A DNA stretch of 50,864 bases from a virus (taxonomy: Duplodnaviria > Heunggongvirae > Uroviricota > Caudoviricetes), in the IMG/VR virus record IMGVR_UViG_2695420685_000015; one strand, given 5' to 3'. Each line of letters starts with the position of its first letter. Position 1 is the stretch's first letter. The position numbers and the translations under genes were made by a program. Positions 1 to 50,864 of this stretch are shown in pieces. The notes under the pieces are model-generated. The model made no database searches and was not told where the DNA came from. It saw nothing but the letters and a program-made list of their open reading frames with translations.

Positions 1-3
1 CTA

Positions 4-324
<321 letters not shown>

Positions 325-328
<4 letters not shown>

Positions 329-513
329 ACTGGTTTTCAAATCACTTTGGAAAAATTTGGCTGGCAATTCTTGCCCTCATGGCCGCCGGTTGGGTATCGA
401 ACATTATAAAACTTGTTTGCTCTGGCGATCTCCAGTTTCAGGCTGGCATGACCTTGGCTCGTGTAGTTGGGATTTTTATTTTTCCAGTCGGTTCGGTACT
501 TGGTTATTTCTGA
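325..513 (+). CDS. small hydrophobic (membrane) protein
   Basis: ATG start, 62 aa, hydrophobic stretch WLAILALMAAGW and IFIFPVGSVLGYF. Confidence 0.4.
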
Positions 514-548
514 CGGTTGTTAGTGCATATGCATTGACCGTCTTTGCG

Positions 549-583
549 TAAGCAATTTATTTAACTAGAAAACAACTTGTTTT
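549..583 (+). promoter_or_regulatory. class-A promoter/operator copy 1
   Basis: AGAAAACAACTTGTTTT perfect palindrome at 567-583, 24 nt upstream of ATG 607. Confidence 0.55.
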
Positions 584-606
584 GACAAATAACAAAAGGA
601 AAACAC

Positions 607-1032
607 ATGTTAGGTTTCTTCAAAAAGAAAACTCGTAAAGCAGTTATCGAAGTCAAAAAAATGGAGAACCGTGATGCGGTTGAGGCCACCGTGTGGGGCG
701 CGTACATGATCTCCTATGCCGACGGCACATGTGACGCAAAAGAAATTGCCATTCTTGAGAAGACAATTGCAGCTCTGCCTGCGTTTTCTCCGTTTGCTGG
801 TGAAATTGCCCAAATGAGCGCCAATATCCGTGCTCGTTACGAAGCGTCCCCTCGTTCTGCTAATGCACAGGCTATTCGTGAGCTGTCTGATATTGCTGGT
901 ACTCCAGAGGCGGTCGATGTTCTGTGTCTGTGCCTTGATATTGCCGATCAGGATGGCATTGGTGAACAAGAAGAGCAGGCACTGAAAAAGATCGCCCAGG
1001 CGCTTCAGTTGTCACTGGATGCTTATCTCTAA
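607..1032 (+). CDS. TerB-like domain protein
   Basis: ATG with AAAGGA RBS; 141 aa; duplicated D-G-x-x-D-x-x-E-I/Q pattern (DGTCDAKEIAILEK and DQDGIGEQEEQALKKIA) typical of TerB family. Confidence 0.6.
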   Translation: MLGFFKKKTRKAVIEVKKMENRDAVEATVWGAYMISYADGTCDAKEIAILEKTIAALPAFSPFAGEIAQMSANIRARYEASPRSANAQAIRELSDIAGTPEAVDVLCLCLDIADQDGIGEQEEQALKKIAQALQLSLDAYL

Positions 1033-1190
1033 TGCTTGAGAGATTCCGGCTTGTGATCGTCATTGCTCTTCTGGTGATGGCGGTGTTGGTGGATTTTACG
1101 GGAAAGATGATGTCTGTCATTTCTGATGGCGTCCTCATTGGTTTGGCGATCTACTTCGCTTATCCGTTAGTTCGTAAAGCAAAGTGTTAA
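1032..1190 (+). CDS. small membrane protein (52 aa), translationally coupled to TerB-like gene
   Basis: ATG overlaps upstream TAA (TAATG); MLERFRLVIVIALLVMAVLVDFTGKMMSVISDGVLIGLAIYFAYPLVRKAKC; followed by terminator. Confidence 0.4.
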   Translation: MLERFRLVIVIALLVMAVLVDFTGKMMSVISDGVLIGLAIYFAYPLVRKAKC

Positions 1191-1193
1191 TGA

Positions 1194-1219
1194 CAAGGGC
1201 CATTTGGCCCTTGTGTTTC
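1194..1219 (+). terminator. rho-independent terminator
   Basis: caagggccatttggcccttg hairpin followed by tgtttcg. Confidence 0.6.
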
Positions 1220-1278
1220 GTTGACCGAAATAGAGAGTTTGCACCTTTACGTTTAGCTTGCTCCCCTTATATGCCACA

Positions 1279-1311
1279 TCACAATAAAACCAATAAGAAA
1301 ACAACTTGTTT
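1279..1311 (+). promoter_or_regulatory. class-A promoter/operator copy 2
   Basis: AGAAAACAACTTGTTT at 1296-1311 upstream of ATG 1330. Confidence 0.55.
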
Positions 1312-1329
1312 AAGCATTAAGGAAAACAC

Positions 1330-1896
1330 ATGTGCGAGAAATGCAAAGCAATAGCTGATGAACAAAACGCCCTATTCGAAGAAATGGATGCTAATGAACT
1401 TGTCAAAATGTTATCCATTCTTCGAGGAATAGAAGACGTTTCCATATTTGAGAGACTGTTTACAATACTTAATTTTAATTCCACCTTTGAAGAGCCAACT
1501 CAGATTGTAGCTTTGGCACACCATTTCGGTGTTCATTACCTTGCTGAAAAAGAGAGAGCTGATAAGTTGCAAGCGACTTTGGATATGGTGAGCGAGACTC
1601 AAGGAACTGATGACGGTAACAAAAGTGAGACGATTATTGCCAGCAAAGATCGTGAAATTGCCGGGCTTAAATCCTCTCTAACGATGTTGATGTCTGCAAT
1701 CAACCTTATGTCTTCTAAAGCAGGTTATAAAATGCCATCACTAAACAGCGACGATCCGATGGCCGTTCGCCAGCTTTTAGGTGCAATGGCCGACCAGCTC
1801 GACGACACAAAGAGTCGCCTTGAAGACATGATGCGGGAGCTCACGCATCGCCATGACTTGAATAAGCAGCCGCACAAAACGCAATACGCACTCTAA
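1330..1896 (+). CDS. hypothetical protein
   Basis: ATG start after conserved GGAAAACACATG initiation region; 188 aa; terminator downstream. Confidence 0.6.
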   Translation: MCEKCKAIADEQNALFEEMDANELVKMLSILRGIEDVSIFERLFTILNFNSTFEEPTQIVALAHHFGVHYLAEKERADKLQATLDMVSETQGTDDGNKSETIIASKDREIAGLKSSLTMLMSAINLMSSKAGYKMPSLNSDDPMAVRQLLGAMADQLDDTKSRLEDMMRELTHRHDLNKQPHKTQYAL

Positions 1897-1913
1897 TACT
1901 GCACCAGTCGACA

Positions 1914-1935
1914 GGGGGCGAAAGCCCCCATTTTT
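1914..1935 (+). terminator. rho-independent terminator
   Basis: gggggcgaaagccccc hairpin then attttta. Confidence 0.65.
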
Positions 1936-1990
1936 ACGCCTTAAATCTGCTGTAACGCCTATGAATGCAGCTTTTATGCCTTTTCAAGTT

Positions 1991-2025
1991 TGCGATAATT
2001 ACACCAATCAGAAAACAAATTATTT
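1991..2025 (+). promoter_or_regulatory. class-A promoter/operator copy 3 (degenerate palindrome)
   Basis: TGcGATAAT extended -10-like at 1991-1999, then AGAAAACAAATTATTT at 2010-2025. Confidence 0.5.
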
Positions 2026-2037
2026 AATGGTGTAATT

Positions 2038-3723
2038 ATGAATACAGCCCTTTCTATCATCGACGATGCCAGCTCAAACACGGCTATCGACTATCGTCAG
2101 GAAATGAATGTCATCCACGAAATCGTGGCCGAGTGCGAGAAAGAGATCGCCTTCATGTATCAGGTACACGACTTCGTTTATGGCGACGAACGCCACAACA
2201 TGATTAATCGCCTGCTGAGACTAAACCATCGACCAGATGAAGATCGCTCGCGTTTAAATCGAGGTTGGTTGGATAAAGTCGATCTGGAATGGGTGAAACA
2301 GAATATTTGGGCCGAGTACTGGAGGAAGGTCACGGACATGACTAACGTTTTGCTGATCATGCCAGCTTCCCGTCGAGATGAGTGGCGCGAGCAGTTTATA
2401 GAGGGCAAACAGGAAGTCATCAAAACTGACAGAACCGGCTACCAGATGAAGGTTAAAGAGTTCGTTGGTGTACCGGAGTTCAAAGCAGAAACGGTCATAC
2501 CCACGATGCTTAATTTGCTGAATGACAGGCACAAATATCTCTCTGAGCGCGTGTATGGCTTGTTTAAGGCGCTGAGTCCTGCGCACAAGACAAATAAGAC
2601 AAACGGTTTCAGCGAGCGGCTGATAATCGCTGACTGCATTTCTGATTTCTGGCGGGACAGCGTTAGCGTGAACTATCGCAAAGAGGACTACATCGACGAT
2701 CTGCGTGTCTTGCTTCATTTCTTCGCGCACAAAGAATTTATTACCATCAACCGCACTGCTGAGGTGCTATCAGCTGCGTATAGGGCAAACGACTGCCAGA
2801 CCGGTGACTGGATGAACGTCGATGGAAATCTGATGCGCGTGAAGATGTTCAAGAACGGCAACGTTCACTTTGAAATACATCCTGACGTGGCCTGGAAGTT
2901 GAATGAGGTGCTGGCTTACAGTATGCCTGCTGCAATCCCCGCGCCATGCCGAACTGCGCCAAAAACACGGGCACCAAAGCAGTTCGGGTTAATCCAGAAG
3001 ACGATCTCCGTGCCGGTTCGCACTGCGCTTCGTGACGGGCGATTGAGCAAAGACAAAGGCGTATGGTACTTCTCTGATTCAGCTCTCCAGAAGTCGCAGG
3101 TGGAAGAGCTTGAGCGCACACTGAGCTTCATTGGCGGCGTGCAGGAGAAAAAGCACTGGCAGTTCCCGTATGACATCGGCCATACGCTAAATACGATTGT
3201 GGCTACCGGTTTAATACCGGATACTAAATCACACCAGTTCTACCCTACCCCACGCTTGATTGCTGAGTACGTTGCCAGAGCCACTGAATTGAAGTCTGGT
3301 GAGAAGCTGCTGGAGCCTCAAGCCGGACGTGGGGATCTTCTGGCCTATATTAACGCCGATCTGGAAGATGTTACCTGCATAGAAATCGCACCTCTCTTCG
3401 CTGATATCCTGCGTGGAAAAGGGTATACGAACACGATTTGCTGCGACTTCATAAAGTGGTCTGAGGACAACGCAGGTTATCAGTTCGACAAAATCGTTAT
3501 GAACCCGCCGTACTCGCTTGGTCGTCATAGAGAGCACACGATGGCTGCGCTGGGGCATCTGAAAGTCGGCGGGCGTCTTGTAGCAGTATTGCCGGGCACT
3601 GCGCCAATACTGGACTGGATGACGATGGATAATTACGTTTATGCCAGAGGGAAGTCGTTTACCAACGAGTTTGAAGACACAGGGATCACAGTCAGCGTAT
3701 ACGTTTTCAAACGCGTTAAATGA
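2038..3723 (+). CDS. orphan N6-adenine DNA methyltransferase with large N-terminal domain of unknown function
   Basis: C-terminal region has motif order FYPTP (motif X), LLEPQAGRGDL (motif I, SAM binding), VMNPPY (motif IV), i.e. gamma-class amino-MTase layout; no adjacent restriction gene. Confidence 0.8.
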   Translation: MNTALSIIDDASSNTAIDYRQEMNVIHEIVAECEKEIAFMYQVHDFVYGDERHNMINRLLRLNHRPDEDRSRLNRGWLDKVDLEWVKQNIWAEYWRKVTDMTNVLLIMPASRRDEWREQFIEGKQEVIKTDRTGYQMKVKEFVGVPEFKAETVIPTMLNLLNDRHKYLSERVYGLFKALSPAHKTNKTNGFSERLIIADCISDFWRDSVSVNYRKEDYIDDLRVLLHFFAHKEFITINRTAEVLSAAYRANDCQTGDWMNVDGNLMRVKMFKNGNVHFEIHPDVAWKLNEVLAYSMPAAIPAPCRTAPKTRAPKQFGLIQKTISVPVRTALRDGRLSKDKGVWYFSDSALQKSQVEELERTLSFIGGVQEKKHWQFPYDIGHTLNTIVATGLIPDTKSHQFYPTPRLIAEYVARATELKSGEKLLEPQAGRGDLLAYINADLEDVTCIEIAPLFADILRGKGYTNTICCDFIKWSEDNAGYQFDKIVMNPPYSLGRHREHTMAALGHLKVGGRLVAVLPGTAPILDWMTMDNYVYARGKSFTNEFEDTGITVSVYVFKRVK

Positions 3724-3725
3724 TA

Positions 3726-3742
3726 GGTAAATACTTACTTAA
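3726..3742. promoter_or_regulatory. class-B palindrome copy (TAAGTA-n-TACTTA family)
   Basis: ggtaaatacttacttaa, 43 nt upstream of ATG 3785. Confidence 0.4.
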
Positions 3743-3784
3743 TTTGTGTAAGAGTTTAGTGGCTAAACGATAAGAGAAAAACAC

Positions 3785-4489
3785 ATGAACAACCTCCAGT
3801 TAGAGCATTTTAACGTCACAGGCCATTCTGATTTTCCTTTCAAGTTTACATTGAAAGGTTATGCAGAGGATGCGGTAGGCCAGATCATTATTGATAAAGG
3901 CATCGTTAAGTTTGAGGGGAATTTTGATGAATCCGCGAAAACATTCATAGACTTCGTTGCCAAACGTTGGAGCGAGCAATGGAAAGACCTGGAAAAGCGC
4001 GCTAGTGAGTTTGATCGGTTCATGGATGCAATGGATACAGCAAAAGAGGCTCTTGCTGCCGGGACTCCGTTAGATCTTGAGTCACTTTTCAACGGCGAAG
4101 TGGCCTCTGCGATGTTCGCCACCATGTTCGCGGGTGAGTTCGTCCGCAGCGGTGCCAAAAACTACCTTGAGCTGGATTACAACGTCTCTGCAATTGGCGA
4201 TTTCGTCGTTACCATCCAACGCAAAGAAGGTAAGACGCCAGGTGAACGCGTCGCAGAGCTTGAGGCCGTTGTGGATCAGCGTAACGGAGAGTGTGACCGT
4301 TTGATCAACGAGCTTCATGCACTTCGGGAAGAAAGAATATGTGCGGGTAGCAATACACGTAATGCAGCGGATATCTACTTCCAGTTAGTTGAGGAATGCC
4401 AGATTCCACCAGGTGGCTCTCTTGTCGATTACGTCAGACATTTAATGGCGGAAGTTAACTCCAGCCATAAAGATGGTGAGGTGCGCTGA
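3785..4489 (+). CDS. hypothetical protein
   Basis: ATG start, 234 aa, G/C-rich third codon positions. Confidence 0.6.
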   Translation: MNNLQLEHFNVTGHSDFPFKFTLKGYAEDAVGQIIIDKGIVKFEGNFDESAKTFIDFVAKRWSEQWKDLEKRASEFDRFMDAMDTAKEALAAGTPLDLESLFNGEVASAMFATMFAGEFVRSGAKNYLELDYNVSAIGDFVVTIQRKEGKTPGERVAELEAVVDQRNGECDRLINELHALREERICAGSNTRNAADIYFQLVEECQIPPGGSLVDYVRHLMAEVNSSHKDGEVR

Positions 4490-4869
4490 TGTTTGGCATT
4501 GACGCACAGCGTATAGCCGCTTTTGCAAAAAGCCCTCTTGATAATCCCTTGTCTCGTAGTGAGCAAATGGAGCTGGCAAGGCTTTTTCTTCACATTCAAA
4601 AACAGGCAGACATTTTCAATAACATGCCTAATCAACCTATTCTGGATGGTCACATCCAGATGGTCATTAACAGTCATGAGAAAGGCTGGGCTGCAATCGT
4701 CCCCTGCACAATTACATACAAGTTGGCGAAAGAGGTTCAAGAGTTTCGAAAAGCCAGTGTCGAATCGGAGTCTACCAAAGCCGCAATAAACACTCTTATT
4801 CGCATGGGGTTCACATGGAACGGTGGAGCCTACTGGCAAGCACCTCACCCCATTTTATCCGGCAATTAG
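4489..4869 (+). CDS. hypothetical protein
   Basis: ATG overlaps upstream TGA (translational coupling); 126 aa. Confidence 0.55.
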   Translation: MFGIDAQRIAAFAKSPLDNPLSRSEQMELARLFLHIQKQADIFNNMPNQPILDGHIQMVINSHEKGWAAIVPCTITYKLAKEVQEFRKASVESESTKAAINTLIRMGFTWNGGAYWQAPHPILSGN

Positions 4870-4924
4870 ACGCTACAAATCCTTCGGCATGAATAAATAA
4901 AGGCCATAAGTTGTGGCCTTAAAT

Positions 4925-4978
4925 AAATTGTTTTCTACCTTTTCTTATTTGTGAAAATAACCACAACTAGAAAACAAC
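4925..4978 (+). promoter_or_regulatory. class-A promoter/operator copy 4
   Basis: Upstream half-palindrome AATTGTTTTCTACC, TGtGAAAAT -10-like, then AGAAAACAAC at 4969-4978. Confidence 0.5.
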
Positions 4979-4988
4979 GGAGTTAAGA

Positions 4989-5630
4989 ATGTCTAGTATT
5001 TCCGAAGCTCATATGTTCGCCGCTGGCGCTCATGGTGGCGTTGGTCAGAAAAGAAAATATACCGGCGAAGACTACATCAACCACCCGGTTGCTGTCCGAG
5101 AGATTGTTGCATTGCATGACGGAACCGTGGAGATGCAAATCGCGGCGCTTCTGCATGATGTGGTCGAAGACACCCATGTAACCATAGAGATGGTTCGTGA
5201 TCACTTCGGTGAGCGCGTAGCTGAAATGGTTCAGGCTCTGACCAACATTGCAAGGCCAGAAGACGGCAATCGAATACAGCGTTTCATCATCAATGTCCGG
5301 GAGCTGGAGCAAAATCTCGACATGCAGACGCGCATGATCAAGCTGGCTGACCTGCTCGACAATACCTCTTCTATCGTGAGTCGCGATCCCGAGTTTTCAG
5401 CTGTCTACCTCGCAGAGAAAGAACTGATGCTGGACGTACTCTTTCACGGCAAAGAGATTGGTGCCAACGCTGATGTTGTCGAGTACATGGAGAGGATAGG
5501 AATAGAACACCCGTTGCTATTAAGCGCAATGGCGAAAGTCACTGAAGGTATTGCGCTTCTGAAACCGGTACACATCAAACGTTATGAAAAACACAAATCG
5601 CTGATCTGGAGCGCGTGGGAGGCTGCATGA
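4989..5630 (+). CDS. HD-domain (p)ppGpp hydrolase-like protein (small alarmone hydrolase, SpoT/Mesh1 family)
   Basis: YINHPVAVREIVAL...AALLHDVVEDT matches the RelA/SpoT hydrolase HD signature; 213 aa, no synthetase domain. Confidence 0.8.
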   Translation: MSSISEAHMFAAGAHGGVGQKRKYTGEDYINHPVAVREIVALHDGTVEMQIAALLHDVVEDTHVTIEMVRDHFGERVAEMVQALTNIARPEDGNRIQRFIINVRELEQNLDMQTRMIKLADLLDNTSSIVSRDPEFSAVYLAEKELMLDVLFHGKEIGANADVVEYMERIGIEHPLLLSAMAKVTEGIALLKPVHIKRYEKHKSLIWSAWEAA

Positions 5631-6169
5631 AGGTCGAAAAAATAGATGTTCTTTCCTTTGTGCTGACGGATCTGGAACGCCTCGATCCGGTTCGAGTAAT
5701 GATTGAAAACTACGAACCTGGTAAGGGAAGAATCACCATCATCTGCTACGGAAAAGCGTGGACTGCGGCTTGGTTTGCTATGGGCGGTGATGATGTGCAG
5801 ACGTTCATTAAGCGGGTCAGCAACGAGTATCTAATCGGCTATTTCGACTCTCAACTGCGAAGCACGGTCGACGATGACAACGATGCAAATCTGCTTTTCG
5901 TGAAGTCAGAAATCATAAAGTTACGAAGAGAGAGAGAAATCGACGCCGTACTGGCTCGTGAAATGTGGGACGAGGCGGAAAACGCCGATGACGTAAAAGA
6001 AAGCTGCTGTTGTTTCGGCGTCGGTAACAAACTGCTGAATCTCTTTGGTGATGATCCGTGGTATGCCGACTGGCCAACGGTACCAAACCCGAAATACCAG
6101 TATCTGGAACGCATTGTGAACGCGGTACGTGAAGGGCTGAAAGAGTTAGATAAGTTAGAGGCATCGTAA
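5627..6169 (+). CDS. hypothetical protein
   Basis: ATG overlapping upstream TGA with GGGAGG RBS; track start 5615 is GTG. Confidence 0.55.
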   Translation: MKVEKIDVLSFVLTDLERLDPVRVMIENYEPGKGRITIICYGKAWTAAWFAMGGDDVQTFIKRVSNEYLIGYFDSQLRSTVDDDNDANLLFVKSEIIKLRREREIDAVLAREMWDEAENADDVKESCCCFGVGNKLLNLFGDDPWYADWPTVPNPKYQYLERIVNAVREGLKELDKLEAS

Positions 6170-6669
6170 TGAGAGAGAAAATCAAGAACCCGGTCGTCGT
6201 ATTGTATAAACGGGAAACCAGCGATTCTTATGCGGTATCCATCACTGATGGAAGCCAGAACATGCACGATGGTCTGCTAATGGCCTCCGTATCTCCTGAT
6301 GATTCTGACTACCCTTTCGCCACTTTCGCTATGGTTGGTTACTACATGGCTGCCGAAATTGAGAAGTTGCGAGCGCAGAGAGACGCATTAGCGGCGGAGA
6401 ATGCAGCCCTGAAAGAATCTGAGCGAGCATTCGATGCGATGTGTGCCGAGGAACACGGAGATAATTGGGTTAGCGAATTAACGGAGACTCCAGCCACCGA
6501 TGCTTTTCTGGCTGAAGTACGTGCGCAGGGCGTGGATATGGCTCGTAACGCGATGATTGATTTTGTTGATGGTGAAGTTGGGCCAAACAAGAACGTTCCG
6601 GGGCTGATTAGAGGCGCAGAGATATGCGTAAGTATTGCTGAACAGCTTCGTAAAGGAGTCATCCAGTGA
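6169..6669 (+). CDS. hypothetical protein
   Basis: ATG overlaps upstream TAA; 166 aa. Confidence 0.55.
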   Translation: MREKIKNPVVVLYKRETSDSYAVSITDGSQNMHDGLLMASVSPDDSDYPFATFAMVGYYMAAEIEKLRAQRDALAAENAALKESERAFDAMCAEEHGDNWVSELTETPATDAFLAEVRAQGVDMARNAMIDFVDGEVGPNKNVPGLIRGAEICVSIAEQLRKGVIQ

Positions 6670-7067
6670 GCAAGATTGACTATCAGGCACTGCGTGAGGC
6701 GGCAGAGCGTGCAATTCCGGCAATGGAACGCCTGTTAATGTTGCCAGTTGATGATGATCTGATAAGCGAACAGGAACTTAAAGATAGCGGTGTTGATATT
6801 GATGCCCTCAACGCCTTCAAATTTCTGGCCGGACCAGAAACCGTGCTGGCACTACTGGATGAGATCAACGCATTAGAGGAAACGCGTATCAACGATGTTT
6901 GCCGTATTGCGGAACTAACAAAACAACTGGAGTTGGCAAAATCAAAACTCAACGAGCAGCGTGAGTATTACGAGGGCGTTATCTCGGATGGAAGTAAGCG
7001 CATAGCCGCTCTTCTTCGCAAGGACAATCTTGCCAGCGCCACGAACATTGAAGGTGAAAGAAAATGA
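6666..7067 (+). CDS. hypothetical coiled-coil protein
   Basis: GTG start with AAGGAG RBS 7 nt upstream; 133 aa. Confidence 0.5.
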
Positions 7068-7912
7068 CCACATCGCACTCTGCTATTACCCAAGAAAAAG
7101 CCTTCAACATACTCGAACGACTAGAGACGCTCGCTACGGAGGAGGAGATATCCCCGGAGAAACTGGTTGAGTTCAGCCGTGTGATATTGCGTCGCAAGAA
7201 CGATATGGAGCGGCTGACATCTGGCGCTCCATCCTTATCAGTCAGGCGAACACTTTGTTGCAGCTTCTGCAACAAATCCCAGTACGCCGTCAAAAAGTTA
7301 ATTGCTGGGGACGCCGTTTTCATCTGCGACGAGTGTGGATGTGTGCAACAGAATTATCCGGGGAGAGAAAGAGGGATCAGCATGAAATTATCCAAATTTT
7401 CTGAGTTGGTGAATCGTATTTTGTCCAACAACCACAGCCATCGTCGCGATATGGATGTAACGATCGTTGTTCATTCGCCTGGTCGCATCGGTTCAACACC
7501 ATCAGTTGAGGTTCAGTCAATTAAGGCGGGTTTTGATTGGGATGCCGGGCAAGTGATGATTTTTCCATCACAGCCACTGACCACGCTAACACCAGAGCAG
7601 GTTGCTGATATCACTGATAGTGTGCGCAAAGGTCAGTCTTGGCACGCGTATCAGGAATACAAGAAGCATAAAGAGCAGTTGGAAAAATTGTCGATGGAGT
7701 TGGAAGCCGCTAAACAGCGGGAAAAAGATCTGTTTATGGAAAATGTTCGACTTAAGTCAGGTATAGCCGGTCTGATACACCTCGGTATTCGATATGCGGA
7801 TGTTGAGGTCATGAAAATTGCTGGAGATGCCCAGCTTTCTACTCCATGCACTGACAGCATCATAAACAGCATTGCAGCAGGCATTTTCACCAAAGAGGGG
7901 GCAGCACGATGA
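7064..7912 (+). CDS. ClpX-type C4 zinc-finger domain protein (ClpX N-terminal zinc-binding-domain homolog fused to unknown C-terminal region)
   Basis: [31 protein letters not shown] closely matches ClpX N-domain [29 protein letters not shown]; no AAA+ module in this 282-aa protein. Confidence 0.65.
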
Positions 7913-8094
7913 GAACACTAGAGGTTCGCGCTGAAGACGTAATCCCTGGTGATGTGCTCATAACATCTAAAGGTCAACAATGTGCGGTTAAATCTTTTTG
8001 GATGGAAAATGACAAAGTGACTCTGTTCGGTACGGATGGTTCCGAAACTGATTATGACTACGACGAATTGCTTGTTGTTGAGAGAGCTGCCTAA
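7909..8094 (+). CDS. hypothetical small protein
   Basis: ATG overlaps upstream TGA; 61 aa. Confidence 0.45.
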
Positions 8095-8747
8095 TGACCA
8101 CCGTTAACAATAAGAAATGCTACCCAAGCGAGAAATATCTTAATGAGCTGATCACCAACATTGAGTTTGCTGCAAGGGCACCAGTTGAAGTCGTGAGAGC
8201 GATTGCAGCAGAGCTACAGAAGCACCGTAAGGCCTATGCCAATACAGCCGCATCTAAGGATGGTTGGATAAGCTGTAGTGAGCGAATGCCTGTAATTGGC
8301 GAGCTAAATTGGAGAACTAGTTTTCCTTTACTGGTTACGTGTGAGATCGGCGTTATACCTGCTTATTACGGCTTTGTGAGCGTTAATGGTAATAGGCATT
8401 ATGGCTTTATGGAGAGTCTTAAATACGGAGACGATAACGGCAACCATCCTCAAACTAATGAATATGGTCTGATTAGCAATGTCACACACTGGATGCCACT
8501 ACCAGAACGCCGCAGGAGTCGAACAGTGAATAATGCAGAGTTATTTCAGAAAATATCGGCTCTCGCGACTGAATGCCACGCTATAGCATCTGAGCTTGAT
8601 GTTGGCGATGAACGAACCGAGATGTTCGAAATATACAGTGTGCTGCGCAATCTCTGTCGGCGTGGCTACGCCACTCAAGTAGGGCGAATGACTAACCCAC
8701 TACTCTCATCCTGTGATGAGGATGACTCGGATGAGGATGACGAATGA
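8094..8747 (+). CDS. DUF551-like phage protein with poly-acidic C-terminal tail
   Basis: DGWISCSERMP resembles the DUF551 W-I-S-x-x-x-R-x-P core; C-terminus SCDEDDSDEDDE. Confidence 0.45.
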   Translation: MTTVNNKKCYPSEKYLNELITNIEFAARAPVEVVRAIAAELQKHRKAYANTAASKDGWISCSERMPVIGELNWRTSFPLLVTCEIGVIPAYYGFVSVNGNRHYGFMESLKYGDDNGNHPQTNEYGLISNVTHWMPLPERRRSRTVNNAELFQKISALATECHAIASELDVGDERTEMFEIYSVLRNLCRRGYATQVGRMTNPLLSSCDEDDSDEDDE

Positions 8748-9415
8748 TGCATAAATCAGTAGCCGGTGAGTTTCAGAAGGAAGTCGATAATACTACCGTT
8801 CTATTGGACGATATTTTAAGCATTCTCGCGCTTCTTGAGGCTGGCGATTGGTCAGAACATTGCACTAAAACGGAGTTAGGCGGTCGGCTTGAAAGAGAGA
8901 TTACACGACTTATTGGTGATGCGCAGGAAGCTACAGTCACTAGTTATGAGTTAATCGCTGAAGCCTGGCGTTTGATGGATGGACAAGATCCTAAAACCAG
9001 CGATTGGCATAGCAAGGCTTCGAAGTATTTAAATTCCGATAGGGTAGAAAAAGTTGATGATGTGAAACCGAAGCCAGTAGATCACGGTTTCCGCGATAAC
9101 TGCGAATGCTCTAGTTGCCAGACCACGGCCCGTATTTGTTCCGAATTGACAGATAAGTCCAGCCTAATCTACGAAGTTAATGTAGGCGGTAATACATGGG
9201 TCGAATGCACAAGAGCTGCATACGTAAGAGCAAAAGACAAGGGTGAATTAACCAGAGTTGTTGCCCATCACCCAAATAATGAGCTTAAAGATCACCAGAT
9301 TAGAGAACTGGTGAATGAGTTGCGGGATATTGCGGTTCAGTACCACGGAACGCAGCAATTGCGGGAGAAAATTGCCAGAGCAGTGAACAACTCAATTAGA
9401 TCAGAAAGTATGTAG
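8744..9415 (+). CDS. hypothetical protein
   Basis: ATG overlapping upstream stop; 223 aa. Confidence 0.55.
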   Translation: MMHKSVAGEFQKEVDNTTVLLDDILSILALLEAGDWSEHCTKTELGGRLEREITRLIGDAQEATVTSYELIAEAWRLMDGQDPKTSDWHSKASKYLNSDRVEKVDDVKPKPVDHGFRDNCECSSCQTTARICSELTDKSSLIYEVNVGGNTWVECTRAAYVRAKDKGELTRVVAHHPNNELKDHQIRELVNELRDIAVQYHGTQQLREKIARAVNNSIRSESM

Positions 9416-9517
9416 TCAATACAATAAAATGGCCCCATTTGGATGGGGCCGGTAACAACTAGCATTATGGGCGCTGGTTGACGTACTCAATGATCGCTTC
9501 GATGATTGCGAACATAG

Positions 9518-9825
9518 GCGGCACGATTTTGAAAAGTAAGTTAAGCACTATAGGCCTCACTTAGTTTTATCGCACCTAGCTGCAAATACCTTTGAGCTTG
9601 CCTTTGCAGTTGCAATATCTGTAGTCGCCAGATACTTACGGCACGATTTCGAGTTAAGGTAAGGTTTTAGAGTCACCAAAAACCTGGACTTAAATCTTCT
9701 TTGAGAACAACGATGTTTGGTAAATGGTCATTATTACCTAGCATGACGGCTCAACGTTTCTTGATGAATCCAGTACATTCGGTTAATCTTAGCTCAGTCG
9801 CCAGATACTTATGGCTCAGGAACAG
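9518..9825. repeat. intergenic direct repeats (CGCCAGATACTTAyGG and CGGCACGATTTyGAr)
   Basis: cggcacgattttgaaaag at 9519 and cggcacgatttcgag at 9639; gtcgccagatacttacgg at 9623 and gtcgccagatacttatgg at 9797. Confidence 0.5.
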
Positions 9826-9840
9826 AGGCGCAAACTCTGT

Positions 9841-9880
9841 TTCCTTTTAAAAAGCCCAGCCTAGTCAACTGGGCTTTTTT
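9841..9880. terminator. bidirectional rho-independent terminator
   Basis: aaaaagcccagcctagtcaactgggctttttt, A-run and T-run flanking a 7-bp GC stem. Confidence 0.7.
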
Positions 9881-10175
9881 AATGTCCGTTTTTAACCAAA
9901 TGTACCCACAATACCGCAACATCAGTGTCTTGCGAATTAAGATAGGATTTATAGAGACTATGTGCAAGTGCATAACTTTGTGGATAACTCGTAAAGGAAA
10001 AAGTGGTTTCCGCGGACATTAGTTCAGACAAGGAGTCTGGGAAAGTCAATGGGAAGTAAAAATTTGTTAAAAATAACGTTTGTTGGAATTGTATATATTT
10101 ATGCCTTTCAATAGTTAGCATCTTATTAACATCTTTTTTAAGAGATAGAGTTCAAAAATATATAGCTTCAACATG

Positions 10176-10195
10176 TACTGTATGCATATACAGTA
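10176..10195. promoter_or_regulatory. LexA (SOS) box
   Basis: tactgtatgcatatacagta matches TACTGT-(AT)4-ACAGTA consensus; 17 nt upstream of ATG 10212. Confidence 0.8.
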
Positions 10196-10211
10196 TTAAG
10201 AGGCGAGTATT

Positions 10212-10601
10212 ATGGGCTTCCCTTCTCCTGCGGCGGATTATGCTGAGAGCCGTATTTCTCTTGATCAGCAGATAATTAGACATCCTTCAGCGACCTACTT
10301 CATGAGGGCGGCTGATAGTCATCATCGTGAGGGAATATTGCAGGGTGCATTGCTGGTGGTCGATTCCTCACTGACTCCTGTTGATGGATCTCTTCTTGTA
10401 TGTGCTCTGGATGGGGAATATCGCGTAAAAAGATACCGGAAGTATCCACGTCAGCATCTGGAGGATTTAAGAACTGGTAAGAAGGAAGCATTGCCAAAGG
10501 ATGATGATGGATGCACGGGCAGCAATGCCGTGTTTGGTGTGATCACTCACATTATCAACGACGCAAGAAGTGGCGAGTTTGATGATTGTCCTGTGATGTA
10601 G
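10212..10601 (+). CDS. UmuD-prime-like (pre-cleaved UmuD / HumD-like) S24-family protein
   Basis: Starts MGFPSPAADY, corresponding to the UmuD-prime N-terminus after the Cys24-Gly25 cleavage site; HPSATYF and DS/K catalytic positions retained; C-terminus divergent; no umuC partner. Confidence 0.75.
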   Translation: MGFPSPAADYAESRISLDQQIIRHPSATYFMRAADSHHREGILQGALLVVDSSLTPVDGSLLVCALDGEYRVKRYRKYPRQHLEDLRTGKKEALPKDDDGCTGSNAVFGVITHIINDARSGEFDDCPVM

Positions 10602-10612
10602 GAGAACTGTTT

Positions 10613-10639
10613 AGGTGGTGCATTGCACCACCTTTTTAT
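10613..10639. terminator. bidirectional terminator between UmuD-prime-like gene and apbC
   Basis: aggtggtgcattgcaccacct hairpin then ttttta. Confidence 0.65.
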
Positions 10640-11739
10640 CACACTGCGCGGAATGCGATTTCGCCAGGTATTACTTCACCTTGCCAATACATTTGGGCAG
10701 CAACGCGATCTGCGAGGTCACGATAAATAGCCGTAAATTCGCTATCTGGACGACTAATAACGGTTGGTGTTCCGTTATCCAGATCTTCACGAAGAGAGAT
10801 ATGAAGTGGCATTTGGCCTAACAACTGCGTGTTGTATTTCTCGGCCAGTTTCTGTGCGCCACCGGTGCCAAAAATTGGCTCGTGATGACCGCAGTTACTG
10901 CAAATATGCACACTCATGTTTTCGACGATACCTAGTACCGGCACTTCGACTTTTTCGAACATCACAATGCCTTTCTTCGCATCGATCAGCGCGATGTCTT
11001 GCGGCGTAGTTACCACAACCGCACCAGTTACAGGAATGTTCTGCGCCAGCGTCAACTGAATATCACCAGTGCCCGGCGGCATATCGAGAACGAGATAGTC
11101 CAGATCAGGCCATAGAGTTTCCTGCAACATCTGCATCAGCGCCTTGCTGGCCATCGGTCCACGCCACACCATTGCATTGTCGTCGGTGACCAGATAACCA
11201 ATAGAGTTGGTTGCCAGGCCATGAGACATGATAGGTGCCATGTGAGTACCGTCAGGTGAGGTTGGACGTTGGTTTTCCGCGCCCAGCATGGTTGGAATTG
11301 ATGGACCATAGATATCGGCATCCAAAATACCAACTTTCGCACCTTCAGCAGCCAAAGCCAGTGCCAAGTTTACTGCTGTGGACGATTTGCCTACACCGCC
11401 CTTGCCTGAGCTTACGGCGATAATATTCTTAACACCATTAATGCCTGGTTGGTTTTTGACGCGCTTAAGCGTGGCAATGTTGTACGACAGCTTCCAGTCA
11501 ATAGCCTTTGCGCCAGTGATACGGAGCAGATCACCACTACATTGCTCTTTCAGGTCTTCAAAAGGCTTATTCCACACGAAAGGCATGATTAGTTCGACAT
11601 GCAGTGTGTCATCCATCAACGCAACATGGTGTAACGCTTTAAGCGTAGTCAGGTTGTGTTTCAGGGTTGGGTGCTGAAAATTAGCCAGCGTACCGGCTAC
11701 CATTGCTCTCAGGGCATCCGGCGATTTGGACTCGCTCAT
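10639..11739 (-). CDS. apbC: iron-sulfur cluster carrier ATPase ApbC/Mrp
   Basis: 366 aa; deviant Walker A SSGKGGVGKSSTAVNLA, C-terminal CSNCGH motif; AAGGAGA RBS; from memory near-identical to E. coli Mrp. Confidence 0.95.
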   Translation of the reverse strand: MSESKSPDALRAMVAGTLANFQHPTLKHNLTTLKALHHVALMDDTLHVELIMPFVWNKPFEDLKEQCSGDLLRITGAKAIDWKLSYNIATLKRVKNQPGINGVKNIIAVSSGKGGVGKSSTAVNLALALAAEGAKVGILDADIYGPSIPTMLGAENQRPTSPDGTHMAPIMSHGLATNSIGYLVTDDNAMVWRGPMASKALMQMLQETLWPDLDYLVLDMPPGTGDIQLTLAQNIPVTGAVVVTTPQDIALIDAKKGIVMFEKVEVPVLGIVENMSVHICSNCGHHEPIFGTGGAQKLAEKYNTQLLGQMPLHISLREDLDNGTPTVISRPDSEFTAIYRDLADRVAAQMYWQGEVIPGEIAFRAV

Positions 11740-11896
11740 CCCGTCTCCTTTATTTTAATTTGCGCAATTGTCGCCTTGTAGTGTACTCCAGCTGCGACAT
11801 TTAATCATTTATGAGAAATGCTGTTATCACATGGCAGACATAAGGCCATTTTGTTACTATCAAGCCCCTTTTCACTACAAAGAAGTAATGCCTACT

Positions 11897-13930
11897 ATGA
11901 CCCAAGTCGCGAAGAAAATTCTGGTGACGTGCGCGCTGCCGTACGCTAACGGCTCAATCCACCTCGGCCATATGCTGGAGCACATCCAGGCTGATGTCTG
12001 GGTTCGTTACCAGCGAATGCGCGGCCACGAGGTTAATTTCATCTGTGCCGACGATGCCCACGGTACGCCGATCATGCTGAAAGCACAGCAACTTGGTATC
12101 ACACCGGAGCAGATGATTGGCGAAATGAGTCAGGAACACCAGACTGATTTCGCAGGCTTTAACATCAGCTATGACAACTATCACTCGACGCACAGCGAAG
12201 AGAACCGTCAGTTGTCTGAGCTTATCTATACTCGCCTGAAAGAGAACGGTTTTATTAAAAATCGCACTATCTCTCAGTTGTACGACCCGGAAAAAGGCAT
12301 GTTCCTGCCGGATCGTTTTGTGAAAGGCACCTGCCCGAAATGTAAAGCGCCAGATCAATACGGCGATAACTGTGAAGTTTGCGGCGCGACCTACAGCCCG
12401 ACTGAACTGATCGAGCCGAAATCGGTGGTTTCTGGTGCTACCCCGGTAATGCGTGATTCTGAACACTTCTTCTTTGATCTGCCCTCTTTCAGCGAAATGT
12501 TGCAGGCATGGACCCGCAGCGGTGCGTTGCAGGAGCAGGTGGCAAACAAAATGCAGGAGTGGTTTGAATCTGGTCTGCAACAGTGGGATATCTCCCGCGA
12601 CGCACCTTACTTCGGTTTTGAAATTCCGAACGCGCCGGGTAAATATTTCTACGTCTGGCTGGACGCACCGATTGGCTACATGGGTTCCTTCAAGAATCTG
12701 TGCGACAAGCGCGGCGACACTACCAGCTTCGATGAATACTGGAAGAAAGACTCCACCGCCGAGCTGTACCACTTCATCGGTAAAGATATCGTTTACTTCC
12801 ACAGCCTGTTCTGGCCTGCCATGCTGGAAGGCAGCAACTTCCGCAAGCCGACCAACCTGTTTGTTCACGGCTATGTGACGGTGAACGGCGCGAAGATGTC
12901 CAAGTCTCGCGGCACCTTTATTAAAGCCAGCACCTGGTTGAATCATTTTGACGCTGACAGCCTGCGTTACTACTACACTGCGAAACTCTCTTCGCGCATT
13001 GATGATATCGATCTCAACCTGGAGGATTTCGTTCAGCGTGTGAATGCCGATATCGTGAACAAAGTGGTTAACCTGGCGTCCCGTAACGCTGGCTTTATCA
13101 ATAAGCGTTTTGACGGTGTGCTGGCAAGCGAGCTGGCTGACCCGCAGTTGTACAAAACCTTCACTGATGCCGCTGAAGTGATTGGTGAAGCGTGGGAAAG
13201 CCGCGAATTTGGTAAAGCTATCCGTGAAATCATGGCACTGGCTGACCTGGCTAACCGCTATGTCGACGAGCAGGCTCCTTGGGTAGTCGCAAAACAGGAA
13301 GGTCGCGATGCTGACCTGCAGGCGATTTGCTCAATGGGCATCAACCTGTTCCGCGTGCTGATGACTTACCTGAAACCGGTACTGCCGAAACTGACAGAAC
13401 GTGCGGAAGCATTCCTGAATACGGAACTGACCTGGGATGGCATCCAGCAACCGCTGCTGGGCCATAAAGTGAATCCGTTCAAAGCACTGTATAACCGTAT
13501 CGACATGAAACAGGTGGAAGCATTGGTGGAAGCGTCTAAAGAAGAAGTGAAAGCTACTGCCGCGCCAGTTACTGGCCCGCTGGCAGACGACCCGATTCAG
13601 GAAACCATCACCTTTGACGACTTTGCCAAAGTTGACCTGCGCGTGGCACTGATCGAAAACGCAGAGTTTGTTGAAGGTTCTGACAAACTGCTGCGCCTGA
13701 CGCTGGATCTCGGCGGTGAAAAACGCAATGTCTTCTCAGGCATCCGTTCTGCTTATCCAGACCCACAGGCACTGATTGGTCGTCACACCATTATGGTGGC
13801 TAACCTGGCTCCGCGTAAGATGCGCTTCGGCATCTCCGAAGGTATGGTGATGGCTGCTGGCCCCGGCGGGAAAGATATCTTCCTGTTAAGCCCGGATGCT
13901 GGTGCTAAACCTGGCCACCAGGTTAAGTAA
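11897..13930 (+). CDS. metG: methionyl-tRNA synthetase
   Basis: 677 aa from ATG 11897 (track start 11768 is an upstream extension); [15 protein letters not shown] motif, KMSKS motif, CPKC...CEVC zinc knuckles, C-terminal tRNA-binding domain; from memory ~99% identical to E. coli MetG. Confidence 0.97.
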
Positions 13931-13950
13931 TTAAGCAACCTCTGTTCGCA

Positions 13951-13978
13951 ATGCCCGGCAACACGCTGGGCATTTTTC
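13951..13978 (+). terminator. metG terminator
   Basis: atgcccggcaacacgctgggcat hairpin followed by ttttc. Confidence 0.55.
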
Positions 13979-14014
13979 ATATAGACACAATCCCTCCTGA
14001 TTTACACAAGCCCT

Positions 14015-14079
14015 AAAACAATTTGTTTTCTACCTTTTGTTGATTGAGATAATAAGCCACATAAGAAAACAAATTGTTT
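14015..14079 (+). promoter_or_regulatory. class-A promoter/operator copy 5 (both palindrome copies)
   Basis: AAAACAATTTGTTTT at 14015-14029, TGaGATAAT, then AGAAAACAAATTGTTT at 14064-14079. Confidence 0.55.
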
Positions 14080-14092
14080 CGGAGTGGTTGAA

Positions 14093-14392
14093 ATGTTGAA
14101 CATTACCCAAGCCTACCAGGTGGCATTGATCAGTTCATCTCATACATCAGAGGAAGATGCTCGCCGATTCATGATCGCAAGCAATGAGCTGGATTGGGTT
14201 TCACAAATTGATGGCGGTTGTATTGTCCACGCCGGGTTACAGGATGATGTCTGGAAAGACGACTTGCGTCGATATGGTATATCCGAAGGCGCGATTGCTA
14301 ACATTCAGAAAGTACTTGATGTAGGCTTTGACTCTGTACATTTTGATTGTGGTGCGCCGATCGTTGAAGGGCTTGAGTGCTGGTGTTGGTAG
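14093..14392 (+). CDS. hypothetical protein
   Basis: ATG 14093 with GGAG RBS (track start 14084 is GTG); 99 aa. Confidence 0.5.
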   Translation: MLNITQAYQVALISSSHTSEEDARRFMIASNELDWVSQIDGGCIVHAGLQDDVWKDDLRRYGISEGAIANIQKVLDVGFDSVHFDCGAPIVEGLECWCW

Positions 14393-14523
14393 AGTGTATA
14401 AGCGGATCAATGAGTTACGGAAACAGTTAATAATGAGGAGCTTGTAATAAGCTGTATACCCTAGAAAAGCTAGACTAGGGAATAAAATGACGTGAAACTG
14501 GGCGAGACAGTAAATAATTCCGA

Positions 14524-15753
14524 ATGATAATTGAACAAATAACCCCTTGCTCGGAGCTTGGAATGACTGATACCGCTTTTTCAAAATCGTTACAAAAAGA
14601 AGTCGATCCTGAGCAGTACTTGGCGCTAAAGAATTTAGATGACAGCTCGGTTCATGCTATTGCCCGTGACGATATCATCTGCCCCATTTGCAAAGTTGGA
14701 GGTGGTTCGTTCGTTAGAGCCACTAGGAATGGTGGCTATCACAAGAAGGCGCATTTCAGATTTACCGGTGAAGATGGTCAAGGCCATCATCCATCATGTG
14801 ATTTCTATGGAGATAGACTAACATCTGAGGTGAAGCAGCACCTTGTCTCATTCACAAAAGATCGAACAAAGTATTCGCAGGTAATACGAAAGCTGGTCTG
14901 TGCCGGCATACAGGAAGGGATATTTACTCAAGAAAAAATGTGGCAGATGAGGGAATGGTTCTTCAATAAGCGAAAGGATTCCACATTTGAAATATGGTTA
15001 GAAAGCGAGCATTTAGACTGGCTTTATTATATTAGTGGGTTACGTGATGCATATCTAGCATGGACAACTCCTGATATTCTACCTTTCGCGCCCATTCAGG
15101 TTACTGTGCCTGGTTTTTCTTGGAAGCGTGCGATTGACAAAGAGGTGCTAAGAGTTCACATCAAGACTCTCCAGCAATTGCGTGAAATTTCAGTCTCACA
15201 TAGAGACATTGCTGTAATCTTAGAACACATAAACAATAATCGTGACCGCACAATTCTCGATCCATCGCATTTGGAGGACGAGATAAGTAAGACCTGTAAG
15301 CTTACTAGTTTTGTGATGGGCAATTACATTGAGTTTCAGACAAAAACGGTTAGCGACAGAGCATACGGGGAAGCTAAGTTTCTGGCATTTGCAGCACTTT
15401 TGTTGTTCGTGTCAGATTGGGACCTCAACATTGCTATTGGTAAGTTTTCTAAGATTGCCAGAGTGAAGGAGGTTGATGACATGCTGGCTGGTAATTTCAT
15501 TGGTCTTAATCCTTACTTCCGATACGACCTGGCTAATGCAGTGAAGAGATTGCAGGATAACTGGCCGATTGAATACCAAGAGTTGGAGCATTGGAATGTT
15601 GAGAAATCCATGCGTGACGCATATGAAAAGTGGCGTGCGACAGAGCCTGAATTCGCTCCACCCCTATTGCCAGACTTGTATATTGCCAAACATGAGAAAG
15701 AAGTCGCACAAGACGAGCAAGTCAGGCAGTGGATTAAGAACGGGGATGTTTGA
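14524..15753 (+). CDS. hypothetical protein with Cys/His zinc-ribbon-like motif
   Basis: 409 aa; CPICK...HHPSCDFY cluster; start could instead be ATG 14563. Confidence 0.55.
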   Translation: MIIEQITPCSELGMTDTAFSKSLQKEVDPEQYLALKNLDDSSVHAIARDDIICPICKVGGGSFVRATRNGGYHKKAHFRFTGEDGQGHHPSCDFYGDRLTSEVKQHLVSFTKDRTKYSQVIRKLVCAGIQEGIFTQEKMWQMREWFFNKRKDSTFEIWLESEHLDWLYYISGLRDAYLAWTTPDILPFAPIQVTVPGFSWKRAIDKEVLRVHIKTLQQLREISVSHRDIAVILEHINNNRDRTILDPSHLEDEISKTCKLTSFVMGNYIEFQTKTVSDRAYGEAKFLAFAALLLFVSDWDLNIAIGKFSKIARVKEVDDMLAGNFIGLNPYFRYDLANAVKRLQDNWPIEYQELEHWNVEKSMRDAYEKWRATEPEFAPPLLPDLYIAKHEKEVAQDEQVRQWIKNGDV

Positions 15754-15884
15754 GTGTAATTAGCTTAATCAATCAGTTGATAATGGCGGTCACAATTTGA
15801 TTCTTTTCTATAAGAATCCGTTGATCGCCACTACTCTTCTTCCATACCTGCAATCACACCTTTAAATATCAATAGGTTAACGTT

Positions 15885-16640
15885 GTTTATACCAATAATA
15901 AAACAACTAAATAACAGATCAACGAAACGTCAACGCTTTCACCCGATTTGGTCTAAAAAATTGACGTATTCACACATCACTTCTTATACCCGTAATTCTA
16001 CGCAGCAGACAGCGCCACAGCGTCCAATTTTCACCACAGACGACCCAACACACTACCAACAAAAACACACGCTCAAAATCACTCCCATTGCGTTACATAA
16101 CTATATAAACAACTTATTTTCAGCTATAACAAAACAACTAAATAACACACATGCCATTCCCCAAAACAACCAACCTCTTTATGGCAGGCTACCGAAAAGA
16201 CCCACCTCTTCTCCCCAGGCTACCGGACAGCCAACCTAACTTTCACAGGCAATCCGAAAACATTCATACGCGCGATACCCACGACACGCCATTCCCCAAA
16301 CAGCGAAGAAACACCAGAATCACTGAAAACCCAACGAAGCCTGTAACCGCAAGGATTCTCTCAATCCCAAAAGACACGAAACATAACAATCACGGGAAAC
16401 GCCATTACCCAATACACGAATAACTACAAAAGCCCTTCACACACTCCAGACAAACAACTCAAACACAATAACGAAAGGATTCGCCCACCTGCCATTACTC
16501 CATACATGGAGAAGAACAATCACCAAAACGACGAGAACACCCCATAGAAGAACCACCGCAAAACGAACGAAACCACATACACCGACAGAGAAAACAACAC
16601 ACCCAATTCACCAACAGAAATAGTCGCCGTATAGAACATT
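15885..16640 (+). other. A+C-rich strand-asymmetric ORF-free tract (candidate noncoding RNA or structural DNA element)
   Basis: About 75-80% A+C on the + strand over ~760 bp in sampled 60-nt blocks; no ATG-initiated ORF; internal short repeats (aaaacaactaaataaca twice, ccattccccaaa twice). Confidence 0.6.
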
Positions 16641-16736
16641 CTGGAAGGAGTGAGCATTAACGCCTATAGAGAGGTTGAGACAGATAAAACACAACATGCA
16701 TAGCGAAGAAGCCAGGTATGTATAAGTGGGGAGGGA

Positions 16737-16759
16737 AGGAGGGGTGTCGCCTCCTTTTT
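16737..16759 (+). terminator. rho-independent terminator downstream of A+C-rich tract
   Basis: aggaggggtgtcgcctcct hairpin followed by tttt. Confidence 0.55.
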
Positions 16760-16822
16760 CGTATTTATTCAACTCCTGATTTTATCCCCCGTAACACCCC
16801 TACGGTCAGCCTTCGGTCCATA

Positions 16823-16960
16823 CAGGGAAAAGGCTGCATCCCGCTACAGAAACGGCTGGGTTGCCTTCGGGGAACGGCTGGAGGTTTTCAGGGAAACGGT
16901 CGAGTTGCCTGTGTGGATTTCGGGAGAAGGCTCGATGCCGGTTCAGGAACGGTGGCGTAC
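16823..16960. repeat. iteron-like direct repeat cluster (core GGAAACGGC)
   Basis: cagggaaaaggctgcatccc, cagaaacggctggg, gggaacggctgga, gggaaacggtcgag, gggagaaggctcga, caggaacggtggcg at about 21-30 bp spacing. Confidence 0.6.
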
Positions 16961-17257
16961 CGGTATAGCGAGAGGGAGAGTTGCGGCTACCCACCTGTAA
17001 TGTGCGGGAAGAAGAGAGGCGCTCACGTAGGCGGACTTGCTTACCGCTGGATTCCCTCTGAATGCCCAGCTACAGCGTAATTGTGCCAGACAGCCAACGG
17101 GTCACAATCGATTTCAGTAGGTTTTCGGGGAGAGGATTATTCTGCCCACCAGCCACTAAATCAGAATAATGTAAAAAGTGTACTCGGTACTGAACCTGAA
17201 AACTCACTACCAAAACCACATTCACCGGAATAAAATCCTTTTTCGCCTGTGCGTTAT

Positions 17258-17292
17258 TGCGATAATAACACCATCAAGAAAACATGTTGTTT
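17258..17292 (+). promoter_or_regulatory. class-A promoter/operator copy 6
   Basis: TGcGATAAT then AGAAAACATGTTGTTT at 17277-17292; first in-frame ATG 17284 lies inside the motif. Confidence 0.55.
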
Positions 17293-17304
17293 AAGGATTG
17301 CTTT

Positions 17305-17634
17305 ATGTTTGCAAATATCGACATCAACCAAATCAAGAAATTAACTCAAAAAGAGTTTGATCAGTTTTATGAGTTAGAAGGTTGGTCTTCCACTCTGATC
17401 AATTCGCGGTGGGTGCTTGAGCTGATGACTCGTGATGACGCACCTGCTTTGATGATTTGCGACATGGGTGAAGATGCTGACTTTATGGATATGAGCGAAT
17501 TTTGTGTGGACACATACAACCGCAGCCAGAAGTACTACTTCACATGCGATAGCGAAAATGACGTGATTTCTAAGGTCTATCTTCACCTCGTCCAGCATTG
17601 GGACGTTCAGGAGTTTCTTGAGATATTCGCGTAA
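17305..17634 (+). CDS. hypothetical protein
   Basis: Second in-frame ATG with AAGGAT RBS; 109 aa. Confidence 0.5.
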   Translation: MFANIDINQIKKLTQKEFDQFYELEGWSSTLINSRWVLELMTRDDAPALMICDMGEDADFMDMSEFCVDTYNRSQKYYFTCDSENDVISKVYLHLVQHWDVQEFLEIFA

Positions 17635-17740
17635 TCCCAACCAAAGCCAGCATTGCTGGCTTAATTTCTCTATAGCCGCTGGGAGGAACCTGCATATCGA
17701 TCATGCACCTGATCATTATGCTTTGTAGCCGTTTTCTTAC

Positions 17741-17776
17741 TGGTATTATTTACGCCATTGAGAAAACAAGTTGTTT
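17741..17776 (+). promoter_or_regulatory. class-A promoter/operator copy 7
   Basis: TGgTATTAT then AGAAAACAAGTTGTTT at 17761-17776. Confidence 0.55.
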
Positions 17777-17787
17777 ACGGAGTTGTG

Positions 17788-18099
17788 ATGAAAAAATCAT
17801 TGGTTCTTGGTCTGGACAAAGACCAGAAGAGAAAAGAGAAGCCTGCACTGGTTGCTCAATTAACTTTGCTAGACATCGTTGCCAATGGAACTTCTATTCG
17901 TCTGTTCCGTGAAACAGCGGTGTCTTTCGATAAAAACACCTTTACTCGTTATGTAATGAATGTTCGTCGCCAGCGTGGAAAAGGATGGGTGGCATTTCAA
18001 AGAATGTGGCCGGAACATCAGCTCGAACTGGCCTTGATGGAAGTTAACCGCGTGGCCCAGCAAGAAATTCAGAGAGCATCAGTGATGGCAATAGCCTGA
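17788..18099 (+). CDS. hypothetical protein
   Basis: ATG 17788 with ACGGAG RBS (track start 17758 is TTG inside the promoter); 103 aa. Confidence 0.5.
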   Translation: MKKSLVLGLDKDQKRKEKPALVAQLTLLDIVANGTSIRLFRETAVSFDKNTFTRYVMNVRRQRGKGWVAFQRMWPEHQLELALMEVNRVAQQEIQRASVMAIA

Positions 18100-18133
18100 T
18101 AATGTGCAAGTGGTAATTAGTCGACAGTACGAC

Positions 18134-18161
18134 AGCCCCGCCATCCTTACGGGGCTTTTTT
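18134..18161 (+). terminator. rho-independent terminator
   Basis: agccccgccatccttacggggct then tttttt. Confidence 0.7.
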
Positions 18162-18166
18162 GTATT

Positions 18167-18182
18167 GTAAGTACATACTTAC
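18167..18182. promoter_or_regulatory. class-B palindrome copy
   Basis: gtaagtacatacttac perfect palindrome, 44 nt upstream of ATG 18226. Confidence 0.45.
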
Positions 18183-18225
18183 GATCATAGAATATAAAAA
18201 TAACCAATACACTACGGAGAGTGAA

Positions 18226-18621
18226 ATGACCGTTAAACGCGAAAAACTGACAGTTGATGTTTACTATGCCTCTGAAACCGCCGAAGGTAAGAATGTGGCA
18301 AAAATCACCGTTGTTACGTACAACACCGAAACTGGTGCCGAAGTCCAGGCCAGTACGATCGTGCGTAAAGGTGATGCCTCCGGCGGCGAGTACGCGACTC
18401 AATACCAGTCCATTCTCGATGCAACTGACCCGCTGCTGCTGAAAATCGAGAACTACTTCCGCCAGGTTGATGAAGAGGTGTTTGAAACCATGATGAATAT
18501 GGTTAACACCGTATTCGCCTCCAGCCTGAACACCAGCACCACCTGGATTGGCCAGTACGGTCTGCGCATTACCTCTGGCATTCCTGCCGGCACCTTAATC
18601 CCTGAAAGCGTATTCGCTTAA
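18226..18621 (+). CDS. hypothetical protein
   Basis: ATG 18226 with GGAGAG RBS; 131 aa; terminator downstream. Confidence 0.5.
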   Translation: MTVKREKLTVDVYYASETAEGKNVAKITVVTYNTETGAEVQASTIVRKGDASGGEYATQYQSILDATDPLLLKIENYFRQVDEEVFETMMNMVNTVFASSLNTSTTWIGQYGLRITSGIPAGTLIPESVFA

Positions 18622-18631
18622 TCCTCTTTGA

Positions 18632-18658
18632 ATGGCGCGTAAACCGCGCCATTTTCTT
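18632..18658 (+). terminator. rho-independent terminator
   Basis: atggcgcgtaaaccgcgccat then tttctt. Confidence 0.65.
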
Positions 18659-18667
18659 ATGCCCGAT

Positions 18668-18730
18668 AACAATTTGTTTTCTGCCTTTATCTCGCTGCGA
18701 TAATTACAACAACAAGAAAACAACATGTTT
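18668..18730 (+). promoter_or_regulatory. class-A promoter/operator copy 8 (both palindrome copies)
   Basis: AACAATTTGTTTT at 18668-18680, TGcGATAAT, AGAAAACAACATGTTT at 18715-18730. Confidence 0.55.
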
Positions 18731-18749
18731 ACGCAGTGAGGATATGCTC

Positions 18750-19031
18750 ATGACTGATTTCACCATTACCACCAAAGCACAAAATGTATTCCTCGAATCA
18801 TGGCTGGACTTGCCGGAAACAGAACAGCAAGAAATGGATCATGTGGATTATGATGAGCAGGTAAGCACGCGATTCTTCCACTTTGAGGGATGCGTTTACG
18901 ACATTGCCGACTTCATGCGAGATGACCGCTTCCCTGAATGGCACGCAAGCTATCCACTAAACGCCTTTGCCATGCTGATGATCCGTGTGGATGATTCAGG
19001 GGATACCATCGACATCGGTCTGCTCCACTGA
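18750..19031 (+). CDS. hypothetical protein
   Basis: Second ATG (18750) has GAGGAT RBS at proper spacing; 93 aa. Confidence 0.5.
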   Translation: MTDFTITTKAQNVFLESWLDLPETEQQEMDHVDYDEQVSTRFFHFEGCVYDIADFMRDDRFPEWHASYPLNAFAMLMIRVDDSGDTIDIGLLH

Positions 19032-19081
19032 AGAATAAGGTCACCAATGCTGGTGGCCTTAAATGACCATCCTGCTTCCCT

Positions 19082-19160
19082 CAGGCTAAAAACACCAACC
19101 TCTTACCTCCAGGCAACCGACAAACCCACCTGTTCCCGTCCGGCTACCGCAACTTTCCAC
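19082..19160 (+). repeat. partial second copy of the A+C-rich tract
   Basis: caggctaaaaacaccaacctcttacctccaggcaaccgacaaacccacct...ggctaccgcaactttccac resembles 16185-16246 (caggctaccgaaaagacccacctcttctccccaggctaccggacagccaacctaactttcac). Confidence 0.5.
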
Positions 19161-19182
19161 TTTGACGCCTTATTCGTACAAC

Positions 19183-19215
19183 GATAATTAACACAAACAA
19201 GAAAACAATTTGTTA
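19183..19215 (+). promoter_or_regulatory. class-A promoter/operator copy 9
   Basis: GATAAT at 19183-19188 then AGAAAACAATTTGTTA at 19200-19215. Confidence 0.55.
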
Positions 19216-19235
19216 TTTACGATAAGGAATTAATC

Positions 19236-19718
19236 ATGAATTTTATCGCTACTGTAAACGCACCCGCACATGGCAATATCGCTGTAACGTTCTCTGACAT
19301 TGAAAAACGAGTACTTGGTGCATGGCGCGACAATGAGACGGTAGAACTGTCAGCACAAGAAAAATGCATTATTGCACGCGACATCATTGGCAATCGTCGT
19401 TACTCGCGGGTATTTGAGAAAGCGTATGTGGTAAATTCTGGATTCGGAACGTTCGTCTTTCCGGTGCGCTCCGGGCGATTCTGCCAGTCCAAGCTGATTG
19501 AGTTCGCTACGCAGATTTCTTTCTGGATTAAAACTCAATCGTCGTTCAAATTTTCCGACGATGAAGCAGTATCGCAGGGGATGCGGATCGCCAACAATGC
19601 GATTAAATGCAAAAACATTACGTATACCGCTGGCGTTGACACATGGAAACTGTTTTGCGCTAACTTTATGCTGAATGTATACGCAAGCAACCGCATCCAC
19701 ATCCTTGATGGCGTGTAA
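19236..19718 (+). CDS. hypothetical protein
   Basis: ATG with AAGGAAT RBS; 160 aa; terminator-like hairpin agggccagaaacggccct downstream. Confidence 0.55.
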   Translation: MNFIATVNAPAHGNIAVTFSDIEKRVLGAWRDNETVELSAQEKCIIARDIIGNRRYSRVFEKAYVVNSGFGTFVFPVRSGRFCQSKLIEFATQISFWIKTQSSFKFSDDEAVSQGMRIANNAIKCKNITYTAGVDTWKLFCANFMLNVYASNRIHILDGV

Positions 19719-19726
19719 CTGAGAAG

Positions 19727-19856
19727 AGGGCCAGAAACGGCCCTTTATCTATAGCCACCAGCTGCCGCAGGGAAATTTTCAGAAACGGCGAGGAAAGCAT
19801 TCATGAGCCGACGGGAAACGGCCAGGATTTTTTCGGGAAACGGCTGCATTCGCCTT
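19727..19856. repeat. second iteron-like repeat cluster (GGAAACGGC family)
   Basis: ccagaaacggccc, cagggaaattttcagaaacggcgagg, cgggaaacggccagg, cgggaaacggctgcattcgcc; last unit closely matches cagggaaaaggctgcatccc at 16824. Confidence 0.55.
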
Positions 19857-20304
19857 TATGTAGAAAAAACATCGGGAAGCTGGTGGAATCCAACCAGCGG
19901 TTGTCGGACAGGTGAGCGGGGAAAATTATGATGACTTTCGTCGCCTGAGACATCCAGATTTCTTTCGTAGCATAATCACATACGTGATTAAGTGGTGTGA
20001 TTATGTGAAAAATCACGCGCACATAATACGCGAGCGGATACGGAACAAAACAAAATGCCGATCCGCGCCGACAAATAAACGCGGATCATAAAGCAAGACT
20101 AAAAGCCAATGATTAACCATACTCTATAGCGCAATATAACGCGTTTTAAGCGCGTTAATGTGTTAAGTAATGGGTATGTACTGGTAAGGATATAAAAGCG
20201 CGTCTATGGCGTTATTTTGGCGCTTATTTTTATGTTGTTGGAGTGAGTTAAAGACAATAAAAAACGCGCTAATGATGGCGCGTTATGGTGGGAGTATTGG
20301 AAAC

Positions 20305-20335
20305 GAAAAAAGCGCCCATAGTGGGCGCTCGATTT
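20305..20335 (-). terminator. terminator with conserved AGCGCCCA-yrT-GGGCGCT hairpin
   Basis: aaaaaagcgcccatagtgggcgctcgatttta; A/T runs on both sides; same stem sequence recurs at 20806-20824. Confidence 0.6.
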
Positions 20336-20565
20336 TATTTGTGTAAACTGATTTTAAATCCCATTTCTACAAACGCTTTTAACATTAAAAATATATCAGC
20401 GTCGTTCACGTCTGCTTTTTTTCGCTCCTGGTCGCTCAATAAGTCAATTTTGCGCGTCGTTTCATCTATAAGCTCGACTGCGCGCCCAGCGTAACCAGCG
20501 ATCCCAGCGATGCGATTAACATAATATTCATTATGGACGTTAACGCCAGCGATAAGAACAAACAT
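20335..20565 (-). CDS. hypothetical protein
   Basis: ATG with AAGGAG RBS; 76 aa; AT-rich local composition. Confidence 0.55.
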   Translation of the reverse strand: MFVLIAGVNVHNEYYVNRIAGIAGYAGRAVELIDETTRKIDLLSDQERKKADVNDADIFLMLKAFVEMGFKISLHK

Positions 20566-20584
20566 GATTAAGCTCCTTAAAAAA

Positions 20585-20788
20585 TTAAATAGAATTTTGA
20601 AGTTTTCCGATTAATGCGCTTAAACGTAAGTATTCACGTTTGCGCTTGCAATCTCGCTTGCTGTTAAGCAAATCAGAAAACGTAAAATTTAATTGGTCGC
20701 GTTGCGCGATCAAATCATCGATTAATTCCAGTTTATAAGCGCGATACTTTGCGCGATATTCCGCGCGGATCTTGTCATAGCTGACCAT
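20585..20788 (-). CDS. hypothetical small basic protein
   Basis: Start moved to second ATG (20788) with AAAGGAG RBS because the track N-terminus runs through the conserved hairpin; 67 aa. Confidence 0.5.
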   Translation of the reverse strand: MVSYDKIRAEYRAKYRAYKLELIDDLIAQRDQLNFTFSDLLNSKRDCKRKREYLRLSALIGKLQNSI

Positions 20789-20805
20789 CTTTAAAGCTCC
20801 TTTAA

Positions 20806-20824
20806 AGCGCCCACTATGGGCGCT
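20806..20824 (-). repeat. second copy of conserved hairpin AGCGCCCAyTrTGGGCGCT
   Basis: agcgcccactatgggcgct between genes 20837-21487 and 20585-20788. Confidence 0.5.
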
Positions 20825-20836
20825 TGATTCCATTTA

Positions 20837-21487
20837 TTACGCTTTGAAAGCATCAGCTAAATAATTGTAGAAATCATTTTTAATGAAGCGATATTGCTGA
20901 GTACCAGCTTTCGCGCTCCCAGCTCCTTTGACTTTTTCAACAAGTCCAAGACGTTCGCAAAGATTGATCAACTGGTTGGCTTGAGTATAGCCAGCGTCCA
21001 ATTTAATTTCACACGCTTTTTTAGCTTCATTCATTAAATCGAAAACAGCGCCATTGGTGAACGTGTCGATCTCGTCGTTAATCATATCGATTAAAGCGAA
21101 TACACGAGATCCTGACATATCAGCGATGGAATAAACGCATTTACCAGATTTAATTGATTTAACCAGATAAACCAGTTTTTCCAGAGAATAACTATTAGTC
21201 ATTGCATCACGGAAAAATACTTCTGGCGCTTGTTTGCTTGCTTTAATCGCATAGTAGAAAACAGAGCATAATTTTTCGTCTTCTACTGCGTTTACGACGT
21301 TGTTGATGAAGTAAGCAAGTTTAGTGGTCGCAGCTTGCATATTTGCTTTGTCTGCTTTAGTGTGCGTACCATTTTTATAATGTTCGTTATATGTTTGAGT
21401 TGCCAGATCTGCTTTTTCGCGCAGTTCATCGGATACAATGGAAGCAGCTTCAATGATGGATTTTTTAGAAATGATAATGTTAGCCAT
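20837..21487 (-). CDS. hypothetical protein, possible C-terminal winged-helix DNA-binding domain
   Basis: ATG with AAGGAAAAA RBS; 216 aa; C-terminal LINLCERLGLVEKVKGAGSAKAGTQQYRFIKN looks winged-helix-like (weak). Confidence 0.5.
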   Translation of the reverse strand: MANIIISKKSIIEAASIVSDELREKADLATQTYNEHYKNGTHTKADKANMQAATTKLAYFINNVVNAVEDEKLCSVFYYAIKASKQAPEVFFRDAMTNSYSLEKLVYLVKSIKSGKCVYSIADMSGSRVFALIDMINDEIDTFTNGAVFDLMNEAKKACEIKLDAGYTQANQLINLCERLGLVEKVKGAGSAKAGTQQYRFIKNDFYNYLADAFKA

Positions 21488-21734
21488 GATAATTTTTCCT
21501 TATGTAAATTTAAAATTTATTGTCGTTAGCGTCTTCGCTTTCGACGAGTTCAATTATCGATACGCGAAAAAAGATTGCAAGTGTTTTTTTTAAAATTTTT
21601 TGCAGGGATGAAAGTCCTAGAAATAAAAGCGAGATCGTCGAAGGTGTTCCCTAAATAAATAATCGATTGCGGCTTTAGACCTTATATATATTTAGGTTAT
21701 TTGATTTGTAGATATAAAGAAGTGATGTGAAAAA

Positions 21735-21758
21735 TAATAACCGGACTTAGCCGGTTAT
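21735..21758 (-). terminator. rho-independent terminator (minus strand)
   Basis: aataaccggacttagccggttatt with T-run on the minus strand. Confidence 0.6.
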
Positions 21759-21771
21759 TAACCTTATAGAT

Positions 21772-22080
21772 TTATTGAACAGACTCTACAGCCTTACGAT
21801 TGGTGTCAAATAGCGCATCAACGAACTGTGCCGATGACTCGCTAGATTCGCAATCCAACATTGCCCTTTCTTCATTTGCCACTTTCTTACACAGTTCCAC
21901 ATTCTCACCTATCGCTTTTCCTGCTTTTACGGCTGCCGAAAATTGATACATGCAAACTGATACATTCTGAGACGTTGAGCACACGTCATTCATCAGCGAC
22001 TGAATGACAGGCTTATAGTCCATTGCATTTGCCGCAACTGAGCAAAGTAAAAATAATGGTGGTAACAATATCGATTTCAT
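21772..22080 (-). CDS. predicted secreted/periplasmic protein
   Basis: N-terminal signal peptide MKSILLPPLFLLCSVAANA; 102 aa. Confidence 0.55.
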   Translation of the reverse strand: MKSILLPPLFLLCSVAANAMDYKPVIQSLMNDVCSTSQNVSVCMYQFSAAVKAGKAIGENVELCKKVANEERAMLDCESSESSAQFVDALFDTNRKAVESVQ

Positions 22081-22083
22081 AAC

Positions 22084-22608
22084 TCAAAAAGGCAAAATTC
22101 GTTCAACCCAATCGAACAAAACAACTATTTTTCTACCGTTCTCGACACGTAGTGTAACCTGACAAGCATCTGCGCCTGCTGACACCCCCTCAATTTCACG
22201 GCCATCCGCCATGTACACCCTTATAGATTTGTTTGCTTTGTAGGCTTGGTTGCAAATTGCAAAAAAATCGCGGCGTGATGGCCGATTATCGACATAATCA
22301 GGGTGAACTGTTAGTCGACCTTTGAAATCGTGAGCGATACTGTCAACCACACCTGATTCAATTGTACTAATGCGTTCAAGTGGGAGCCTTATACGATTTT
22401 CTTTGTCAAAAGGGGCTGGGCAAAGGTCAACTTTGTTACGAGATGGCATGAGGCCATAAACGTACATGCAAAACGCCTGGCCATCTTCGAGAGTGACCCT
22501 TACAGGAATTTGTTCTCTGCGCCAGAACATCAGTAGTTTTTCAACGTTAGTGTAATCTCGCGGCCAGAGTTCAGCTTGGATACCGTAGGTAATATCTTTG
22601 GTTGTCAT
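22084..22608 (-). CDS. hypothetical protein
   Basis: Start set at MTTKD ATG 5 nt after upstream stop (track start 22686 overlaps upstream gene); 174 aa. Confidence 0.5.
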   Translation of the reverse strand: MTTKDITYGIQAELWPRDYTNVEKLLMFWRREQIPVRVTLEDGQAFCMYVYGLMPSRNKVDLCPAPFDKENRIRLPLERISTIESGVVDSIAHDFKGRLTVHPDYVDNRPSRRDFFAICNQAYKANKSIRVYMADGREIEGVSAGADACQVTLRVENGRKIVVLFDWVERILPF

Positions 22609-22612
22609 GTCA

Positions 22613-23077
22613 TCACAGAGTTGTTGGCAGAATGTCGATGTCACCAGAATTGCTGGTGAACACCCTGAACGCTTTTGTGTCTCCATTCTTCAGAGTCGTT
22701 TCTCGCTCTTGACGAGCGGGGTTTAGAGCACATAAACCTGCACCTTCAAGAGATGCACCCACAATTAATTCTCCGGCATTTAAATGGAAAGTCGCTTTTT
22801 CGCCTGTAGCCAGTTTTGCGACAGTTTCGCCGTTGATGAAAATGGAAGCATCACATCCAGCTCCTACAAAACCTGTGTCTCTCATTACCACCAACGTAGC
22901 TGGCGCTGCGCTTTGATACTTGAACACTTTGGCCTGCGGTGCTGGTTTGGCGTCATGGATTGATATTGGGCGTGATTGGCACGCGGTAAGCATCAACACT
23001 GGTAACGTTAGTAGAGGGAGAAGCGAGTATTTCATGATAGTTTTAGAACAGAAAGTGAACAGTATGGGAGACTTCAT
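22613..23077 (-). CDS. predicted lipoprotein
   Basis: MKYSLLPLLTLPVLMLTAC signal peptide with LTAC lipobox; start may be ATG 23035 rather than 23077. Confidence 0.6.
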   Translation of the reverse strand: MKSPILFTFCSKTIMKYSLLPLLTLPVLMLTACQSRPISIHDAKPAPQAKVFKYQSAAPATLVVMRDTGFVGAGCDASIFINGETVAKLATGEKATFHLNAGELIVGASLEGAGLCALNPARQERETTLKNGDTKAFRVFTSNSGDIDILPTTL

Positions 23078-23103
23078 CTTTGTCTCCCTAATTGATAGCG
23101 TGA

Positions 23104-23382
23104 TTATTTTAATCTGCTTAATAGCGTTTCGAGATCTTCCTTTGTCATATTAGAGTTCTCATAGATACGCATGATTTTCTCACGAGTCTTAGCGGAAGCC
23201 CCGACAGAAGATATAACCTTGTCAAAGTCGGCCATTGTCAATTGTTCCAGAATGGTATTTATGACTTCAGCCTTAGACATTTTGATATTTTTTTCTTTTA
23301 GTTTCACTTGAAACTTTCCAAGTTTGTCATTGGCCTTATCAGACAATGCTACCTGACAATAAGTTGTTTTCTTTTCGCTCAT
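23104..23382 (-). CDS. small hypothetical protein, possibly ribbon-helix-helix DNA-binding
   Basis: 92 aa, immediately downstream of helicase; N-terminal beta-strand plus helix pattern is only suggestive. Confidence 0.4.
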   Translation of the reverse strand: MSEKKTTYCQVALSDKANDKLGKFQVKLKEKNIKMSKAEVINTILEQLTMADFDKVISSVGASAKTREKIMRIYENSNMTKEDLETLLSRLK

Positions 23383-23384
23383 AA

Positions 23385-24944
23385 CTAATCTCGTTTCAGA
23401 ACTCCAAAATCGAATGCTCCATCAATAGGCAATACACCTTCTGCAAAGCCAGGTGTGGTGTCGATGATGTGTTTTCGCTCATAAGAGTGAGACAACAGGT
23501 ATTTGTTGCTAATGTCAATGAAATCAGTGATAAAACACACGTTTGCCTGATTTTTTTTGGCTCGTAAGCCACGACCGACACGCTGCCTCATTTCAACTTC
23601 TGCTTTCCCACCACCAGCAAGAATGACCGCACCAACGCTTGGCACATCAACACCGACATCCAGAATAGTCGAGCCTATTAAAACATCTATTTCTCCAGAC
23701 GCTAAACTGTTCAGCTTTGCTTGCCTTGTCGCCTGGTTAGATTCCCCATAGATGAAGTCAACTCTAAGGCCGGACTCTTTCATCATTTCCATCAGGATTT
23801 GCCCGTGGCGTTTAAGACGAACCAGAGTCATACAATTGAGAGAATGTTGCTTATAGAGCAATGCTTCGCGAACAATGGCCTCGTTACGTCCCAAATTATA
23901 CACGATCCCCAACTGATAAGCCTTTTGGTAGGCGGTGCTCATACCAACTCTAAAATTGAGGTGTTTGTTGGCAAGTTCGGCCTTGATTCTGGCCTCGTCT
24001 GGCTTGTAGGCAACTTTATGATAAAGGAAGTACGGCTTTGCCAGAATGCCTCGATCAATCAGGTACTTTTCTGTGACTTTAATTTCAATTCGCCCGGCCA
24101 CCGCCATCAGGCGCATGTTGGCTTCCGTCGAATCCTTCATGAACGGCGTGGCTGTAAGCGCCAGACGATAGTCTGCGTTCACACATAATCTGGCGATGTC
24201 ATAGAAATTTGAGCCTGAAGACTCATGCGCCTCTTCCAGAATAAGAAGAGAGACACTTGAAAGGAAGCGTTTCACCAACTCCCGACGTTTGAGGTGGTAG
24301 CTTTTCTTATCTGGTGTTGCATCGCGTGGTGGTTCTTCGAGGAAACTTGCAAGAGTTTGAACTGTAGCGACGTTGATATGTCGTGATACCTGGAACTCAC
24401 CCGAGCCAATGACTCCAACCTTTTGGTCTTTTAACCACGGTTCGCCATTTTCGGCGCGGTAGTCGATGGATCTCTGGAAGTTTTCGGCCATTTGAAACAT
24501 CAGAACAGAGCGGGTTGTTAAAAATAATGTCATTCGACCGATACGTGCAGCTGCTTTGCAGGCAACGTTAGATTTCCCGCCACCAGTAGCGATCTGCGCA
24601 ATCATCATTCCCTCTCGAACCAGTGTTTCCACAGTCTGATCCTGATACGCATAATCAGGATTGTATGGGAATGGGTTAACCGCCGGATTTGGTTTACCAA
24701 GCGCCGGGGCTTTGTCTTTGCGGATATGAACACATTTGATGCCCGCCTTGTTCAAGTTCGCCGCTACAGGCTTGGCAAAGCCAGCAGGGAACGAGTTTTT
24801 ACTCCAGTTGAACATCGTGCTTGTGCCCTTCCAGTCGCCAGTCTCGACTTCGTAGCTCAACATTTGCTGCACCAGTTGCTTTACCTTGTCATCTGCGCCA
24901 GAAATAAGCGCATTTACTGCGTTAGATACAATCCGAACAGTCAT
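23385..24944 (-). CDS. superfamily-2 DEAD/DEAH-type helicase
   Basis: Walker A ATGGGKS, motif II LILEEAHES, motif III LTATP, motif VI QRVGRGLR; AAGGAAAGAGG RBS. Confidence 0.85.
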   Translation of the reverse strand: MTVRIVSNAVNALISGADDKVKQLVQQMLSYEVETGDWKGTSTMFNWSKNSFPAGFAKPVAANLNKAGIKCVHIRKDKAPALGKPNPAVNPFPYNPDYAYQDQTVETLVREGMMIAQIATGGGKSNVACKAAARIGRMTLFLTTRSVLMFQMAENFQRSIDYRAENGEPWLKDQKVGVIGSGEFQVSRHINVATVQTLASFLEEPPRDATPDKKSYHLKRRELVKRFLSSVSLLILEEAHESSGSNFYDIARLCVNADYRLALTATPFMKDSTEANMRLMAVAGRIEIKVTEKYLIDRGILAKPYFLYHKVAYKPDEARIKAELANKHLNFRVGMSTAYQKAYQLGIVYNLGRNEAIVREALLYKQHSLNCMTLVRLKRHGQILMEMMKESGLRVDFIYGESNQATRQAKLNSLASGEIDVLIGSTILDVGVDVPSVGAVILAGGGKAEVEMRQRVGRGLRAKKNQANVCFITDFIDISNKYLLSHSYERKHIIDTTPGFAEGVLPIDGAFDFGVLKRD

Positions 24945-24986
24945 AAACCTCTTTCCTTAGTGCCTTTTGTATGTTATTTGGCTATT

Positions 24987-25007
24987 ATAATAAGTAAGTG
25001 ATTACAT
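24987..25007. promoter_or_regulatory. class-B-like element in divergent helicase/ParB region
   Basis: ataataagtaagtgattacat, 20 nt upstream of ATG 25027. Confidence 0.35.
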
Positions 25008-25026
25008 AGTGGATTGTAGCAATAAA

Positions 25027-25707
25027 ATGGATGTAAAAATCACGATTTTGCAGGTTGATGTTGCCAACCTTCGCCCGAATACCTGGAACACCAATTCGGT
25101 TGGTGCGCAGAATTTTGAAAAACTGAAAGGTTCTATCGAAAAATTGGGCTTTTTTAAGCCAATTTTGGCTCGTGAACTTGAAGATGGATTTTTTGAAATC
25201 CTCGGCGGCGAACATCGCTGGCGTGCTGCTATTGAGCAAGGAATTTCAACGGTTCCGGTGCTTTCTGTGGGCAAAATTAGCGATGTCGTAGCTAAACAGA
25301 TGTCACTGGTGGACAACGAGCGATACGGTGAAGACGACCAAATCGCATTGCAACGCTTCATTGAAGAAATTCAGTCAGAACTTGACTATCAACTGTCTGA
25401 AATCGCCCCGTATGACGACGAAATCTCGATGGTTTTAGCAAAAGAGGCGGCAATCGACCTTGAAGCACTGGAGGCGTTGTCTCGTGGTAGTGATGAGCCT
25501 GTCGATACCGACAAACGAGAGAAAACCGAACGTGTGGGTGCGGAACATCAGACCATGCGCTTCAAAGTAACTTTCGATGCGTCAGATCGTGTTGCAGAAA
25601 CCATAAAAAACATCATCAAAGAGCAGGCTATTAACACCGGTAATGAAATGGAGAACGCTGGTGAGGCTCTGGTGTGGCTGGTCGACTACTACAAGGAGCG
25701 TATGTAA
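25027..25707 (+). CDS. ParB-like nuclease-domain protein 1
   Basis: ParB/Srx N-domain pattern KPILARELEDGFFEILGGEHRWRAAIEQGISTVPV; start ambiguous (GTG 25009 or ATG 25027). Confidence 0.6.
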   Translation: MDVKITILQVDVANLRPNTWNTNSVGAQNFEKLKGSIEKLGFFKPILARELEDGFFEILGGEHRWRAAIEQGISTVPVLSVGKISDVVAKQMSLVDNERYGEDDQIALQRFIEEIQSELDYQLSEIAPYDDEISMVLAKEAAIDLEALEALSRGSDEPVDTDKREKTERVGAEHQTMRFKVTFDASDRVAETIKNIIKEQAINTGNEMENAGEALVWLVDYYKERM

Positions 25708-26375
25708 TGACCAAAAAGTTTGAAATCGTATATCGCGACCCGGCAGATCTTATTCCCTATGAGATGAATGCCAAAAAGCATGATGAACAGCAGATCCGAG
25801 ATCTAGCCGCAGCCATTAAAAAGCGCGGATTTGACCAGCCAATTACGGTCGATAAGAACGACGTAATTATTACTGGCCACGGCCGCCGTGAGGCTGCAAT
25901 TTTTGCTGGACTTGAGCGCGTACCGGTTATTGTTCGCGATGATCTCAGTGATGACGAGGTTCGTGCGAAGCGCCTTGAAGATAACCGACTTGCCAGCATT
26001 GATTACGATGCAATTAAGCTACAGAAAGAGCTTGAGTCGCTTGTTCTGGACGATATCGAGGTTTTCGGCTTTGAAGAGCGTGAGTTGAATGTTCTCGTTG
26101 GCAGTATGACAGAAGAAATGGACACCGACTCGCTAGTTATCGATCTTGGCGAAGAAACTAAACGACAGAAGGATGAACACACCGAGATCAGTCGTGAAGT
26201 TGCAGCGGAAGAAGTACGTGTTGTCGACGTATTGGGCTTTAAAACGCTCCCTGCTGGCTCTGCCATTGTTGTTGGTGATTTGCTTGCCCACATGGAAGAA
26301 ATGACGGGAGAAAGCGGGGTAGACGCATTTGTGGCATATGCGGAGAAGATCTCTTCCGGGGAGATGGCTGCATGA
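25707..26375 (+). CDS. ParB-like nuclease-domain protein 2
   Basis: ATG overlaps upstream TAA; ITVDKNDVIITGHGRREAAIFAGLERVPVIV fits the ParB GxxRxxA box. Confidence 0.6.
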   Translation: MTKKFEIVYRDPADLIPYEMNAKKHDEQQIRDLAAAIKKRGFDQPITVDKNDVIITGHGRREAAIFAGLERVPVIVRDDLSDDEVRAKRLEDNRLASIDYDAIKLQKELESLVLDDIEVFGFEERELNVLVGSMTEEMDTDSLVIDLGEETKRQKDEHTEISREVAAEEVRVVDVLGFKTLPAGSAIVVGDLLAHMEEMTGESGVDAFVAYAEKISSGEMAA

Positions 26376-27037
26376 GCAAATACATCATCAACGTATCGTT
26401 TCAGACACGCGTAAATAAAACCACGCGCACGTTGGAAATCGCTGAGTCGTTCGGGCTTGGCCTGGACGAAAAAGAGTGGACGCTTTACGACAATCTGGAG
26501 CTGGAAGTGAAGCAGGGCGATGTGGTGTACATCACCGGCCAATCCGGTTCCGGCAAATCCGTTGTGCTGCGCGAGTTGCAACGACAGATGAAGGATGAAG
26601 GGCTGTCTGTAGCCTCCATCGATGATTTTACCTTCGATAATGAGGTTAACGTCATCGATCAGTTGGGCAAAACGACCAGTGATGCGCTTGGGTTGTTATC
26701 TATGGCTGGTCTGAACGATGCATATCTGTTTGTTCGCAAGCCTTCTGAAATGTCAGACGGCCAGAAATATCGTCTCAAGATTGCCAAACTGATTGAGTCA
26801 GGCGCTAAAGTGTGGGCTGCTGACGAGTTCGGCGCTGTTCTCGACCGTGTAACCGCTCAGGTTGTGGCGTCTAACCTCCAGCGTGCCGCTCGAAAGGTTG
26901 GTGCGACGGTAATGGTGGCGACGACTCACGAAGACCTGAAGAACGCGCTGCGCCCGGATATGCAGATCACCAAGCACTACAAAGAACGCGTGAAGGTGGA
27001 ATATCACAATGGTAGTCACGATGAGGTCCATTCATGA
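26372..27037 (+). CDS. ABC-type P-loop ATPase
   Basis: Walker A GQSGSGKS, signature-like MSDGQKYRLKIA, Walker B VWAADEFG; 221 aa; coupled ATGA start. Confidence 0.65.
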   Translation: MSKYIINVSFQTRVNKTTRTLEIAESFGLGLDEKEWTLYDNLELEVKQGDVVYITGQSGSGKSVVLRELQRQMKDEGLSVASIDDFTFDNEVNVIDQLGKTTSDALGLLSMAGLNDAYLFVRKPSEMSDGQKYRLKIAKLIESGAKVWAADEFGAVLDRVTAQVVASNLQRAARKVGATVMVATTHEDLKNALRPDMQITKHYKERVKVEYHNGSHDEVHS

Positions 27038-27924
27038 CGGACATCATCATTAAACGCTACCGCCCTGAAGAGTTTCCGCGTCATCTGGACTTTCTGGAGC
27101 GAATGACTGTTACAAAGGGAACTGTAGAGGACTGGCACGCTCTTAAGTCGCTTCACTACAAAACAGACGGCAAACCTTTCGCGCCAACTTACTATCGCTG
27201 CGAACTTGATGACCGTCTGGTGGGCGTCGTGGTTATGGCTTACCCGAAACTACTGTTGGCACCTCGCCACCGCATGTTTCCTAAGTTGAAACCAACCACT
27301 AATACCACCGTGGCTAACCAGTACTGGGGTCGGTACGTGAATAACAACTTTGCGGTGATCAGTCGCTCAGTTGTGGATACTCAGTATCGTGGCGTAGGCG
27401 TCTCTTATCGAATGATTAACCTGGTTAGCAGGATGCATGACCGGCCAATCATTGAGATCCAGTCCTCGATGAGCAAATACAATCCCTTCGCCATGAAAGC
27501 AGGGTTTAAGTTCATCCGCCCTGAGCGACCGAAGAGCTATGAAAGTGCACTGCGTGTATTCCAGCGCCATTTCCGTTCCGACCCGGGTGATAACGAGGCG
27601 ATCGTCAAAGAGTTGTTCGCAATGAGCGAGTCTCGTCGTCGCCGTGCACTGCGTGATCTGGTGGCGGACTACCACAAGAACAGTTCCCTGGCAAAAGCTG
27701 GGCGGAATCGTGGCACGACGATTCAGGACATTGCCGACAGTCTGGTGGACGAGGCCAGCATTGTGAAGTTGCTCAAGGACATTCACAACCTGAGCTTTAC
27801 GTCTCCGTTGTATGGGGTGTATCGAAACCCTGACTTTGGTCGTCGACTGCCTGACACGCTGCCACTGCTGGCATTCGACAAACAACCTTTGGATAAACCG
27901 TTAGAAATTGCTTTACCGGCATAA
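27034..27924 (+). CDS. hypothetical protein (possible acetyltransferase-like N-terminal region)
   Basis: 296 aa; YRGVGVSYRMINLV loosely resembles GNAT motif A; weak. Confidence 0.45.
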   Translation: MTDIIIKRYRPEEFPRHLDFLERMTVTKGTVEDWHALKSLHYKTDGKPFAPTYYRCELDDRLVGVVVMAYPKLLLAPRHRMFPKLKPTTNTTVANQYWGRYVNNNFAVISRSVVDTQYRGVGVSYRMINLVSRMHDRPIIEIQSSMSKYNPFAMKAGFKFIRPERPKSYESALRVFQRHFRSDPGDNEAIVKELFAMSESRRRRALRDLVADYHKNSSLAKAGRNRGTTIQDIADSLVDEASIVKLLKDIHNLSFTSPLYGVYRNPDFGRRLPDTLPLLAFDKQPLDKPLEIALPA

Positions 27925-27933
27925 GGATTTGCC

Positions 27934-28200
27934 ATGACGTTAACCGATAAACAAAAGGACATCATCAAAACGCTCAATCTCGGTTATGAGCGAGGTCATC
28001 TACTTGATCTGGACGAATTGCTTGAAGTTTTGCCGTACAAGACAACCAAGCAAAGTATCCAGTTCTCAATTCGCGCTCTGATAAAAAAGGGGCTTGTGGA
28101 GAAAGGGCATACGCGCCAACGCAGTGACAATCGCTATCACCGCCGAACTCTTGGGTTAACCACTTTAGGTCGAGCCAAAGCGAAGTTACTGGTGATGTAA
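27934..28200 (+). CDS. small putative DNA-binding protein
   Basis: 88 aa, basic C-terminal half, AAGGAT RBS. Confidence 0.45.
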   Translation: MTLTDKQKDIIKTLNLGYERGHLLDLDELLEVLPYKTTKQSIQFSIRALIKKGLVEKGHTRQRSDNRYHRRTLGLTTLGRAKAKLLVM

Positions 28201-28244
28201 TCGGTCTGGGAGCTTATTTAAAGACCTGCTTCTGTATATAAATA

Positions 28245-28259
28245 ATAAGTAACTTATTA
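28245..28259. promoter_or_regulatory. class-B palindrome copy
   Basis: ataagtaacttatta upstream of terminase promoter region. Confidence 0.4.
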
Positions 28260-28313
28260 AATATATACGGAAGCAGGCTTAATAAGACATGCCCAGACCT
28301 AATTAAACAACCC

Positions 28314-28355
28314 AGAAAACAAGTTGGTTAGAAAATGCAGTAAACAAGTTGTTTT
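28314..28355 (+). promoter_or_regulatory. class-A motif pair upstream of terminase small subunit
   Basis: AGAAAACAAGTTGGTT at 28314-28329 and AAACAAGTTGTTTT at 28342-28355. Confidence 0.5.
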
Positions 28356-28386
28356 AGAGCGCATGGACGCGCTCTGTGTGTTTTAG
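28356..28386 (+). terminator. promoter-proximal terminator-like hairpin in terS leader
   Basis: agagcgcatggacgcgctct hairpin followed by gtgtgtttt, about 10 nt before ATG 28395. Confidence 0.45.
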
Positions 28387-28394
28387 AGGGATCT

Positions 28395-29027
28395 ATGACG
28401 GTCGAAAAAGACGAGGTAAAAACTCGCCTGACACCAGCGGAGTGGGCCGAAGCTGAAGCCAAATGGACGTCAGGCGAATATACACTCTCAAAGCTGGAGG
28501 AAGAGTACGGCATTCGTCGTGAAACACTCTCCAGACATTTCAAAAAGCGAGGATTAGAGAAAGGCGCGGACTCTGTTGGGAAGATGGTTCGTGAGTCTCT
28601 TAAATCTGACGCAGAGCTTCGCGCTAAAGCCCGTGCGGAAAAGATAGAAGAACGTCGTACACGTTATGACGGCTGGGCGTATGCGTTGGGGCAGATGGTG
28701 ATGGTCGAAGTCACTACGGCCAAACGTGAGGGTAAGCCTTTAGGGGCGATTGAGGATTCTCTCAAGAGCTTACAGAGAGCCAGTAATACCCTTGCAAAAT
28801 GCTTTGAAGTTTCGTCCAAAGCATTGGGCATGGATCATGCGGAAAATGACGAGGAAGAAATTCCGAACCTGGTATTTGGTGAGCTTACGCCTTCCCAGGT
28901 GGCGAAATTACGTCAGGAAGACGACGAGCCTGAAATCATCGATGACGAATTGCTTGAGACGTTGGAAGAAGAAGCTCTAAGCGAATTTGATGCGACAGAT
29001 GATGGAAGTGAAGGGGAGGACGAATAA
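28395..29027 (+). CDS. terminase small subunit
   Basis: 210 aa, N-terminal HTH-like segment, highly acidic C-terminus, immediately upstream of and coupled to the large subunit. Confidence 0.7.
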   Translation: MTVEKDEVKTRLTPAEWAEAEAKWTSGEYTLSKLEEEYGIRRETLSRHFKKRGLEKGADSVGKMVRESLKSDAELRAKARAEKIEERRTRYDGWAYALGQMVMVEVTTAKREGKPLGAIEDSLKSLQRASNTLAKCFEVSSKALGMDHAENDEEEIPNLVFGELTPSQVAKLRQEDDEPEIIDDELLETLEEEALSEFDATDDGSEGEDE

Positions 29028-30283
29028 TGGCAATCCCGTCCTCGCTCAGTCTTGTGCAACTGCATTCTGGACAGATGAAAGTCTTCCAGTCTCCGCATCG
29101 ATTTAAAGTTGTTTGTGCTGGTCGACGCTGGGGAAAATCCCGGTTGTCGATCTCCACTATTATTCGTGCGGCGGCAAAGGAAAAAAAGCAAAGGGTCTGG
29201 TATGTCGCTCCTACTTACCAGATGGCTCGCCAGATTTTGTGGGACGATCTACAGGAAGTTCTGCCTCGTAAGTGGGTTAGGAAAAAGAACGACACCACGA
29301 TGACAATCGTGTTGAAGAACGGTTCGGAGATCGCCCTCAAAGGTGCTGATAAGCCTGACACTCTGCGCGGCGTAGCGTTGCATTTTGTAGTGCTTGATGA
29401 ATTTCAGGATATGAAGGCTGACACCTGGTACAAGGTGTTACGACCTACTCTTTCATCGACACGCGGCGGTGCACTTATCATTGGTACGCCAAAAGGTTTC
29501 TCGGAATTTCACAAACTGTGGACTATAGGCCAGAACGTAGAGCTGCAAAGAAAGGGACAGTGGAAGAGCTGGCAGTTTGTAACTGCCGATTCTCCGTTTG
29601 TGCCTACGGCGGAAATTGAAGCTGCTAAGAACGATATGGACCCGAAATCGTTCGCTCAGGAGTACCTGGCGAGCTTTGAGAACATGTCCGGGCGCGTTTA
29701 CTACCCGTTCGATCGTAACGTGCATGTAAAACCGCTTCAGTTCAACCCTCGGTTGCCTATATGGGTAGGGCAGGACTTCAACATTGACCCGATGTCTTCA
29801 GTAATTTTGCAACCTCAGCCAAATGGTGAGCTATGGGCAATTGATGAATTGGTGCTCTTTTCCTCTAACACGGCAGAGGTTTGTGATGAGCTTGAGAGAC
29901 GCTTCTGGCGCTGGAAATCACAGATAACGGTATTTCCAGATCCGGCAGGTGCTTATCGCCAACATGCTCGCGGGGAGTCTGACGTCGACATATTCAAAGA
30001 GAAGGGATTCTTACGTGTCGATTATTCGAAAAAGCACCCGCCAATTGCGGATCGTGTTAATGCTGTTAACCGAATGCTGATGACCGCATCTGGAGATATC
30101 CGGTTGTATATCGATCCGAAGTGCAAGCATTTGATTGATTCACTGGAAAAAGTCATCTACAAGCCTGGAACACGAGATATGGATAAGACAGGTGGCATTG
30201 AGCATAGTGCAGACGCATTGGGCTATCCAGTACATCGTAGGTATCCAGTCAAAAACCGTGTTATTCTTGGTGGTTCTAGATAG
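29027..30283 (+). CDS. terminase large subunit
   Basis: Walker A VVCAGRRWGKS, Walker B HFVVLDEF; 418 aa; followed by portal. Confidence 0.8.
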   Translation: MAIPSSLSLVQLHSGQMKVFQSPHRFKVVCAGRRWGKSRLSISTIIRAAAKEKKQRVWYVAPTYQMARQILWDDLQEVLPRKWVRKKNDTTMTIVLKNGSEIALKGADKPDTLRGVALHFVVLDEFQDMKADTWYKVLRPTLSSTRGGALIIGTPKGFSEFHKLWTIGQNVELQRKGQWKSWQFVTADSPFVPTAEIEAAKNDMDPKSFAQEYLASFENMSGRVYYPFDRNVHVKPLQFNPRLPIWVGQDFNIDPMSSVILQPQPNGELWAIDELVLFSSNTAEVCDELERRFWRWKSQITVFPDPAGAYRQHARGESDVDIFKEKGFLRVDYSKKHPPIADRVNAVNRMLMTASGDIRLYIDPKCKHLIDSLEKVIYKPGTRDMDKTGGIEHSADALGYPVHRRYPVKNRVILGGSR

Positions 30284-30300
30284 GTAAGTAATTATCTAAG
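30284..30300. promoter_or_regulatory. class-B palindrome copy
   Basis: gtaagtaattatctaag, 10 nt upstream of portal ATG. Confidence 0.4.
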
Positions 30301-30309
30301 GTTATTCAA

Positions 30310-31884
30310 ATGGAATTGAACGACAAACAAATTAAGGATCTGGTGGCGCGACGCCACCCGGAATACGAAAAGAAAAAAGAACATTGGGACTTCCTCGCCA
30401 GCACTTACGCTGGCGGGCGTGGTTGGTTTACAGACAATATCTTTCGTTACTTTAAAGAGGGAGATCAGGAGTTTAAGGAGCGAGTTGAGCGTGCTTATCG
30501 CTTCAACCACACTCGTGAGGTGGTAAACCTCATCAACAAATATCTCTTTAAAGAAGACATTCATAGAAATATCGAAGAGGCACCAGAGCAGATCCGCAAT
30601 TTCTGGAAACGTGCGACTCGCCAGAATGCCTCTATTGACTCATTTATGGCCGCTATTGATTTGCAGTCGTCTATTTACGGTCGCATATGGGTTGTTGTCG
30701 ATAGCACGATGAGTGGTGATGTTGAGTCAGTAGCTGACGAGAAAAAGAAAGATGCTCGCGCCTACGCCTACTGGATTTCACCTCAGCAAATGCTGGATGT
30801 GGCATGGGACGACGACGGGAATATGTTGTGGGCGTTAATTGTGGAAGTCGCTCGTGATGACGCAGATCCTTTTACTTCTACAGGTCAGGAATACCAACGT
30901 TATCGTCTGTGGACACAAAACGAGTGGTATCTGTTCCGTGAGGAAGTGAAGAAGGGCGCTGGTGGAGCAGGTCGCCGTCAGGCAAAAGTTATTTTAGAGG
31001 ATAGCGGTGAGCATAATCTCGGCGTAGTTCCTGTGTTTCCTGTTGATTGTATTGGAGAAAGTGAATCACCGTATTTCAGCCCATCGTTGATCGATGATAT
31101 CGCTTATCTTGATCGTGCGGTTGCAAACTATCTGTCAAACCTTGATGCCATTATTCAGGATCAGACATTTAGCCAGTTGGCTATACCGGTACAGTCGCTT
31201 TTACCTGGTGATGAAAACCACACTAAAGTGCTTGAAATGGGCACAAAGCGAGTCTTCACCTACGATTCTGAAGGTGGAAACCAGCCGTTTTATTTGTCAC
31301 CAGACCCGAAACAAGCTCAGATGATCATCACTACGATTAAGACGGTGATTAACGAAATCTACCATTCAGTTGGTGTCGCTGGTGAGCGAACGAAGCAGGA
31401 CAACGCACAGGGAATTGATAACTCATCTGGTGCCGCAAAAATGTATGACTTCCAGCGTGTAAATAGCTTGCTTGTCACAAAAGCAGAGCGTCTGGAAAGG
31501 GCTGAACGCCAAATCATGCTACTGGTTGCGAAATGGATGGGGGTAGATCTGGACGAAGACCACTCTTTAATTGCGTATCCAGAAAGTTTCGATATTCGTG
31601 GCCTTACAGATGAATTTTCTGTTGCCGAGAAACTGTCATTACTTCAGGCACCGGACTCTGTACGTCGTCACCAGATGGAAATGCTTATTGAGAAGATTTT
31701 CCCGAACATTACTGAGGCGATGAAAAAGGAATTTGATAAAGATCTCTTGAATTTTCCGCCAAAAAATGATCTAAACACCCTTGAAAATAAGTCAGTACTT
31801 ACTTATGATCGTGGTGCAGCCCAAGAAAGCGGGCAAGATCAACCCCGAGGGAATGGGGACTCATCTACTCAAGAGAACGAGTGA
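30310..31884 (+). CDS. portal protein
   Basis: 524 aa, position between terminase and scaffold, acidic C-terminus. Confidence 0.7.
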   Translation: MELNDKQIKDLVARRHPEYEKKKEHWDFLASTYAGGRGWFTDNIFRYFKEGDQEFKERVERAYRFNHTREVVNLINKYLFKEDIHRNIEEAPEQIRNFWKRATRQNASIDSFMAAIDLQSSIYGRIWVVVDSTMSGDVESVADEKKKDARAYAYWISPQQMLDVAWDDDGNMLWALIVEVARDDADPFTSTGQEYQRYRLWTQNEWYLFREEVKKGAGGAGRRQAKVILEDSGEHNLGVVPVFPVDCIGESESPYFSPSLIDDIAYLDRAVANYLSNLDAIIQDQTFSQLAIPVQSLLPGDENHTKVLEMGTKRVFTYDSEGGNQPFYLSPDPKQAQMIITTIKTVINEIYHSVGVAGERTKQDNAQGIDNSSGAAKMYDFQRVNSLLVTKAERLERAERQIMLLVAKWMGVDLDEDHSLIAYPESFDIRGLTDEFSVAEKLSLLQAPDSVRRHQMEMLIEKIFPNITEAMKKEFDKDLLNFPPKNDLNTLENKSVLTYDRGAAQESGQDQPRGNGDSSTQENE

Positions 31885-31905
31885 TAAGTAACAAAGGGAA
31901 TTTTT

Positions 31906-32793
31906 ATGAAACTGTGGCAAATGCTTTTGGCCCGTCGTGGTCTGATGGATGTTGCTGAAGCGCATGAGCGTGGGGGCGCTGGCGGTGTAGCTGCTGATAA
32001 TGAGCAGAGTACACAAGATCCTGACAAGCAGGGTGAACAAAAAGAGCAGCCGAAGGGTGATGACGAATACGCTGGCATGACTCATGAAGAGTTACTGGCC
32101 GAACTTCGCAAAACCAAGAAAGCTGGTGCTGAACTGCTGAAAGAGAACATGAAGCGCAAAGAGAAAGAGCGCACATTGGCCGATCAGCTTGCTCAGTACG
32201 GTGAAATCGACCCGGCGCGTGCTCGCCAGCTTTTAGAAGCTGAACAGGCCGCAGAAAACGCACGTCGTGAGGCGGAGCAAGCTGAACTGGAGCGTCGTGG
32301 TGAGTTCGATGCTGTTAAAAAACAGATGATCGAAGCACACCAGGCAGAGCTGGCACAGCGTGACGAACGTTATGCAGCACTGGAAAGTGAAAACGCATCA
32401 CTGAAATCTCAATTAGTCGAGATGACCGTGGGCGCTTCCTTCAGTAACTCTCTCTTCCTACGTGACAAAGTTCTGATGACTCCGGCAAAAGCCCGCGTGA
32501 TCTACGGTTCTCATTTTGAAGTGGGTGAAGACGGTAGCGTAGTGGGTTATGACAAACCGGCAGGTCATAAAGAACGAGCTGTTCTGGTTGACGGTGAAGG
32601 TAAGCCGTTGCCGTTTGAATCCGCGATTGAACGCATTGTGCGGGCAGATCCGGAAGCTGACGCATTGATGCGTAGCGAAGCCAAGCAGGGTGTAGGCTCA
32701 CATTCCAAATCGACCTACACAATATCCCAACCGAAGAACAAGTCGACTATGGATAAGTTGGCCTCCGGTCTGGGGAAAATTGGACTTAAGTAA
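31906..32793 (+). CDS. scaffolding protein
   Basis: 295 aa; A/E/K/R-rich predicted coiled coil; located between portal and major capsid. Confidence 0.65.
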   Translation: MKLWQMLLARRGLMDVAEAHERGGAGGVAADNEQSTQDPDKQGEQKEQPKGDDEYAGMTHEELLAELRKTKKAGAELLKENMKRKEKERTLADQLAQYGEIDPARARQLLEAEQAAENARREAEQAELERRGEFDAVKKQMIEAHQAELAQRDERYAALESENASLKSQLVEMTVGASFSNSLFLRDKVLMTPAKARVIYGSHFEVGEDGSVVGYDKPAGHKERAVLVDGEGKPLPFESAIERIVRADPEADALMRSEAKQGVGSHSKSTYTISQPKNKSTMDKLASGLGKIGLK

Positions 32794-32818
32794 CATCTAA
32801 ATCAAAGGGAATTGATAG

Positions 32819-33694
32819 ATGCCATTACTGCGTGAAGAAGCTGAAAAGCTGTCTAACAACGAACTTGAACAGGGCGTGATTGAAACCATCATCGATCGCG
32901 ATGACCTGTTTGCCATCCTGCCTTTTATGAAAATTACTTCAAAGGCATATCTGTACAACCGTGAAAAAACGCTGAGTGAAGCTACCTTCATCGACGTTAA
33001 CGACACCATCCCGGAAGGTGCAGCAACCTTCGAAGAATGCGTTGCGAAACTGCGTATTCTGGCTGGTGACGTAGACGTTGATAAATTCCTGGCAACCACT
33101 ATGGCCGACACCAATAACCAGTTGGCTATTCAGGTTCGTCAGAAAGTTAAAGGTCTGGCTCGTGCGTTCCGTCGCAATCTGATTTTGGGTGACTCCAGCA
33201 CCAACAACAAAGCGTTTGACGGCATTCCACGCCTGATGCACGCAGATCAGAAGATCGATATCGCCGGTGCATCTATGACTTTCTCTATGTTCGACGAACT
33301 GGTCGATGCGGTGAAAGATCTTGGTGCTGACTGCATCATGATGCGTTCAGAGCACCTTCGTGCTTACCGTGCGCTGCTGCGTACAGTAAACGTAGGTCCG
33401 TCTGAAATCATGATGGAGAACTTCGGTCGTCCGATGCTGTGTCATAACGGCGTTCCGTTCATCATCAACGACTTCATCCCGACTGATTCTGGCAAAGCAA
33501 GCATCTACTGCTTGCATCTGTCAGAAGAGAACGGCGTTACTGGTCTGTATGGCGGCGATAACGCAGGTATCGTTGTTGAAAACATTGGTACTGTACAGAA
33601 CAAAGACGCAGTACGTACCCGTGTGAAGTGGTACTGCTCTCTGGCGAATAAGCACGATAAGGCTATCGCTGCACTGACCAATGTAAAAATTTAA
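32819..33694 (+). CDS. major capsid protein
   Basis: 291 aa, position after scaffold, followed by a very strong terminator. Confidence 0.7.
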   Translation: MPLLREEAEKLSNNELEQGVIETIIDRDDLFAILPFMKITSKAYLYNREKTLSEATFIDVNDTIPEGAATFEECVAKLRILAGDVDVDKFLATTMADTNNQLAIQVRQKVKGLARAFRRNLILGDSSTNNKAFDGIPRLMHADQKIDIAGASMTFSMFDELVDAVKDLGADCIMMRSEHLRAYRALLRTVNVGPSEIMMENFGRPMLCHNGVPFIINDFIPTDSGKASIYCLHLSEENGVTGLYGGDNAGIVVENIGTVQNKDAVRTRVKWYCSLANKHDKAIAALTNVKI

Positions 33695-33706
33695 TCAGTG
33701 CAGTAG

Positions 33707-33722
33707 ATAAGTAGTTATCTAT
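33707..33722. promoter_or_regulatory. class-B palindrome copy
   Basis: gataagtagttatcta after major capsid gene. Confidence 0.4.
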
Positions 33723-33725
33723 GTT

Positions 33726-33757
33726 AAAGGGTGGGCTATACGCCCACCCTTTTTGTA
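33726..33757 (+). terminator. strong rho-independent terminator after major capsid gene
   Basis: aaagggtgggctatacgcccacccttt followed by ttgt. Confidence 0.75.
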
Positions 33758-33767
33758 GGAGCGAGAA

Positions 33768-34688
33768 ATGCCAGAACAAAAGATGAAGATTACGGAAGAG
33801 GCATTTTCGGATTTTACGGGGCATATGTGCCGTGCCGGATTTACCAATTCTATCTCCGATGAACCTTTAACCGAGCGGCAACAAAGTCAGCTATCTGCTT
33901 GTTTGCAGGCGGTTCCCCTCTCCCAATCCGTAAACATAACCCCGGCTTCACCGTCAGTTTTGGTTGGGAAAACTGTTCAACTTAGTGCAGGTATTAGTAT
34001 GGGTAAGAGTGCCAGTTCATTCACCTGGAAGTCAGCCAATGACCAAATTGCAACCGTTAACGGCACTGGATTAGTAACTGGCGTAGCACCAGGCAAAGTA
34101 AAAATTACTGCAACTGATCAGGAAACCCAGCTTTCCGCTTCAGTGGAAGTCACCGTAAATCCGGTAGCCGTTCAATCCGTAACGGTAACGCCAGAATCAA
34201 CGTCTGTTGAGAAAGGGAAATCAGTCAGTCTGAAAGCGAATGTTCAGCCGTCAAATGCGACGAATAAGGCTGTTACCTGGTCTTCCAAAAATGAAGATAA
34301 GGCAACGGTAGACCAGAGCGGGAACGTTACTGGTGTAGAAGTTGGCACTGCGACGATTGAGATCGTTTCCCAAGATGGCAGCAAAAAGGCAACTGCAACG
34401 GTGGAAGTAACTGCGCCTGTTGTGGCTGTTACCGGCGTCGAAATCGACCCAAATAGCACAACCGTTGAGGCAAACAAAACTGTTCAGCTGACAGCAAATG
34501 TCGAGCCGGCAGGAGCCACAAATAAAACCGTTACTTGGGAATCCAAAAATACCGAGTTTGCAACGGTTGACAGCGAAACCGGTGTTGTAACTGGTGTTGC
34601 GGCTGGTACTGCCACAATCGAGGTTACTACCCAAGATGGTAGCCACAAAGCGACAGCAACTGTAGAAGTTACTGCCGCACAGGAATAA
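33768..34688 (+). CDS. Ig-like (Big_2) domain protein, probable capsid decoration protein
   Basis: Three tandem ~85-aa repeats of the V-T-V-x-P...ATV-x-V-T pattern characteristic of bacterial Ig-like group 2 domains. Confidence 0.65.
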   Translation: MPEQKMKITEEAFSDFTGHMCRAGFTNSISDEPLTERQQSQLSACLQAVPLSQSVNITPASPSVLVGKTVQLSAGISMGKSASSFTWKSANDQIATVNGTGLVTGVAPGKVKITATDQETQLSASVEVTVNPVAVQSVTVTPESTSVEKGKSVSLKANVQPSNATNKAVTWSSKNEDKATVDQSGNVTGVEVGTATIEIVSQDGSKKATATVEVTAPVVAVTGVEIDPNSTTVEANKTVQLTANVEPAGATNKTVTWESKNTEFATVDSETGVVTGVAAGTATIEVTTQDGSHKATATVEVTAAQE

Positions 34689-34732
34689 CCGATATTGGGC
34701 GGCTTTCGCCGCCCAAGTGGAGAGAAAGCGTT

Positions 34733-35167
34733 ATGAAACCAGCAAAAATTGTTTTATTAGAACCGCAATTTTCCGGTTATTCGGGAATGCTGTGTGGCGT
34801 TCAGTTCGAGAACGGGGTATCCGTAGCGGAGTTGCCTTTTATCGATCAGCAGAGGATTTGTGCTTCAATGCGAGCGTCAACAGTAGAGGGCAAAAATGTT
34901 TCTCCGTCTGCCGCATACAGTGATCGTGGTGAATTGACAGCAGACCTGATTACCGAGCCAGCAGCGCCTGACATTGTGCCAATGAAACGTGGGACACCAG
35001 ATGAACCGGCCAAACAGATCCAGACTTTCACACGAGAAGAGCTGGAGTCAATTGCAGACAACGAAGGTATTGCCGGTCTACGAGTTATTGGTAATCAGGT
35101 TGGTGTCAAAGCGAAAGGAATTGTCGAAATGATTGACGGCATCCTGAAAGCACAAGGCGGTGAGTAA
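34733..35167 (+). CDS. head-associated hypothetical protein
   Basis: 144 aa, GGAGAGAAAG RBS. Confidence 0.5.
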   Translation: MKPAKIVLLEPQFSGYSGMLCGVQFENGVSVAELPFIDQQRICASMRASTVEGKNVSPSAAYSDRGELTADLITEPAAPDIVPMKRGTPDEPAKQIQTFTREELESIADNEGIAGLRVIGNQVGVKAKGIVEMIDGILKAQGGE

Positions 35168-36000
35168 TGGCGCAGATCGACTCGTATCGTAGCGGTGAAG
35201 CTGTTTCTCTTTCATTTGCCTTCAACGTGCTGGATATCGAATCTGCCACCTACACAGTAAAGGACAGCACCGGGGCTATTCTCGTTGATGGCGAGCCGCT
35301 AGAAATTACCAGCGGTCAAATGTCGATTCCGGTTGTCGTGTCGGCTGAATATAACCAGCTCTCTGTGAAAGAGCGAGATCTGCGGTACGTCATTGTGAAG
35401 GCTGTTGCATCGGGTCTGACGCATGAAGAGCGGCAAATGTATGTTCTGCTGAATAGTTTTGAACTGTCGATACCAGAACAGTCGTTTGCAACTGTCGCTG
35501 ATGCTCAAATGCAGGCGATCGATATGCTGAATGGGGACACTTTGCTGTCGGATGGTGAAGGCTTAATGCGCAAGCGTCTCATTGAGGCTACCAGACGAAT
35601 TAAAACTTTACCGTTCTCAATCCGCAAAATTCTACGTATCGACTTTGACCGATACGATCGCCCTCAAAATATGCTGAATGTGTATGACATTCCGTGGGGA
35701 GCAGATGGAGCGTACCGGCATGATTTAGTCGATTGGGAAAAGATGACGCAGGAGAAGTTTGAAGAGTTCCCTGACTACTTCAAAGAAGCGTTGATGCTTG
35801 CCGTTGTCAACGAAGCGTGTGAGATCGCAAATGGCAATGATGTAGCCGCAGCACGAGAGGATGGCATTTTGTCAGAGTCCATCGGTGAAACAACCAACAT
35901 GTACCGTACCGGTAAAGCTGCAAACGTGCATGTGGCTCGTAGTACCTGGCGCTTGCTGGTCAGTTACATCAACAACCGTATGATTGTTCGCCGTGCGTAA
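35167..36000 (+). CDS. head-tail joining / head completion protein (hypothetical)
   Basis: 277 aa, coupled ATG. Confidence 0.5.
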   Translation: MAQIDSYRSGEAVSLSFAFNVLDIESATYTVKDSTGAILVDGEPLEITSGQMSIPVVVSAEYNQLSVKERDLRYVIVKAVASGLTHEERQMYVLLNSFELSIPEQSFATVADAQMQAIDMLNGDTLLSDGEGLMRKRLIEATRRIKTLPFSIRKILRIDFDRYDRPQNMLNVYDIPWGADGAYRHDLVDWEKMTQEKFEEFPDYFKEALMLAVVNEACEIANGNDVAAAREDGILSESIGETTNMYRTGKAANVHVARSTWRLLVSYINNRMIVRRA

Positions 36001-36079
36001 CGCCAGTCGCATTATTTACTTTTGGTCTAAAGGGTTTTTGGCCAGTAATGAGAGCGACCGACAACAACAGGGAGAGAGC

Positions 36080-36424
36080 ATGAATATTTCATGGCAAACA
36101 GAAATTGCGATCTACCGCTTTGGCGCAAAGAACGTTTACGGTGAGGCGCAATTACAATTCGTCAGGAAGACGAATGTCGGCGTGGTTAAGTTCGAACAGA
36201 GTAATGAGAAATCGTCAGTTCGTGCTGATAGCTCTGGTAGTCGTGGTAAGGCGAGTCTGGAGCTGTTTGATGCTGTGTTAGTTGTCCCTTTGGAAGCGGC
36301 TGTACAACTTGATGATGTACTGATCCTTGAAGGTCAAAAATTAAAGGTGTCCAGTGTTCATCGCCGCTGGGGGCTACGAGGAAGACCTGGGCATCTTGAA
36401 GTAGGGGCGAATATATGGGTCTGA
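36080..36424 (+). CDS. head-tail adaptor (hypothetical)
   Basis: ATG 36080 with GGGAGAGAG RBS; 114 aa. Confidence 0.5.
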   Translation: MNISWQTEIAIYRFGAKNVYGEAQLQFVRKTNVGVVKFEQSNEKSSVRADSSGSRGKASLELFDAVLVVPLEAAVQLDDVLILEGQKLKVSSVHRRWGLRGRPGHLEVGANIWV

Positions 36425-36888
36425 AATACGATGCGCATCAGTTCAAACGTGCGGGGAATAGACTCAACAACAGCCAGAAAGCATTTAAGCGATATCTTAT
36501 TCGGGACATGGAAAAGCTGGCGCGTTTGGTTGAGCGTCTCAGCCGTGCAATGGCCCCGCTGGAAACCGGATCTCTGGAGACAGCCATCTTTGCCAGGGTG
36601 ATTAAAGAAGGTTATTCAGGGCTGCGTATTGAGCTTTCTGTGTCTGGAGCAAAACCACGTCAGGGGCATCCGGGCGTAGAAGTAGGTGACTATGCTAAGT
36701 ACATGGAGCTGGGTAAATACCGACTCGGTTATCTTTCTCGAATGAAGAACGTGACAAACCCACCAATTGCCGGTGTTAAACCCCGTGTTGGGCCACACTT
36801 TCTGGAAAGAGCGGTGGAAATTAGCGAGAAGCAGTTCTCAGAAGCGATTCTTGAGGCTGCCAGAAAAGCCGGATTTACGAGAGGTTAA
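36415..36888 (+). CDS. head-tail joining protein (hypothetical)
   Basis: 157 aa, overlapping start. Confidence 0.5.
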   Translation: MGLKYDAHQFKRAGNRLNNSQKAFKRYLIRDMEKLARLVERLSRAMAPLETGSLETAIFARVIKEGYSGLRIELSVSGAKPRQGHPGVEVGDYAKYMELGKYRLGYLSRMKNVTNPPIAGVKPRVGPHFLERAVEISEKQFSEAILEAARKAGFTRG

Positions 36889-36889
36889 T

Positions 36890-37273
36890 GTGTTTATTGA
36901 AGCGTTTGCAAGTTTGATGCAGAAGGCAAAGATTGGCACGGTCGGGACTGACATTTTCTGTCACTACTTGCCTGCCAATGTGAAATCTGGCGTCCTGCTT
37001 ATTAACCCAAATACCGGTATCAGCATCGATCATGAGCTACAGGGCTTTTATCTCGAATCATTCACAATCATTGTGCGTGGTTCGTCAATTACTACGACGG
37101 TTGAGAAAGCCAATAAAATCATTGAGATGTTTCCAGTAGAGGAAACGGAATCTGGTGGTGTTTATTTTCGACTTGTACGACCGATGGCGATGCCAATCAT
37201 TTATCCCAAAAATGATGGGGCATTAATAGAAGCAGGCATTCCTGTTGAATTTGCTGGCTATTTATTGAATTAA
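36890..37273 (+). CDS. tail completion / tail terminator-like protein (hypothetical)
   Basis: GTG start with GAGAGG RBS; 127 aa; directly upstream of major tail gene. Confidence 0.45.
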   Translation: MFIEAFASLMQKAKIGTVGTDIFCHYLPANVKSGVLLINPNTGISIDHELQGFYLESFTIIVRGSSITTTVEKANKIIEMFPVEETESGGVYFRLVRPMAMPIIYPKNDGALIEAGIPVEFAGYLLN

Positions 37274-37280
37274 CTCAATT

Positions 37281-37298
37281 AGTAAGTATATACTTACT
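37281..37298. promoter_or_regulatory. class-B palindrome copy
   Basis: agtaagtatatacttact perfect palindrome, 50 nt upstream of major tail ATG. Confidence 0.45.
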
Positions 37299-37347
37299 AT
37301 TAGCGCAATGAATGCGTAGAATTAACGGAAAAAGGAGTTTTCCATCA

Positions 37348-38094
37348 ATGTCTAATACCCATGTAAAAAACATCAAACTTGGTGCCTGTAAGGTGTCGTT
37401 TGGTGGTGTGGATTTGGGTTACACCAAAGGTGGTGTTCAGGTTGAAGTAGCCACTGAAACGCTGAAAGTCACCGTCGATCAGTTGGGGCAGACCGTAATT
37501 TCCGAATTAGTTCAGGGGCGCAACATTACCATCACCGCGCCTCTGGCTGAGTCTGTACTCCAAAACATGGTTGACCTGATGCCTGGTTCTACTCTGAGCG
37601 AAGATGACAACTCTGTCACGATCACATCTGCACAGGGCGTTAACCTGATTGATGTGGCGAAGGAGCTGGTTCTGACTCCGCAGGACACCACCGACTATGT
37701 GTTGACCATCCCGAAAGCGGCAACCGCGGGCAACTTCACTATGACCTACCAGTCTGATGATGTTCGTGTGTTCTCTGTTCAGTTCAGCGCATACCCTGAT
37801 GACGAAGGCGTTCTGGGAAGAATGAGCGGCCCTAAACCGGTAAAAACTGTGTCGATCGCACCGGAATCTCCAACCGTAAAAGCTGGAGAAACTGTGCAAC
37901 TGACAGCCGAAATCACTCCAGCTGATGCCGCAGACAAAACCGGTGTTTGGGAATCCGAAGACCAGGAAAAGGCCACGGTAGATCAAACGGGTCTTGTGCG
38001 CGGTGTGGCGCAGGGTACTGCAAACATCTCCTTCACCAGCAATAGCGGTTCTAAGAAGGCTACTAAGTCAGTAACGATTAACTCCGCAGGTTAA
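37348..38094 (+). CDS. major tail protein with C-terminal Ig-like (Big_2) domain
   Basis: ATG with AAAAGGAG RBS; 248 aa; C-terminal VKTVSIAPESPTVKAGETVQLTAEI...ATKSVTI Big_2-type repeat, as in lambda gpV. Confidence 0.7.
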   Translation: MSNTHVKNIKLGACKVSFGGVDLGYTKGGVQVEVATETLKVTVDQLGQTVISELVQGRNITITAPLAESVLQNMVDLMPGSTLSEDDNSVTITSAQGVNLIDVAKELVLTPQDTTDYVLTIPKAATAGNFTMTYQSDDVRVFSVQFSAYPDDEGVLGRMSGPKPVKTVSIAPESPTVKAGETVQLTAEITPADAADKTGVWESEDQEKATVDQTGLVRGVAQGTANISFTSNSGSKKATKSVTINSAG

Positions 38095-38107
38095 TCAGTA
38101 ATTAAGC

Positions 38108-38133
38108 AGAGGCTCAGGATGAGCCTCTCTTTT
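38108..38133 (+). terminator. terminator between major tail and chaperone genes
   Basis: agaggctcaggatgagcctct then cttttaaaa. Confidence 0.6.
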
Positions 38134-38149
38134 AAAAGGATTTTAACCA

Positions 38150-38467
38150 ATGACCAAATTACTCGATCTCGATTCCATTCTGCCTCCGAAGAAAAGCATC
38201 AAATTTGGCGGTCAGGAATATCCCATCGTTGAAATGACGGTAGGTTTGTTCGTTTCCATCAAGCAGATGGAAGGCAAAGATCTCATGAACATGTCTCCTG
38301 TTGAGCAAGTGACAGCTTATGCAGATCTGGTTCGTAAGGTTATCCCTTCAGTGCCTGATGAAGTTCTTGAAAAACTGACTGTTCCGCAACTCCAGCAGAT
38401 CTTCACCTTCGCTATGGAAGTGATTGATGAAGAAAACGAAAAAGCGGCTGGCGAAGGGGCAAAGTAA
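38150..38467 (+). CDS. tail assembly chaperone (lambda G-like)
   Basis: 105 aa, acidic C-terminus, position between major tail and tape measure. Confidence 0.65.
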   Translation: MTKLLDLDSILPPKKSIKFGGQEYPIVEMTVGLFVSIKQMEGKDLMNMSPVEQVTAYADLVRKVIPSVPDEVLEKLTVPQLQQIFTFAMEVIDEENEKAAGEGAK

Positions 38468-38817
38468 TTTCCCGTGATGAATCCGGGACAAGGACCGTCT
38501 CAATAGATCTCGGATTCTATTTCAGTCGTGTAGTTGCTCACTACGCCGTGTCGCCATTAGAGCTACTGAACGTTCCTCTCACGATGTTCTGGATGCTCAG
38601 TCGCAATATAGACCGTCTGCGTGCGGAAGAGGATGTCCGCAACTTACAAGTCGCTCGTGCGTCCCAGGCGGATGGCGAGGCTGTGAAGGCGTTCATGGAG
38701 GGTTTGCAACTCAGGATTGGAAGACCAGTCGTAACAGATAAAGTCTACGATCCAAGCCAGGATAAGGCAGACCCTGACGCCAAAGAGCAACTGATGCAAA
38801 TATTTGGCAGAGGATGA
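38431..38817 (+). CDS. tail assembly chaperone frameshift extension (lambda GT-like, -1 frame)
   Basis: The -1 frame is open from 38431, overlapping the last 12 G codons, and runs to TGA 38817; slip site not identified. Confidence 0.5.
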   Translation, partial: RKRKSGWRRGKVISRDESGTRTVSIDLGFYFSRVVAHYAVSPLELLNVPLTMFWMLSRNIDRLRAEEDVRNLQVARASQADGEAVKAFMEGLQLRIGRPVVTDKVYDPSQDKADPDAKEQLMQIFGRG

Positions 38818-38824
38818 CAAGGGA

Positions 38825-41800
38825 ATGTCACAAAACGTAGAGTTTATCCTGTCGCTGGAAGACAAACAGTTTACAGCGTCAATCGATCGTGCGGGGAAAC
38901 TGCTTACTCGATTTGGTGAGCAGGTAACAAAGCCTGCTCAAAAAATCCAAACCTTTGAACGCTCTTTGGGTTCGGTCGCCCGTATCATTCGCGTTCTGGA
39001 AAGCAAGCTCGATTCTACGGCAGATAAACTACAGGATGTAGCTGCCGGTTTTGAGCTTGCTTCAGATGCTACGCGTAAAATGCGTGGTAACATCACCAGC
39101 CTCAATTCTGGTCTTAAAGCCCTGATTGAGCGCGTCGATACGACAACTTCTTCAGTAGATAAACTCACCGCGTCATTACGTAAAGTGCAATCAGAGCTAA
39201 ATGATTTCTCTGATTGGTCGACCTATGCAAGCAAAAGCGCAAGCCGCTTTGGTACGGAGGTCAAAGAGGCCTCTGCGTCCGTGAGTGGCATGAATACGCG
39301 CCTTAATACCACGACGAAGCGACTCAGTAATTGGGGTGTCACAACGAGCCAGGCTGCCGAGGGACTGAAAAAGGTTCGTGAGCAGATGGACGAAGTTATC
39401 GGACGTCAGCAACTGATTAGCAAGCCGGTACGCGTTCGTACATCTGGCAGTGGCGATGGTGGCAGCGGGCGGCGTAGCGGCTCTGGCCATAGCGGTAAAA
39501 GTAACGAAGGAGGTATGTTCTCTGGCCTTCGTGGCAACATTTTCCTGCTTGGCGAGATCGGAGATGCAGCCAGAACGGTTACTGACATCATGTTTGGATG
39601 GCAGAAGCCTATTGTTGAAGCTGCGGCCGAAATGGAACGTATGCGGGTGATGCTTCGTGGGTTGAATAAGGAGAAGTCTAACCCTGGCCAGGCTGCCGCC
39701 GATGACATGAAGTACATCGTAGACATGGCTCAAAATGCGCCGTTCGCGATGCAGGCGTTAACAGATTCCTTCGTGAAGTTTCGTTCTGCTGGCTTAGATC
39801 CAACCGATGGCTCTCTGAAGGCGCTGGTGGACTCCGTTGCTCGTTTTGGTGGTGATAGTGAGCTGTTGAAACGTGCGGCTGTGGCCGTTCAGCAGATGTC
39901 CGGTAAGGGCGTCGTGTCAATGGAAGAGCTACGTCAGCAATTAGGTGAAGCCGTTCCTAACGCGATGCAGGCAATGGCAGACGCCGCAGGCATCACTATG
40001 GGGGAACTGACTAAAGCCGTTGCCAGCGGTACGGTTGAGGCAAAACAGGCGTTGTCTCTGATGTTTGTTGGTCTGCGTGCGGAGAATGAGAACGCAGCGA
40101 AAGACATGATGCAAACCTACACAGGTGCGCTGGCGCAACTTCAGACGTCATTCACGTTATTTGCTGATCGGGTTGGTCAGGCCGGATATCTGGATTCTCT
40201 ATCGAAGGGGATGAAAGAACTGGCTTCAATCATGAATAGCGCCGAAGGGATTTCGTTTGCTAATTCTTTAGGTTCGGGGTTAACGACGGCAATCGATGGG
40301 TTGCGTCAGCTTGCTCAATGGTTAGCAAAGAACCAAGAGCTGGTAATTAATCTCGGTAAGGTCGTGGCCGCGATGGTTGCGTTCAAACTGATGCGTGCAG
40401 GGATTATGGGCGTAGTTGGTGCTGGCGGCCAGATGGTTAGTACCTTCGCCACGATGGCAACCGCCATACAGACTCCATTTAACCTCGGCGCTACAGCAGT
40501 AACTCGATTCAATCGTGCGGCACGTATGGGGTTGGCTCCGATCCCCTCTCTCATTTTCGCCATCCGTGGGGCGATTACGGGGCTGAAAGGCGCTTTTGCA
40601 GGATTAACGGCGTTCATTGCAGCAAACCCTATAGGGGCAGCATTTACAGTTGCCACTGTAGCTGTTGCTGGCCTAATCACGTACATGACCATGCTCCGCA
40701 GCGAAACTTCAAAGGTCGTTGACGAGATTAGGAAAATACCAGAAGCGATGACAGCGGCCAAACGTGCACAAATGGCCGACCGCGCAGAAAAGCTCGAAAA
40801 GCAGATTCTTGCTGATCAACGAGCATTAAAAACTGGTGAGGGTGTTAATTACGTATCTAACTCTGCCGGTGTTATTACTCACAAAGAGTCGAAGGCTGAC
40901 ATCGAAGCACGCCTGAAAAAAAATCAGGAAGAGTATCAAAAGATAACCGGCACGATAGCTCTTGGTGACGGCGCTGTAGCAAAGCGTTTGGCTAAAGAGG
41001 CTGCCGAATCTCAGATTGAGAAAATTCGAGCGGAAAACCAGATTTTCGCGGCAACATTCGTGAAAGCCCGGCAGGAGGCTCTGGATAAGATCCAGAAAAT
41101 CAATGATGACGGTTCACTTTCAGATGACGAAAAGAACAAGCTATTGGCACCGTTACGTGAAACGGTAAACAAAAGCTATCTGGAGCCTGCGCAAAAACTG
41201 GTTGATTCACTTTCTTCTCGTAAGAATGCTACCGAGAAGCAAATAGCGACTCTTAATGATCAGCTTGAAAAAGCCAAAAAAGATGGCAATACCGAGCAAA
41301 TCCAGAAACTGCAAGGCAGTATTCGTGGTTATCAGGAGCATTTGGAAGCCGTTGCTCAGGAACTGACACAGGCAGAGTTCGAGAGAGATAACGCGGCCAA
41401 AACTGGTAAGGGCGTAATGTCAAACCAGGGGACGGTTCTTGGGTTAGGTACAACTGATAAAGCTGCTCAGAAGGCGCTGGCGCAATATATGCGAAACCAG
41501 ATGGATTCTGCGACTTATCAGCGTACTTTGCCTGATGGCACTCCGATGAAGGACTTCGAAGGTAAGCCGATTATTGGGCCTAAACAACTCAAGACGCAGC
41601 TTAATTTGCAGAAAGCATCCAGTGCCAGCTCTCTGGAGAAAATGAGCGATGAAGAGCGTGCCGCAGCCATTGCCGCACTGACTAAAGCTCGTGAACAGGA
41701 TGCCGCAGCCGCCGAGAAAGCAGCCCAACGATCAGCTAATGCCTCGCAGCGTGCGGCCAAGAAAGAACAGGCAGCGCAACAGAAACTGGCGGCCGGATAT

Positions 41801-43393
41801 CAGAAGGCTCTGGATAAAGCCGATCAGCTTATGGGGCAAATGGGTGAAAGCTCTAAGGCTACGGTATCGTTTGATCAGTCTCTTCGCGATACAACGAAAT
41901 CGCTAACTGATTTGGCTAATGCGGTTCCTAACGAGTTCATCACTCAAGAGATGATCGACAAGGCGAAAAAACGTCTTGAAGACCTCAAAAATGCGACACC
42001 TGAATATCGCGAGATGTTTAATCGCCGCAATGTTGAGCAGATGATCTCCACTTGGGCACCGGAGGCGGATTCCATTATTAGTGCTGGCTATACGCCGTCT
42101 CGTGAAGAGAAAGTTGCTGATTTCGAAGACACCTACAACCGCAATCTCAAAGCGTTGATAGAACTTCGTGATAAGGCGTCTGATCCTAAAGTCGTGGCGC
42201 TTTATACAAAGAAAATCAATCAACTTATTGCTGCTGGCAATACCGCGCTTATTAAAGAGACGGGGACTGCGACGCAGAAGTTGGCACTGGAATACGAAAA
42301 CCTGGCAGAGCAGATTGAAAGCACCTGGACTGATTTGTTTAGTGGCTTAACTGATGTCCTGACTGATTTCGTTATTAACGGGAAGATGAGCTTCTCCAGC
42401 CTATCTCAGTCCATTTTGAAAGATATCACCAATATGGTCGTGAAGTCGCAAATCACGCTGCCTCTAATGAACATGTTGGGGATGGGAACCACCGCAGCTG
42501 GTAGTTCACAGAGTGGCAATTTGCTGACCGGGGTTGCTTCTGCCGTTGCCAATCAAGGTGTACGAATGGGCAACACTGTTAATGGCGACAAGTCGGTAGG
42601 AGAAGCCACGAAGGAGACGTCCAGTTCGGTAACTGGATTGGGGCAAACAACACAGCAGACCACCAGCGCAATTGGCACAGCAACAAATGCGATTGGTAGC
42701 TGGGTATCGGGGCTATTTGATAGCACCGAAGCCAAAGATGCTGAGACAAAAGCAGTGAAGGACTCCATCTTCTCGATGCAGAATCTCAGCTCTGTTACCG
42801 GCGCTCTGTCAGCCGCGTTTGCAATGCTTGGAGCTAATGCTTCCGGCTCTGGTAATAAGTGGTTGAATTTCGGCGCGACAGTTGCATCTGGTTTGGTTTC
42901 AGTATGGGCTGGTGGTGGATTCGATGGATTGATGTCCGGTTCTTCTGGCTCAACTTCCGGCTTCAACAATCTGACCAGTTCTGCTGCCGATGGCACGAAT
43001 GGTATTCCTGCAATTCCGAAGTTTGCAAATGGTGGCATATTTGGAAAAGACGGCGTGATCCCGCTCCGGGCATACCAGAAAGGCGGTATCGCCAACTCAC
43101 CTCAATTGGCGTTGTTTGGGGAAGGCGATATGAATGAGGCGTATGTTCCATTGCCTGATGGTCGAACAATCCCTGTAACGCTCAGTACCGATGGTATGAG
43201 TGGAGGAGGAAATGTTCTTTCTCCGGTATCAATTGAGATCAACGTCCATAGTGACGGTAGCACAACTGAATCCGGCGATACAGAAAGCATATGGAACAAT
43301 GCCGCTCAACGGATGAAAGCAATCGCGCTTGAGACTATCGCTCAAGAGAAACGCCCTGGCGGATCACTCAACCCAAACACTCAACGTAACTAA
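38825..43393 (+). CDS. tail tape measure protein
   Basis: 1522 aa from ATG 38825 (track start 38804 is TTG); long coiled-coil regions, Gly-rich hydrophobic segment, C-terminal Ser/Gly-rich region. Confidence 0.85.
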   Translation: MSQNVEFILSLEDKQFTASIDRAGKLLTRFGEQVTKPAQKIQTFERSLGSVARIIRVLESKLDSTADKLQDVAAGFELASDATRKMRGNITSLNSGLKALIERVDTTTSSVDKLTASLRKVQSELNDFSDWSTYASKSASRFGTEVKEASASVSGMNTRLNTTTKRLSNWGVTTSQAAEGLKKVREQMDEVIGRQQLISKPVRVRTSGSGDGGSGRRSGSGHSGKSNEGGMFSGLRGNIFLLGEIGDAARTVTDIMFGWQKPIVEAAAEMERMRVMLRGLNKEKSNPGQAAADDMKYIVDMAQNAPFAMQALTDSFVKFRSAGLDPTDGSLKALVDSVARFGGDSELLKRAAVAVQQMSGKGVVSMEELRQQLGEAVPNAMQAMADAAGITMGELTKAVASGTVEAKQALSLMFVGLRAENENAAKDMMQTYTGALAQLQTSFTLFADRVGQAGYLDSLSKGMKELASIMNSAEGISFANSLGSGLTTAIDGLRQLAQWLAKNQELVINLGKVVAAMVAFKLMRAGIMGVVGAGGQMVSTFATMATAIQTPFNLGATAVTRFNRAARMGLAPIPSLIFAIRGAITGLKGAFAGLTAFIAANPIGAAFTVATVAVAGLITYMTMLRSETSKVVDEIRKIPEAMTAAKRAQMADRAEKLEKQILADQRALKTGEGVNYVSNSAGVITHKESKADIEARLKKNQEEYQKITGTIALGDGAVAKRLAKEAAESQIEKIRAENQIFAATFVKARQEALDKIQKINDDGSLSDDEKNKLLAPLRETVNKSYLEPAQKLVDSLSSRKNATEKQIATLNDQLEKAKKDGNTEQIQKLQGSIRGYQEHLEAVAQELTQAEFERDNAAKTGKGVMSNQGTVLGLGTTDKAAQKALAQYMRNQMDSATYQRTLPDGTPMKDFEGKPIIGPKQLKTQLNLQKASSASSLEKMSDEERAAAIAALTKAREQDAAAAEKAAQRSANASQRAAKKEQAAQQKLAAGYQKALDKADQLMGQMGESSKATVSFDQSLRDTTKSLTDLANAVPNEFITQEMIDKAKKRLEDLKNATPEYREMFNRRNVEQMISTWAPEADSIISAGYTPSREEKVADFEDTYNRNLKALIELRDKASDPKVVALYTKKINQLIAAGNTALIKETGTATQKLALEYENLAEQIESTWTDLFSGLTDVLTDFVINGKMSFSSLSQSILKDITNMVVKSQITLPLMNMLGMGTTAAGSSQSGNLLTGVASAVANQGVRMGNTVNGDKSVGEATKETSSSVTGLGQTTQQTTSAIGTATNAIGSWVSGLFDSTEAKDAETKAVKDSIFSMQNLSSVTGALSAAFAMLGANASGSGNKWLNFGATVASGLVSVWAGGGFDGLMSGSSGSTSGFNNLTSSAADGTNGIPAIPKFANGGIFGKDGVIPLRAYQKGGIANSPQLALFGEGDMNEAYVPLPDGRTIPVTLSTDGMSGGGNVLSPVSIEINVHSDGSTTESGDTESIWNNAAQRMKAIALETIAQEKRPGGSLNPNTQRN

Positions 43394-43435
43394 CTATCGA
43401 CTGCCCCGGTCGGGGCAGTCTCACAAGGATGTGAG

Positions 43436-43771
43436 ATGGAAAGACAAACGTTTAATTGGTATCCAGATTACGAATCTGAAAAAAGCGTAAAACCGAATGT
43501 AACGGTACTTAATTTTGGTGATGACTACGAGCAGCGACAGGCTCAAGGTCTTAATCGTATTAAAGAAGAATGGTCGTTAACCTTTACCAGATCATACAAC
43601 GAAATTAATGCAATCGATGACTTCCTGACTGAGCGATCAGGCGTTGAATCGTTCTATTGGGTTAATCCAAGAGGCAAGCAGATTGTAGTTGTATGTGACA
43701 GTCATACGGTCAAGCGATATCAGGGGCACTGTGTCTTAACTGCTACATTCAGACAAGTATTTGAGGCTTAA
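43436..43771 (+). CDS. minor tail protein (lambda M-like)
   Basis: 111 aa, position immediately after tape measure. Confidence 0.6.
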   Translation: MERQTFNWYPDYESEKSVKPNVTVLNFGDDYEQRQAQGLNRIKEEWSLTFTRSYNEINAIDDFLTERSGVESFYWVNPRGKQIVVVCDSHTVKRYQGHCVLTATFRQVFEA

Positions 43772-43779
43772 GTATCTGG

Positions 43780-43800
43780 ATAAGTAAGTACTAATTTACT
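43780..43800. promoter_or_regulatory. class-B element
   Basis: ataagtaagtactaatttact followed by hairpin ggcgctgacaggatgttagcgcc. Confidence 0.4.
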
Positions 43801-43853
43801 ATCATTGTGGCGCTGACAGGATGTTAGCGCCTACTTATTTCAAGGATGAAACA

Positions 43854-44552
43854 ATGGGAATTAAAGCTGATATTCAGAGCTTATCTCCCTCTGCACTCAT
43901 TGAGTTGTTCGTACTGGATATGTCGAACACAACTTCAGGGGGGAAGCTATTCTTCCACGCCGGAACAAACGAACTGATGCAACCGGTCGTCTGGCAAGGG
44001 GTGACATACGAGCCGTGGCCAATCAAAGCATCAGGCTTTGACAAAACGGGCCAGGGAACGTTGCCACGTCCAAAAATTCAGGTATCGAACTTTGCCGGAA
44101 CCGTCTCTGCGGAAGTTCAGGCGAACGACGATCTTGTTGGCTGCCGCATTATTCGCAAGATGACGCTGGCTCGCTTCCTCGATGCCGTTAATTTTAAAGA
44201 CGGCAACCCAACAGCAGATCCAAACCAACATTTCCCTGATGAAATGTGGTTTATCGAACAGAAAACTCTCGAAACTCATCAGGTTGTCGAGTTTGAATTG
44301 TCCAGTGTGTTCGATTTGATGGGGGTGCAACTGCCGTATCGTCAGATCATTAAAAACACCTGCCCGTGGAAATACCGAGGGCCAGAATGCGGATATACCG
44401 GTCCATATTTCGACAAAAATAACCAGCAGACGTCTATGTCTGGTGCGGATTACTGCACAAAACGTTATGACGCCTGTAATGCGCGTCGGAATTATTTTGC
44501 CGACGGTGTGATCCATTTTGGCGGATTTATTGGAGCTACGCGGTATGGGTAA
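43854..44552 (+). CDS. minor tail protein L (lambda L-like)
   Basis: 232 aa; ARFLDAVNF and NTCPWKYRGPECGYTGP match conserved lambda gpL segments; first track ATG lies inside a hairpin. Confidence 0.8.
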   Translation: MGIKADIQSLSPSALIELFVLDMSNTTSGGKLFFHAGTNELMQPVVWQGVTYEPWPIKASGFDKTGQGTLPRPKIQVSNFAGTVSAEVQANDDLVGCRIIRKMTLARFLDAVNFKDGNPTADPNQHFPDEMWFIEQKTLETHQVVEFELSSVFDLMGVQLPYRQIIKNTCPWKYRGPECGYTGPYFDKNNQQTSMSGADYCTKRYDACNARRNYFADGVIHFGGFIGATRYG

Positions 44553-45342
44553 TAAAGCAATCCCTGAGCTTGGCTCTGACGTTATGCAGCAAATCTATCT
44601 CTGCGCCATAAATCGCTACCCTAATGAAGCGTGTGGCTTTCTGGTTAGAACTAATGGCGACAAATATCGCTTTATGGAAGCGCGGAATGTTTCGGAGAAC
44701 CCGCAGAACACTTTTGTAATGCACGTTGACGACATTATGGCGGCAGAGGATGCGGGTGATGTTATCGCAATCTGGCATTCACATACTGATGAATCAGCAG
44801 AAGCATCTGATGCCGATCGTGCAGGCTGCGAAGCGACGGAAGTTCCGTGGATGATTCTGGCTATTCGCAAGAATGTTGAGGGAGATGCCCCTTTCCATTT
44901 TAGCGAGATGAATGTGATCACACCTGATGGTTTCGAAATGCCATACCTGGGCAGACCGTATGTATTTGGCGTATTCGATTGCTGGATGTTGTGTCGGGAC
45001 TATTTGAAGCGTGAGTTTAACGTCGAACTAAACCCGAACGCACACCTGCATATTCCATCGTGGTACACCGGCGATAACGACATTCTCGACCAGAACTACC
45101 GAAACGAAGGATTGGTACGGCTTGCGCCCGGAACAGAGCCTCAACGTGGGGACATCTTCTTTATCCAATACGGGAAAATGCCTGACCACTGCGCGGTTTA
45201 TATCGGCGATGGAATGATTCTTCATCACCAGATCGACCGCCTTAGTTGTCGTGCTTATTACGGCGGAATGTATCAGAAACATACGACGCATCACTTGCGT
45301 CACAGAGACTTGCTCAAGGGAGATGAGACGTGTCTGAGTTAG
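44545..45342 (+). CDS. tail assembly protein K-like (MPN/JAMM plus NlpC/P60-like domains)
   Basis: ATG overlaps L stop; EACGFLV...AIWHSHTDESAEASDAD JAMM motif; C-terminal Cys/His region. Confidence 0.7.
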   Translation: MGNKAIPELGSDVMQQIYLCAINRYPNEACGFLVRTNGDKYRFMEARNVSENPQNTFVMHVDDIMAAEDAGDVIAIWHSHTDESAEASDADRAGCEATEVPWMILAIRKNVEGDAPFHFSEMNVITPDGFEMPYLGRPYVFGVFDCWMLCRDYLKREFNVELNPNAHLHIPSWYTGDNDILDQNYRNEGLVRLAPGTEPQRGDIFFIQYGKMPDHCAVYIGDGMILHHQIDRLSCRAYYGGMYQKHTTHHLRHRDLLKGDETCLS

Positions 45343-45920
45343 TTCATGTGCAGCTTGGCGGCCCTATGGCCAAACATTTTGGCCGCCACTGGCATTTAAA
45401 GGTGCGCAATACAAAACAGGCTCTGGATTTAATTGAGGCCAACAAGCCTGGGTTTAAAGCATGGATGAAGCGCAACATCAAAACCTATGACAGATACCAC
45501 ATCCAGATCACCAATAAACAGGGCCACAAGTGGTCTGTGGACGAGAGTGAATATCAGATGATGGGGCAGTCTGACAACATTGCCAAAATCCGCATTACCC
45601 CTGTTCCGCGAGGAAGTGGTGGATCTGCTTTTGGGTGGTTTCAGACGGTTGTTGGAGCAGTATTAATGGTTGCCTCGATATGGGTGCCCGCTCTTGCGCC
45701 TCTCGGTTTGTCACTGATGATGGGTGGTATAGCGCAAATCATATCTCCGCAAGCCACTAACGAAAGTGTGAGGCAGGCGGATAACTCGAACTCTTATTAC
45801 TTCGATGGACCTCAAAACACAACAAACCAGGGGAACCCTGTACAGCTTATCTATGGTGAGGAAATTTTAGTTGGCTCACAGGTCGTGAGTTCTTCTATCA
45901 CCATCGACCAGCTTATGTAA
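45330..45920 (+). CDS. tail assembly protein I-like
   Basis: GTG start with AAGGGAG RBS; 196 aa; hydrophobic central segment; immediately upstream of J. Confidence 0.6.
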   Translation: MSELVHVQLGGPMAKHFGRHWHLKVRNTKQALDLIEANKPGFKAWMKRNIKTYDRYHIQITNKQGHKWSVDESEYQMMGQSDNIAKIRITPVPRGSGGSAFGWFQTVVGAVLMVASIWVPALAPLGLSLMMGGIAQIISPQATNESVRQADNSNSYYFDGPQNTTNQGNPVQLIYGEEILVGSQVVSSSITIDQLM

Positions 45921-45937
45921 TCAAGGATTTTTTGGAC

Positions 45938-48900
45938 ATGGAACAGTTCAAGAAGAAAAAATTACCGCTTCTTATTGCCGGTGCTGGTGGCAAGAAAAGT
46001 AAAAGCTCCAGCCGTACCCCGGTTGAAGCTGATGATACTGTAAATTCTCGTGCTATGGCAGCCATCCTCGACCTTCTTGGCGAGGGGGTTATCGGTGGCC
46101 TGGTAAATGGCGCAAAGTCGATCTTCATCGACGATTTACCGATCTTGAATGAAGATGGCTCTTCCAACTTCAGCGGTATTACATGGGATTTTCGTGACGG
46201 CTCACAAGACCAGACGCCAATGGCTGGTTTTGATTTTGTCGAAACGCCTAAGTCCGTAAATATTCAGCTTAAAAAAACACACGACGTTACGGTTTCAATC
46301 GATAACGATGAAGCTGATCGCGTTCGTGTCATCATGAAATTCCCCTCTTTACGTAGCGTTGATAAAAGCTCTGGCGATACAAATGGCACTACGGTGAAGT
46401 ACAAATTCCAGATCGCCAACGGAGACGCAACATTTTCTGATGTAGTGGCAGAAGGTGAGAAAAGCGTTGATATCACGCTAACGGCAAAGAAAACCGGCGT
46501 GTATTACCGTAGCTATGAGCTGAAACTGCCTAAACCTGGCCGTGCATACAAGGTTCGGGTGATTCGTCTTACGGATGATAACAGTAGCCAGTACCTCTAC
46601 AACGATACCTGGGTTGATTCCATCGGTGAGATTGTAGATACCCCCATGAACTACCCTAACTCTGCACTTGTTGGCTTAAAGGTCAATTCAGAGCAGTTTG
46701 GTAGCACAATGCCTTCCCGTTCGTATTTGGTGCGCGGTATCAAAATTCGAGTGCCGTCAAACTACAACGAATACACCAATACTTATGTCGGCGTATGGGA
46801 CGGTACTTTTAAGCTGTTGTCTTCTTCAAACCCTGCGTGGATTCTCTACGATTTGCTTACCAATACTCGGTATGGTCTTGGGCAATTTGTGTCGGAATCC
46901 ATGATTGACCTCGGCCAGCTCTACCAGATTGGTCGATATTGTGACGAAGAGGTCGATGATGGCTTTGGGGGTAAAGAGAAACGCTTTGCAATCAATACGC
47001 AGATCACCAGTCGACAAGACGCATACCGATTAATTCAGGATATTGCCGGTGCATTCCGCGGCATGGTGTTTTGGGCTGGTGGCATGGTTAACATCATGCA
47101 GGATAGCCCATCAGATCCAGTAATGATGTTTACCAACTCCAACGTCAAAGATGGACTGTTTACCTATAAAGGTTCTGCGCGTAAAGATCGCCCATCCGTT
47201 GCGCTCGTAACCTACAACAACAAGGAGGACGGTTATAAGCAAAACATCGAGTACGTTGAAGATCAGGACGCAATGCGCCGTTATGGTGAGCGTAAAACAG
47301 AAGTCGTAGCATTTGGATGTACAAGCCGAGGCCAGGCTCACCGAGTTGGTTTGTGGCTTTTGTATACCGCCAGAATGGAGTCGGATGTAATTACATTTAC
47401 TGCCGGCTTAGACGCCTCATTTCTGATGCCCGGTGAAACCGTTCTGATTCAGAACAAATATCGTGCAGGTAAACGTAACTCCGGTCGAATTGTGGAGTTT
47501 ACCAAAAACAGCATCACTCTCGATGCGCCTGTGTCGTTAGCTAAAAGCGGCAGCTTTATTCGGATATTGAATCAGGAAGGCAAAATCGTTGAGCGCGATG
47601 TTCTTGAAACTGGCGAAAACATAACAAAGGTTACGTTTTCAAAAGCTCTGTCGTCAGCGGAAACGCCTGTTTTGAACGGTGTCTGGACAATTACAGAACC
47701 AGATCTCGAACCTATGCGCGTTCGCATCGTTAACATCGCTCAGGGGGAAACGTCGGGTAGCTTTGACATCACCGCTGTTGAAAACAATCCGTCTAAATAT
47801 GAGGCGATCGACAATGGTGCAACGCTTATCCCGCAGAATACGACGGTATTGGACCCGACTTACTCCAAGCCGTCTAATTTGCAAATCACTGAAGGGACTT
47901 ACCTCTCAAGCCCGGGCAACCTGTCAGTAAAACTGACTGCAACATGGGAAGGGAAATCTCCAGAGTATTGGATCAGTTGGCGACGTTCTGATGAAAACAA
48001 TGTATCGAACTGGCAATCGGCGCGTGTAACCGAAGAGCAATACGAAATCGTTAATGTCGCGGAGAATGGACGCTACGACTTCCAACTGTATGCGGTTTCA
48101 TTCAACGGTAAAAAAACAGAAATTATCAGTACCGTTTATCAGGTGCTGGGCACAATGACACCGCCGGATGCACCAACGTCATTAACGGCCGTTGGAGACT
48201 ATCGTAATGTGATACTGAATTGGGTTAATCCAGATTCGGTAGACCTTGATCACATTAATGTTTACGCATCCCAGACCAACAATCTGGATACGGCGAAACT
48301 GATCGCAGAGTCTGCAAGCACCACCTTTACACATGCTGGTCTTGGGGATAGCGAAACGTGGTATTACTGGGTTCGAGCATCGAACAAGCGAGGTATGTTA
48401 AGCCCTCCGAACTCAAACTTGGGTACAGAGGCGACAACTCGCGATGTACTGTCGTTCCTGGCTGGCAAAATTACATCTTCCGAGCTTGGTCAGGCTCTGC
48501 TTGAGGACATCAACAGCAAAGCCTCTCAAGAAGCAGTTGACGAGTTAAATGAGCATATCAACCAGAGCGTCGAATCTTTGGAGGGGGCGGTAAACGACGT
48601 TAAGGAAGATATAGCTGAATTAGATAAGCAGTTCAGCGATAACCTCGCGGGTTTTGAAATAAAATTCAACGAGCGTAGCGATGCTTTGGAGAACGCACAA
48701 ACCGAGCTTAAAGGTGAGGTTTCGGCAACGATCGACAAGGTCAATGAAGCGTTTGAAAAAATTGATGCTACTGATGCTGCAATTGTTGAAATCGAAAACA
48801 CCGTATCTGAACACGATAAAGCTCTCGCTAATACAGTCGAGGCAATAAAGGCTGCAAGAGACGAAGCGGCGGCTCTTATTGCTAAGGAAAGCGAGGCTCG

Positions 48901-50662
48901 TGTTGAAGGTGATGCCGCAAACGCTAAACAACTGGAAGTGTTGCAGTCGACGGTAGAGGAAAGTTCCGCAGCCGTTGAAGAAATGAAAAAGACGGTTGCA
49001 GAGGTCGATCGTGCCAGTGCAGAACTGACTACGAACATTGAGGCGTTAGCTAAAACAAATATTGACCTGGCTCTTCGTCAAGATGAAGACCAGCACAAGC
49101 AGATGGTCAATAACGCGAAGATCGCAACAACACAGAAAACCTTTGCTGATGATATGTCTGCAATGGCCACGAAGGTTGAGGAAATTCGCGTAGAAATTGG
49201 CGAAGACATTAAGGCCAGTATTCTGGAAGAGTCCACCGCTCGTGCCGATGGCGATGAAGCGTTGGCAAAGCGTGTCACTCAGCTGCAATCTAAGTTTGAA
49301 GGAGATATCAGCGCGGCGATTAGTACAGAACAGGAGGCTCGTACATCTGCCGATGAAGCTTTGACGAAACAAATAACTCAGCTTGAGTCGAAAGTAAGCA
49401 ACGATATTGTCGCAGCCATTAAGGAAGAGCAAAAAGCCCGAGCAACGGAAGATTCGGCTCTGGCAAGCCAGATCACCCAACTTCAGGCAAAAGTTGATGA
49501 TGATATTTCTGCTGCAATACGCAGTGAGCAGGAGGCGCGTGCGAGCGGAGACTCTGCGTTAGCTAAACAAATAAACCAGCTTCAAGCAAAGGTTGACGGT
49601 GATATATCCGCCGCCATCACTCAGGAGCAGGAGGCTAGAGCAAGTGCTGACGAGGCGCTCTCACGAGAAATTAACAGCCTGCGGGCGCAGACCGGAACTG
49701 ACATTGTCGCAGCCGTTGCTGTAGAGACAAAGGCAAGGACTGACGCCGATAGTGCATTGTCCAGCCAGATTACATCTCTTACAGCAAAAGCTAATGATCT
49801 CGAGGCGTCTCTTGCCAAAGAAACAACGGCTCGTGCAGATGGCGATACCGCTTTAACAAAAGAGGTTTCAAGTTTAAAAGCACAGACTGCGAAAGATATT
49901 AGTGCGGCCGTTGCAGTGGAAACGCAGGCTCGAACTGATGCTGACTCGGCGTTGTCATCTCAGATCACCAAGCTGACCTCTCAATACAAAGAGGATATTA
50001 AAGCGGCTGTAGCAACCGAAACGAAAACGCGTACAGAGCAAGATGCGGCATTGGCGACTCAAATCACAAACTTAGAGTCTCAAACAGCAGCCAACATTTC
50101 TGCGGCGGTCACAACTGAAACGACAGCGAGAACGCAGGCAGATAATGCTCTAAGTGGGCGAATCGATACTCTGAAAGCAGAGGTGGATGGAAATACCGCG
50201 ACAATTCAACAGCAGGCAACAGCCATTGCTGATACCAACAAAAAAGTCTCAACCGCGTGGACGTTGAAAATGGAGACTTCAACGAGCGGAGGGCAGAAGT
50301 ATGTTGCCGGTATTGCGCTTGGTATCGACACCACCGGTCTTTCTCAGTTTTTGGTGCAGGCGGACAGATTTGGTTTGGTCAACTCTGTTAACGGGAAGAT
50401 CACCACGCCATTTGTTATCGAAAACAGTATCGCCTATATGAATGGTGCGTATATCAAGGATGGCACAATCACCAATGCAAAAGTAGGCGATCTGCAATCT
50501 ACCAATTTTGTTAGCGGTAGATCTGGATGGCGGTTCGGCAAAAATGGAACGCTTGAGATCAACGGTAATAGCGGCGGCAATGGGCGATTGGTTATAAATG
50601 GTCAGCGGATTGACGTTTATGACGATAACAACGTCTTACGAGTAAGAATTGGCCTTCTGTGA
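45938..50662 (+). CDS. host-specificity / central tail fiber protein (lambda J-like) with C-terminal fiber repeats
   Basis: 1574 aa from ATG 45938; position after M/L/K/I; about ten tandem ~33-aa repeats (E-T-x-A-R-x-x-A-D-x-A-L...I-x-x-L) in the C-terminal third. Confidence 0.8.
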   Translation: MEQFKKKKLPLLIAGAGGKKSKSSSRTPVEADDTVNSRAMAAILDLLGEGVIGGLVNGAKSIFIDDLPILNEDGSSNFSGITWDFRDGSQDQTPMAGFDFVETPKSVNIQLKKTHDVTVSIDNDEADRVRVIMKFPSLRSVDKSSGDTNGTTVKYKFQIANGDATFSDVVAEGEKSVDITLTAKKTGVYYRSYELKLPKPGRAYKVRVIRLTDDNSSQYLYNDTWVDSIGEIVDTPMNYPNSALVGLKVNSEQFGSTMPSRSYLVRGIKIRVPSNYNEYTNTYVGVWDGTFKLLSSSNPAWILYDLLTNTRYGLGQFVSESMIDLGQLYQIGRYCDEEVDDGFGGKEKRFAINTQITSRQDAYRLIQDIAGAFRGMVFWAGGMVNIMQDSPSDPVMMFTNSNVKDGLFTYKGSARKDRPSVALVTYNNKEDGYKQNIEYVEDQDAMRRYGERKTEVVAFGCTSRGQAHRVGLWLLYTARMESDVITFTAGLDASFLMPGETVLIQNKYRAGKRNSGRIVEFTKNSITLDAPVSLAKSGSFIRILNQEGKIVERDVLETGENITKVTFSKALSSAETPVLNGVWTITEPDLEPMRVRIVNIAQGETSGSFDITAVENNPSKYEAIDNGATLIPQNTTVLDPTYSKPSNLQITEGTYLSSPGNLSVKLTATWEGKSPEYWISWRRSDENNVSNWQSARVTEEQYEIVNVAENGRYDFQLYAVSFNGKKTEIISTVYQVLGTMTPPDAPTSLTAVGDYRNVILNWVNPDSVDLDHINVYASQTNNLDTAKLIAESASTTFTHAGLGDSETWYYWVRASNKRGMLSPPNSNLGTEATTRDVLSFLAGKITSSELGQALLEDINSKASQEAVDELNEHINQSVESLEGAVNDVKEDIAELDKQFSDNLAGFEIKFNERSDALENAQTELKGEVSATIDKVNEAFEKIDATDAAIVEIENTVSEHDKALANTVEAIKAARDEAAALIAKESEARVEGDAANAKQLEVLQSTVEESSAAVEEMKKTVAEVDRASAELTTNIEALAKTNIDLALRQDEDQHKQMVNNAKIATTQKTFADDMSAMATKVEEIRVEIGEDIKASILEESTARADGDEALAKRVTQLQSKFEGDISAAISTEQEARTSADEALTKQITQLESKVSNDIVAAIKEEQKARATEDSALASQITQLQAKVDDDISAAIRSEQEARASGDSALAKQINQLQAKVDGDISAAITQEQEARASADEALSREINSLRAQTGTDIVAAVAVETKARTDADSALSSQITSLTAKANDLEASLAKETTARADGDTALTKEVSSLKAQTAKDISAAVAVETQARTDADSALSSQITKLTSQYKEDIKAAVATETKTRTEQDAALATQITNLESQTAANISAAVTTETTARTQADNALSGRIDTLKAEVDGNTATIQQQATAIADTNKKVSTAWTLKMETSTSGGQKYVAGIALGIDTTGLSQFLVQADRFGLVNSVNGKITTPFVIENSIAYMNGAYIKDGTITNAKVGDLQSTNFVSGRSGWRFGKNGTLEINGNSGGNGRLVINGQRIDVYDDNNVLRVRIGLL
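49230..50200 (+). repeat. intragenic tandem repeat array in J-like gene (~99-bp units)
   Basis: Units such as TEQEARTSADEALTKQITQLESKVSNDIVAAIK, EEQKARATEDSALASQITQLQAKVDDDISAAIR, VETKARTDADSALSSQITSLTAK. Confidence 0.7.
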
Positions 50663-50692
50663 TGGTAGAAAAAAATATTTATATCGGTAAAA

Positions 50693-50711
50693 ATAAGTAT
50701 GTACTTACTTA
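50693..50711. promoter_or_regulatory. class-B palindrome copy after J
   Basis: ataagtatgtacttactta followed by hairpin ggtgggcaaggatagcccacc and an AAGGAG RBS. Confidence 0.4.
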
Positions 50712-50864
50712 ATGGTGGGCAAGGATAGCCCACCAAATCAAGGAGCATATTCATGTACTGACCCCAAAAAGTTGGACAGTTAAACACGAGGCATATAGGT
50801 CTGATTCCGATATTCAATTGGAGTCAGACCTTTTAATTTCAGGCTAATTCTTCTGCTGTTGTAG

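Follow-up and report, generated by a model that had tools for sequence, protein, structure and literature searches.

A widespread five-gene cassette of SSU5-like phage-plasmids centered on a split ABC-ATPase/GNAT enzyme: a candidate for ParB-assisted acyl modification of phage DNA

What might a phage do with two ParB-like proteins, an ABC-type ATPase, and an acetyltransferase-like protein encoded in a row next to its terminase genes? The question is raised by positions 25027-28200 of a 50,864-nucleotide viral sequence from an SSU5-like phage-plasmid (hereafter the window, meaning the whole stretch of DNA analyzed). The original prediction listed a cassette of five open reading frames in this region, the first three of them translationally coupled. 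All five are present on the plus strand, with the implied start of ParB2 agreeing within 3 nt, and they are flanked by a divergent UvsW-like helicase gene on one side and by terS and terL on the other. The features of the locus are as follows.

23385-24944, minus strand: UvsW-like SF2 helicase (Pfam ResIII/DEAD/Helicase_C), context
24945-25026, no strand: divergent regulatory region of 82 bp between the UvsW-like helicase gene and ParB1
25027-25707, plus strand: ParB1, 226 aa
25707-26375, plus strand: ParB2, 222 aa, ATG start
26372-27037, plus strand: ABC-type ATPase, 221 aa, the ATPase half of a split ABC-GNAT enzyme
27034-27924, plus strand: GNAT-fold acyltransferase, 296 aa, the transferase half of the split ABC-GNAT enzyme
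27934-28200, plus strand: p5, 88 aa, basic, last gene of the cassette
28203-28299, no strand: imperfect palindrome of 97 bp with 48-nt arms (73% complementary) and an AT-rich center
28355-28376, plus strand: terminator-like hairpin with T-tract, 18 nt upstream of the terS start codon
28395-29027, plus strand: terS-like gene, 210 aa, phrog_867, context outside the cassette
29027-30283, plus strand: terL, 418 aa, context outside the cassette, with the portal gene next

The claim of translational coupling holds because the successive gene junctions are TAATG, ATGA, ATGA, and finally a 9-nt spacer with AAGGA; the ATGA at 27034-27037 is the overlap of the ATPase and GNAT genes. A gap of 194 bp then separates the cassette from the terS-like gene, which is followed by terL and portal. 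Each of the five proteins matches its own PHROG family (E values of 1e-45 to 1e-165), and a neighborhood check recovered the same gene order in 25/25 untruncated species-level loci from Gamma- and Alphaproteobacteria, with p5 found downstream of the GNAT gene in 20 of the 25. Because of these family matches and a gene order conserved down to approximately 40% protein identity, the observation stands far above chance. The UvsW-like helicase neighbor is kept in all relatives, and the cassette moves together with the terminase, not with rep or par genes. The cassette is also present in relatives whose contigs are chromosomal and of Mb scale (e.g., L004, L179, and L196). The arrangement had been described as unusual, but it is very common in SSU5-like phage-plasmids, being present in 772 PLSDB plasmids, including Yersinia pestis pMT1, and in 12 phage records. 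The cassette is therefore widespread rather than rare, and the fused form of its ABC-GNAT enzyme is an already known family.

Profile searches bear out the claim of two consecutive ParB/Srx-fold proteins. ParB1 matches Pfam ParB_N (E value of 3e-13) and phrog_723 (1e-78), has a net charge of -18, carries the motif GEHRWRAA, and is a ParB/Srx N-terminal (NTP-binding) domain protein whose sequence matches in the PDB (Spo0J, ParB, and Noc) cover the N-terminal domain only. ParB2 (ParB_N, 1e-8; phrog_930, 1e-112), with the motifs PYExNAKxH and GHGRREAA, is a ParB/Srx paralogue of ParB1 with 33% identity over the N-domain, the alignment being limited to the N-terminal 147 residues of ParB1. Outside its own family, ParB2 is closest to the ParB domains carried by phage DNA methyltransferases (phrog_498, 1e-31; PADLOC MTase_II, 3e-17). 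A structural model of ParB2, the ParB that was modeled (pLDDT of 82), consists of a nucleotide-binding domain, two short helices, a low-confidence acidic linker, and a small helical C-terminal domain, and contains no helix-turn-helix (HTH) DNA-binding domain. Neither ParB has a Pfam match to HTH_ParB (PF17762), and a motif scan of both found no ParA-binding motif [LFI]G[KR]G[LFI].

The ATPase and the 296-aa protein are best described together. The ATPase was correctly called (ABC_tran, 6e-13; CbiA/ParA, 0.0014), lacks a coiled-coil insert, and has intact catalytic motifs (Walker A GQSGSGKS, signature MSDGQ, Walker B VWAADE, and H-loop TTH). The 296-aa protein had been called unknown with an acetyltransferase-like signature; the signature stands, since the protein has a GNAT fold at approximately residues 20-165 with a conserved acyl-CoA motif, but the protein is not an unknown, being the GNAT half of a known fused family. 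A conserved, basic helical/beta C-terminal domain follows at approximately residues 170-296. The ATPase aligns with the N-terminal halves of fused ABC-GNAT proteins at phmmer E values of 1e-49 to 1e-65, compared with about 1e-13 for transporter nucleotide-binding domains in the PDB, and the GNAT part aligns with their C-terminal halves at about 1e-13 to 1e-27. Split and fused proteins have the same domain order and common motifs, including a C-terminal Y-x-x-NP patch, and phrog_11143 matches both window proteins. With intact ABC motifs, a GNAT plus the family C-terminal domain, and adjacent coupled genes, the pair belongs to the split/fused ABC-ATPase-GNAT family of the MK0520/COG2401 type (phrog_293 and phrog_886). 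Sequence comparison thus shows the two proteins to be the halves of a protein that is a single chain in many other phages.

A profile of the 296-aa family found 859 proteins, many of which measure 440-500 aa and carry ABC_tran N-terminal to the GNAT, and the fused form occurs in at least 557 IMG/VR contigs; one member of the fused family has an intein inside the ABC domain. Fused proteins are already annotated as [quoted passage not shown] and the searched literature yielded no experimental characterization of any ABC-GNAT member, fused or split. An earlier computational prediction by Iyer, Aravind, and co-workers, restated in Iyer et al. [quoted passage not shown] The fused proteins of phages and archaea are homologous to the window pair over both halves and likewise occur in a phage context, whereas the window enzyme is divided between two overlapping genes and has two separate ParB paralogues and a putative winged-helix protein as companions; relatives of the window often have extra genes inserted between the halves. 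Mom of phage Mu, a GNAT-fold DNA adenine methylcarbamoyl transferase, is among the best structural matches of the 296-aa protein in two libraries. Membership of the Mom family was rejected, as there is no sequence-level relationship (11% identity); Mom also has no ATPase or ParB partner, and the 296-aa protein has an additional C-terminal domain.

The small DNA-binding protein of the original prediction is indeed small and basic (net charge of +9; phrog_900, 2e-45), while its DNA binding rests on weak winged-helix matches (Sta1/Lrs14, 0.003-0.004; a CARF-associated C-terminal region, 4.5e-5). We regard p5 as probably a winged-helix DNA binder.

Noncoding elements lie on both sides of the cassette. 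In the divergent region at 24945-25026, no canonical sigma-70 promoter was called that includes a proper -35 box, and a near-palindrome, TAATAAGTAAGTGATTA, at 24988-25004 overlaps a TATAAT box. Downstream, the perfect 17-nt palindrome TAATAAGTAACTTATTA at 28243-28259 forms the center of the 97-bp palindrome. These are the only two such 17-nt sites in the whole window, the upstream copy having two mismatches, in a search that scored each site on both strands and for which 0.06 matches were expected. Relatives from Klebsiella and Ectothiorhodospira and two from metagenomes have, at the equivalent position, a palindrome with this layout but a different sequence. Window position 28259/28260, the palindrome center, is also the point of linearization in the records of SSU5 and Cyrano. 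Lying between the cassette and terS, the 97-bp palindrome could be an operator, a DNA-end site, or a place where a protein loads. The terminator-like hairpin before terS, kept with identical sequence in the Klebsiella relative, marks the cassette as a transcription unit apart from the late operon.

The same module recurs in other phages in different combinations. Fusions of a family-B DNA polymerase with ABC and GNAT domains (PolB+ABC+GNAT) occur in 35 collection blocks, with PolB adjacent in other loci; in this lineage, the module lies inside the replication module with no terminase nearby. Four clusters of 666-699 aa combine a ParB-like domain, a zinc ribbon, ABC, and GNAT; at the N terminus, they align with the ParB2 family (hhalign probability of 97.5%, E value of 7e-12) and with pNOB8 ParB in the PDB (9e-7). 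Terminase genes adjoin the module in three phage lineages that are distant from one another, with TerLs at most 24% identical: besides the arrangement in the window, a ParB-ABC-GNAT fusion lies directly 5' of a 158-aa gene and terL in an unrelated phage, and fused ABC-GNAT lies immediately 3' of a third kind of terL in 40/80 loci. In about a quarter of loci (14/55), a gene for an ASCH domain, a family of N4-acylcytosine amidohydrolases (PMC6972931) that includes erasers of ac4C from tRNA (bioRxiv 10.64898/2026.02.27.708502), is convergent to the fused gene rather than co-operonic. ParB-acetyltransferase and ParB-ASCH fusions are also on record (PMC12704722); a Cyrano gene annotated as ASCH had no Pfam confirmation.

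The best explanation for these observations is that the cassette encodes one machine centered on the split ABC-ATPase/GNAT acyltransferase. We tentatively favor, at somewhat below an even chance, ParB-assisted, ATP-driven acyl modification of phage DNA before packaging. This reading agrees with the published ABC-GNAT prediction and with the ParB-dependent phage thymine dioxygenases. Among the three functions originally offered, DNA modification or maturation is the best supported, by the GNAT fold with its structural match to Mom, the ABC-GNAT, PolB, and ParB fusions, the relatives of ParB2, the published prediction, and the precedent of a ParB that lacks a DNA-binding domain yet activates a phage DNA-modifying enzyme. 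Further points in its favor are the ParB-acetyltransferase and ParB-ASCH fusions on record and the convergent ASCH genes, a link weakened by its restriction to a quarter of loci and by the genes not being co-operonic. The ParB-ABC-GNAT fusions and conserved synteny speak for a functional coupling in which the ABC-GNAT enzyme may depend on ParB. The ABC heads would dimerize with ATP, clamp the enzyme on double-stranded phage DNA, and help present a base to the GNAT site, where an acyl group would move from acyl-CoA to the exocyclic amine of the base. ParB1 and ParB2 could act as NTP-gated clamps or activators that keep the enzyme on DNA, by analogy to the ParB of the thymine dioxygenase; because both are strongly acidic with partly altered NTP-binding motifs (GEHRWR and GHGRRE), clamp behavior is only a proposal. 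DNA contact would come from basic p5, which possibly binds the flanking palindromes, and from the basic C-terminal domain of the GNAT protein. Since the unit appears to be transcribed separately and sits beside replication/recombination and terminase genes, progeny DNA might receive the mark as it replicates or afterwards, ahead of packaging, perhaps as a shield from host restriction or defense or as a mark of phage DNA. The ATPase domain is nearer to transporter-type nucleotide-binding domains than to the SMC/Rad50/RecF type, which counts against DNA acylation. More specifically, and possible though doubtful, a nucleotide-gated, clamp-like acyltransferase would write an undescribed acylated base, such as N4-acyl-deoxycytidine, with ASCH amidohydrolases as erasers or readers.

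If DNA acylation is correct, an ATP-driven, ParB-assisted GNAT pathway would join the few known phage genome disguises, possibly yielding, by a new enzymatic route, a natural DNA base that is itself new, and ParB proteins would be seen for a second time, independently, as cofactors of enzymes that modify DNA. The base would occur in hundreds of clinical Enterobacterales phage-plasmids and in Y. pestis pMT1. In Klebsiella, E. coli, Salmonella, and Enterobacter, SSU5-like phage-plasmids are frequent and disseminate resistance genes, and such a mark could alter restriction barriers, host range, and the behavior of these plasmids in sequencing.

Several known systems share parts of this design. 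A phage thymine dioxygenase is activated on double-stranded DNA by a ParB without a DNA-binding domain (5mYOX; O'Toole et al. 2026, PMC13229309). The layout of 5mYOX-ParB (nucleotide-binding domain, helical pair, linker, and C-terminal domain) resembles that predicted for ParB2, and it likewise lies beside a DNA-modifying enzyme, presumed in the window; the window partner, however, is an ABC-GNAT acyltransferase instead of an Fe/2-oxoglutarate dioxygenase, and there are two ParB paralogues instead of one. ParB-domain/DNA methyltransferase fusions (phrog_498; PADLOC MTase_II PDLC03229), whose genes are typically near terminase genes, have PYExNAKxH and GHGR motifs in common with ParB2. These fusions are enriched in phages (Kaljevic et al. 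2025), whereas the window ParB is separate and its transferase is predicted to use acyl-CoA, not S-adenosylmethionine. PMC12839542 describes DpdB, a ParB-like ATPase, as supporting 7-deazaguanine insertion into DNA by the transglycosylase DpdA. There, too, a ParB-like NTPase aids DNA modification by a partner enzyme, as predicted in the window, but Dpd differs in chemistry, enzyme family, and setting, being in a bacterial defense island and not in a phage operon by late genes. TmcA/NAT10, an ATPase module plus a GNAT that acetylates a nucleic-acid base, is a works-like analogy only. ParABS systems have the ParB N-terminal fold in common with the window proteins, with Spo0J, ParB, and Noc the closest solved structures, whereas the window cassette has no ParA, HTH, or ParA-binding motif, and its ParBs are acidic and paired with ABC-GNAT.

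The target of the acyltransferase could instead be a host or phage protein, tRNA or another RNA, or a small molecule (a nucleotide or polyamine, for example), perhaps for host takeover or counter-defense, with ABC and ParB merely nucleotide-sensing regulators. We consider this rather unlikely, though a real contender. The tRNA cytidine acetyltransferase TmcA/NAT10 has the same layout of ATPase plus GNAT, ASCH proteins erase ac4C from tRNA (bioRxiv 10.64898/2026.02.27.708502), and ParB/Srx folds include non-DNA enzymes, among them a ParB-acetyltransferase fusion that binds GTP (PMC12704722). The PolB fusions, the recurrent terminase and helicase adjacency, and the methyltransferase-type ParB fusion point instead to DNA; the GNAT protein matches no PADLOC defense or toxin family, and a site beside late genes is atypical of early host-takeover genes. 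The terminase adjacency in three distant lineages fits equally well with a packaging or maturation accessory that works with terminase on concatemeric DNA without modifying bases, and which might act at the palindrome by recognizing or preparing the site where packaging starts, or might acetylate a protein of the packaging machinery or the head. The cassette ends only 194 bp from terS, and the conserved-layout palindrome between them is where the SSU5 and Cyrano records are cut. The adjacency does not discriminate, because late-expressed DNA-modifying genes are also often sited near terminase genes; the PolB-fused lineage has no terminase nearby, the hairpin and palindrome separate the cassette from terS, and its control region is shared with the helicase gene. 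We also know of no packaging system that uses a GNAT. The packaging proposal of the original prediction thus receives some support but ranks below DNA modification, and we judge it unlikely. Should the target be a protein or the packaging machinery, the recurrent ParB-ABC-GNAT/terminase link would define an unstudied DNA-packaging accessory.

DNA acylation also has to be set against readings taken from the component families. In a partition system, as likewise originally suggested, two ParB-like proteins on a palindromic centromere and an ATPase would separate copies during lysogeny. The element is a low-copy phage-plasmid (5.5 copies of Cyrano per cell; PMC9928086), the palindrome adjoins the operon, and the PDB entries nearest to the ParB N-terminal domains are chromosomal ParB, Spo0J, and Noc. 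This reading is disfavored: partition is very improbable because there is no HTH domain (by Pfam in either ParB or in the ParB2 model), no ParA-binding motif, and the ParA of the element is elsewhere. Near-identical Cyrano has a separate small ParA (CYRAN_28) that is lysogeny-expressed with adjacent genes, and CYRAN_119-123 are absent from the published lysogeny-expressed list, which left out "typical phage genes." The adjacent ATPase is ABC-type and not a deviant-Walker ParA, and the cassette is retained on chromosomal contigs and travels with terminase. Plasmid pMT1, which carries the cassette, is partitioned by a P1-type parABS. The current annotation, "ABC transporter ATP-binding protein," reflects the resemblance of the 221-aa ATPase to transporter nucleotide-binding domains and the PHROG and GenBank names. 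A transporter subunit is refuted for practical purposes, because the cassette has no permease and ABC-GNAT fusions exist: the ATPase pairs with a soluble GNAT, to which it is joined in one chain in hundreds of relatives, the label of the 296-aa protein is the family name of the fused form, the neighbors are helicase and terminase genes, and no membrane-spanning segment was found in the five products (maximum 19-residue hydropathy of 1.46, below the transmembrane range). A GNAT toxin-antitoxin system (KacT/TacT, approximately 160-180 aa, antitoxin first) was likewise rejected, as the window protein has 296 aa and an extra domain, the small gene comes after it, and no PADLOC or Pfam toxin family matched. 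Separately, Cyrano has its own annotated KacT pair.

Across positions 25000 to 29100, the window is 98.6 to 99.3% identical to the Escherichia phage-plasmids CMS-2020a, PhiR41_1, and Cyrano (pLF82). Identity falls to 85% with Salmonella phage SSU5 and to approximately 80% with Klebsiella relatives. Judged by this identity, the window is a portion of an SSU5-like phage-plasmid of approximately 108 kb. The cassette at 25027 to 28200 is a widespread, conserved unit. On its own it matches 772 PLSDB plasmids, and in 719 cases the match covers 80% or more of the cassette. The carriers are mainly Klebsiella, Escherichia, Enterobacter, Yersinia, and Salmonella; the matches include Y. pestis pMT1 (NC_004835.1), at 85.6% identity. 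ORF coordinates place the five genes where the original prediction had them, and each product matches a separate PHROG family (E values of 1e-45 to 1e-165):

25027-25707, + strand: ParB1, ParB-like protein (phrog_723)
25707-26375, + strand: ParB2, ParB-like protein (phrog_930)
26372-27037, + strand: ABC-type ATPase (phrog_293)
27034-27924, + strand: 296-aa GNAT protein (phrog_886)
27934-28200, + strand: p5, 88-aa basic protein (phrog_900)

The five genes are one tightly coupled unit, and the predicted translational coupling is visible in the junctions TAATG, ATGA, and ATGA, followed by a 9-nt spacer with AAGGA. Both ParB-like proteins carry the Pfam ParB N-terminal domain (E values of 3e-13 for ParB1 and 1e-8 for ParB2), and the ABC-type ATPase (Pfam E value of 6e-13) has all catalytic motifs intact. 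The acetyltransferase-like signature of the 296-aa protein was rightly described as weak; its Pfam GNAT match is subthreshold (E value of 0.037), and the protein is assigned to the GNATs by a family motif and its predicted structure. Only winged-helix matches, all weak, were obtained for p5 (Pfam, NCBIfam, and PADLOC). A UvsW-like helicase gene lies upstream of the cassette in divergent transcription, and the terminase does follow downstream, where a 194-bp gap leads to a terS-like gene (phrog_867), terL, and the portal gene.

A profile of the 296-aa family, searched exhaustively, retrieved 859 proteins, many of which are 440 to 500 aa long, with the GNAT-like part at approximately 200 to 480 and an ABC_tran domain (Pfam) N-terminal to it. 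Such fused ABC-GNAT proteins are encoded on at least 557 IMG/VR contigs. The window ATPase matches their N-terminal halves with E values of 1e-49 to 1e-65, its best matches to PDB transporter domains being far weaker (approximately 1e-13), and phrog_11143 matches the window ATPase and the 296-aa protein alike. By homology, these two window proteins are recognized as a single predicted enzyme split in two genes. The database name of the 296-aa protein, [quoted passage not shown] stems from the fused family. The label "ABC transporter" for the ATPase is a misnomer because none of the five cassette products has a membrane segment by hydropathy, and the cassette is not a transporter. For the ABC-GNAT core, an acyl modification of a DNA base has already been predicted computationally (PMC7824862); such systems were reportedly first described in a 2013 paper by Iyer et al. 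Literature searches found no experimental work on the family and nothing relevant on MK0520/COG2401.

Among 28 homologues of the 296-aa protein aligned at 41 to 83% identity, the acyl-CoA pyrophosphate-binding motif is kept as R119-x-x-G122-x-S/A, and many other residues are invariant. A PDB sequence search with the family profile gave nothing meaningful (best E value of 0.78), so the fold was obtained by structure prediction (pLDDT of 83); NCBIfam and PADLOC gave no family assignment. When predicted viral structures were compared to this model, the second-best match was a phage Mom, and several further matches were "endonuclease-like" proteins of 530 to 560 aa, aligned over approximately 260 to 275 columns. 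Residues from approximately 170 to 296 make up a further conserved basic domain without a recognizable relative, and the protein is a GNAT plus this added domain.

An IMG/VR scan with the 296-aa alignment recovered close relatives only (80 to 100% identity), and deep conservation came from a GTDB scan of one genome per species, which yielded 26 loci in Gamma- and Alphaproteobacteria, including Xenorhabdus, Morganella, Photobacterium, Halomonas, Sphingomonas, Magnetospirillum, and Paracoccus. The same five-gene order recurs in all 25 untruncated loci, with a small protein in the p5 position detectable in 20 of them. Three distant relatives with GNAT proteins of 43 to 47% identity share the order of the window: helicase (−), ParB, ParB, ABC, variable inserts, GNAT, small protein, gap, terS, terL, and portal. 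Many of the loci are on contigs of approximately 100 to 118 kb, and some lie within Mb-scale chromosomal contigs. The five core genes persist despite frequent insertions at the ABC/GNAT or ParB2/ABC junctions, and among the loci compared, the two-ParB arrangement is found only in the SSU5-like lineage.

In relatives, insertions concentrate at the ABC/GNAT junction and, to a lesser degree, at the ParB2/ABC junction. Inserts at the former occupy 5995 to 6546 in locus L002, 6961 to 7999 in L003, and 7598 to 7997 in L005, with gaps in L181 to L194. The insert of Klebsiella phages is a 183-aa ORF without a Pfam family; Ectothiorhodospira carries a gp49/66-family gene, an RyR-domain gene, and an ORF without a Pfam family; and in several Alphaproteobacteria the gaps reach approximately 0.9 kb. 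The Halomonas sulfidaeris chromosome (L196) holds a decayed copy of the entire helicase-cassette-terminase-portal block with most genes fragmented, which appears to be a degraded prophage.

Fusions in other phages link the ParB domains to the enzyme. In four representative clusters of 666 to 699 aa, a zinc ribbon, ABC, and GNAT come after an N-terminal region that matches the ParB2 family (hhalign probability of 97.5%, E value of 7e-12) and, in the PDB, archaeal pNOB8 ParB (E value of 9e-7) and Myxococcus ParB (E value of 8e-6). The three domain types of the cassette therefore occur elsewhere in a single chain. These fusions are the strongest evidence that the ParBs would act together with the enzyme, and, judged by such domain architecture, a functional tie exists between the enzyme and ParB domains. 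In some phages, a full-length canonical ParB of 416 to 457 aa (ParB_N plus HTH_ParB) is also encoded a few kilobases from a fused ABC-GNAT or ParB-ABC-GNAT gene (4502 to 5875 [−] in L199, 11926 to 13176 in L053, and 13071 to 14417 in L077). In one fused ABC-GNAT protein, P0163 (847 aa), the ABC domain contains a LAGLIDADG intein. At L175, L181, and L189, the terL gene is also unusual: the terL ORF runs to approximately 750 to 840 codons, not 418, in Xenorhabdus hominickii and Novosphingobium, and that of Chelativorans is divided into two ORFs across approximately 2.8 kb, which suggests inteins or other inserts in terL.

As old paralogues, ParB1 and ParB2 are 33% identical over the N-terminal domain and have unrelated C termini. 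Among solved structures, both are closest to Spo0J, ParB, and Noc, in the nucleotide-binding domain only. The original prediction had also raised a partition-like system, should the element replicate as a plasmid, and in its canonical form this reading fails. Pfam HTH_ParB and the ParA-binding motif are absent from both proteins, both are strongly acidic (net charges of −18 and −22, respectively), and the ATPase is ABC type, not ParA type. In the ParB2 model (pLDDT of 82), the nucleotide-binding domain at 1 to 97 is followed by a pair of short helices and then by an acidic linker, modelled with low confidence, that leads to a small, helical C-terminal domain; no HTH DNA-binding domain is present. 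Cyrano, moreover, has a separate small ParA/MipZ-type ATPase (CYRAN_28) whose adjoining genes are expressed in lysogeny; the cassette genes are missing from the published list of lysogeny-expressed genes, a weak argument since that list excluded "typical phage genes." The Cyrano "MinD" gene (window positions 10639 to 11739) was rejected as a partition ATPase, being of the NUBPL/Mrp/ApbC type by Pfam and located beside a MetRS gene.

Beyond its own family, ParB2 best matches ParB domains that belong to DNA methyltransferases of phages (phrog_498, E value of 1e-31; PADLOC MTase_II, E value of 3e-17). A subclass of phage thymine dioxygenases requires a ParB to act on double-stranded DNA (O'Toole et al. 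2026, PMC13229309), and the ParB2 model shares its domain layout with that partner; the same paper also notes an earlier proposal in which enzymes of DNA modification are guided by ParB homologues. Fusions of the ParB fold with N6/N4 methyltransferases are enriched in phages, and fusions with ASCH and with acetyltransferases are also reported, with GTP binding in the acetyltransferase case (Kaljevic et al. 2025, PMC12704722). The cassette is akin to these ParB-assisted systems and to known GNAT DNA modification, and our tentative reading is that phage DNA is acylated by it, with help from the ParBs, prior to packaging. At 14 of the 55 loci where enough downstream sequence was available, an ASCH-domain gene (Pfam E value of 4e-7) faces the fused ABC-GNAT gene in convergent orientation, often with overlapping 3′ ends (for example, 9307 to 9678 [−] in L050; set L029 to L089). 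This gene gives a hint of the product chemistry, because ASCH enzymes hydrolyze N4-acylcytosine derivatives: they include N4-acylcytosine amidohydrolases (PMC6972931) and tRNA ac4C erasers (bioRxiv 10.64898/2026.02.27.708502). The idea that SSU5-like phages also have an ASCH gene was rejected, as CYRAN_64 of Cyrano, so annotated, lacks Pfam support and is unrelated to these genes.

An acyltransferase with a non-DNA substrate is a somewhat unlikely alternative to DNA acylation. A 1,260-aa protein joining a family-B DNA polymerase, ABC, and GNAT occurs in 35 collection blocks, in a replication module with a 5′-3′ exonuclease, primase-helicase, and RecA, and at other loci PolB is a separate gene, adjacent and overlapping. 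We consider a packaging-accessory role unlikely. Terminase genes do recur beside these modules: one contig has a ParB-ABC-GNAT fusion gene whose next downstream neighbors are a 158-aa gene, terL, and a PF04860 portal, and in 40 of 80 IMG/VR loci a third kind of terL immediately precedes the ABC-GNAT gene. The three TerLs are at most 24% identical to one another. In 25 of the 80 IMG/VR contigs (L010 to L089), the assembly stops less than 300 bp downstream of the fused gene, which hints at a genome terminus or a hard-to-assemble region there.

The DNA flanking the cassette contains the following elements:

24988-25004, both strands: two-mismatch copy of TAATAAGTAACTTATTA in the upstream region of the cassette
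28203-28299: 97-bp imperfect palindrome with an AT-rich center, between p5 and terS
28243-28259, both strands: perfect 17-nt palindrome TAATAAGTAACTTATTA at that center
28303-28327 and 28328-28352: tandem 25-nt direct repeat, each copy ending AAACAAGTTG
28303-28376: block of this repeat followed by a hairpin

Against 0.06 matches expected, the window search found the perfect and two-mismatch copies of TAATAAGTAACTTATTA and no other site; each copy scored on both strands. Relatives have a palindrome at the same place, alike in layout and different in sequence, and the GenBank records of SSU5 and Cyrano are linearized at 28259/28260, at the edge of the 17-nt core. The 97-bp palindrome is a candidate operator, loading site, or genome-end site. 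A terminator-like GC-rich hairpin with a T-tract lies 18 nt upstream of the terS start. From the palindromes and hairpin together, the cassette would be transcribed as a unit of its own, with the palindromes as candidate binding sites for p5. In a consensus promoter scan, sites were no more numerous than in shuffled sequence, and no convincing cassette promoter emerged. The block at 28303 to 28376 looks like a late-operon control element, possibly for antitermination.

Elsewhere in the window, a gene at 2038 to 3723, in the accessory region, encodes a protein of 561 aa that carries a DUF4942 domain (E value of 2e-20). A divergent gene pair at 10639 to 13930, with a raised G+C of 0.50 to 0.53, encodes an Mrp/ApbC/NUBPL-type P-loop protein (Pfam E value of 2e-102; "MinD" in Cyrano) and a full-length methionyl-tRNA synthetase, and is probably captured host DNA because its layout resembles the host mrp-metG locus.

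What the first reader, a model, noticed from the sequence alone, without database searches (positions are those of the whole stretch)
28314..28394. Terminator-like hairpin between promoter motifs and the terminase start codon
Downstream of two class-A motifs and 10 nt before the terS ATG lies a GC-rich hairpin followed by GTGTGTTTT. A promoter-proximal terminator ahead of the late packaging operon would imply antitermination or attenuation control of late gene expression.
Basis: seen in the sequence. Interest (0 to 1): 0.45.

Follow-up and report, generated by a model that had tools for sequence, protein, structure and literature searches.

The report
Conserved leader hairpin before phage terminase genes
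A small, evolutionarily conserved RNA hairpin sits just before the DNA-packaging genes of an SSU5-like phage-plasmid; distant relatives carry a textbook transcription terminator at this spot, but this lineage has lost most of the terminator tail and kept a GGA-containing loop, so it more likely tunes late-gene expression at the RNA level than acts as a strong stop signal.

Summary
A GC-rich hairpin (28355-28376, -12.4 kcal/mol) followed by TGTGTTTT ends 10 nt before the terS ATG, directly after two copies of the palindrome AAACAAnTTGTTT. The window is an SSU5/Cyrano-type phage-plasmid. The hairpin is a selected plus-strand RNA structure: 100% pairing in 9 variants, 3 of 6 pairs with two-sided changes, and a wholly different stem with a G.U pair in a sister lineage. 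In distant relatives (terS 30-48% identical), 41 of 57 leaders carry a terminator-like hairpin at this position (29 clearly canonical, GGGCGY..RCGCCC + T7-9), against 0-2 of 57 at control positions. It lies downstream of a near-consensus sigma-70 promoter overlapped by a palindromic operator. In the window's own clade the U-tract is eroded (here UGUGUUUU; worse or absent in sister lineages; score far below the phage's own terminators). What is invariant is the stem and a loop A-N-GGA-N, 24 nt before a second GGA in the SD. That is a CsrA-type two-site layout, and it recurs at two other late junctions. No antiterminator gene was found. The 'class-A motifs' are operator-like palindromes, not promoter hexamers. 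Verdict: weak attenuator plus RNA-level control element; a new member of a known kind.

The parts
27934..28200 (+). p88: an 88-aa winged-helix DNA-binding protein encoded immediately upstream of terS. Candidate regulator of the upstream palindrome.
   Evidence: It matches phrog_900. A profile of 20 homologues hits MarR-family structures (2eb7, E=3e-4) and Pfam HTH_27, MarR_2 and LexA_DNA_bind. It is syntenic with terS from Enterobacteriaceae to Alpha- and Betaproteobacteria. It is not related to P1 Lpa.
28203..28299 (.). Large imperfect palindrome with 48-nt arms, 73% complementary, between the p88 stop and the terS leader.
   Evidence: I1. Its core is repeated at least three times in the Cyrano genome and once in another plasmid, upstream of the helicase/primase operon. 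The SSU5 and Cyrano linear records begin inside it.
28246..28256 (.). Core palindrome TAAGTAACTTA. It contains AAGTAACTT, which resembles the P1 late-promoter -22 box AAGTTACTT.
   Evidence: TAAGT-N0-6-ACTTA occurs 5 times in the window against 0.26 expected, upstream of late genes. The P1 LPhot box was read. It corresponds to the TAAGTCA-N-TGACTT operator that overlaps the -35 in distant relatives.
28262..28267 (+). TATATA, a -10-like hexamer 6 nt after the core palindrome. Candidate late promoter.
   Evidence: Sequence. AAGTnACTT-ATTAAA-TATATA is conserved in SSU5 and Klebsiella pJN2-26. Promoter function is inferred.
28298..28303 (+). CCTAAT, a weak -10-like hexamer at the position where operator-type promoters elsewhere have TGnGATAAT.
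   Evidence: From the alignment of promoter contexts. It lies 13 nt before AAACAA, as at sites 2013, 14067, 17280 and 18718.
28317..28329 (.).
28342..28354 (.). Operator-like palindrome copy 2, AAACAAGTTGTTT, directly abutting the hairpin.
   Evidence: It arose by a 25-bp tandem duplication (D1). Klebsiella relatives and L006/L007 have a single copy.
28355..28376 (+). The leader RNA hairpin UAGAGCGC-AUGGAC-GCGCUCUG. Core stem 28357-28362 with 28369-28374; loop GGA at 28365-28367.
   Evidence: dG -12.4. Covariation and G.U pairs place it on the plus-strand RNA. The stem core GxGCGC/GCGCxC is shared with the distant-clade terminator stem GGGCGC/GCGCCC.
28377..28384 (+). U-rich tail UGUGUUUU, a degenerate terminator tail.
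   Evidence: Tail score 2.29 and d = -20.9. The window's own terminators have tail scores of about 4-5 and d > 0. The tail is variable or absent in relatives.
28386..28391 (+). Shine-Dalgarno GAGGGA with the second GGA at 28389-28391, 24 nt from the loop GGA.
   Evidence: UAGAGGGA(U/A)CUAUG is invariant in 13 variants.
28395..29027 (+). terS, the terminase small subunit, 210 aa. First gene of the late packaging and structural operon.
   Evidence: Cyrano CYRAN_1 is annotated as terminase small subunit.
38108..38128 (+). Second late-operon hairpin of the same design: AGAGGCUC-AGGAU-GAGCCUCU, then CUUUU, SD AAGGAU and the ATG at 38150.
   Evidence: The stem covaries in four relatives; the loop has GGA in 3 of 5 variants.
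50713..50735 (+). Third late hairpin of the same design: UGGUGGGC-AAGGAUA-GCCCACCA, no U-tract, SD AAGGAG 19 nt downstream, before the tail-fibre gene.
   Evidence: The stem covaries, the loop GGA is kept in 4 of 4 variants, and none of them has a U-tract.
33729..33754 (+). For comparison: a canonical intrinsic terminator inside the late operon, GGGTGGGC-TATAC-GCCCACCC-TTTTT, after the major capsid gene. The next ATG is at 33768.
   Evidence: (d = +32).

Best explanation
The stem-loop at 28355-28376 is a selected RNA hairpin in the 5' leader of the late packaging operon (terS, terL, portal and onward) of an SSU5/Cyrano-type phage-plasmid.

Origin. It most likely descends from a leader terminator that is ancestral to this phage family. 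More distant relatives have the order: palindromic operator overlapping a near-consensus sigma-70 promoter, then a leader of about 30 nt, then a canonical intrinsic terminator (GGGCGY..RCGCCC plus 7-9 U), then SD and terS. The window's stem shares the GxGCGC/GCGCxC core and the same distance to the start codon.

Present state. In the Enterobacteriaceae lineage the U-tract has eroded, so here the element can at best act as a weak attenuator. It would trim transcription that enters from the weak late promoter(s) or from the upstream parB-to-p88 operon.

What selection keeps. Selection keeps the stem and a hexaloop A-N-GGA-N closed by C-G, 24 nt upstream of a second GGA inside the SD. That is the layout of a CsrA/RsmA-type two-site target. 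I therefore propose that a GGA-binding protein, most probably host CsrA, bridges the loop and the SD and so sets how much TerS is translated. It may also affect whether the hairpin forms. The same design recurs before two other late genes, at 38108 and 50713.

Shown: existence, conservation and covariation, plus-strand RNA character, position in the leader, positional and stem-core correspondence with canonical terminators, the weak and non-conserved tail, the invariant GGA, and recurrence of the design.

Inferred: the transcription start upstream of the hairpin, weak termination, descent from the ancestral terminator, and CsrA (or any protein) binding.
For: Identity: the window is 99% identical to Escherichia phage CMS-2020a and Cyrano and about 80% to SSU5.

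Hairpin. Covariation: 100% of cells paired, 3 of 6 pairs changed on both sides, 0 of 500 shuffles reach the score. L006, L007 and L060 have a different stem, GGCGUC/GAUGCC, with a G.U pair.

Family-wide leader terminator: of 57 distinct distant leaders, 29 score d>0 and 41 score d>-26 in the last 60 nt before terS, against 0-2 of 57 at four control positions. A promoter precedes the terminator by a median of 30 nt. The same holds in L016, L018, L019, L024 and L026.

Weak tail here: d = -20.9, against 0 to +36 for about 16 of the window's own terminators. The tail is variable or absent in relatives while UAGAGGGA(U/A)CUAUG is invariant.

Loop: GGA is present in 13 of 13 terS variants. CAUGGACG, CAAGGAUG and CAAGGAAG fit the CsrA SELEX core CARGGAUG and the hexaloop rule, and the 24-nt spacing lies within the 10-63 nt bridging range (PMC7652899).

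Recurrence: two more conserved GGA-loop hairpins lie 21 and 19 nt before GGA-containing SDs. One of them never has a U-tract.

Precedent: CsrA represses an SOS-induced plasmid lysis gene, ColE7 cel (PMC2896534, abstract listed). Cyrano is itself SOS-inducible (PMC9928086).
Against: No experiment bears on this locus. No transcription start, 3' end or binding data exist, and I found no transcript-mapping (TSS or 3'-end) data for this leader.

The stems (6-8 bp, -10 to -12 kcal/mol) are stronger than typical CsrA SELEX hairpins, which mostly have 4 or fewer contiguous pairs.

A GGA in an SD is trivial, and a GGA in a 6-nt purine-rich loop has roughly a 5-8% chance per hairpin. GGA loops are not enriched genome-wide (18 of 273 hairpins). 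At the second hairpin two of five relatives have AUGAU or AUGAC instead.

The E. coli version of the tail, with 6 U in 8, could still terminate a useful fraction of transcripts, so the transcriptional role may be larger than I assume.

The d-score is my own re-implementation with modern energy parameters and is only calibrated internally.

Morganellaceae-hosted relatives have lost the hairpin altogether, so it is dispensable in some backgrounds.
Confidence: 0.42

Rival explanations
1. The hairpin plus UGUGUUUU is an efficient promoter-proximal intrinsic terminator. Late genes are switched on when a phage-encoded, processive antiterminator (Q- or N-like, or of a new type) lets RNA polymerase read through it and through the internal late terminators.
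For: The family-wide promoter, leader, canonical terminator, terS layout. There is no room for a promoter between the hairpin and the SD. The late operon also contains a strong internal terminator abutting the next SD at 33729, and a weaker one at 38109. The window's d = -21 exceeds about 97% of control windows. The P1 literature likewise suspects unidentified antiterminators in a phage-plasmid (PMC10695390).
Against: The tail is weak here and not conserved. Sister lineages keep the hairpin with no U-tract at all. The loop GGA is under stronger constraint than the tail. No antiterminator is annotated in Cyrano. There is no ops site and no known RNA family. The upstream promoter signals in this clade are weak and operator- or activator-type, unlike the constitutive promoters that usually go with antitermination. 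Several TAAGT-N-ACTTA late-promoter-like sites inside the late region reduce the need for processive read-through.
Confidence: 0.25
2. A protein-independent RNA element. The hairpin stabilises or shapes the late mRNA (a barrier to RNase E or exonucleases, or a processing site), or it presents an SD-like AAGGA loop as a ribosome standby or enhancer site. No dedicated RNA-binding regulator is involved.
For: The structure is conserved with compensatory changes. The loops AAGGAU, AAGGAA and AAGGAUA are SD-like. The same design occurs right before three late genes, including one with no terminator tail. Hairpins after the capsid and tail-tube genes are in the classic position for differential mRNA stability.
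Against: A pure stability hairpin should not need an invariant GGA. A 5' stabiliser normally has to sit within a few nt of the 5' end, whereas every candidate promoter lies at least 45 nt upstream. This reading cannot be told apart from the CsrA model by sequence alone.
Confidence: 0.15
3. An insulator terminator. Its job is to stop transcription coming from the upstream parB, ABC-ATPase, p296, p88 operon from leaking into the late genes in the plasmid (lysogenic) state. It has nothing to do with regulated read-through.
For: The upstream genes are on the same strand and end 155 nt before the hairpin, with no canonical terminator in between. Leaky terminase expression would plausibly harm a plasmid prophage.
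Against: In more than 25 relatives the terminator lies downstream, not upstream, of the dedicated terS promoter. That order is wrong for a pure insulator. The weak tail makes it a poor insulator here. This reading does not explain the invariant loop GGA.
Confidence: 0.1
4. A DNA-level site. GAGCGC-N6-GCGCTC is a palindromic binding site for a protein, such as TerS at a pac or cos site, or a regulator, and not an RNA structure.
For: It is a perfect 6+6 inverted repeat immediately upstream of terS, where pac or cos sites often lie. It abuts an operator palindrome.
Against: The half-site sequence is not conserved but the pairing is: GAGCAC/GTGCTC, CGGCGC/GCGCCG, GGCGTC/GATGCC. This includes G.U pairs that would be G-T mismatches in a DNA cruciform and C.A on the other strand, and the loop length changes between 5 and 6. 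That is the signature of plus-strand RNA pairing, not of sequence-specific DNA recognition.
Confidence: 0.03

Closest known systems
Lambda late control: PR' promoter, 6S leader RNA, tR' terminator and Q antiterminator
   Same: A promoter is followed within tens of nucleotides by an intrinsic terminator that every late transcript must cross before the first packaging gene. In distant relatives of this phage the match is close: a near-consensus promoter, a leader of about 30 nt between the -10 and the stem, giving a terminated transcript of roughly 50-60 nt, and a strong terminator.
   Different: No Q-family gene is annotated. In the window's clade the promoter is weak and operator-laden, the terminator tail is degenerate and not conserved, and the loop carries a conserved GGA. 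The promoter in distant relatives is overlapped by a palindromic operator, which lambda PR' lacks.
CsrA/RsmA two-site translational repression (E. coli glgC leader; ColE7 cel lysis gene)
   Same: One GGA sits in the loop of a hairpin (hexaloop ANGGAN closed by C-G) and a second GGA overlaps the SD, 19-24 nt apart, within the 10-63 nt bridging range (PMC7652899). ColE7 cel is a precedent for CsrA control of an SOS-induced extrachromosomal operon (PMC2896534).
   Different: The stems here are longer and more stable than typical CsrA hairpins. No binding or genetic data exist. The hairpin appears to derive from a terminator. Three late phage genes share the design, and CsrA control of phage late genes has not, to my knowledge, been described.
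Phage P1 late promoters (Lpa-dependent: 9-bp inverted repeat at about -22 plus a -10) with lpa encoded just upstream of pacA/pacB
   Same: AAGTAACTT upstream of terS matches the P1 LPhot box AAGTTACTT as AAGT-N-ACTT, with a -10-like TATATA 6 nt downstream. A small DNA-binding protein gene (p88) occupies the lpa position directly before the packaging genes. Related palindromes precede several late genes.
   Different: There is no Lpa homologue, and p88 is an unrelated winged-helix protein. The exact 9-mer is not enriched (2 against 0.86 expected). The other four sites have a different half-site spacing (AAGTA-NN-TACTT). P1 late promoters are not followed by a leader hairpin.
RinA-type late activation in staphylococcal phages (activator gene immediately upstream of terS)
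   Same: A regulator gene lies directly upstream of terS, there is a dedicated terS promoter region, and a terminator is inferred in the regulator-terS interval (PMC3152322).
   Different: In those phages the terminator lies between the activator gene and the promoter, acting as an insulator. Here it lies between promoter and terS. There is no sequence relationship.

Membership tests
Intrinsic (Rho-independent) terminator | Stable G+C-rich stem-loop in the nascent RNA | tested here: met
   8 bp, 5 of them G-C, a 6-nt loop, dG -12.4 kcal/mol.
Intrinsic (Rho-independent) terminator | Uninterrupted U-rich tract of about 6-9 nt starting directly after the stem | tested here: not met
   The tail is UGUGUUUU, with G at positions 2 and 4. 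Tail score 2.29 and d = -20.9. The window's own terminators have tail scores of about 4-5 and d from 0 to +36, and the distant-clade leader terminators have T7-9 and d up to +58. From memory, 2.29 also falls short of TransTermHP's default tail cut-off of 2.5.
Intrinsic (Rho-independent) terminator | Tail conserved among relatives if termination is the selected function | tested here: not met
   The tails read AGUGUUUU, UGUGUGUGUUUU, UGUGUGCUUU and GUGGUGGUUU, and there is none in L006, L007 and L060, while the stem and loop GGA are kept.
Intrinsic (Rho-independent) terminator | RNA release at the tail by RNA polymerase alone | not testable with these tools
   This needs in vitro transcription or Term-seq.
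Lambda-type Q antitermination module | Terminator between a dedicated promoter and the first late gene, with no promoter after it | tested here: inconclusive
   The order is met: the -10-like elements at 28262 and 28298 and the operators all precede the hairpin, and only 18 nt remain before the ATG. It is clearly met in distant relatives. In the window neither the promoter nor the terminator is strong.
Lambda-type Q antitermination module | A Q-family (or N-family) antiterminator gene in the genome | tested here: not met
   None appears in the expert annotation of the 99%-identical Cyrano genome. PHROG and Pfam scans of the neighbouring small proteins gave regulators only. This is a test by annotation, not an exhaustive profile search.
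Lambda-type Q antitermination module | Q-binding element at the promoter and a sigma-dependent promoter-proximal pause | not tested
   No model is available for an unknown factor.
CsrA/RsmA two-site mRNA target | GGA in the loop of a hairpin, ideally hexaloop ANGGAN closed by C-G (SELEX core CARGGAUG) | tested here: met
   The window has C-AUGGAC-G, SSU5 has C-AAGGAU-G (8 of 8 to the core) and Klebsiella has C-AAGGAA-G. GGA is present in 13 of 13 variants. The definition comes from PMC7652899.
CsrA/RsmA two-site mRNA target | Second GGA overlapping the SD, 10-63 nt from the first | tested here: met
   GGA at 28389-28391 lies in the SD GAGGGA, 24 nt from the loop GGA. The spacing is 21 and 19 nt at the two other late hairpins.
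CsrA/RsmA two-site mRNA target | Modest hairpin stability (most SELEX ligands have 4 or fewer contiguous pairs) | tested here: not met
   6-8 contiguous pairs, -9.8 to -12.4 kcal/mol.
CsrA/RsmA two-site mRNA target | Direct binding by CsrA and csrA-dependent expression | not testable with these tools
   This needs EMSA or footprinting and reporter assays.
P1 Lpa-type late promoter | 9-bp inverted repeat AAGTnACTT about 22 bp upstream of the start, with a -10 and no -35 | tested here: inconclusive
   AAGTAACTT (28247-28255) plus a 6-nt gap plus TATATA is conserved in SSU5 and Klebsiella. The exact box is not enriched in the window (2 against 0.86), and the other late palindromes have different spacing.
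P1 Lpa-type late promoter | Lpa homologue encoded by the element | tested here: not met
   tblastn of P1 Lpa against the window and the three Cyrano loci held (about 95% of the record; 71,901-77,999 was not fetched) gave a best E of 0.41. hhalign of the p88 profile against Lpa gave probability 0.07%.
RfaH/ops-dependent operon leader | ops element GGCGGTAGnnTG in the leader | tested here: not met
   No match with up to 2 mismatches lies anywhere between 27713 and 32529. Only the L006 variant carries GCGGTAG after its hairpin.
Any curated RNA family (Rfam 15) | Covariance-model match | tested here: not met
   Only chance miRNA-like hits to the long palindrome, all far below gathering scores.

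The most novel reading that the evidence does not exclude
Across the SSU5 'supercommunity' of phage-plasmids and their relatives, from Gamma- to Alphaproteobacteria, late genes are gated by a conserved module: an operator-overlapped strong promoter, a short CU-rich leader RNA and a leader terminator. It is read through by an antitermination mechanism unrelated to Q or N, perhaps involving the invariably adjacent 88-aa winged-helix protein. In Enterobacteriaceae this terminator has been converted into one of a set of GGA-loop hairpins, through which host CsrA couples virion production to the cell's physiological state.
Probability: 0.13. Interest if true: 0.75.

Novelty: new member of a known kind. 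Interest (0 to 1): 0.5.

Why it matters
SSU5-like phage-plasmids include Y. pestis pMT1, S. Typhi pHCM2 and hundreds of E. coli and Klebsiella plasmids that carry resistance genes; one search found 828 plasmid records with this very leader. They are widespread and medically relevant, yet I found nothing published on how their late genes are switched on. This analysis gives a concrete, testable map of the control region in front of the packaging genes: a candidate regulator (p88) and its palindrome, a family of operator sites, and a leader hairpin that is a true terminator in distant relatives and a GGA-loop RNA element here. If the CsrA link holds, it would connect virion production by a plasmid prophage to the host's global carbon and stress regulator. 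If antitermination holds for the wider family, a new antiterminator awaits discovery. If neither holds, the element is an ordinary weak attenuator.

Tried and rejected
1. cos or pac site. The SSU5 and Cyrano records start inside the large palindrome, but it is repeated at least three times in the genome and occurs in another plasmid upstream of replication genes, so it is not a unique packaging site.
2. RfaH ops. It was suggested by GCGGTAG after the L006 hairpin. It is absent from the window leader and from the other variants.
3. Known RNA family. Rfam gives only chance hits.
4. Leader-peptide attenuation. A 7-codon ORF, ATG GAC GCG CTC TGT GTG TTT TAG (28363-28386), exists only in the E. coli clade. 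SSU5 and Klebsiella have AAG in place of ATG, so I rejected it.
5. Anti-SD pairing in the distant clade. The CU-rich box before the terminator (32 of 42) and the CUCC loops (26 of 42) pair with the SD no better than shuffled boxes do (p about 0.8).
6. Alternative antiterminator helix between a GCCC near the start site and the terminator 5' arm. Judged by eye, it does not covary in loci with different stems.
7. p88 as an Lpa or Q homologue. It is a minimal MarR/LexA-like winged helix, and hhalign against Lpa gives 0.07%.
8. Published short transcript. The two pMT1 sRNAs (sR082, sR083; PMC3770706 Table S1) map next to ymt and an IS element, not to terS. Searches on pHCM2 gave nothing relevant.
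9. A genome-wide 'GGA-loop' class. GGA is not enriched among all 273 stable hairpins. The pattern is confined to late 5' leaders, and one of the three sites is only partly conserved.
10. An alternative long fold in the E. coli variant that pairs UUUUAGAG... with ...UUUUAGAG and would mask the SD. It is not conserved outside this clade.
11. One preprint found by the search (10.64898/2026.08.19.745698, phage-plasmid heteroresistance) could not be opened.
Full report
WHAT THE WINDOW IS. The 4 kb around the finding is 97-99.6% identical to Escherichia phages CMS-2020a, PhiR41_1 and Cyrano, and about 80% identical to Salmonella phage SSU5 and several Klebsiella phage-plasmids. The 500 bp spanning the finding matches 828 plasmid records, including Y. 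pestis pMT1-type, Salmonella pHCM2-type, Enterobacter, Citrobacter and Cronobacter plasmids. The window is therefore part of an SSU5-like phage-plasmid. Cyrano (pLF82) is a roughly 5-copy plasmid prophage that is induced 39-fold by ciprofloxacin (PMC9928086). The ORF starting at 28395 is the small terminase subunit. It is followed by TerL (Pfam Terminase_6N/3), the portal and the structural genes, all on the + strand.

THE OBSERVATION. The sequence reads TAGAGCGC-ATGGAC-GCGCTCTG (28355-28376), then TGTGTTTT (28377-28384), then AGAGGGATCT, then ATG (28395), exactly as described. The hairpin has 8 pairs, 5 of them G-C, and folds at -12.4 kcal/mol. The two 'class-A motifs' are copies of the 13-bp palindrome AAACAAnTTGTTT at 28317 and 28342, produced by a 25-bp tandem duplication. 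As a bare pattern such a hairpin is not rare, with 7 found in 5 kb against 4.7 expected, so its reality has to come from comparison with relatives.

THE MOTIFS ARE OPERATOR-LIKE, NOT PROMOTER HEXAMERS. The palindrome is enriched, with 18 sites against 4.3 expected. At seven or more early and middle genes it lies about 13 nt downstream of an extended -10 (TGnGATAAT), roughly +8 to +20 of the transcript, and is followed by SD and ATG. Three promoters have a second copy exactly 51 bp upstream. This is the geometry of a repressor operator. In front of terS the same architecture is recognisable (CCTAAT-N13-AAACAAGTTGG), but the -10 lacks the critical A at -11 and there is no TG extension. Klebsiella relatives and L006/L007 have one operator copy, and it always abuts the hairpin.

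THE HAIRPIN IS A SELECTED PLUS-STRAND RNA STRUCTURE. I collected 143 homologous leaders, 102 of them distinct, from annotated phages and plasmids, GTDB genomes, IMG/VR and metagenomes. Within Enterobacteriaceae and Yersiniaceae there are 13 distinct variants of the hairpin region. The stem is kept through G-C to A-U at pair 5 (L038, L049), G-C to C-G and A-U to G-C at pairs 1 and 2 (L015, L061, L119), and several G.U wobbles. L006, L007 and L060 have an entirely different stem, GGCGUC/GAUGCC. Only one contig (L055) breaks the stem. The formal count on nine variants gives 100% of cells paired, 3 of 6 pairs changed on both sides, and a covariation score of 0.398 against 0.234 +/- 0.04 (0 of 500 shuffles reach it), with every slid register far worse. 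G.U pairs and a loop length that changes between 5 and 6 nt argue for RNA on the + strand and against a DNA binding site. Rfam has no matching family.

THE WIDER FAMILY HAS A TEXTBOOK LEADER TERMINATOR AT THIS POSITION. The gene order ABC-ATPase, p296, p88, terS, TerL, portal is conserved out to Photobacterium, Piscirickettsiaceae, Chitinibacter, Oxalobacter, Roseospira, Methylocystis and many metagenomic contigs.

Among 57 distinct leaders whose terS is less than 50% identical to any query, 29 score d>0 and 41 score d>-26 in the last 60 nt before terS. Four control positions in the same loci give 0-2 of 57. The typical form is GGGCGY-(loop with CUCC)-RCGCCC followed by 7-9 T, with the stem ending about 18-30 nt before the start codon.

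Upstream lies a near-consensus sigma-70 promoter (TTGACA-17-TACAnT). Its -35 is overlapped by a palindrome, ATAAGTCA-N3-5-TGACTT. The -10 precedes the terminator stem by a median of 30 nt. L016, L018, L019, L024 and L026 show the same order in named genomes.

No promoter fits between the terminator and the SD, so in these phages terS can only be expressed by reading through a strong terminator. That is the lambda PR'-tR' logic. The window's hairpin sits at the same distance from the ATG (18 nt) and shares the stem core GxGCGC/GCGCxC. I take this as evidence of common descent, which is an inference.

IN THE WINDOW'S OWN CLADE THE TERMINATOR TAIL IS ERODED. I scored every hairpin with one function, a re-implementation of the d'Aubenton-Carafa d-score using ViennaRNA energies, which is valid for relative comparison only. 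The terS hairpin scores -20.9, with a tail score of 2.29. About 16 of the window's own terminators score from 0 to +36 and have uninterrupted T-runs, for example 33729, 10614, 13952, 18135, 18633 and 20328 on the minus strand.

Among close relatives the tail is AGUGUUUU (SSU5, Yersinia, Kluyvera), UGUGUGUGUUUU (Klebsiella), UGUGUGCUUU, or GUGGUGGUUU, and it is absent in L006, L007 and L060. The adjoining UAGAGGGA(U/A)CUAUG is invariant. Morganellaceae-hosted relatives have lost the hairpin.

So selection in this clade is not acting on the feature that makes a terminator work. The E. coli version is the most terminator-like of its clade. It exceeds about 97% of control windows, so some attenuation is plausible.

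WHAT IS CONSERVED INSTEAD. The loop always contains GGA: AUGGAC, AAGGAU, AAGGAA, AGGAA. It is closed by C-G, giving CANGGANG. In SSU5 the match to the CsrA SELEX core CARGGAUG is 8 of 8. A second GGA lies in the SD, 24 nt downstream. According to the review PMC7652899, high-affinity CsrA sites are GGA in a hexaloop hairpin, and a CsrA dimer bridges two sites 10-63 nt apart, classically one in an upstream hairpin and one over the SD.

The same design recurs in the late operon. The first case is 38108-38128, AGAGGCUC-AGGAU-GAGCCUCU, 21 nt before the SD AAGGAU. Its stem covaries in four relatives and GGA is kept in 3 of 5. The second is 50713-50735, UGGUGGGC-AAGGAUA-GCCCACCA, 19 nt before the SD AAGGAG of the tail-fibre gene. 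Its stem covaries, GGA is kept in 4 of 4 variants, and none has a U-tract. The fourth late junction hairpin, after the capsid gene at 33729, is a clean terminator with loop UAUAC.

There are caveats. GGA loops are not enriched genome-wide (18 of 273). The stems are stronger than typical CsrA ligands. The argument is also post hoc.

REGULATORS AND PROMOTERS AROUND IT. p88 (27934-28200) is a minimal MarR/LexA-like winged helix that is always encoded just upstream. The 97-bp palindrome that follows it has the core TAAGTAACTTA. TAAGT-N0-6-ACTTA occurs 5 times against 0.26 expected, at 18168, 28246, 31788, 37283 and 50694, four of them just upstream of late genes. It corresponds to the operator that overlaps the -35 in the distant clade.

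The core AAGTAACTT plus TATATA 6 nt later resembles P1 late promoters: the LPhot box is AAGTTACTT, and Lpa binds an inverted repeat at about -22 (PMC10695390, PMC3152322). The position of p88 also mirrors lpa before pacA/pacB. However, there is no Lpa homologue, p88 is unrelated to Lpa, and the exact 9-mer is not enriched. I therefore do not assign it to that family.

No antiterminator is annotated in Cyrano, and no ops site is present. No published sRNA or transcription start maps here. The pMT1 sRNAs sR082 and sR083 lie elsewhere.

CONCLUSION AND RANKING. Best explanation (0.42): a descendant of the family's leader terminator that now acts at most as a weak attenuator. Its selected function is as an RNA-level control element, a GGA-loop hairpin paired with a GGA-containing SD, most probably a CsrA-type two-site target. 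It is one of three such hairpins before late genes.

It is right about the architecture and, apparently, the ancestry. It is probably wrong about the present strength of the terminator and about the nature of the upstream motifs.

The element is a new member of known kinds (leader terminators and attenuators; GGA-hairpin translational operators), in a family whose late regulation I could not find described in the searchable literature.

Noticed in passing
window 50753-50864: The last 112 bases match IS150 (IS3 family) at 100% identity in many plasmids. The insertion lies between the tail-fibre SD (AAGGAG, 50741-50746) and the position of the start codon seen in Cyrano (…CATATTCAACATG). This copy of the phage-plasmid may therefore be defective for tail-fibre expression.
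   Followed up: partly
window 570, 1299, 2013, 4921, 14016, 14067, 16107, 17280, 17764, 18667, 18718, 19203, 28317, 28342: A regulon of 13-bp palindromes AAACAAnTTGTTT lies about 13 nt downstream of extended -10 promoters (TGnGATAAT). Three promoters have a second copy exactly 51 bp upstream (4921, 14016, 18667). This is probably the operator set of a phage repressor that I did not identify. Candidates are the phrog_1444 repressor at 22084-22686 (-) and CYRAN_45, which lies outside the window.
   Followed up: partly
window 28203-28299; Cyrano about 31157-31224 and about 78051-78166; L005 2500-2560: The 97-bp imperfect palindrome (core CCTGCTTCTGTATATA…TATATACrGAAGCAGG) is a repeated element upstream of three operons (terS, helicase/primase, CYRAN_80). 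It is nearly identical in another E. coli plasmid (NZ_CP024264.1). The SSU5 and Cyrano linear records begin inside the terS copy, probably as an assembly or orientation convention.
   Followed up: partly
window 18168-18181, 31788-31801, 37283-37296, 50694-50707: 14-bp palindromes TAAGTA-NN-TACTTA lie upstream of a gene at about 18233, of the gene after portal, of the tail-tube gene (true start 37348, not 37312) and of the tail-fibre gene. Together with the 11-bp terS variant at 28246 the relaxed pattern gives 5 matches against 0.26 expected by chance. They are candidate late-promoter or activator sites, possibly bound by p88.
   Followed up: partly
window 33729-33770: A strong canonical terminator (GGGTGGGC-TATAC-GCCCACCC-TTTTT) sits directly after the major capsid gene and only 13 nt before the next gene's ATG. 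All downstream head and tail genes therefore depend on read-through, or on the internal palindrome-associated promoters.
   Followed up: partly
window 28350-28359 and 28379-28388: There is an exact 10-nt direct repeat TGTTTTAGAG, so the left arm of the hairpin mimics the SD region. In the E. coli variant RNAfold prefers a long G.U-rich alternative helix that would mask the SD (-18.5 kcal/mol). This is not conserved in other clades.
   Followed up: partly
distant-clade loci such as L102, L133, L124, L139 (14 nt before the terminator stem, and the loop): Two CU-rich UCUCC-type elements, anti-SD-like, flank or occupy the leader terminator: the box in 32 of 42 leaders and the loop in 26 of 42. Their pairing with the terS SD is no better than for shuffled sequences, so their role is unexplained.
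   Followed up: yes
L017, L022, L024, L026 (TerL region): In several relatives the TerL reading frame is split by an insert of roughly 0.9-1.2 kb, with tblastn hits in two blocks. This suggests an intron, intein or homing-endonuclease insertion in the large terminase gene.
   Followed up: no
L011, L015, L024 (record titles): Contigs carrying this proteobacterial phage-plasmid module are filed in MAGs labelled Bacillota, Candidatus Fimivivens and Chloroflexi. This is probably mis-binning of plasmid contigs.
   Followed up: no
window 25009-28200: A conserved five-gene block lies immediately upstream of terS: two ParB_N-domain proteins, an ABC-type ATPase, a 296-aa protein (annotated in Cyrano and in Klebsiella phages as an ABC-type ATPase fused to an acetyltransferase domain; no Pfam hit here) and the p88 winged helix. 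The ABC-ATPase, p296 and p88 part is syntenic with terS across Proteobacteria; a ParB_N homologue was recovered upstream only in some enterobacterial loci, because the flanks were short. Its function (packaging accessory or late regulation) is unknown.
   Followed up: partly
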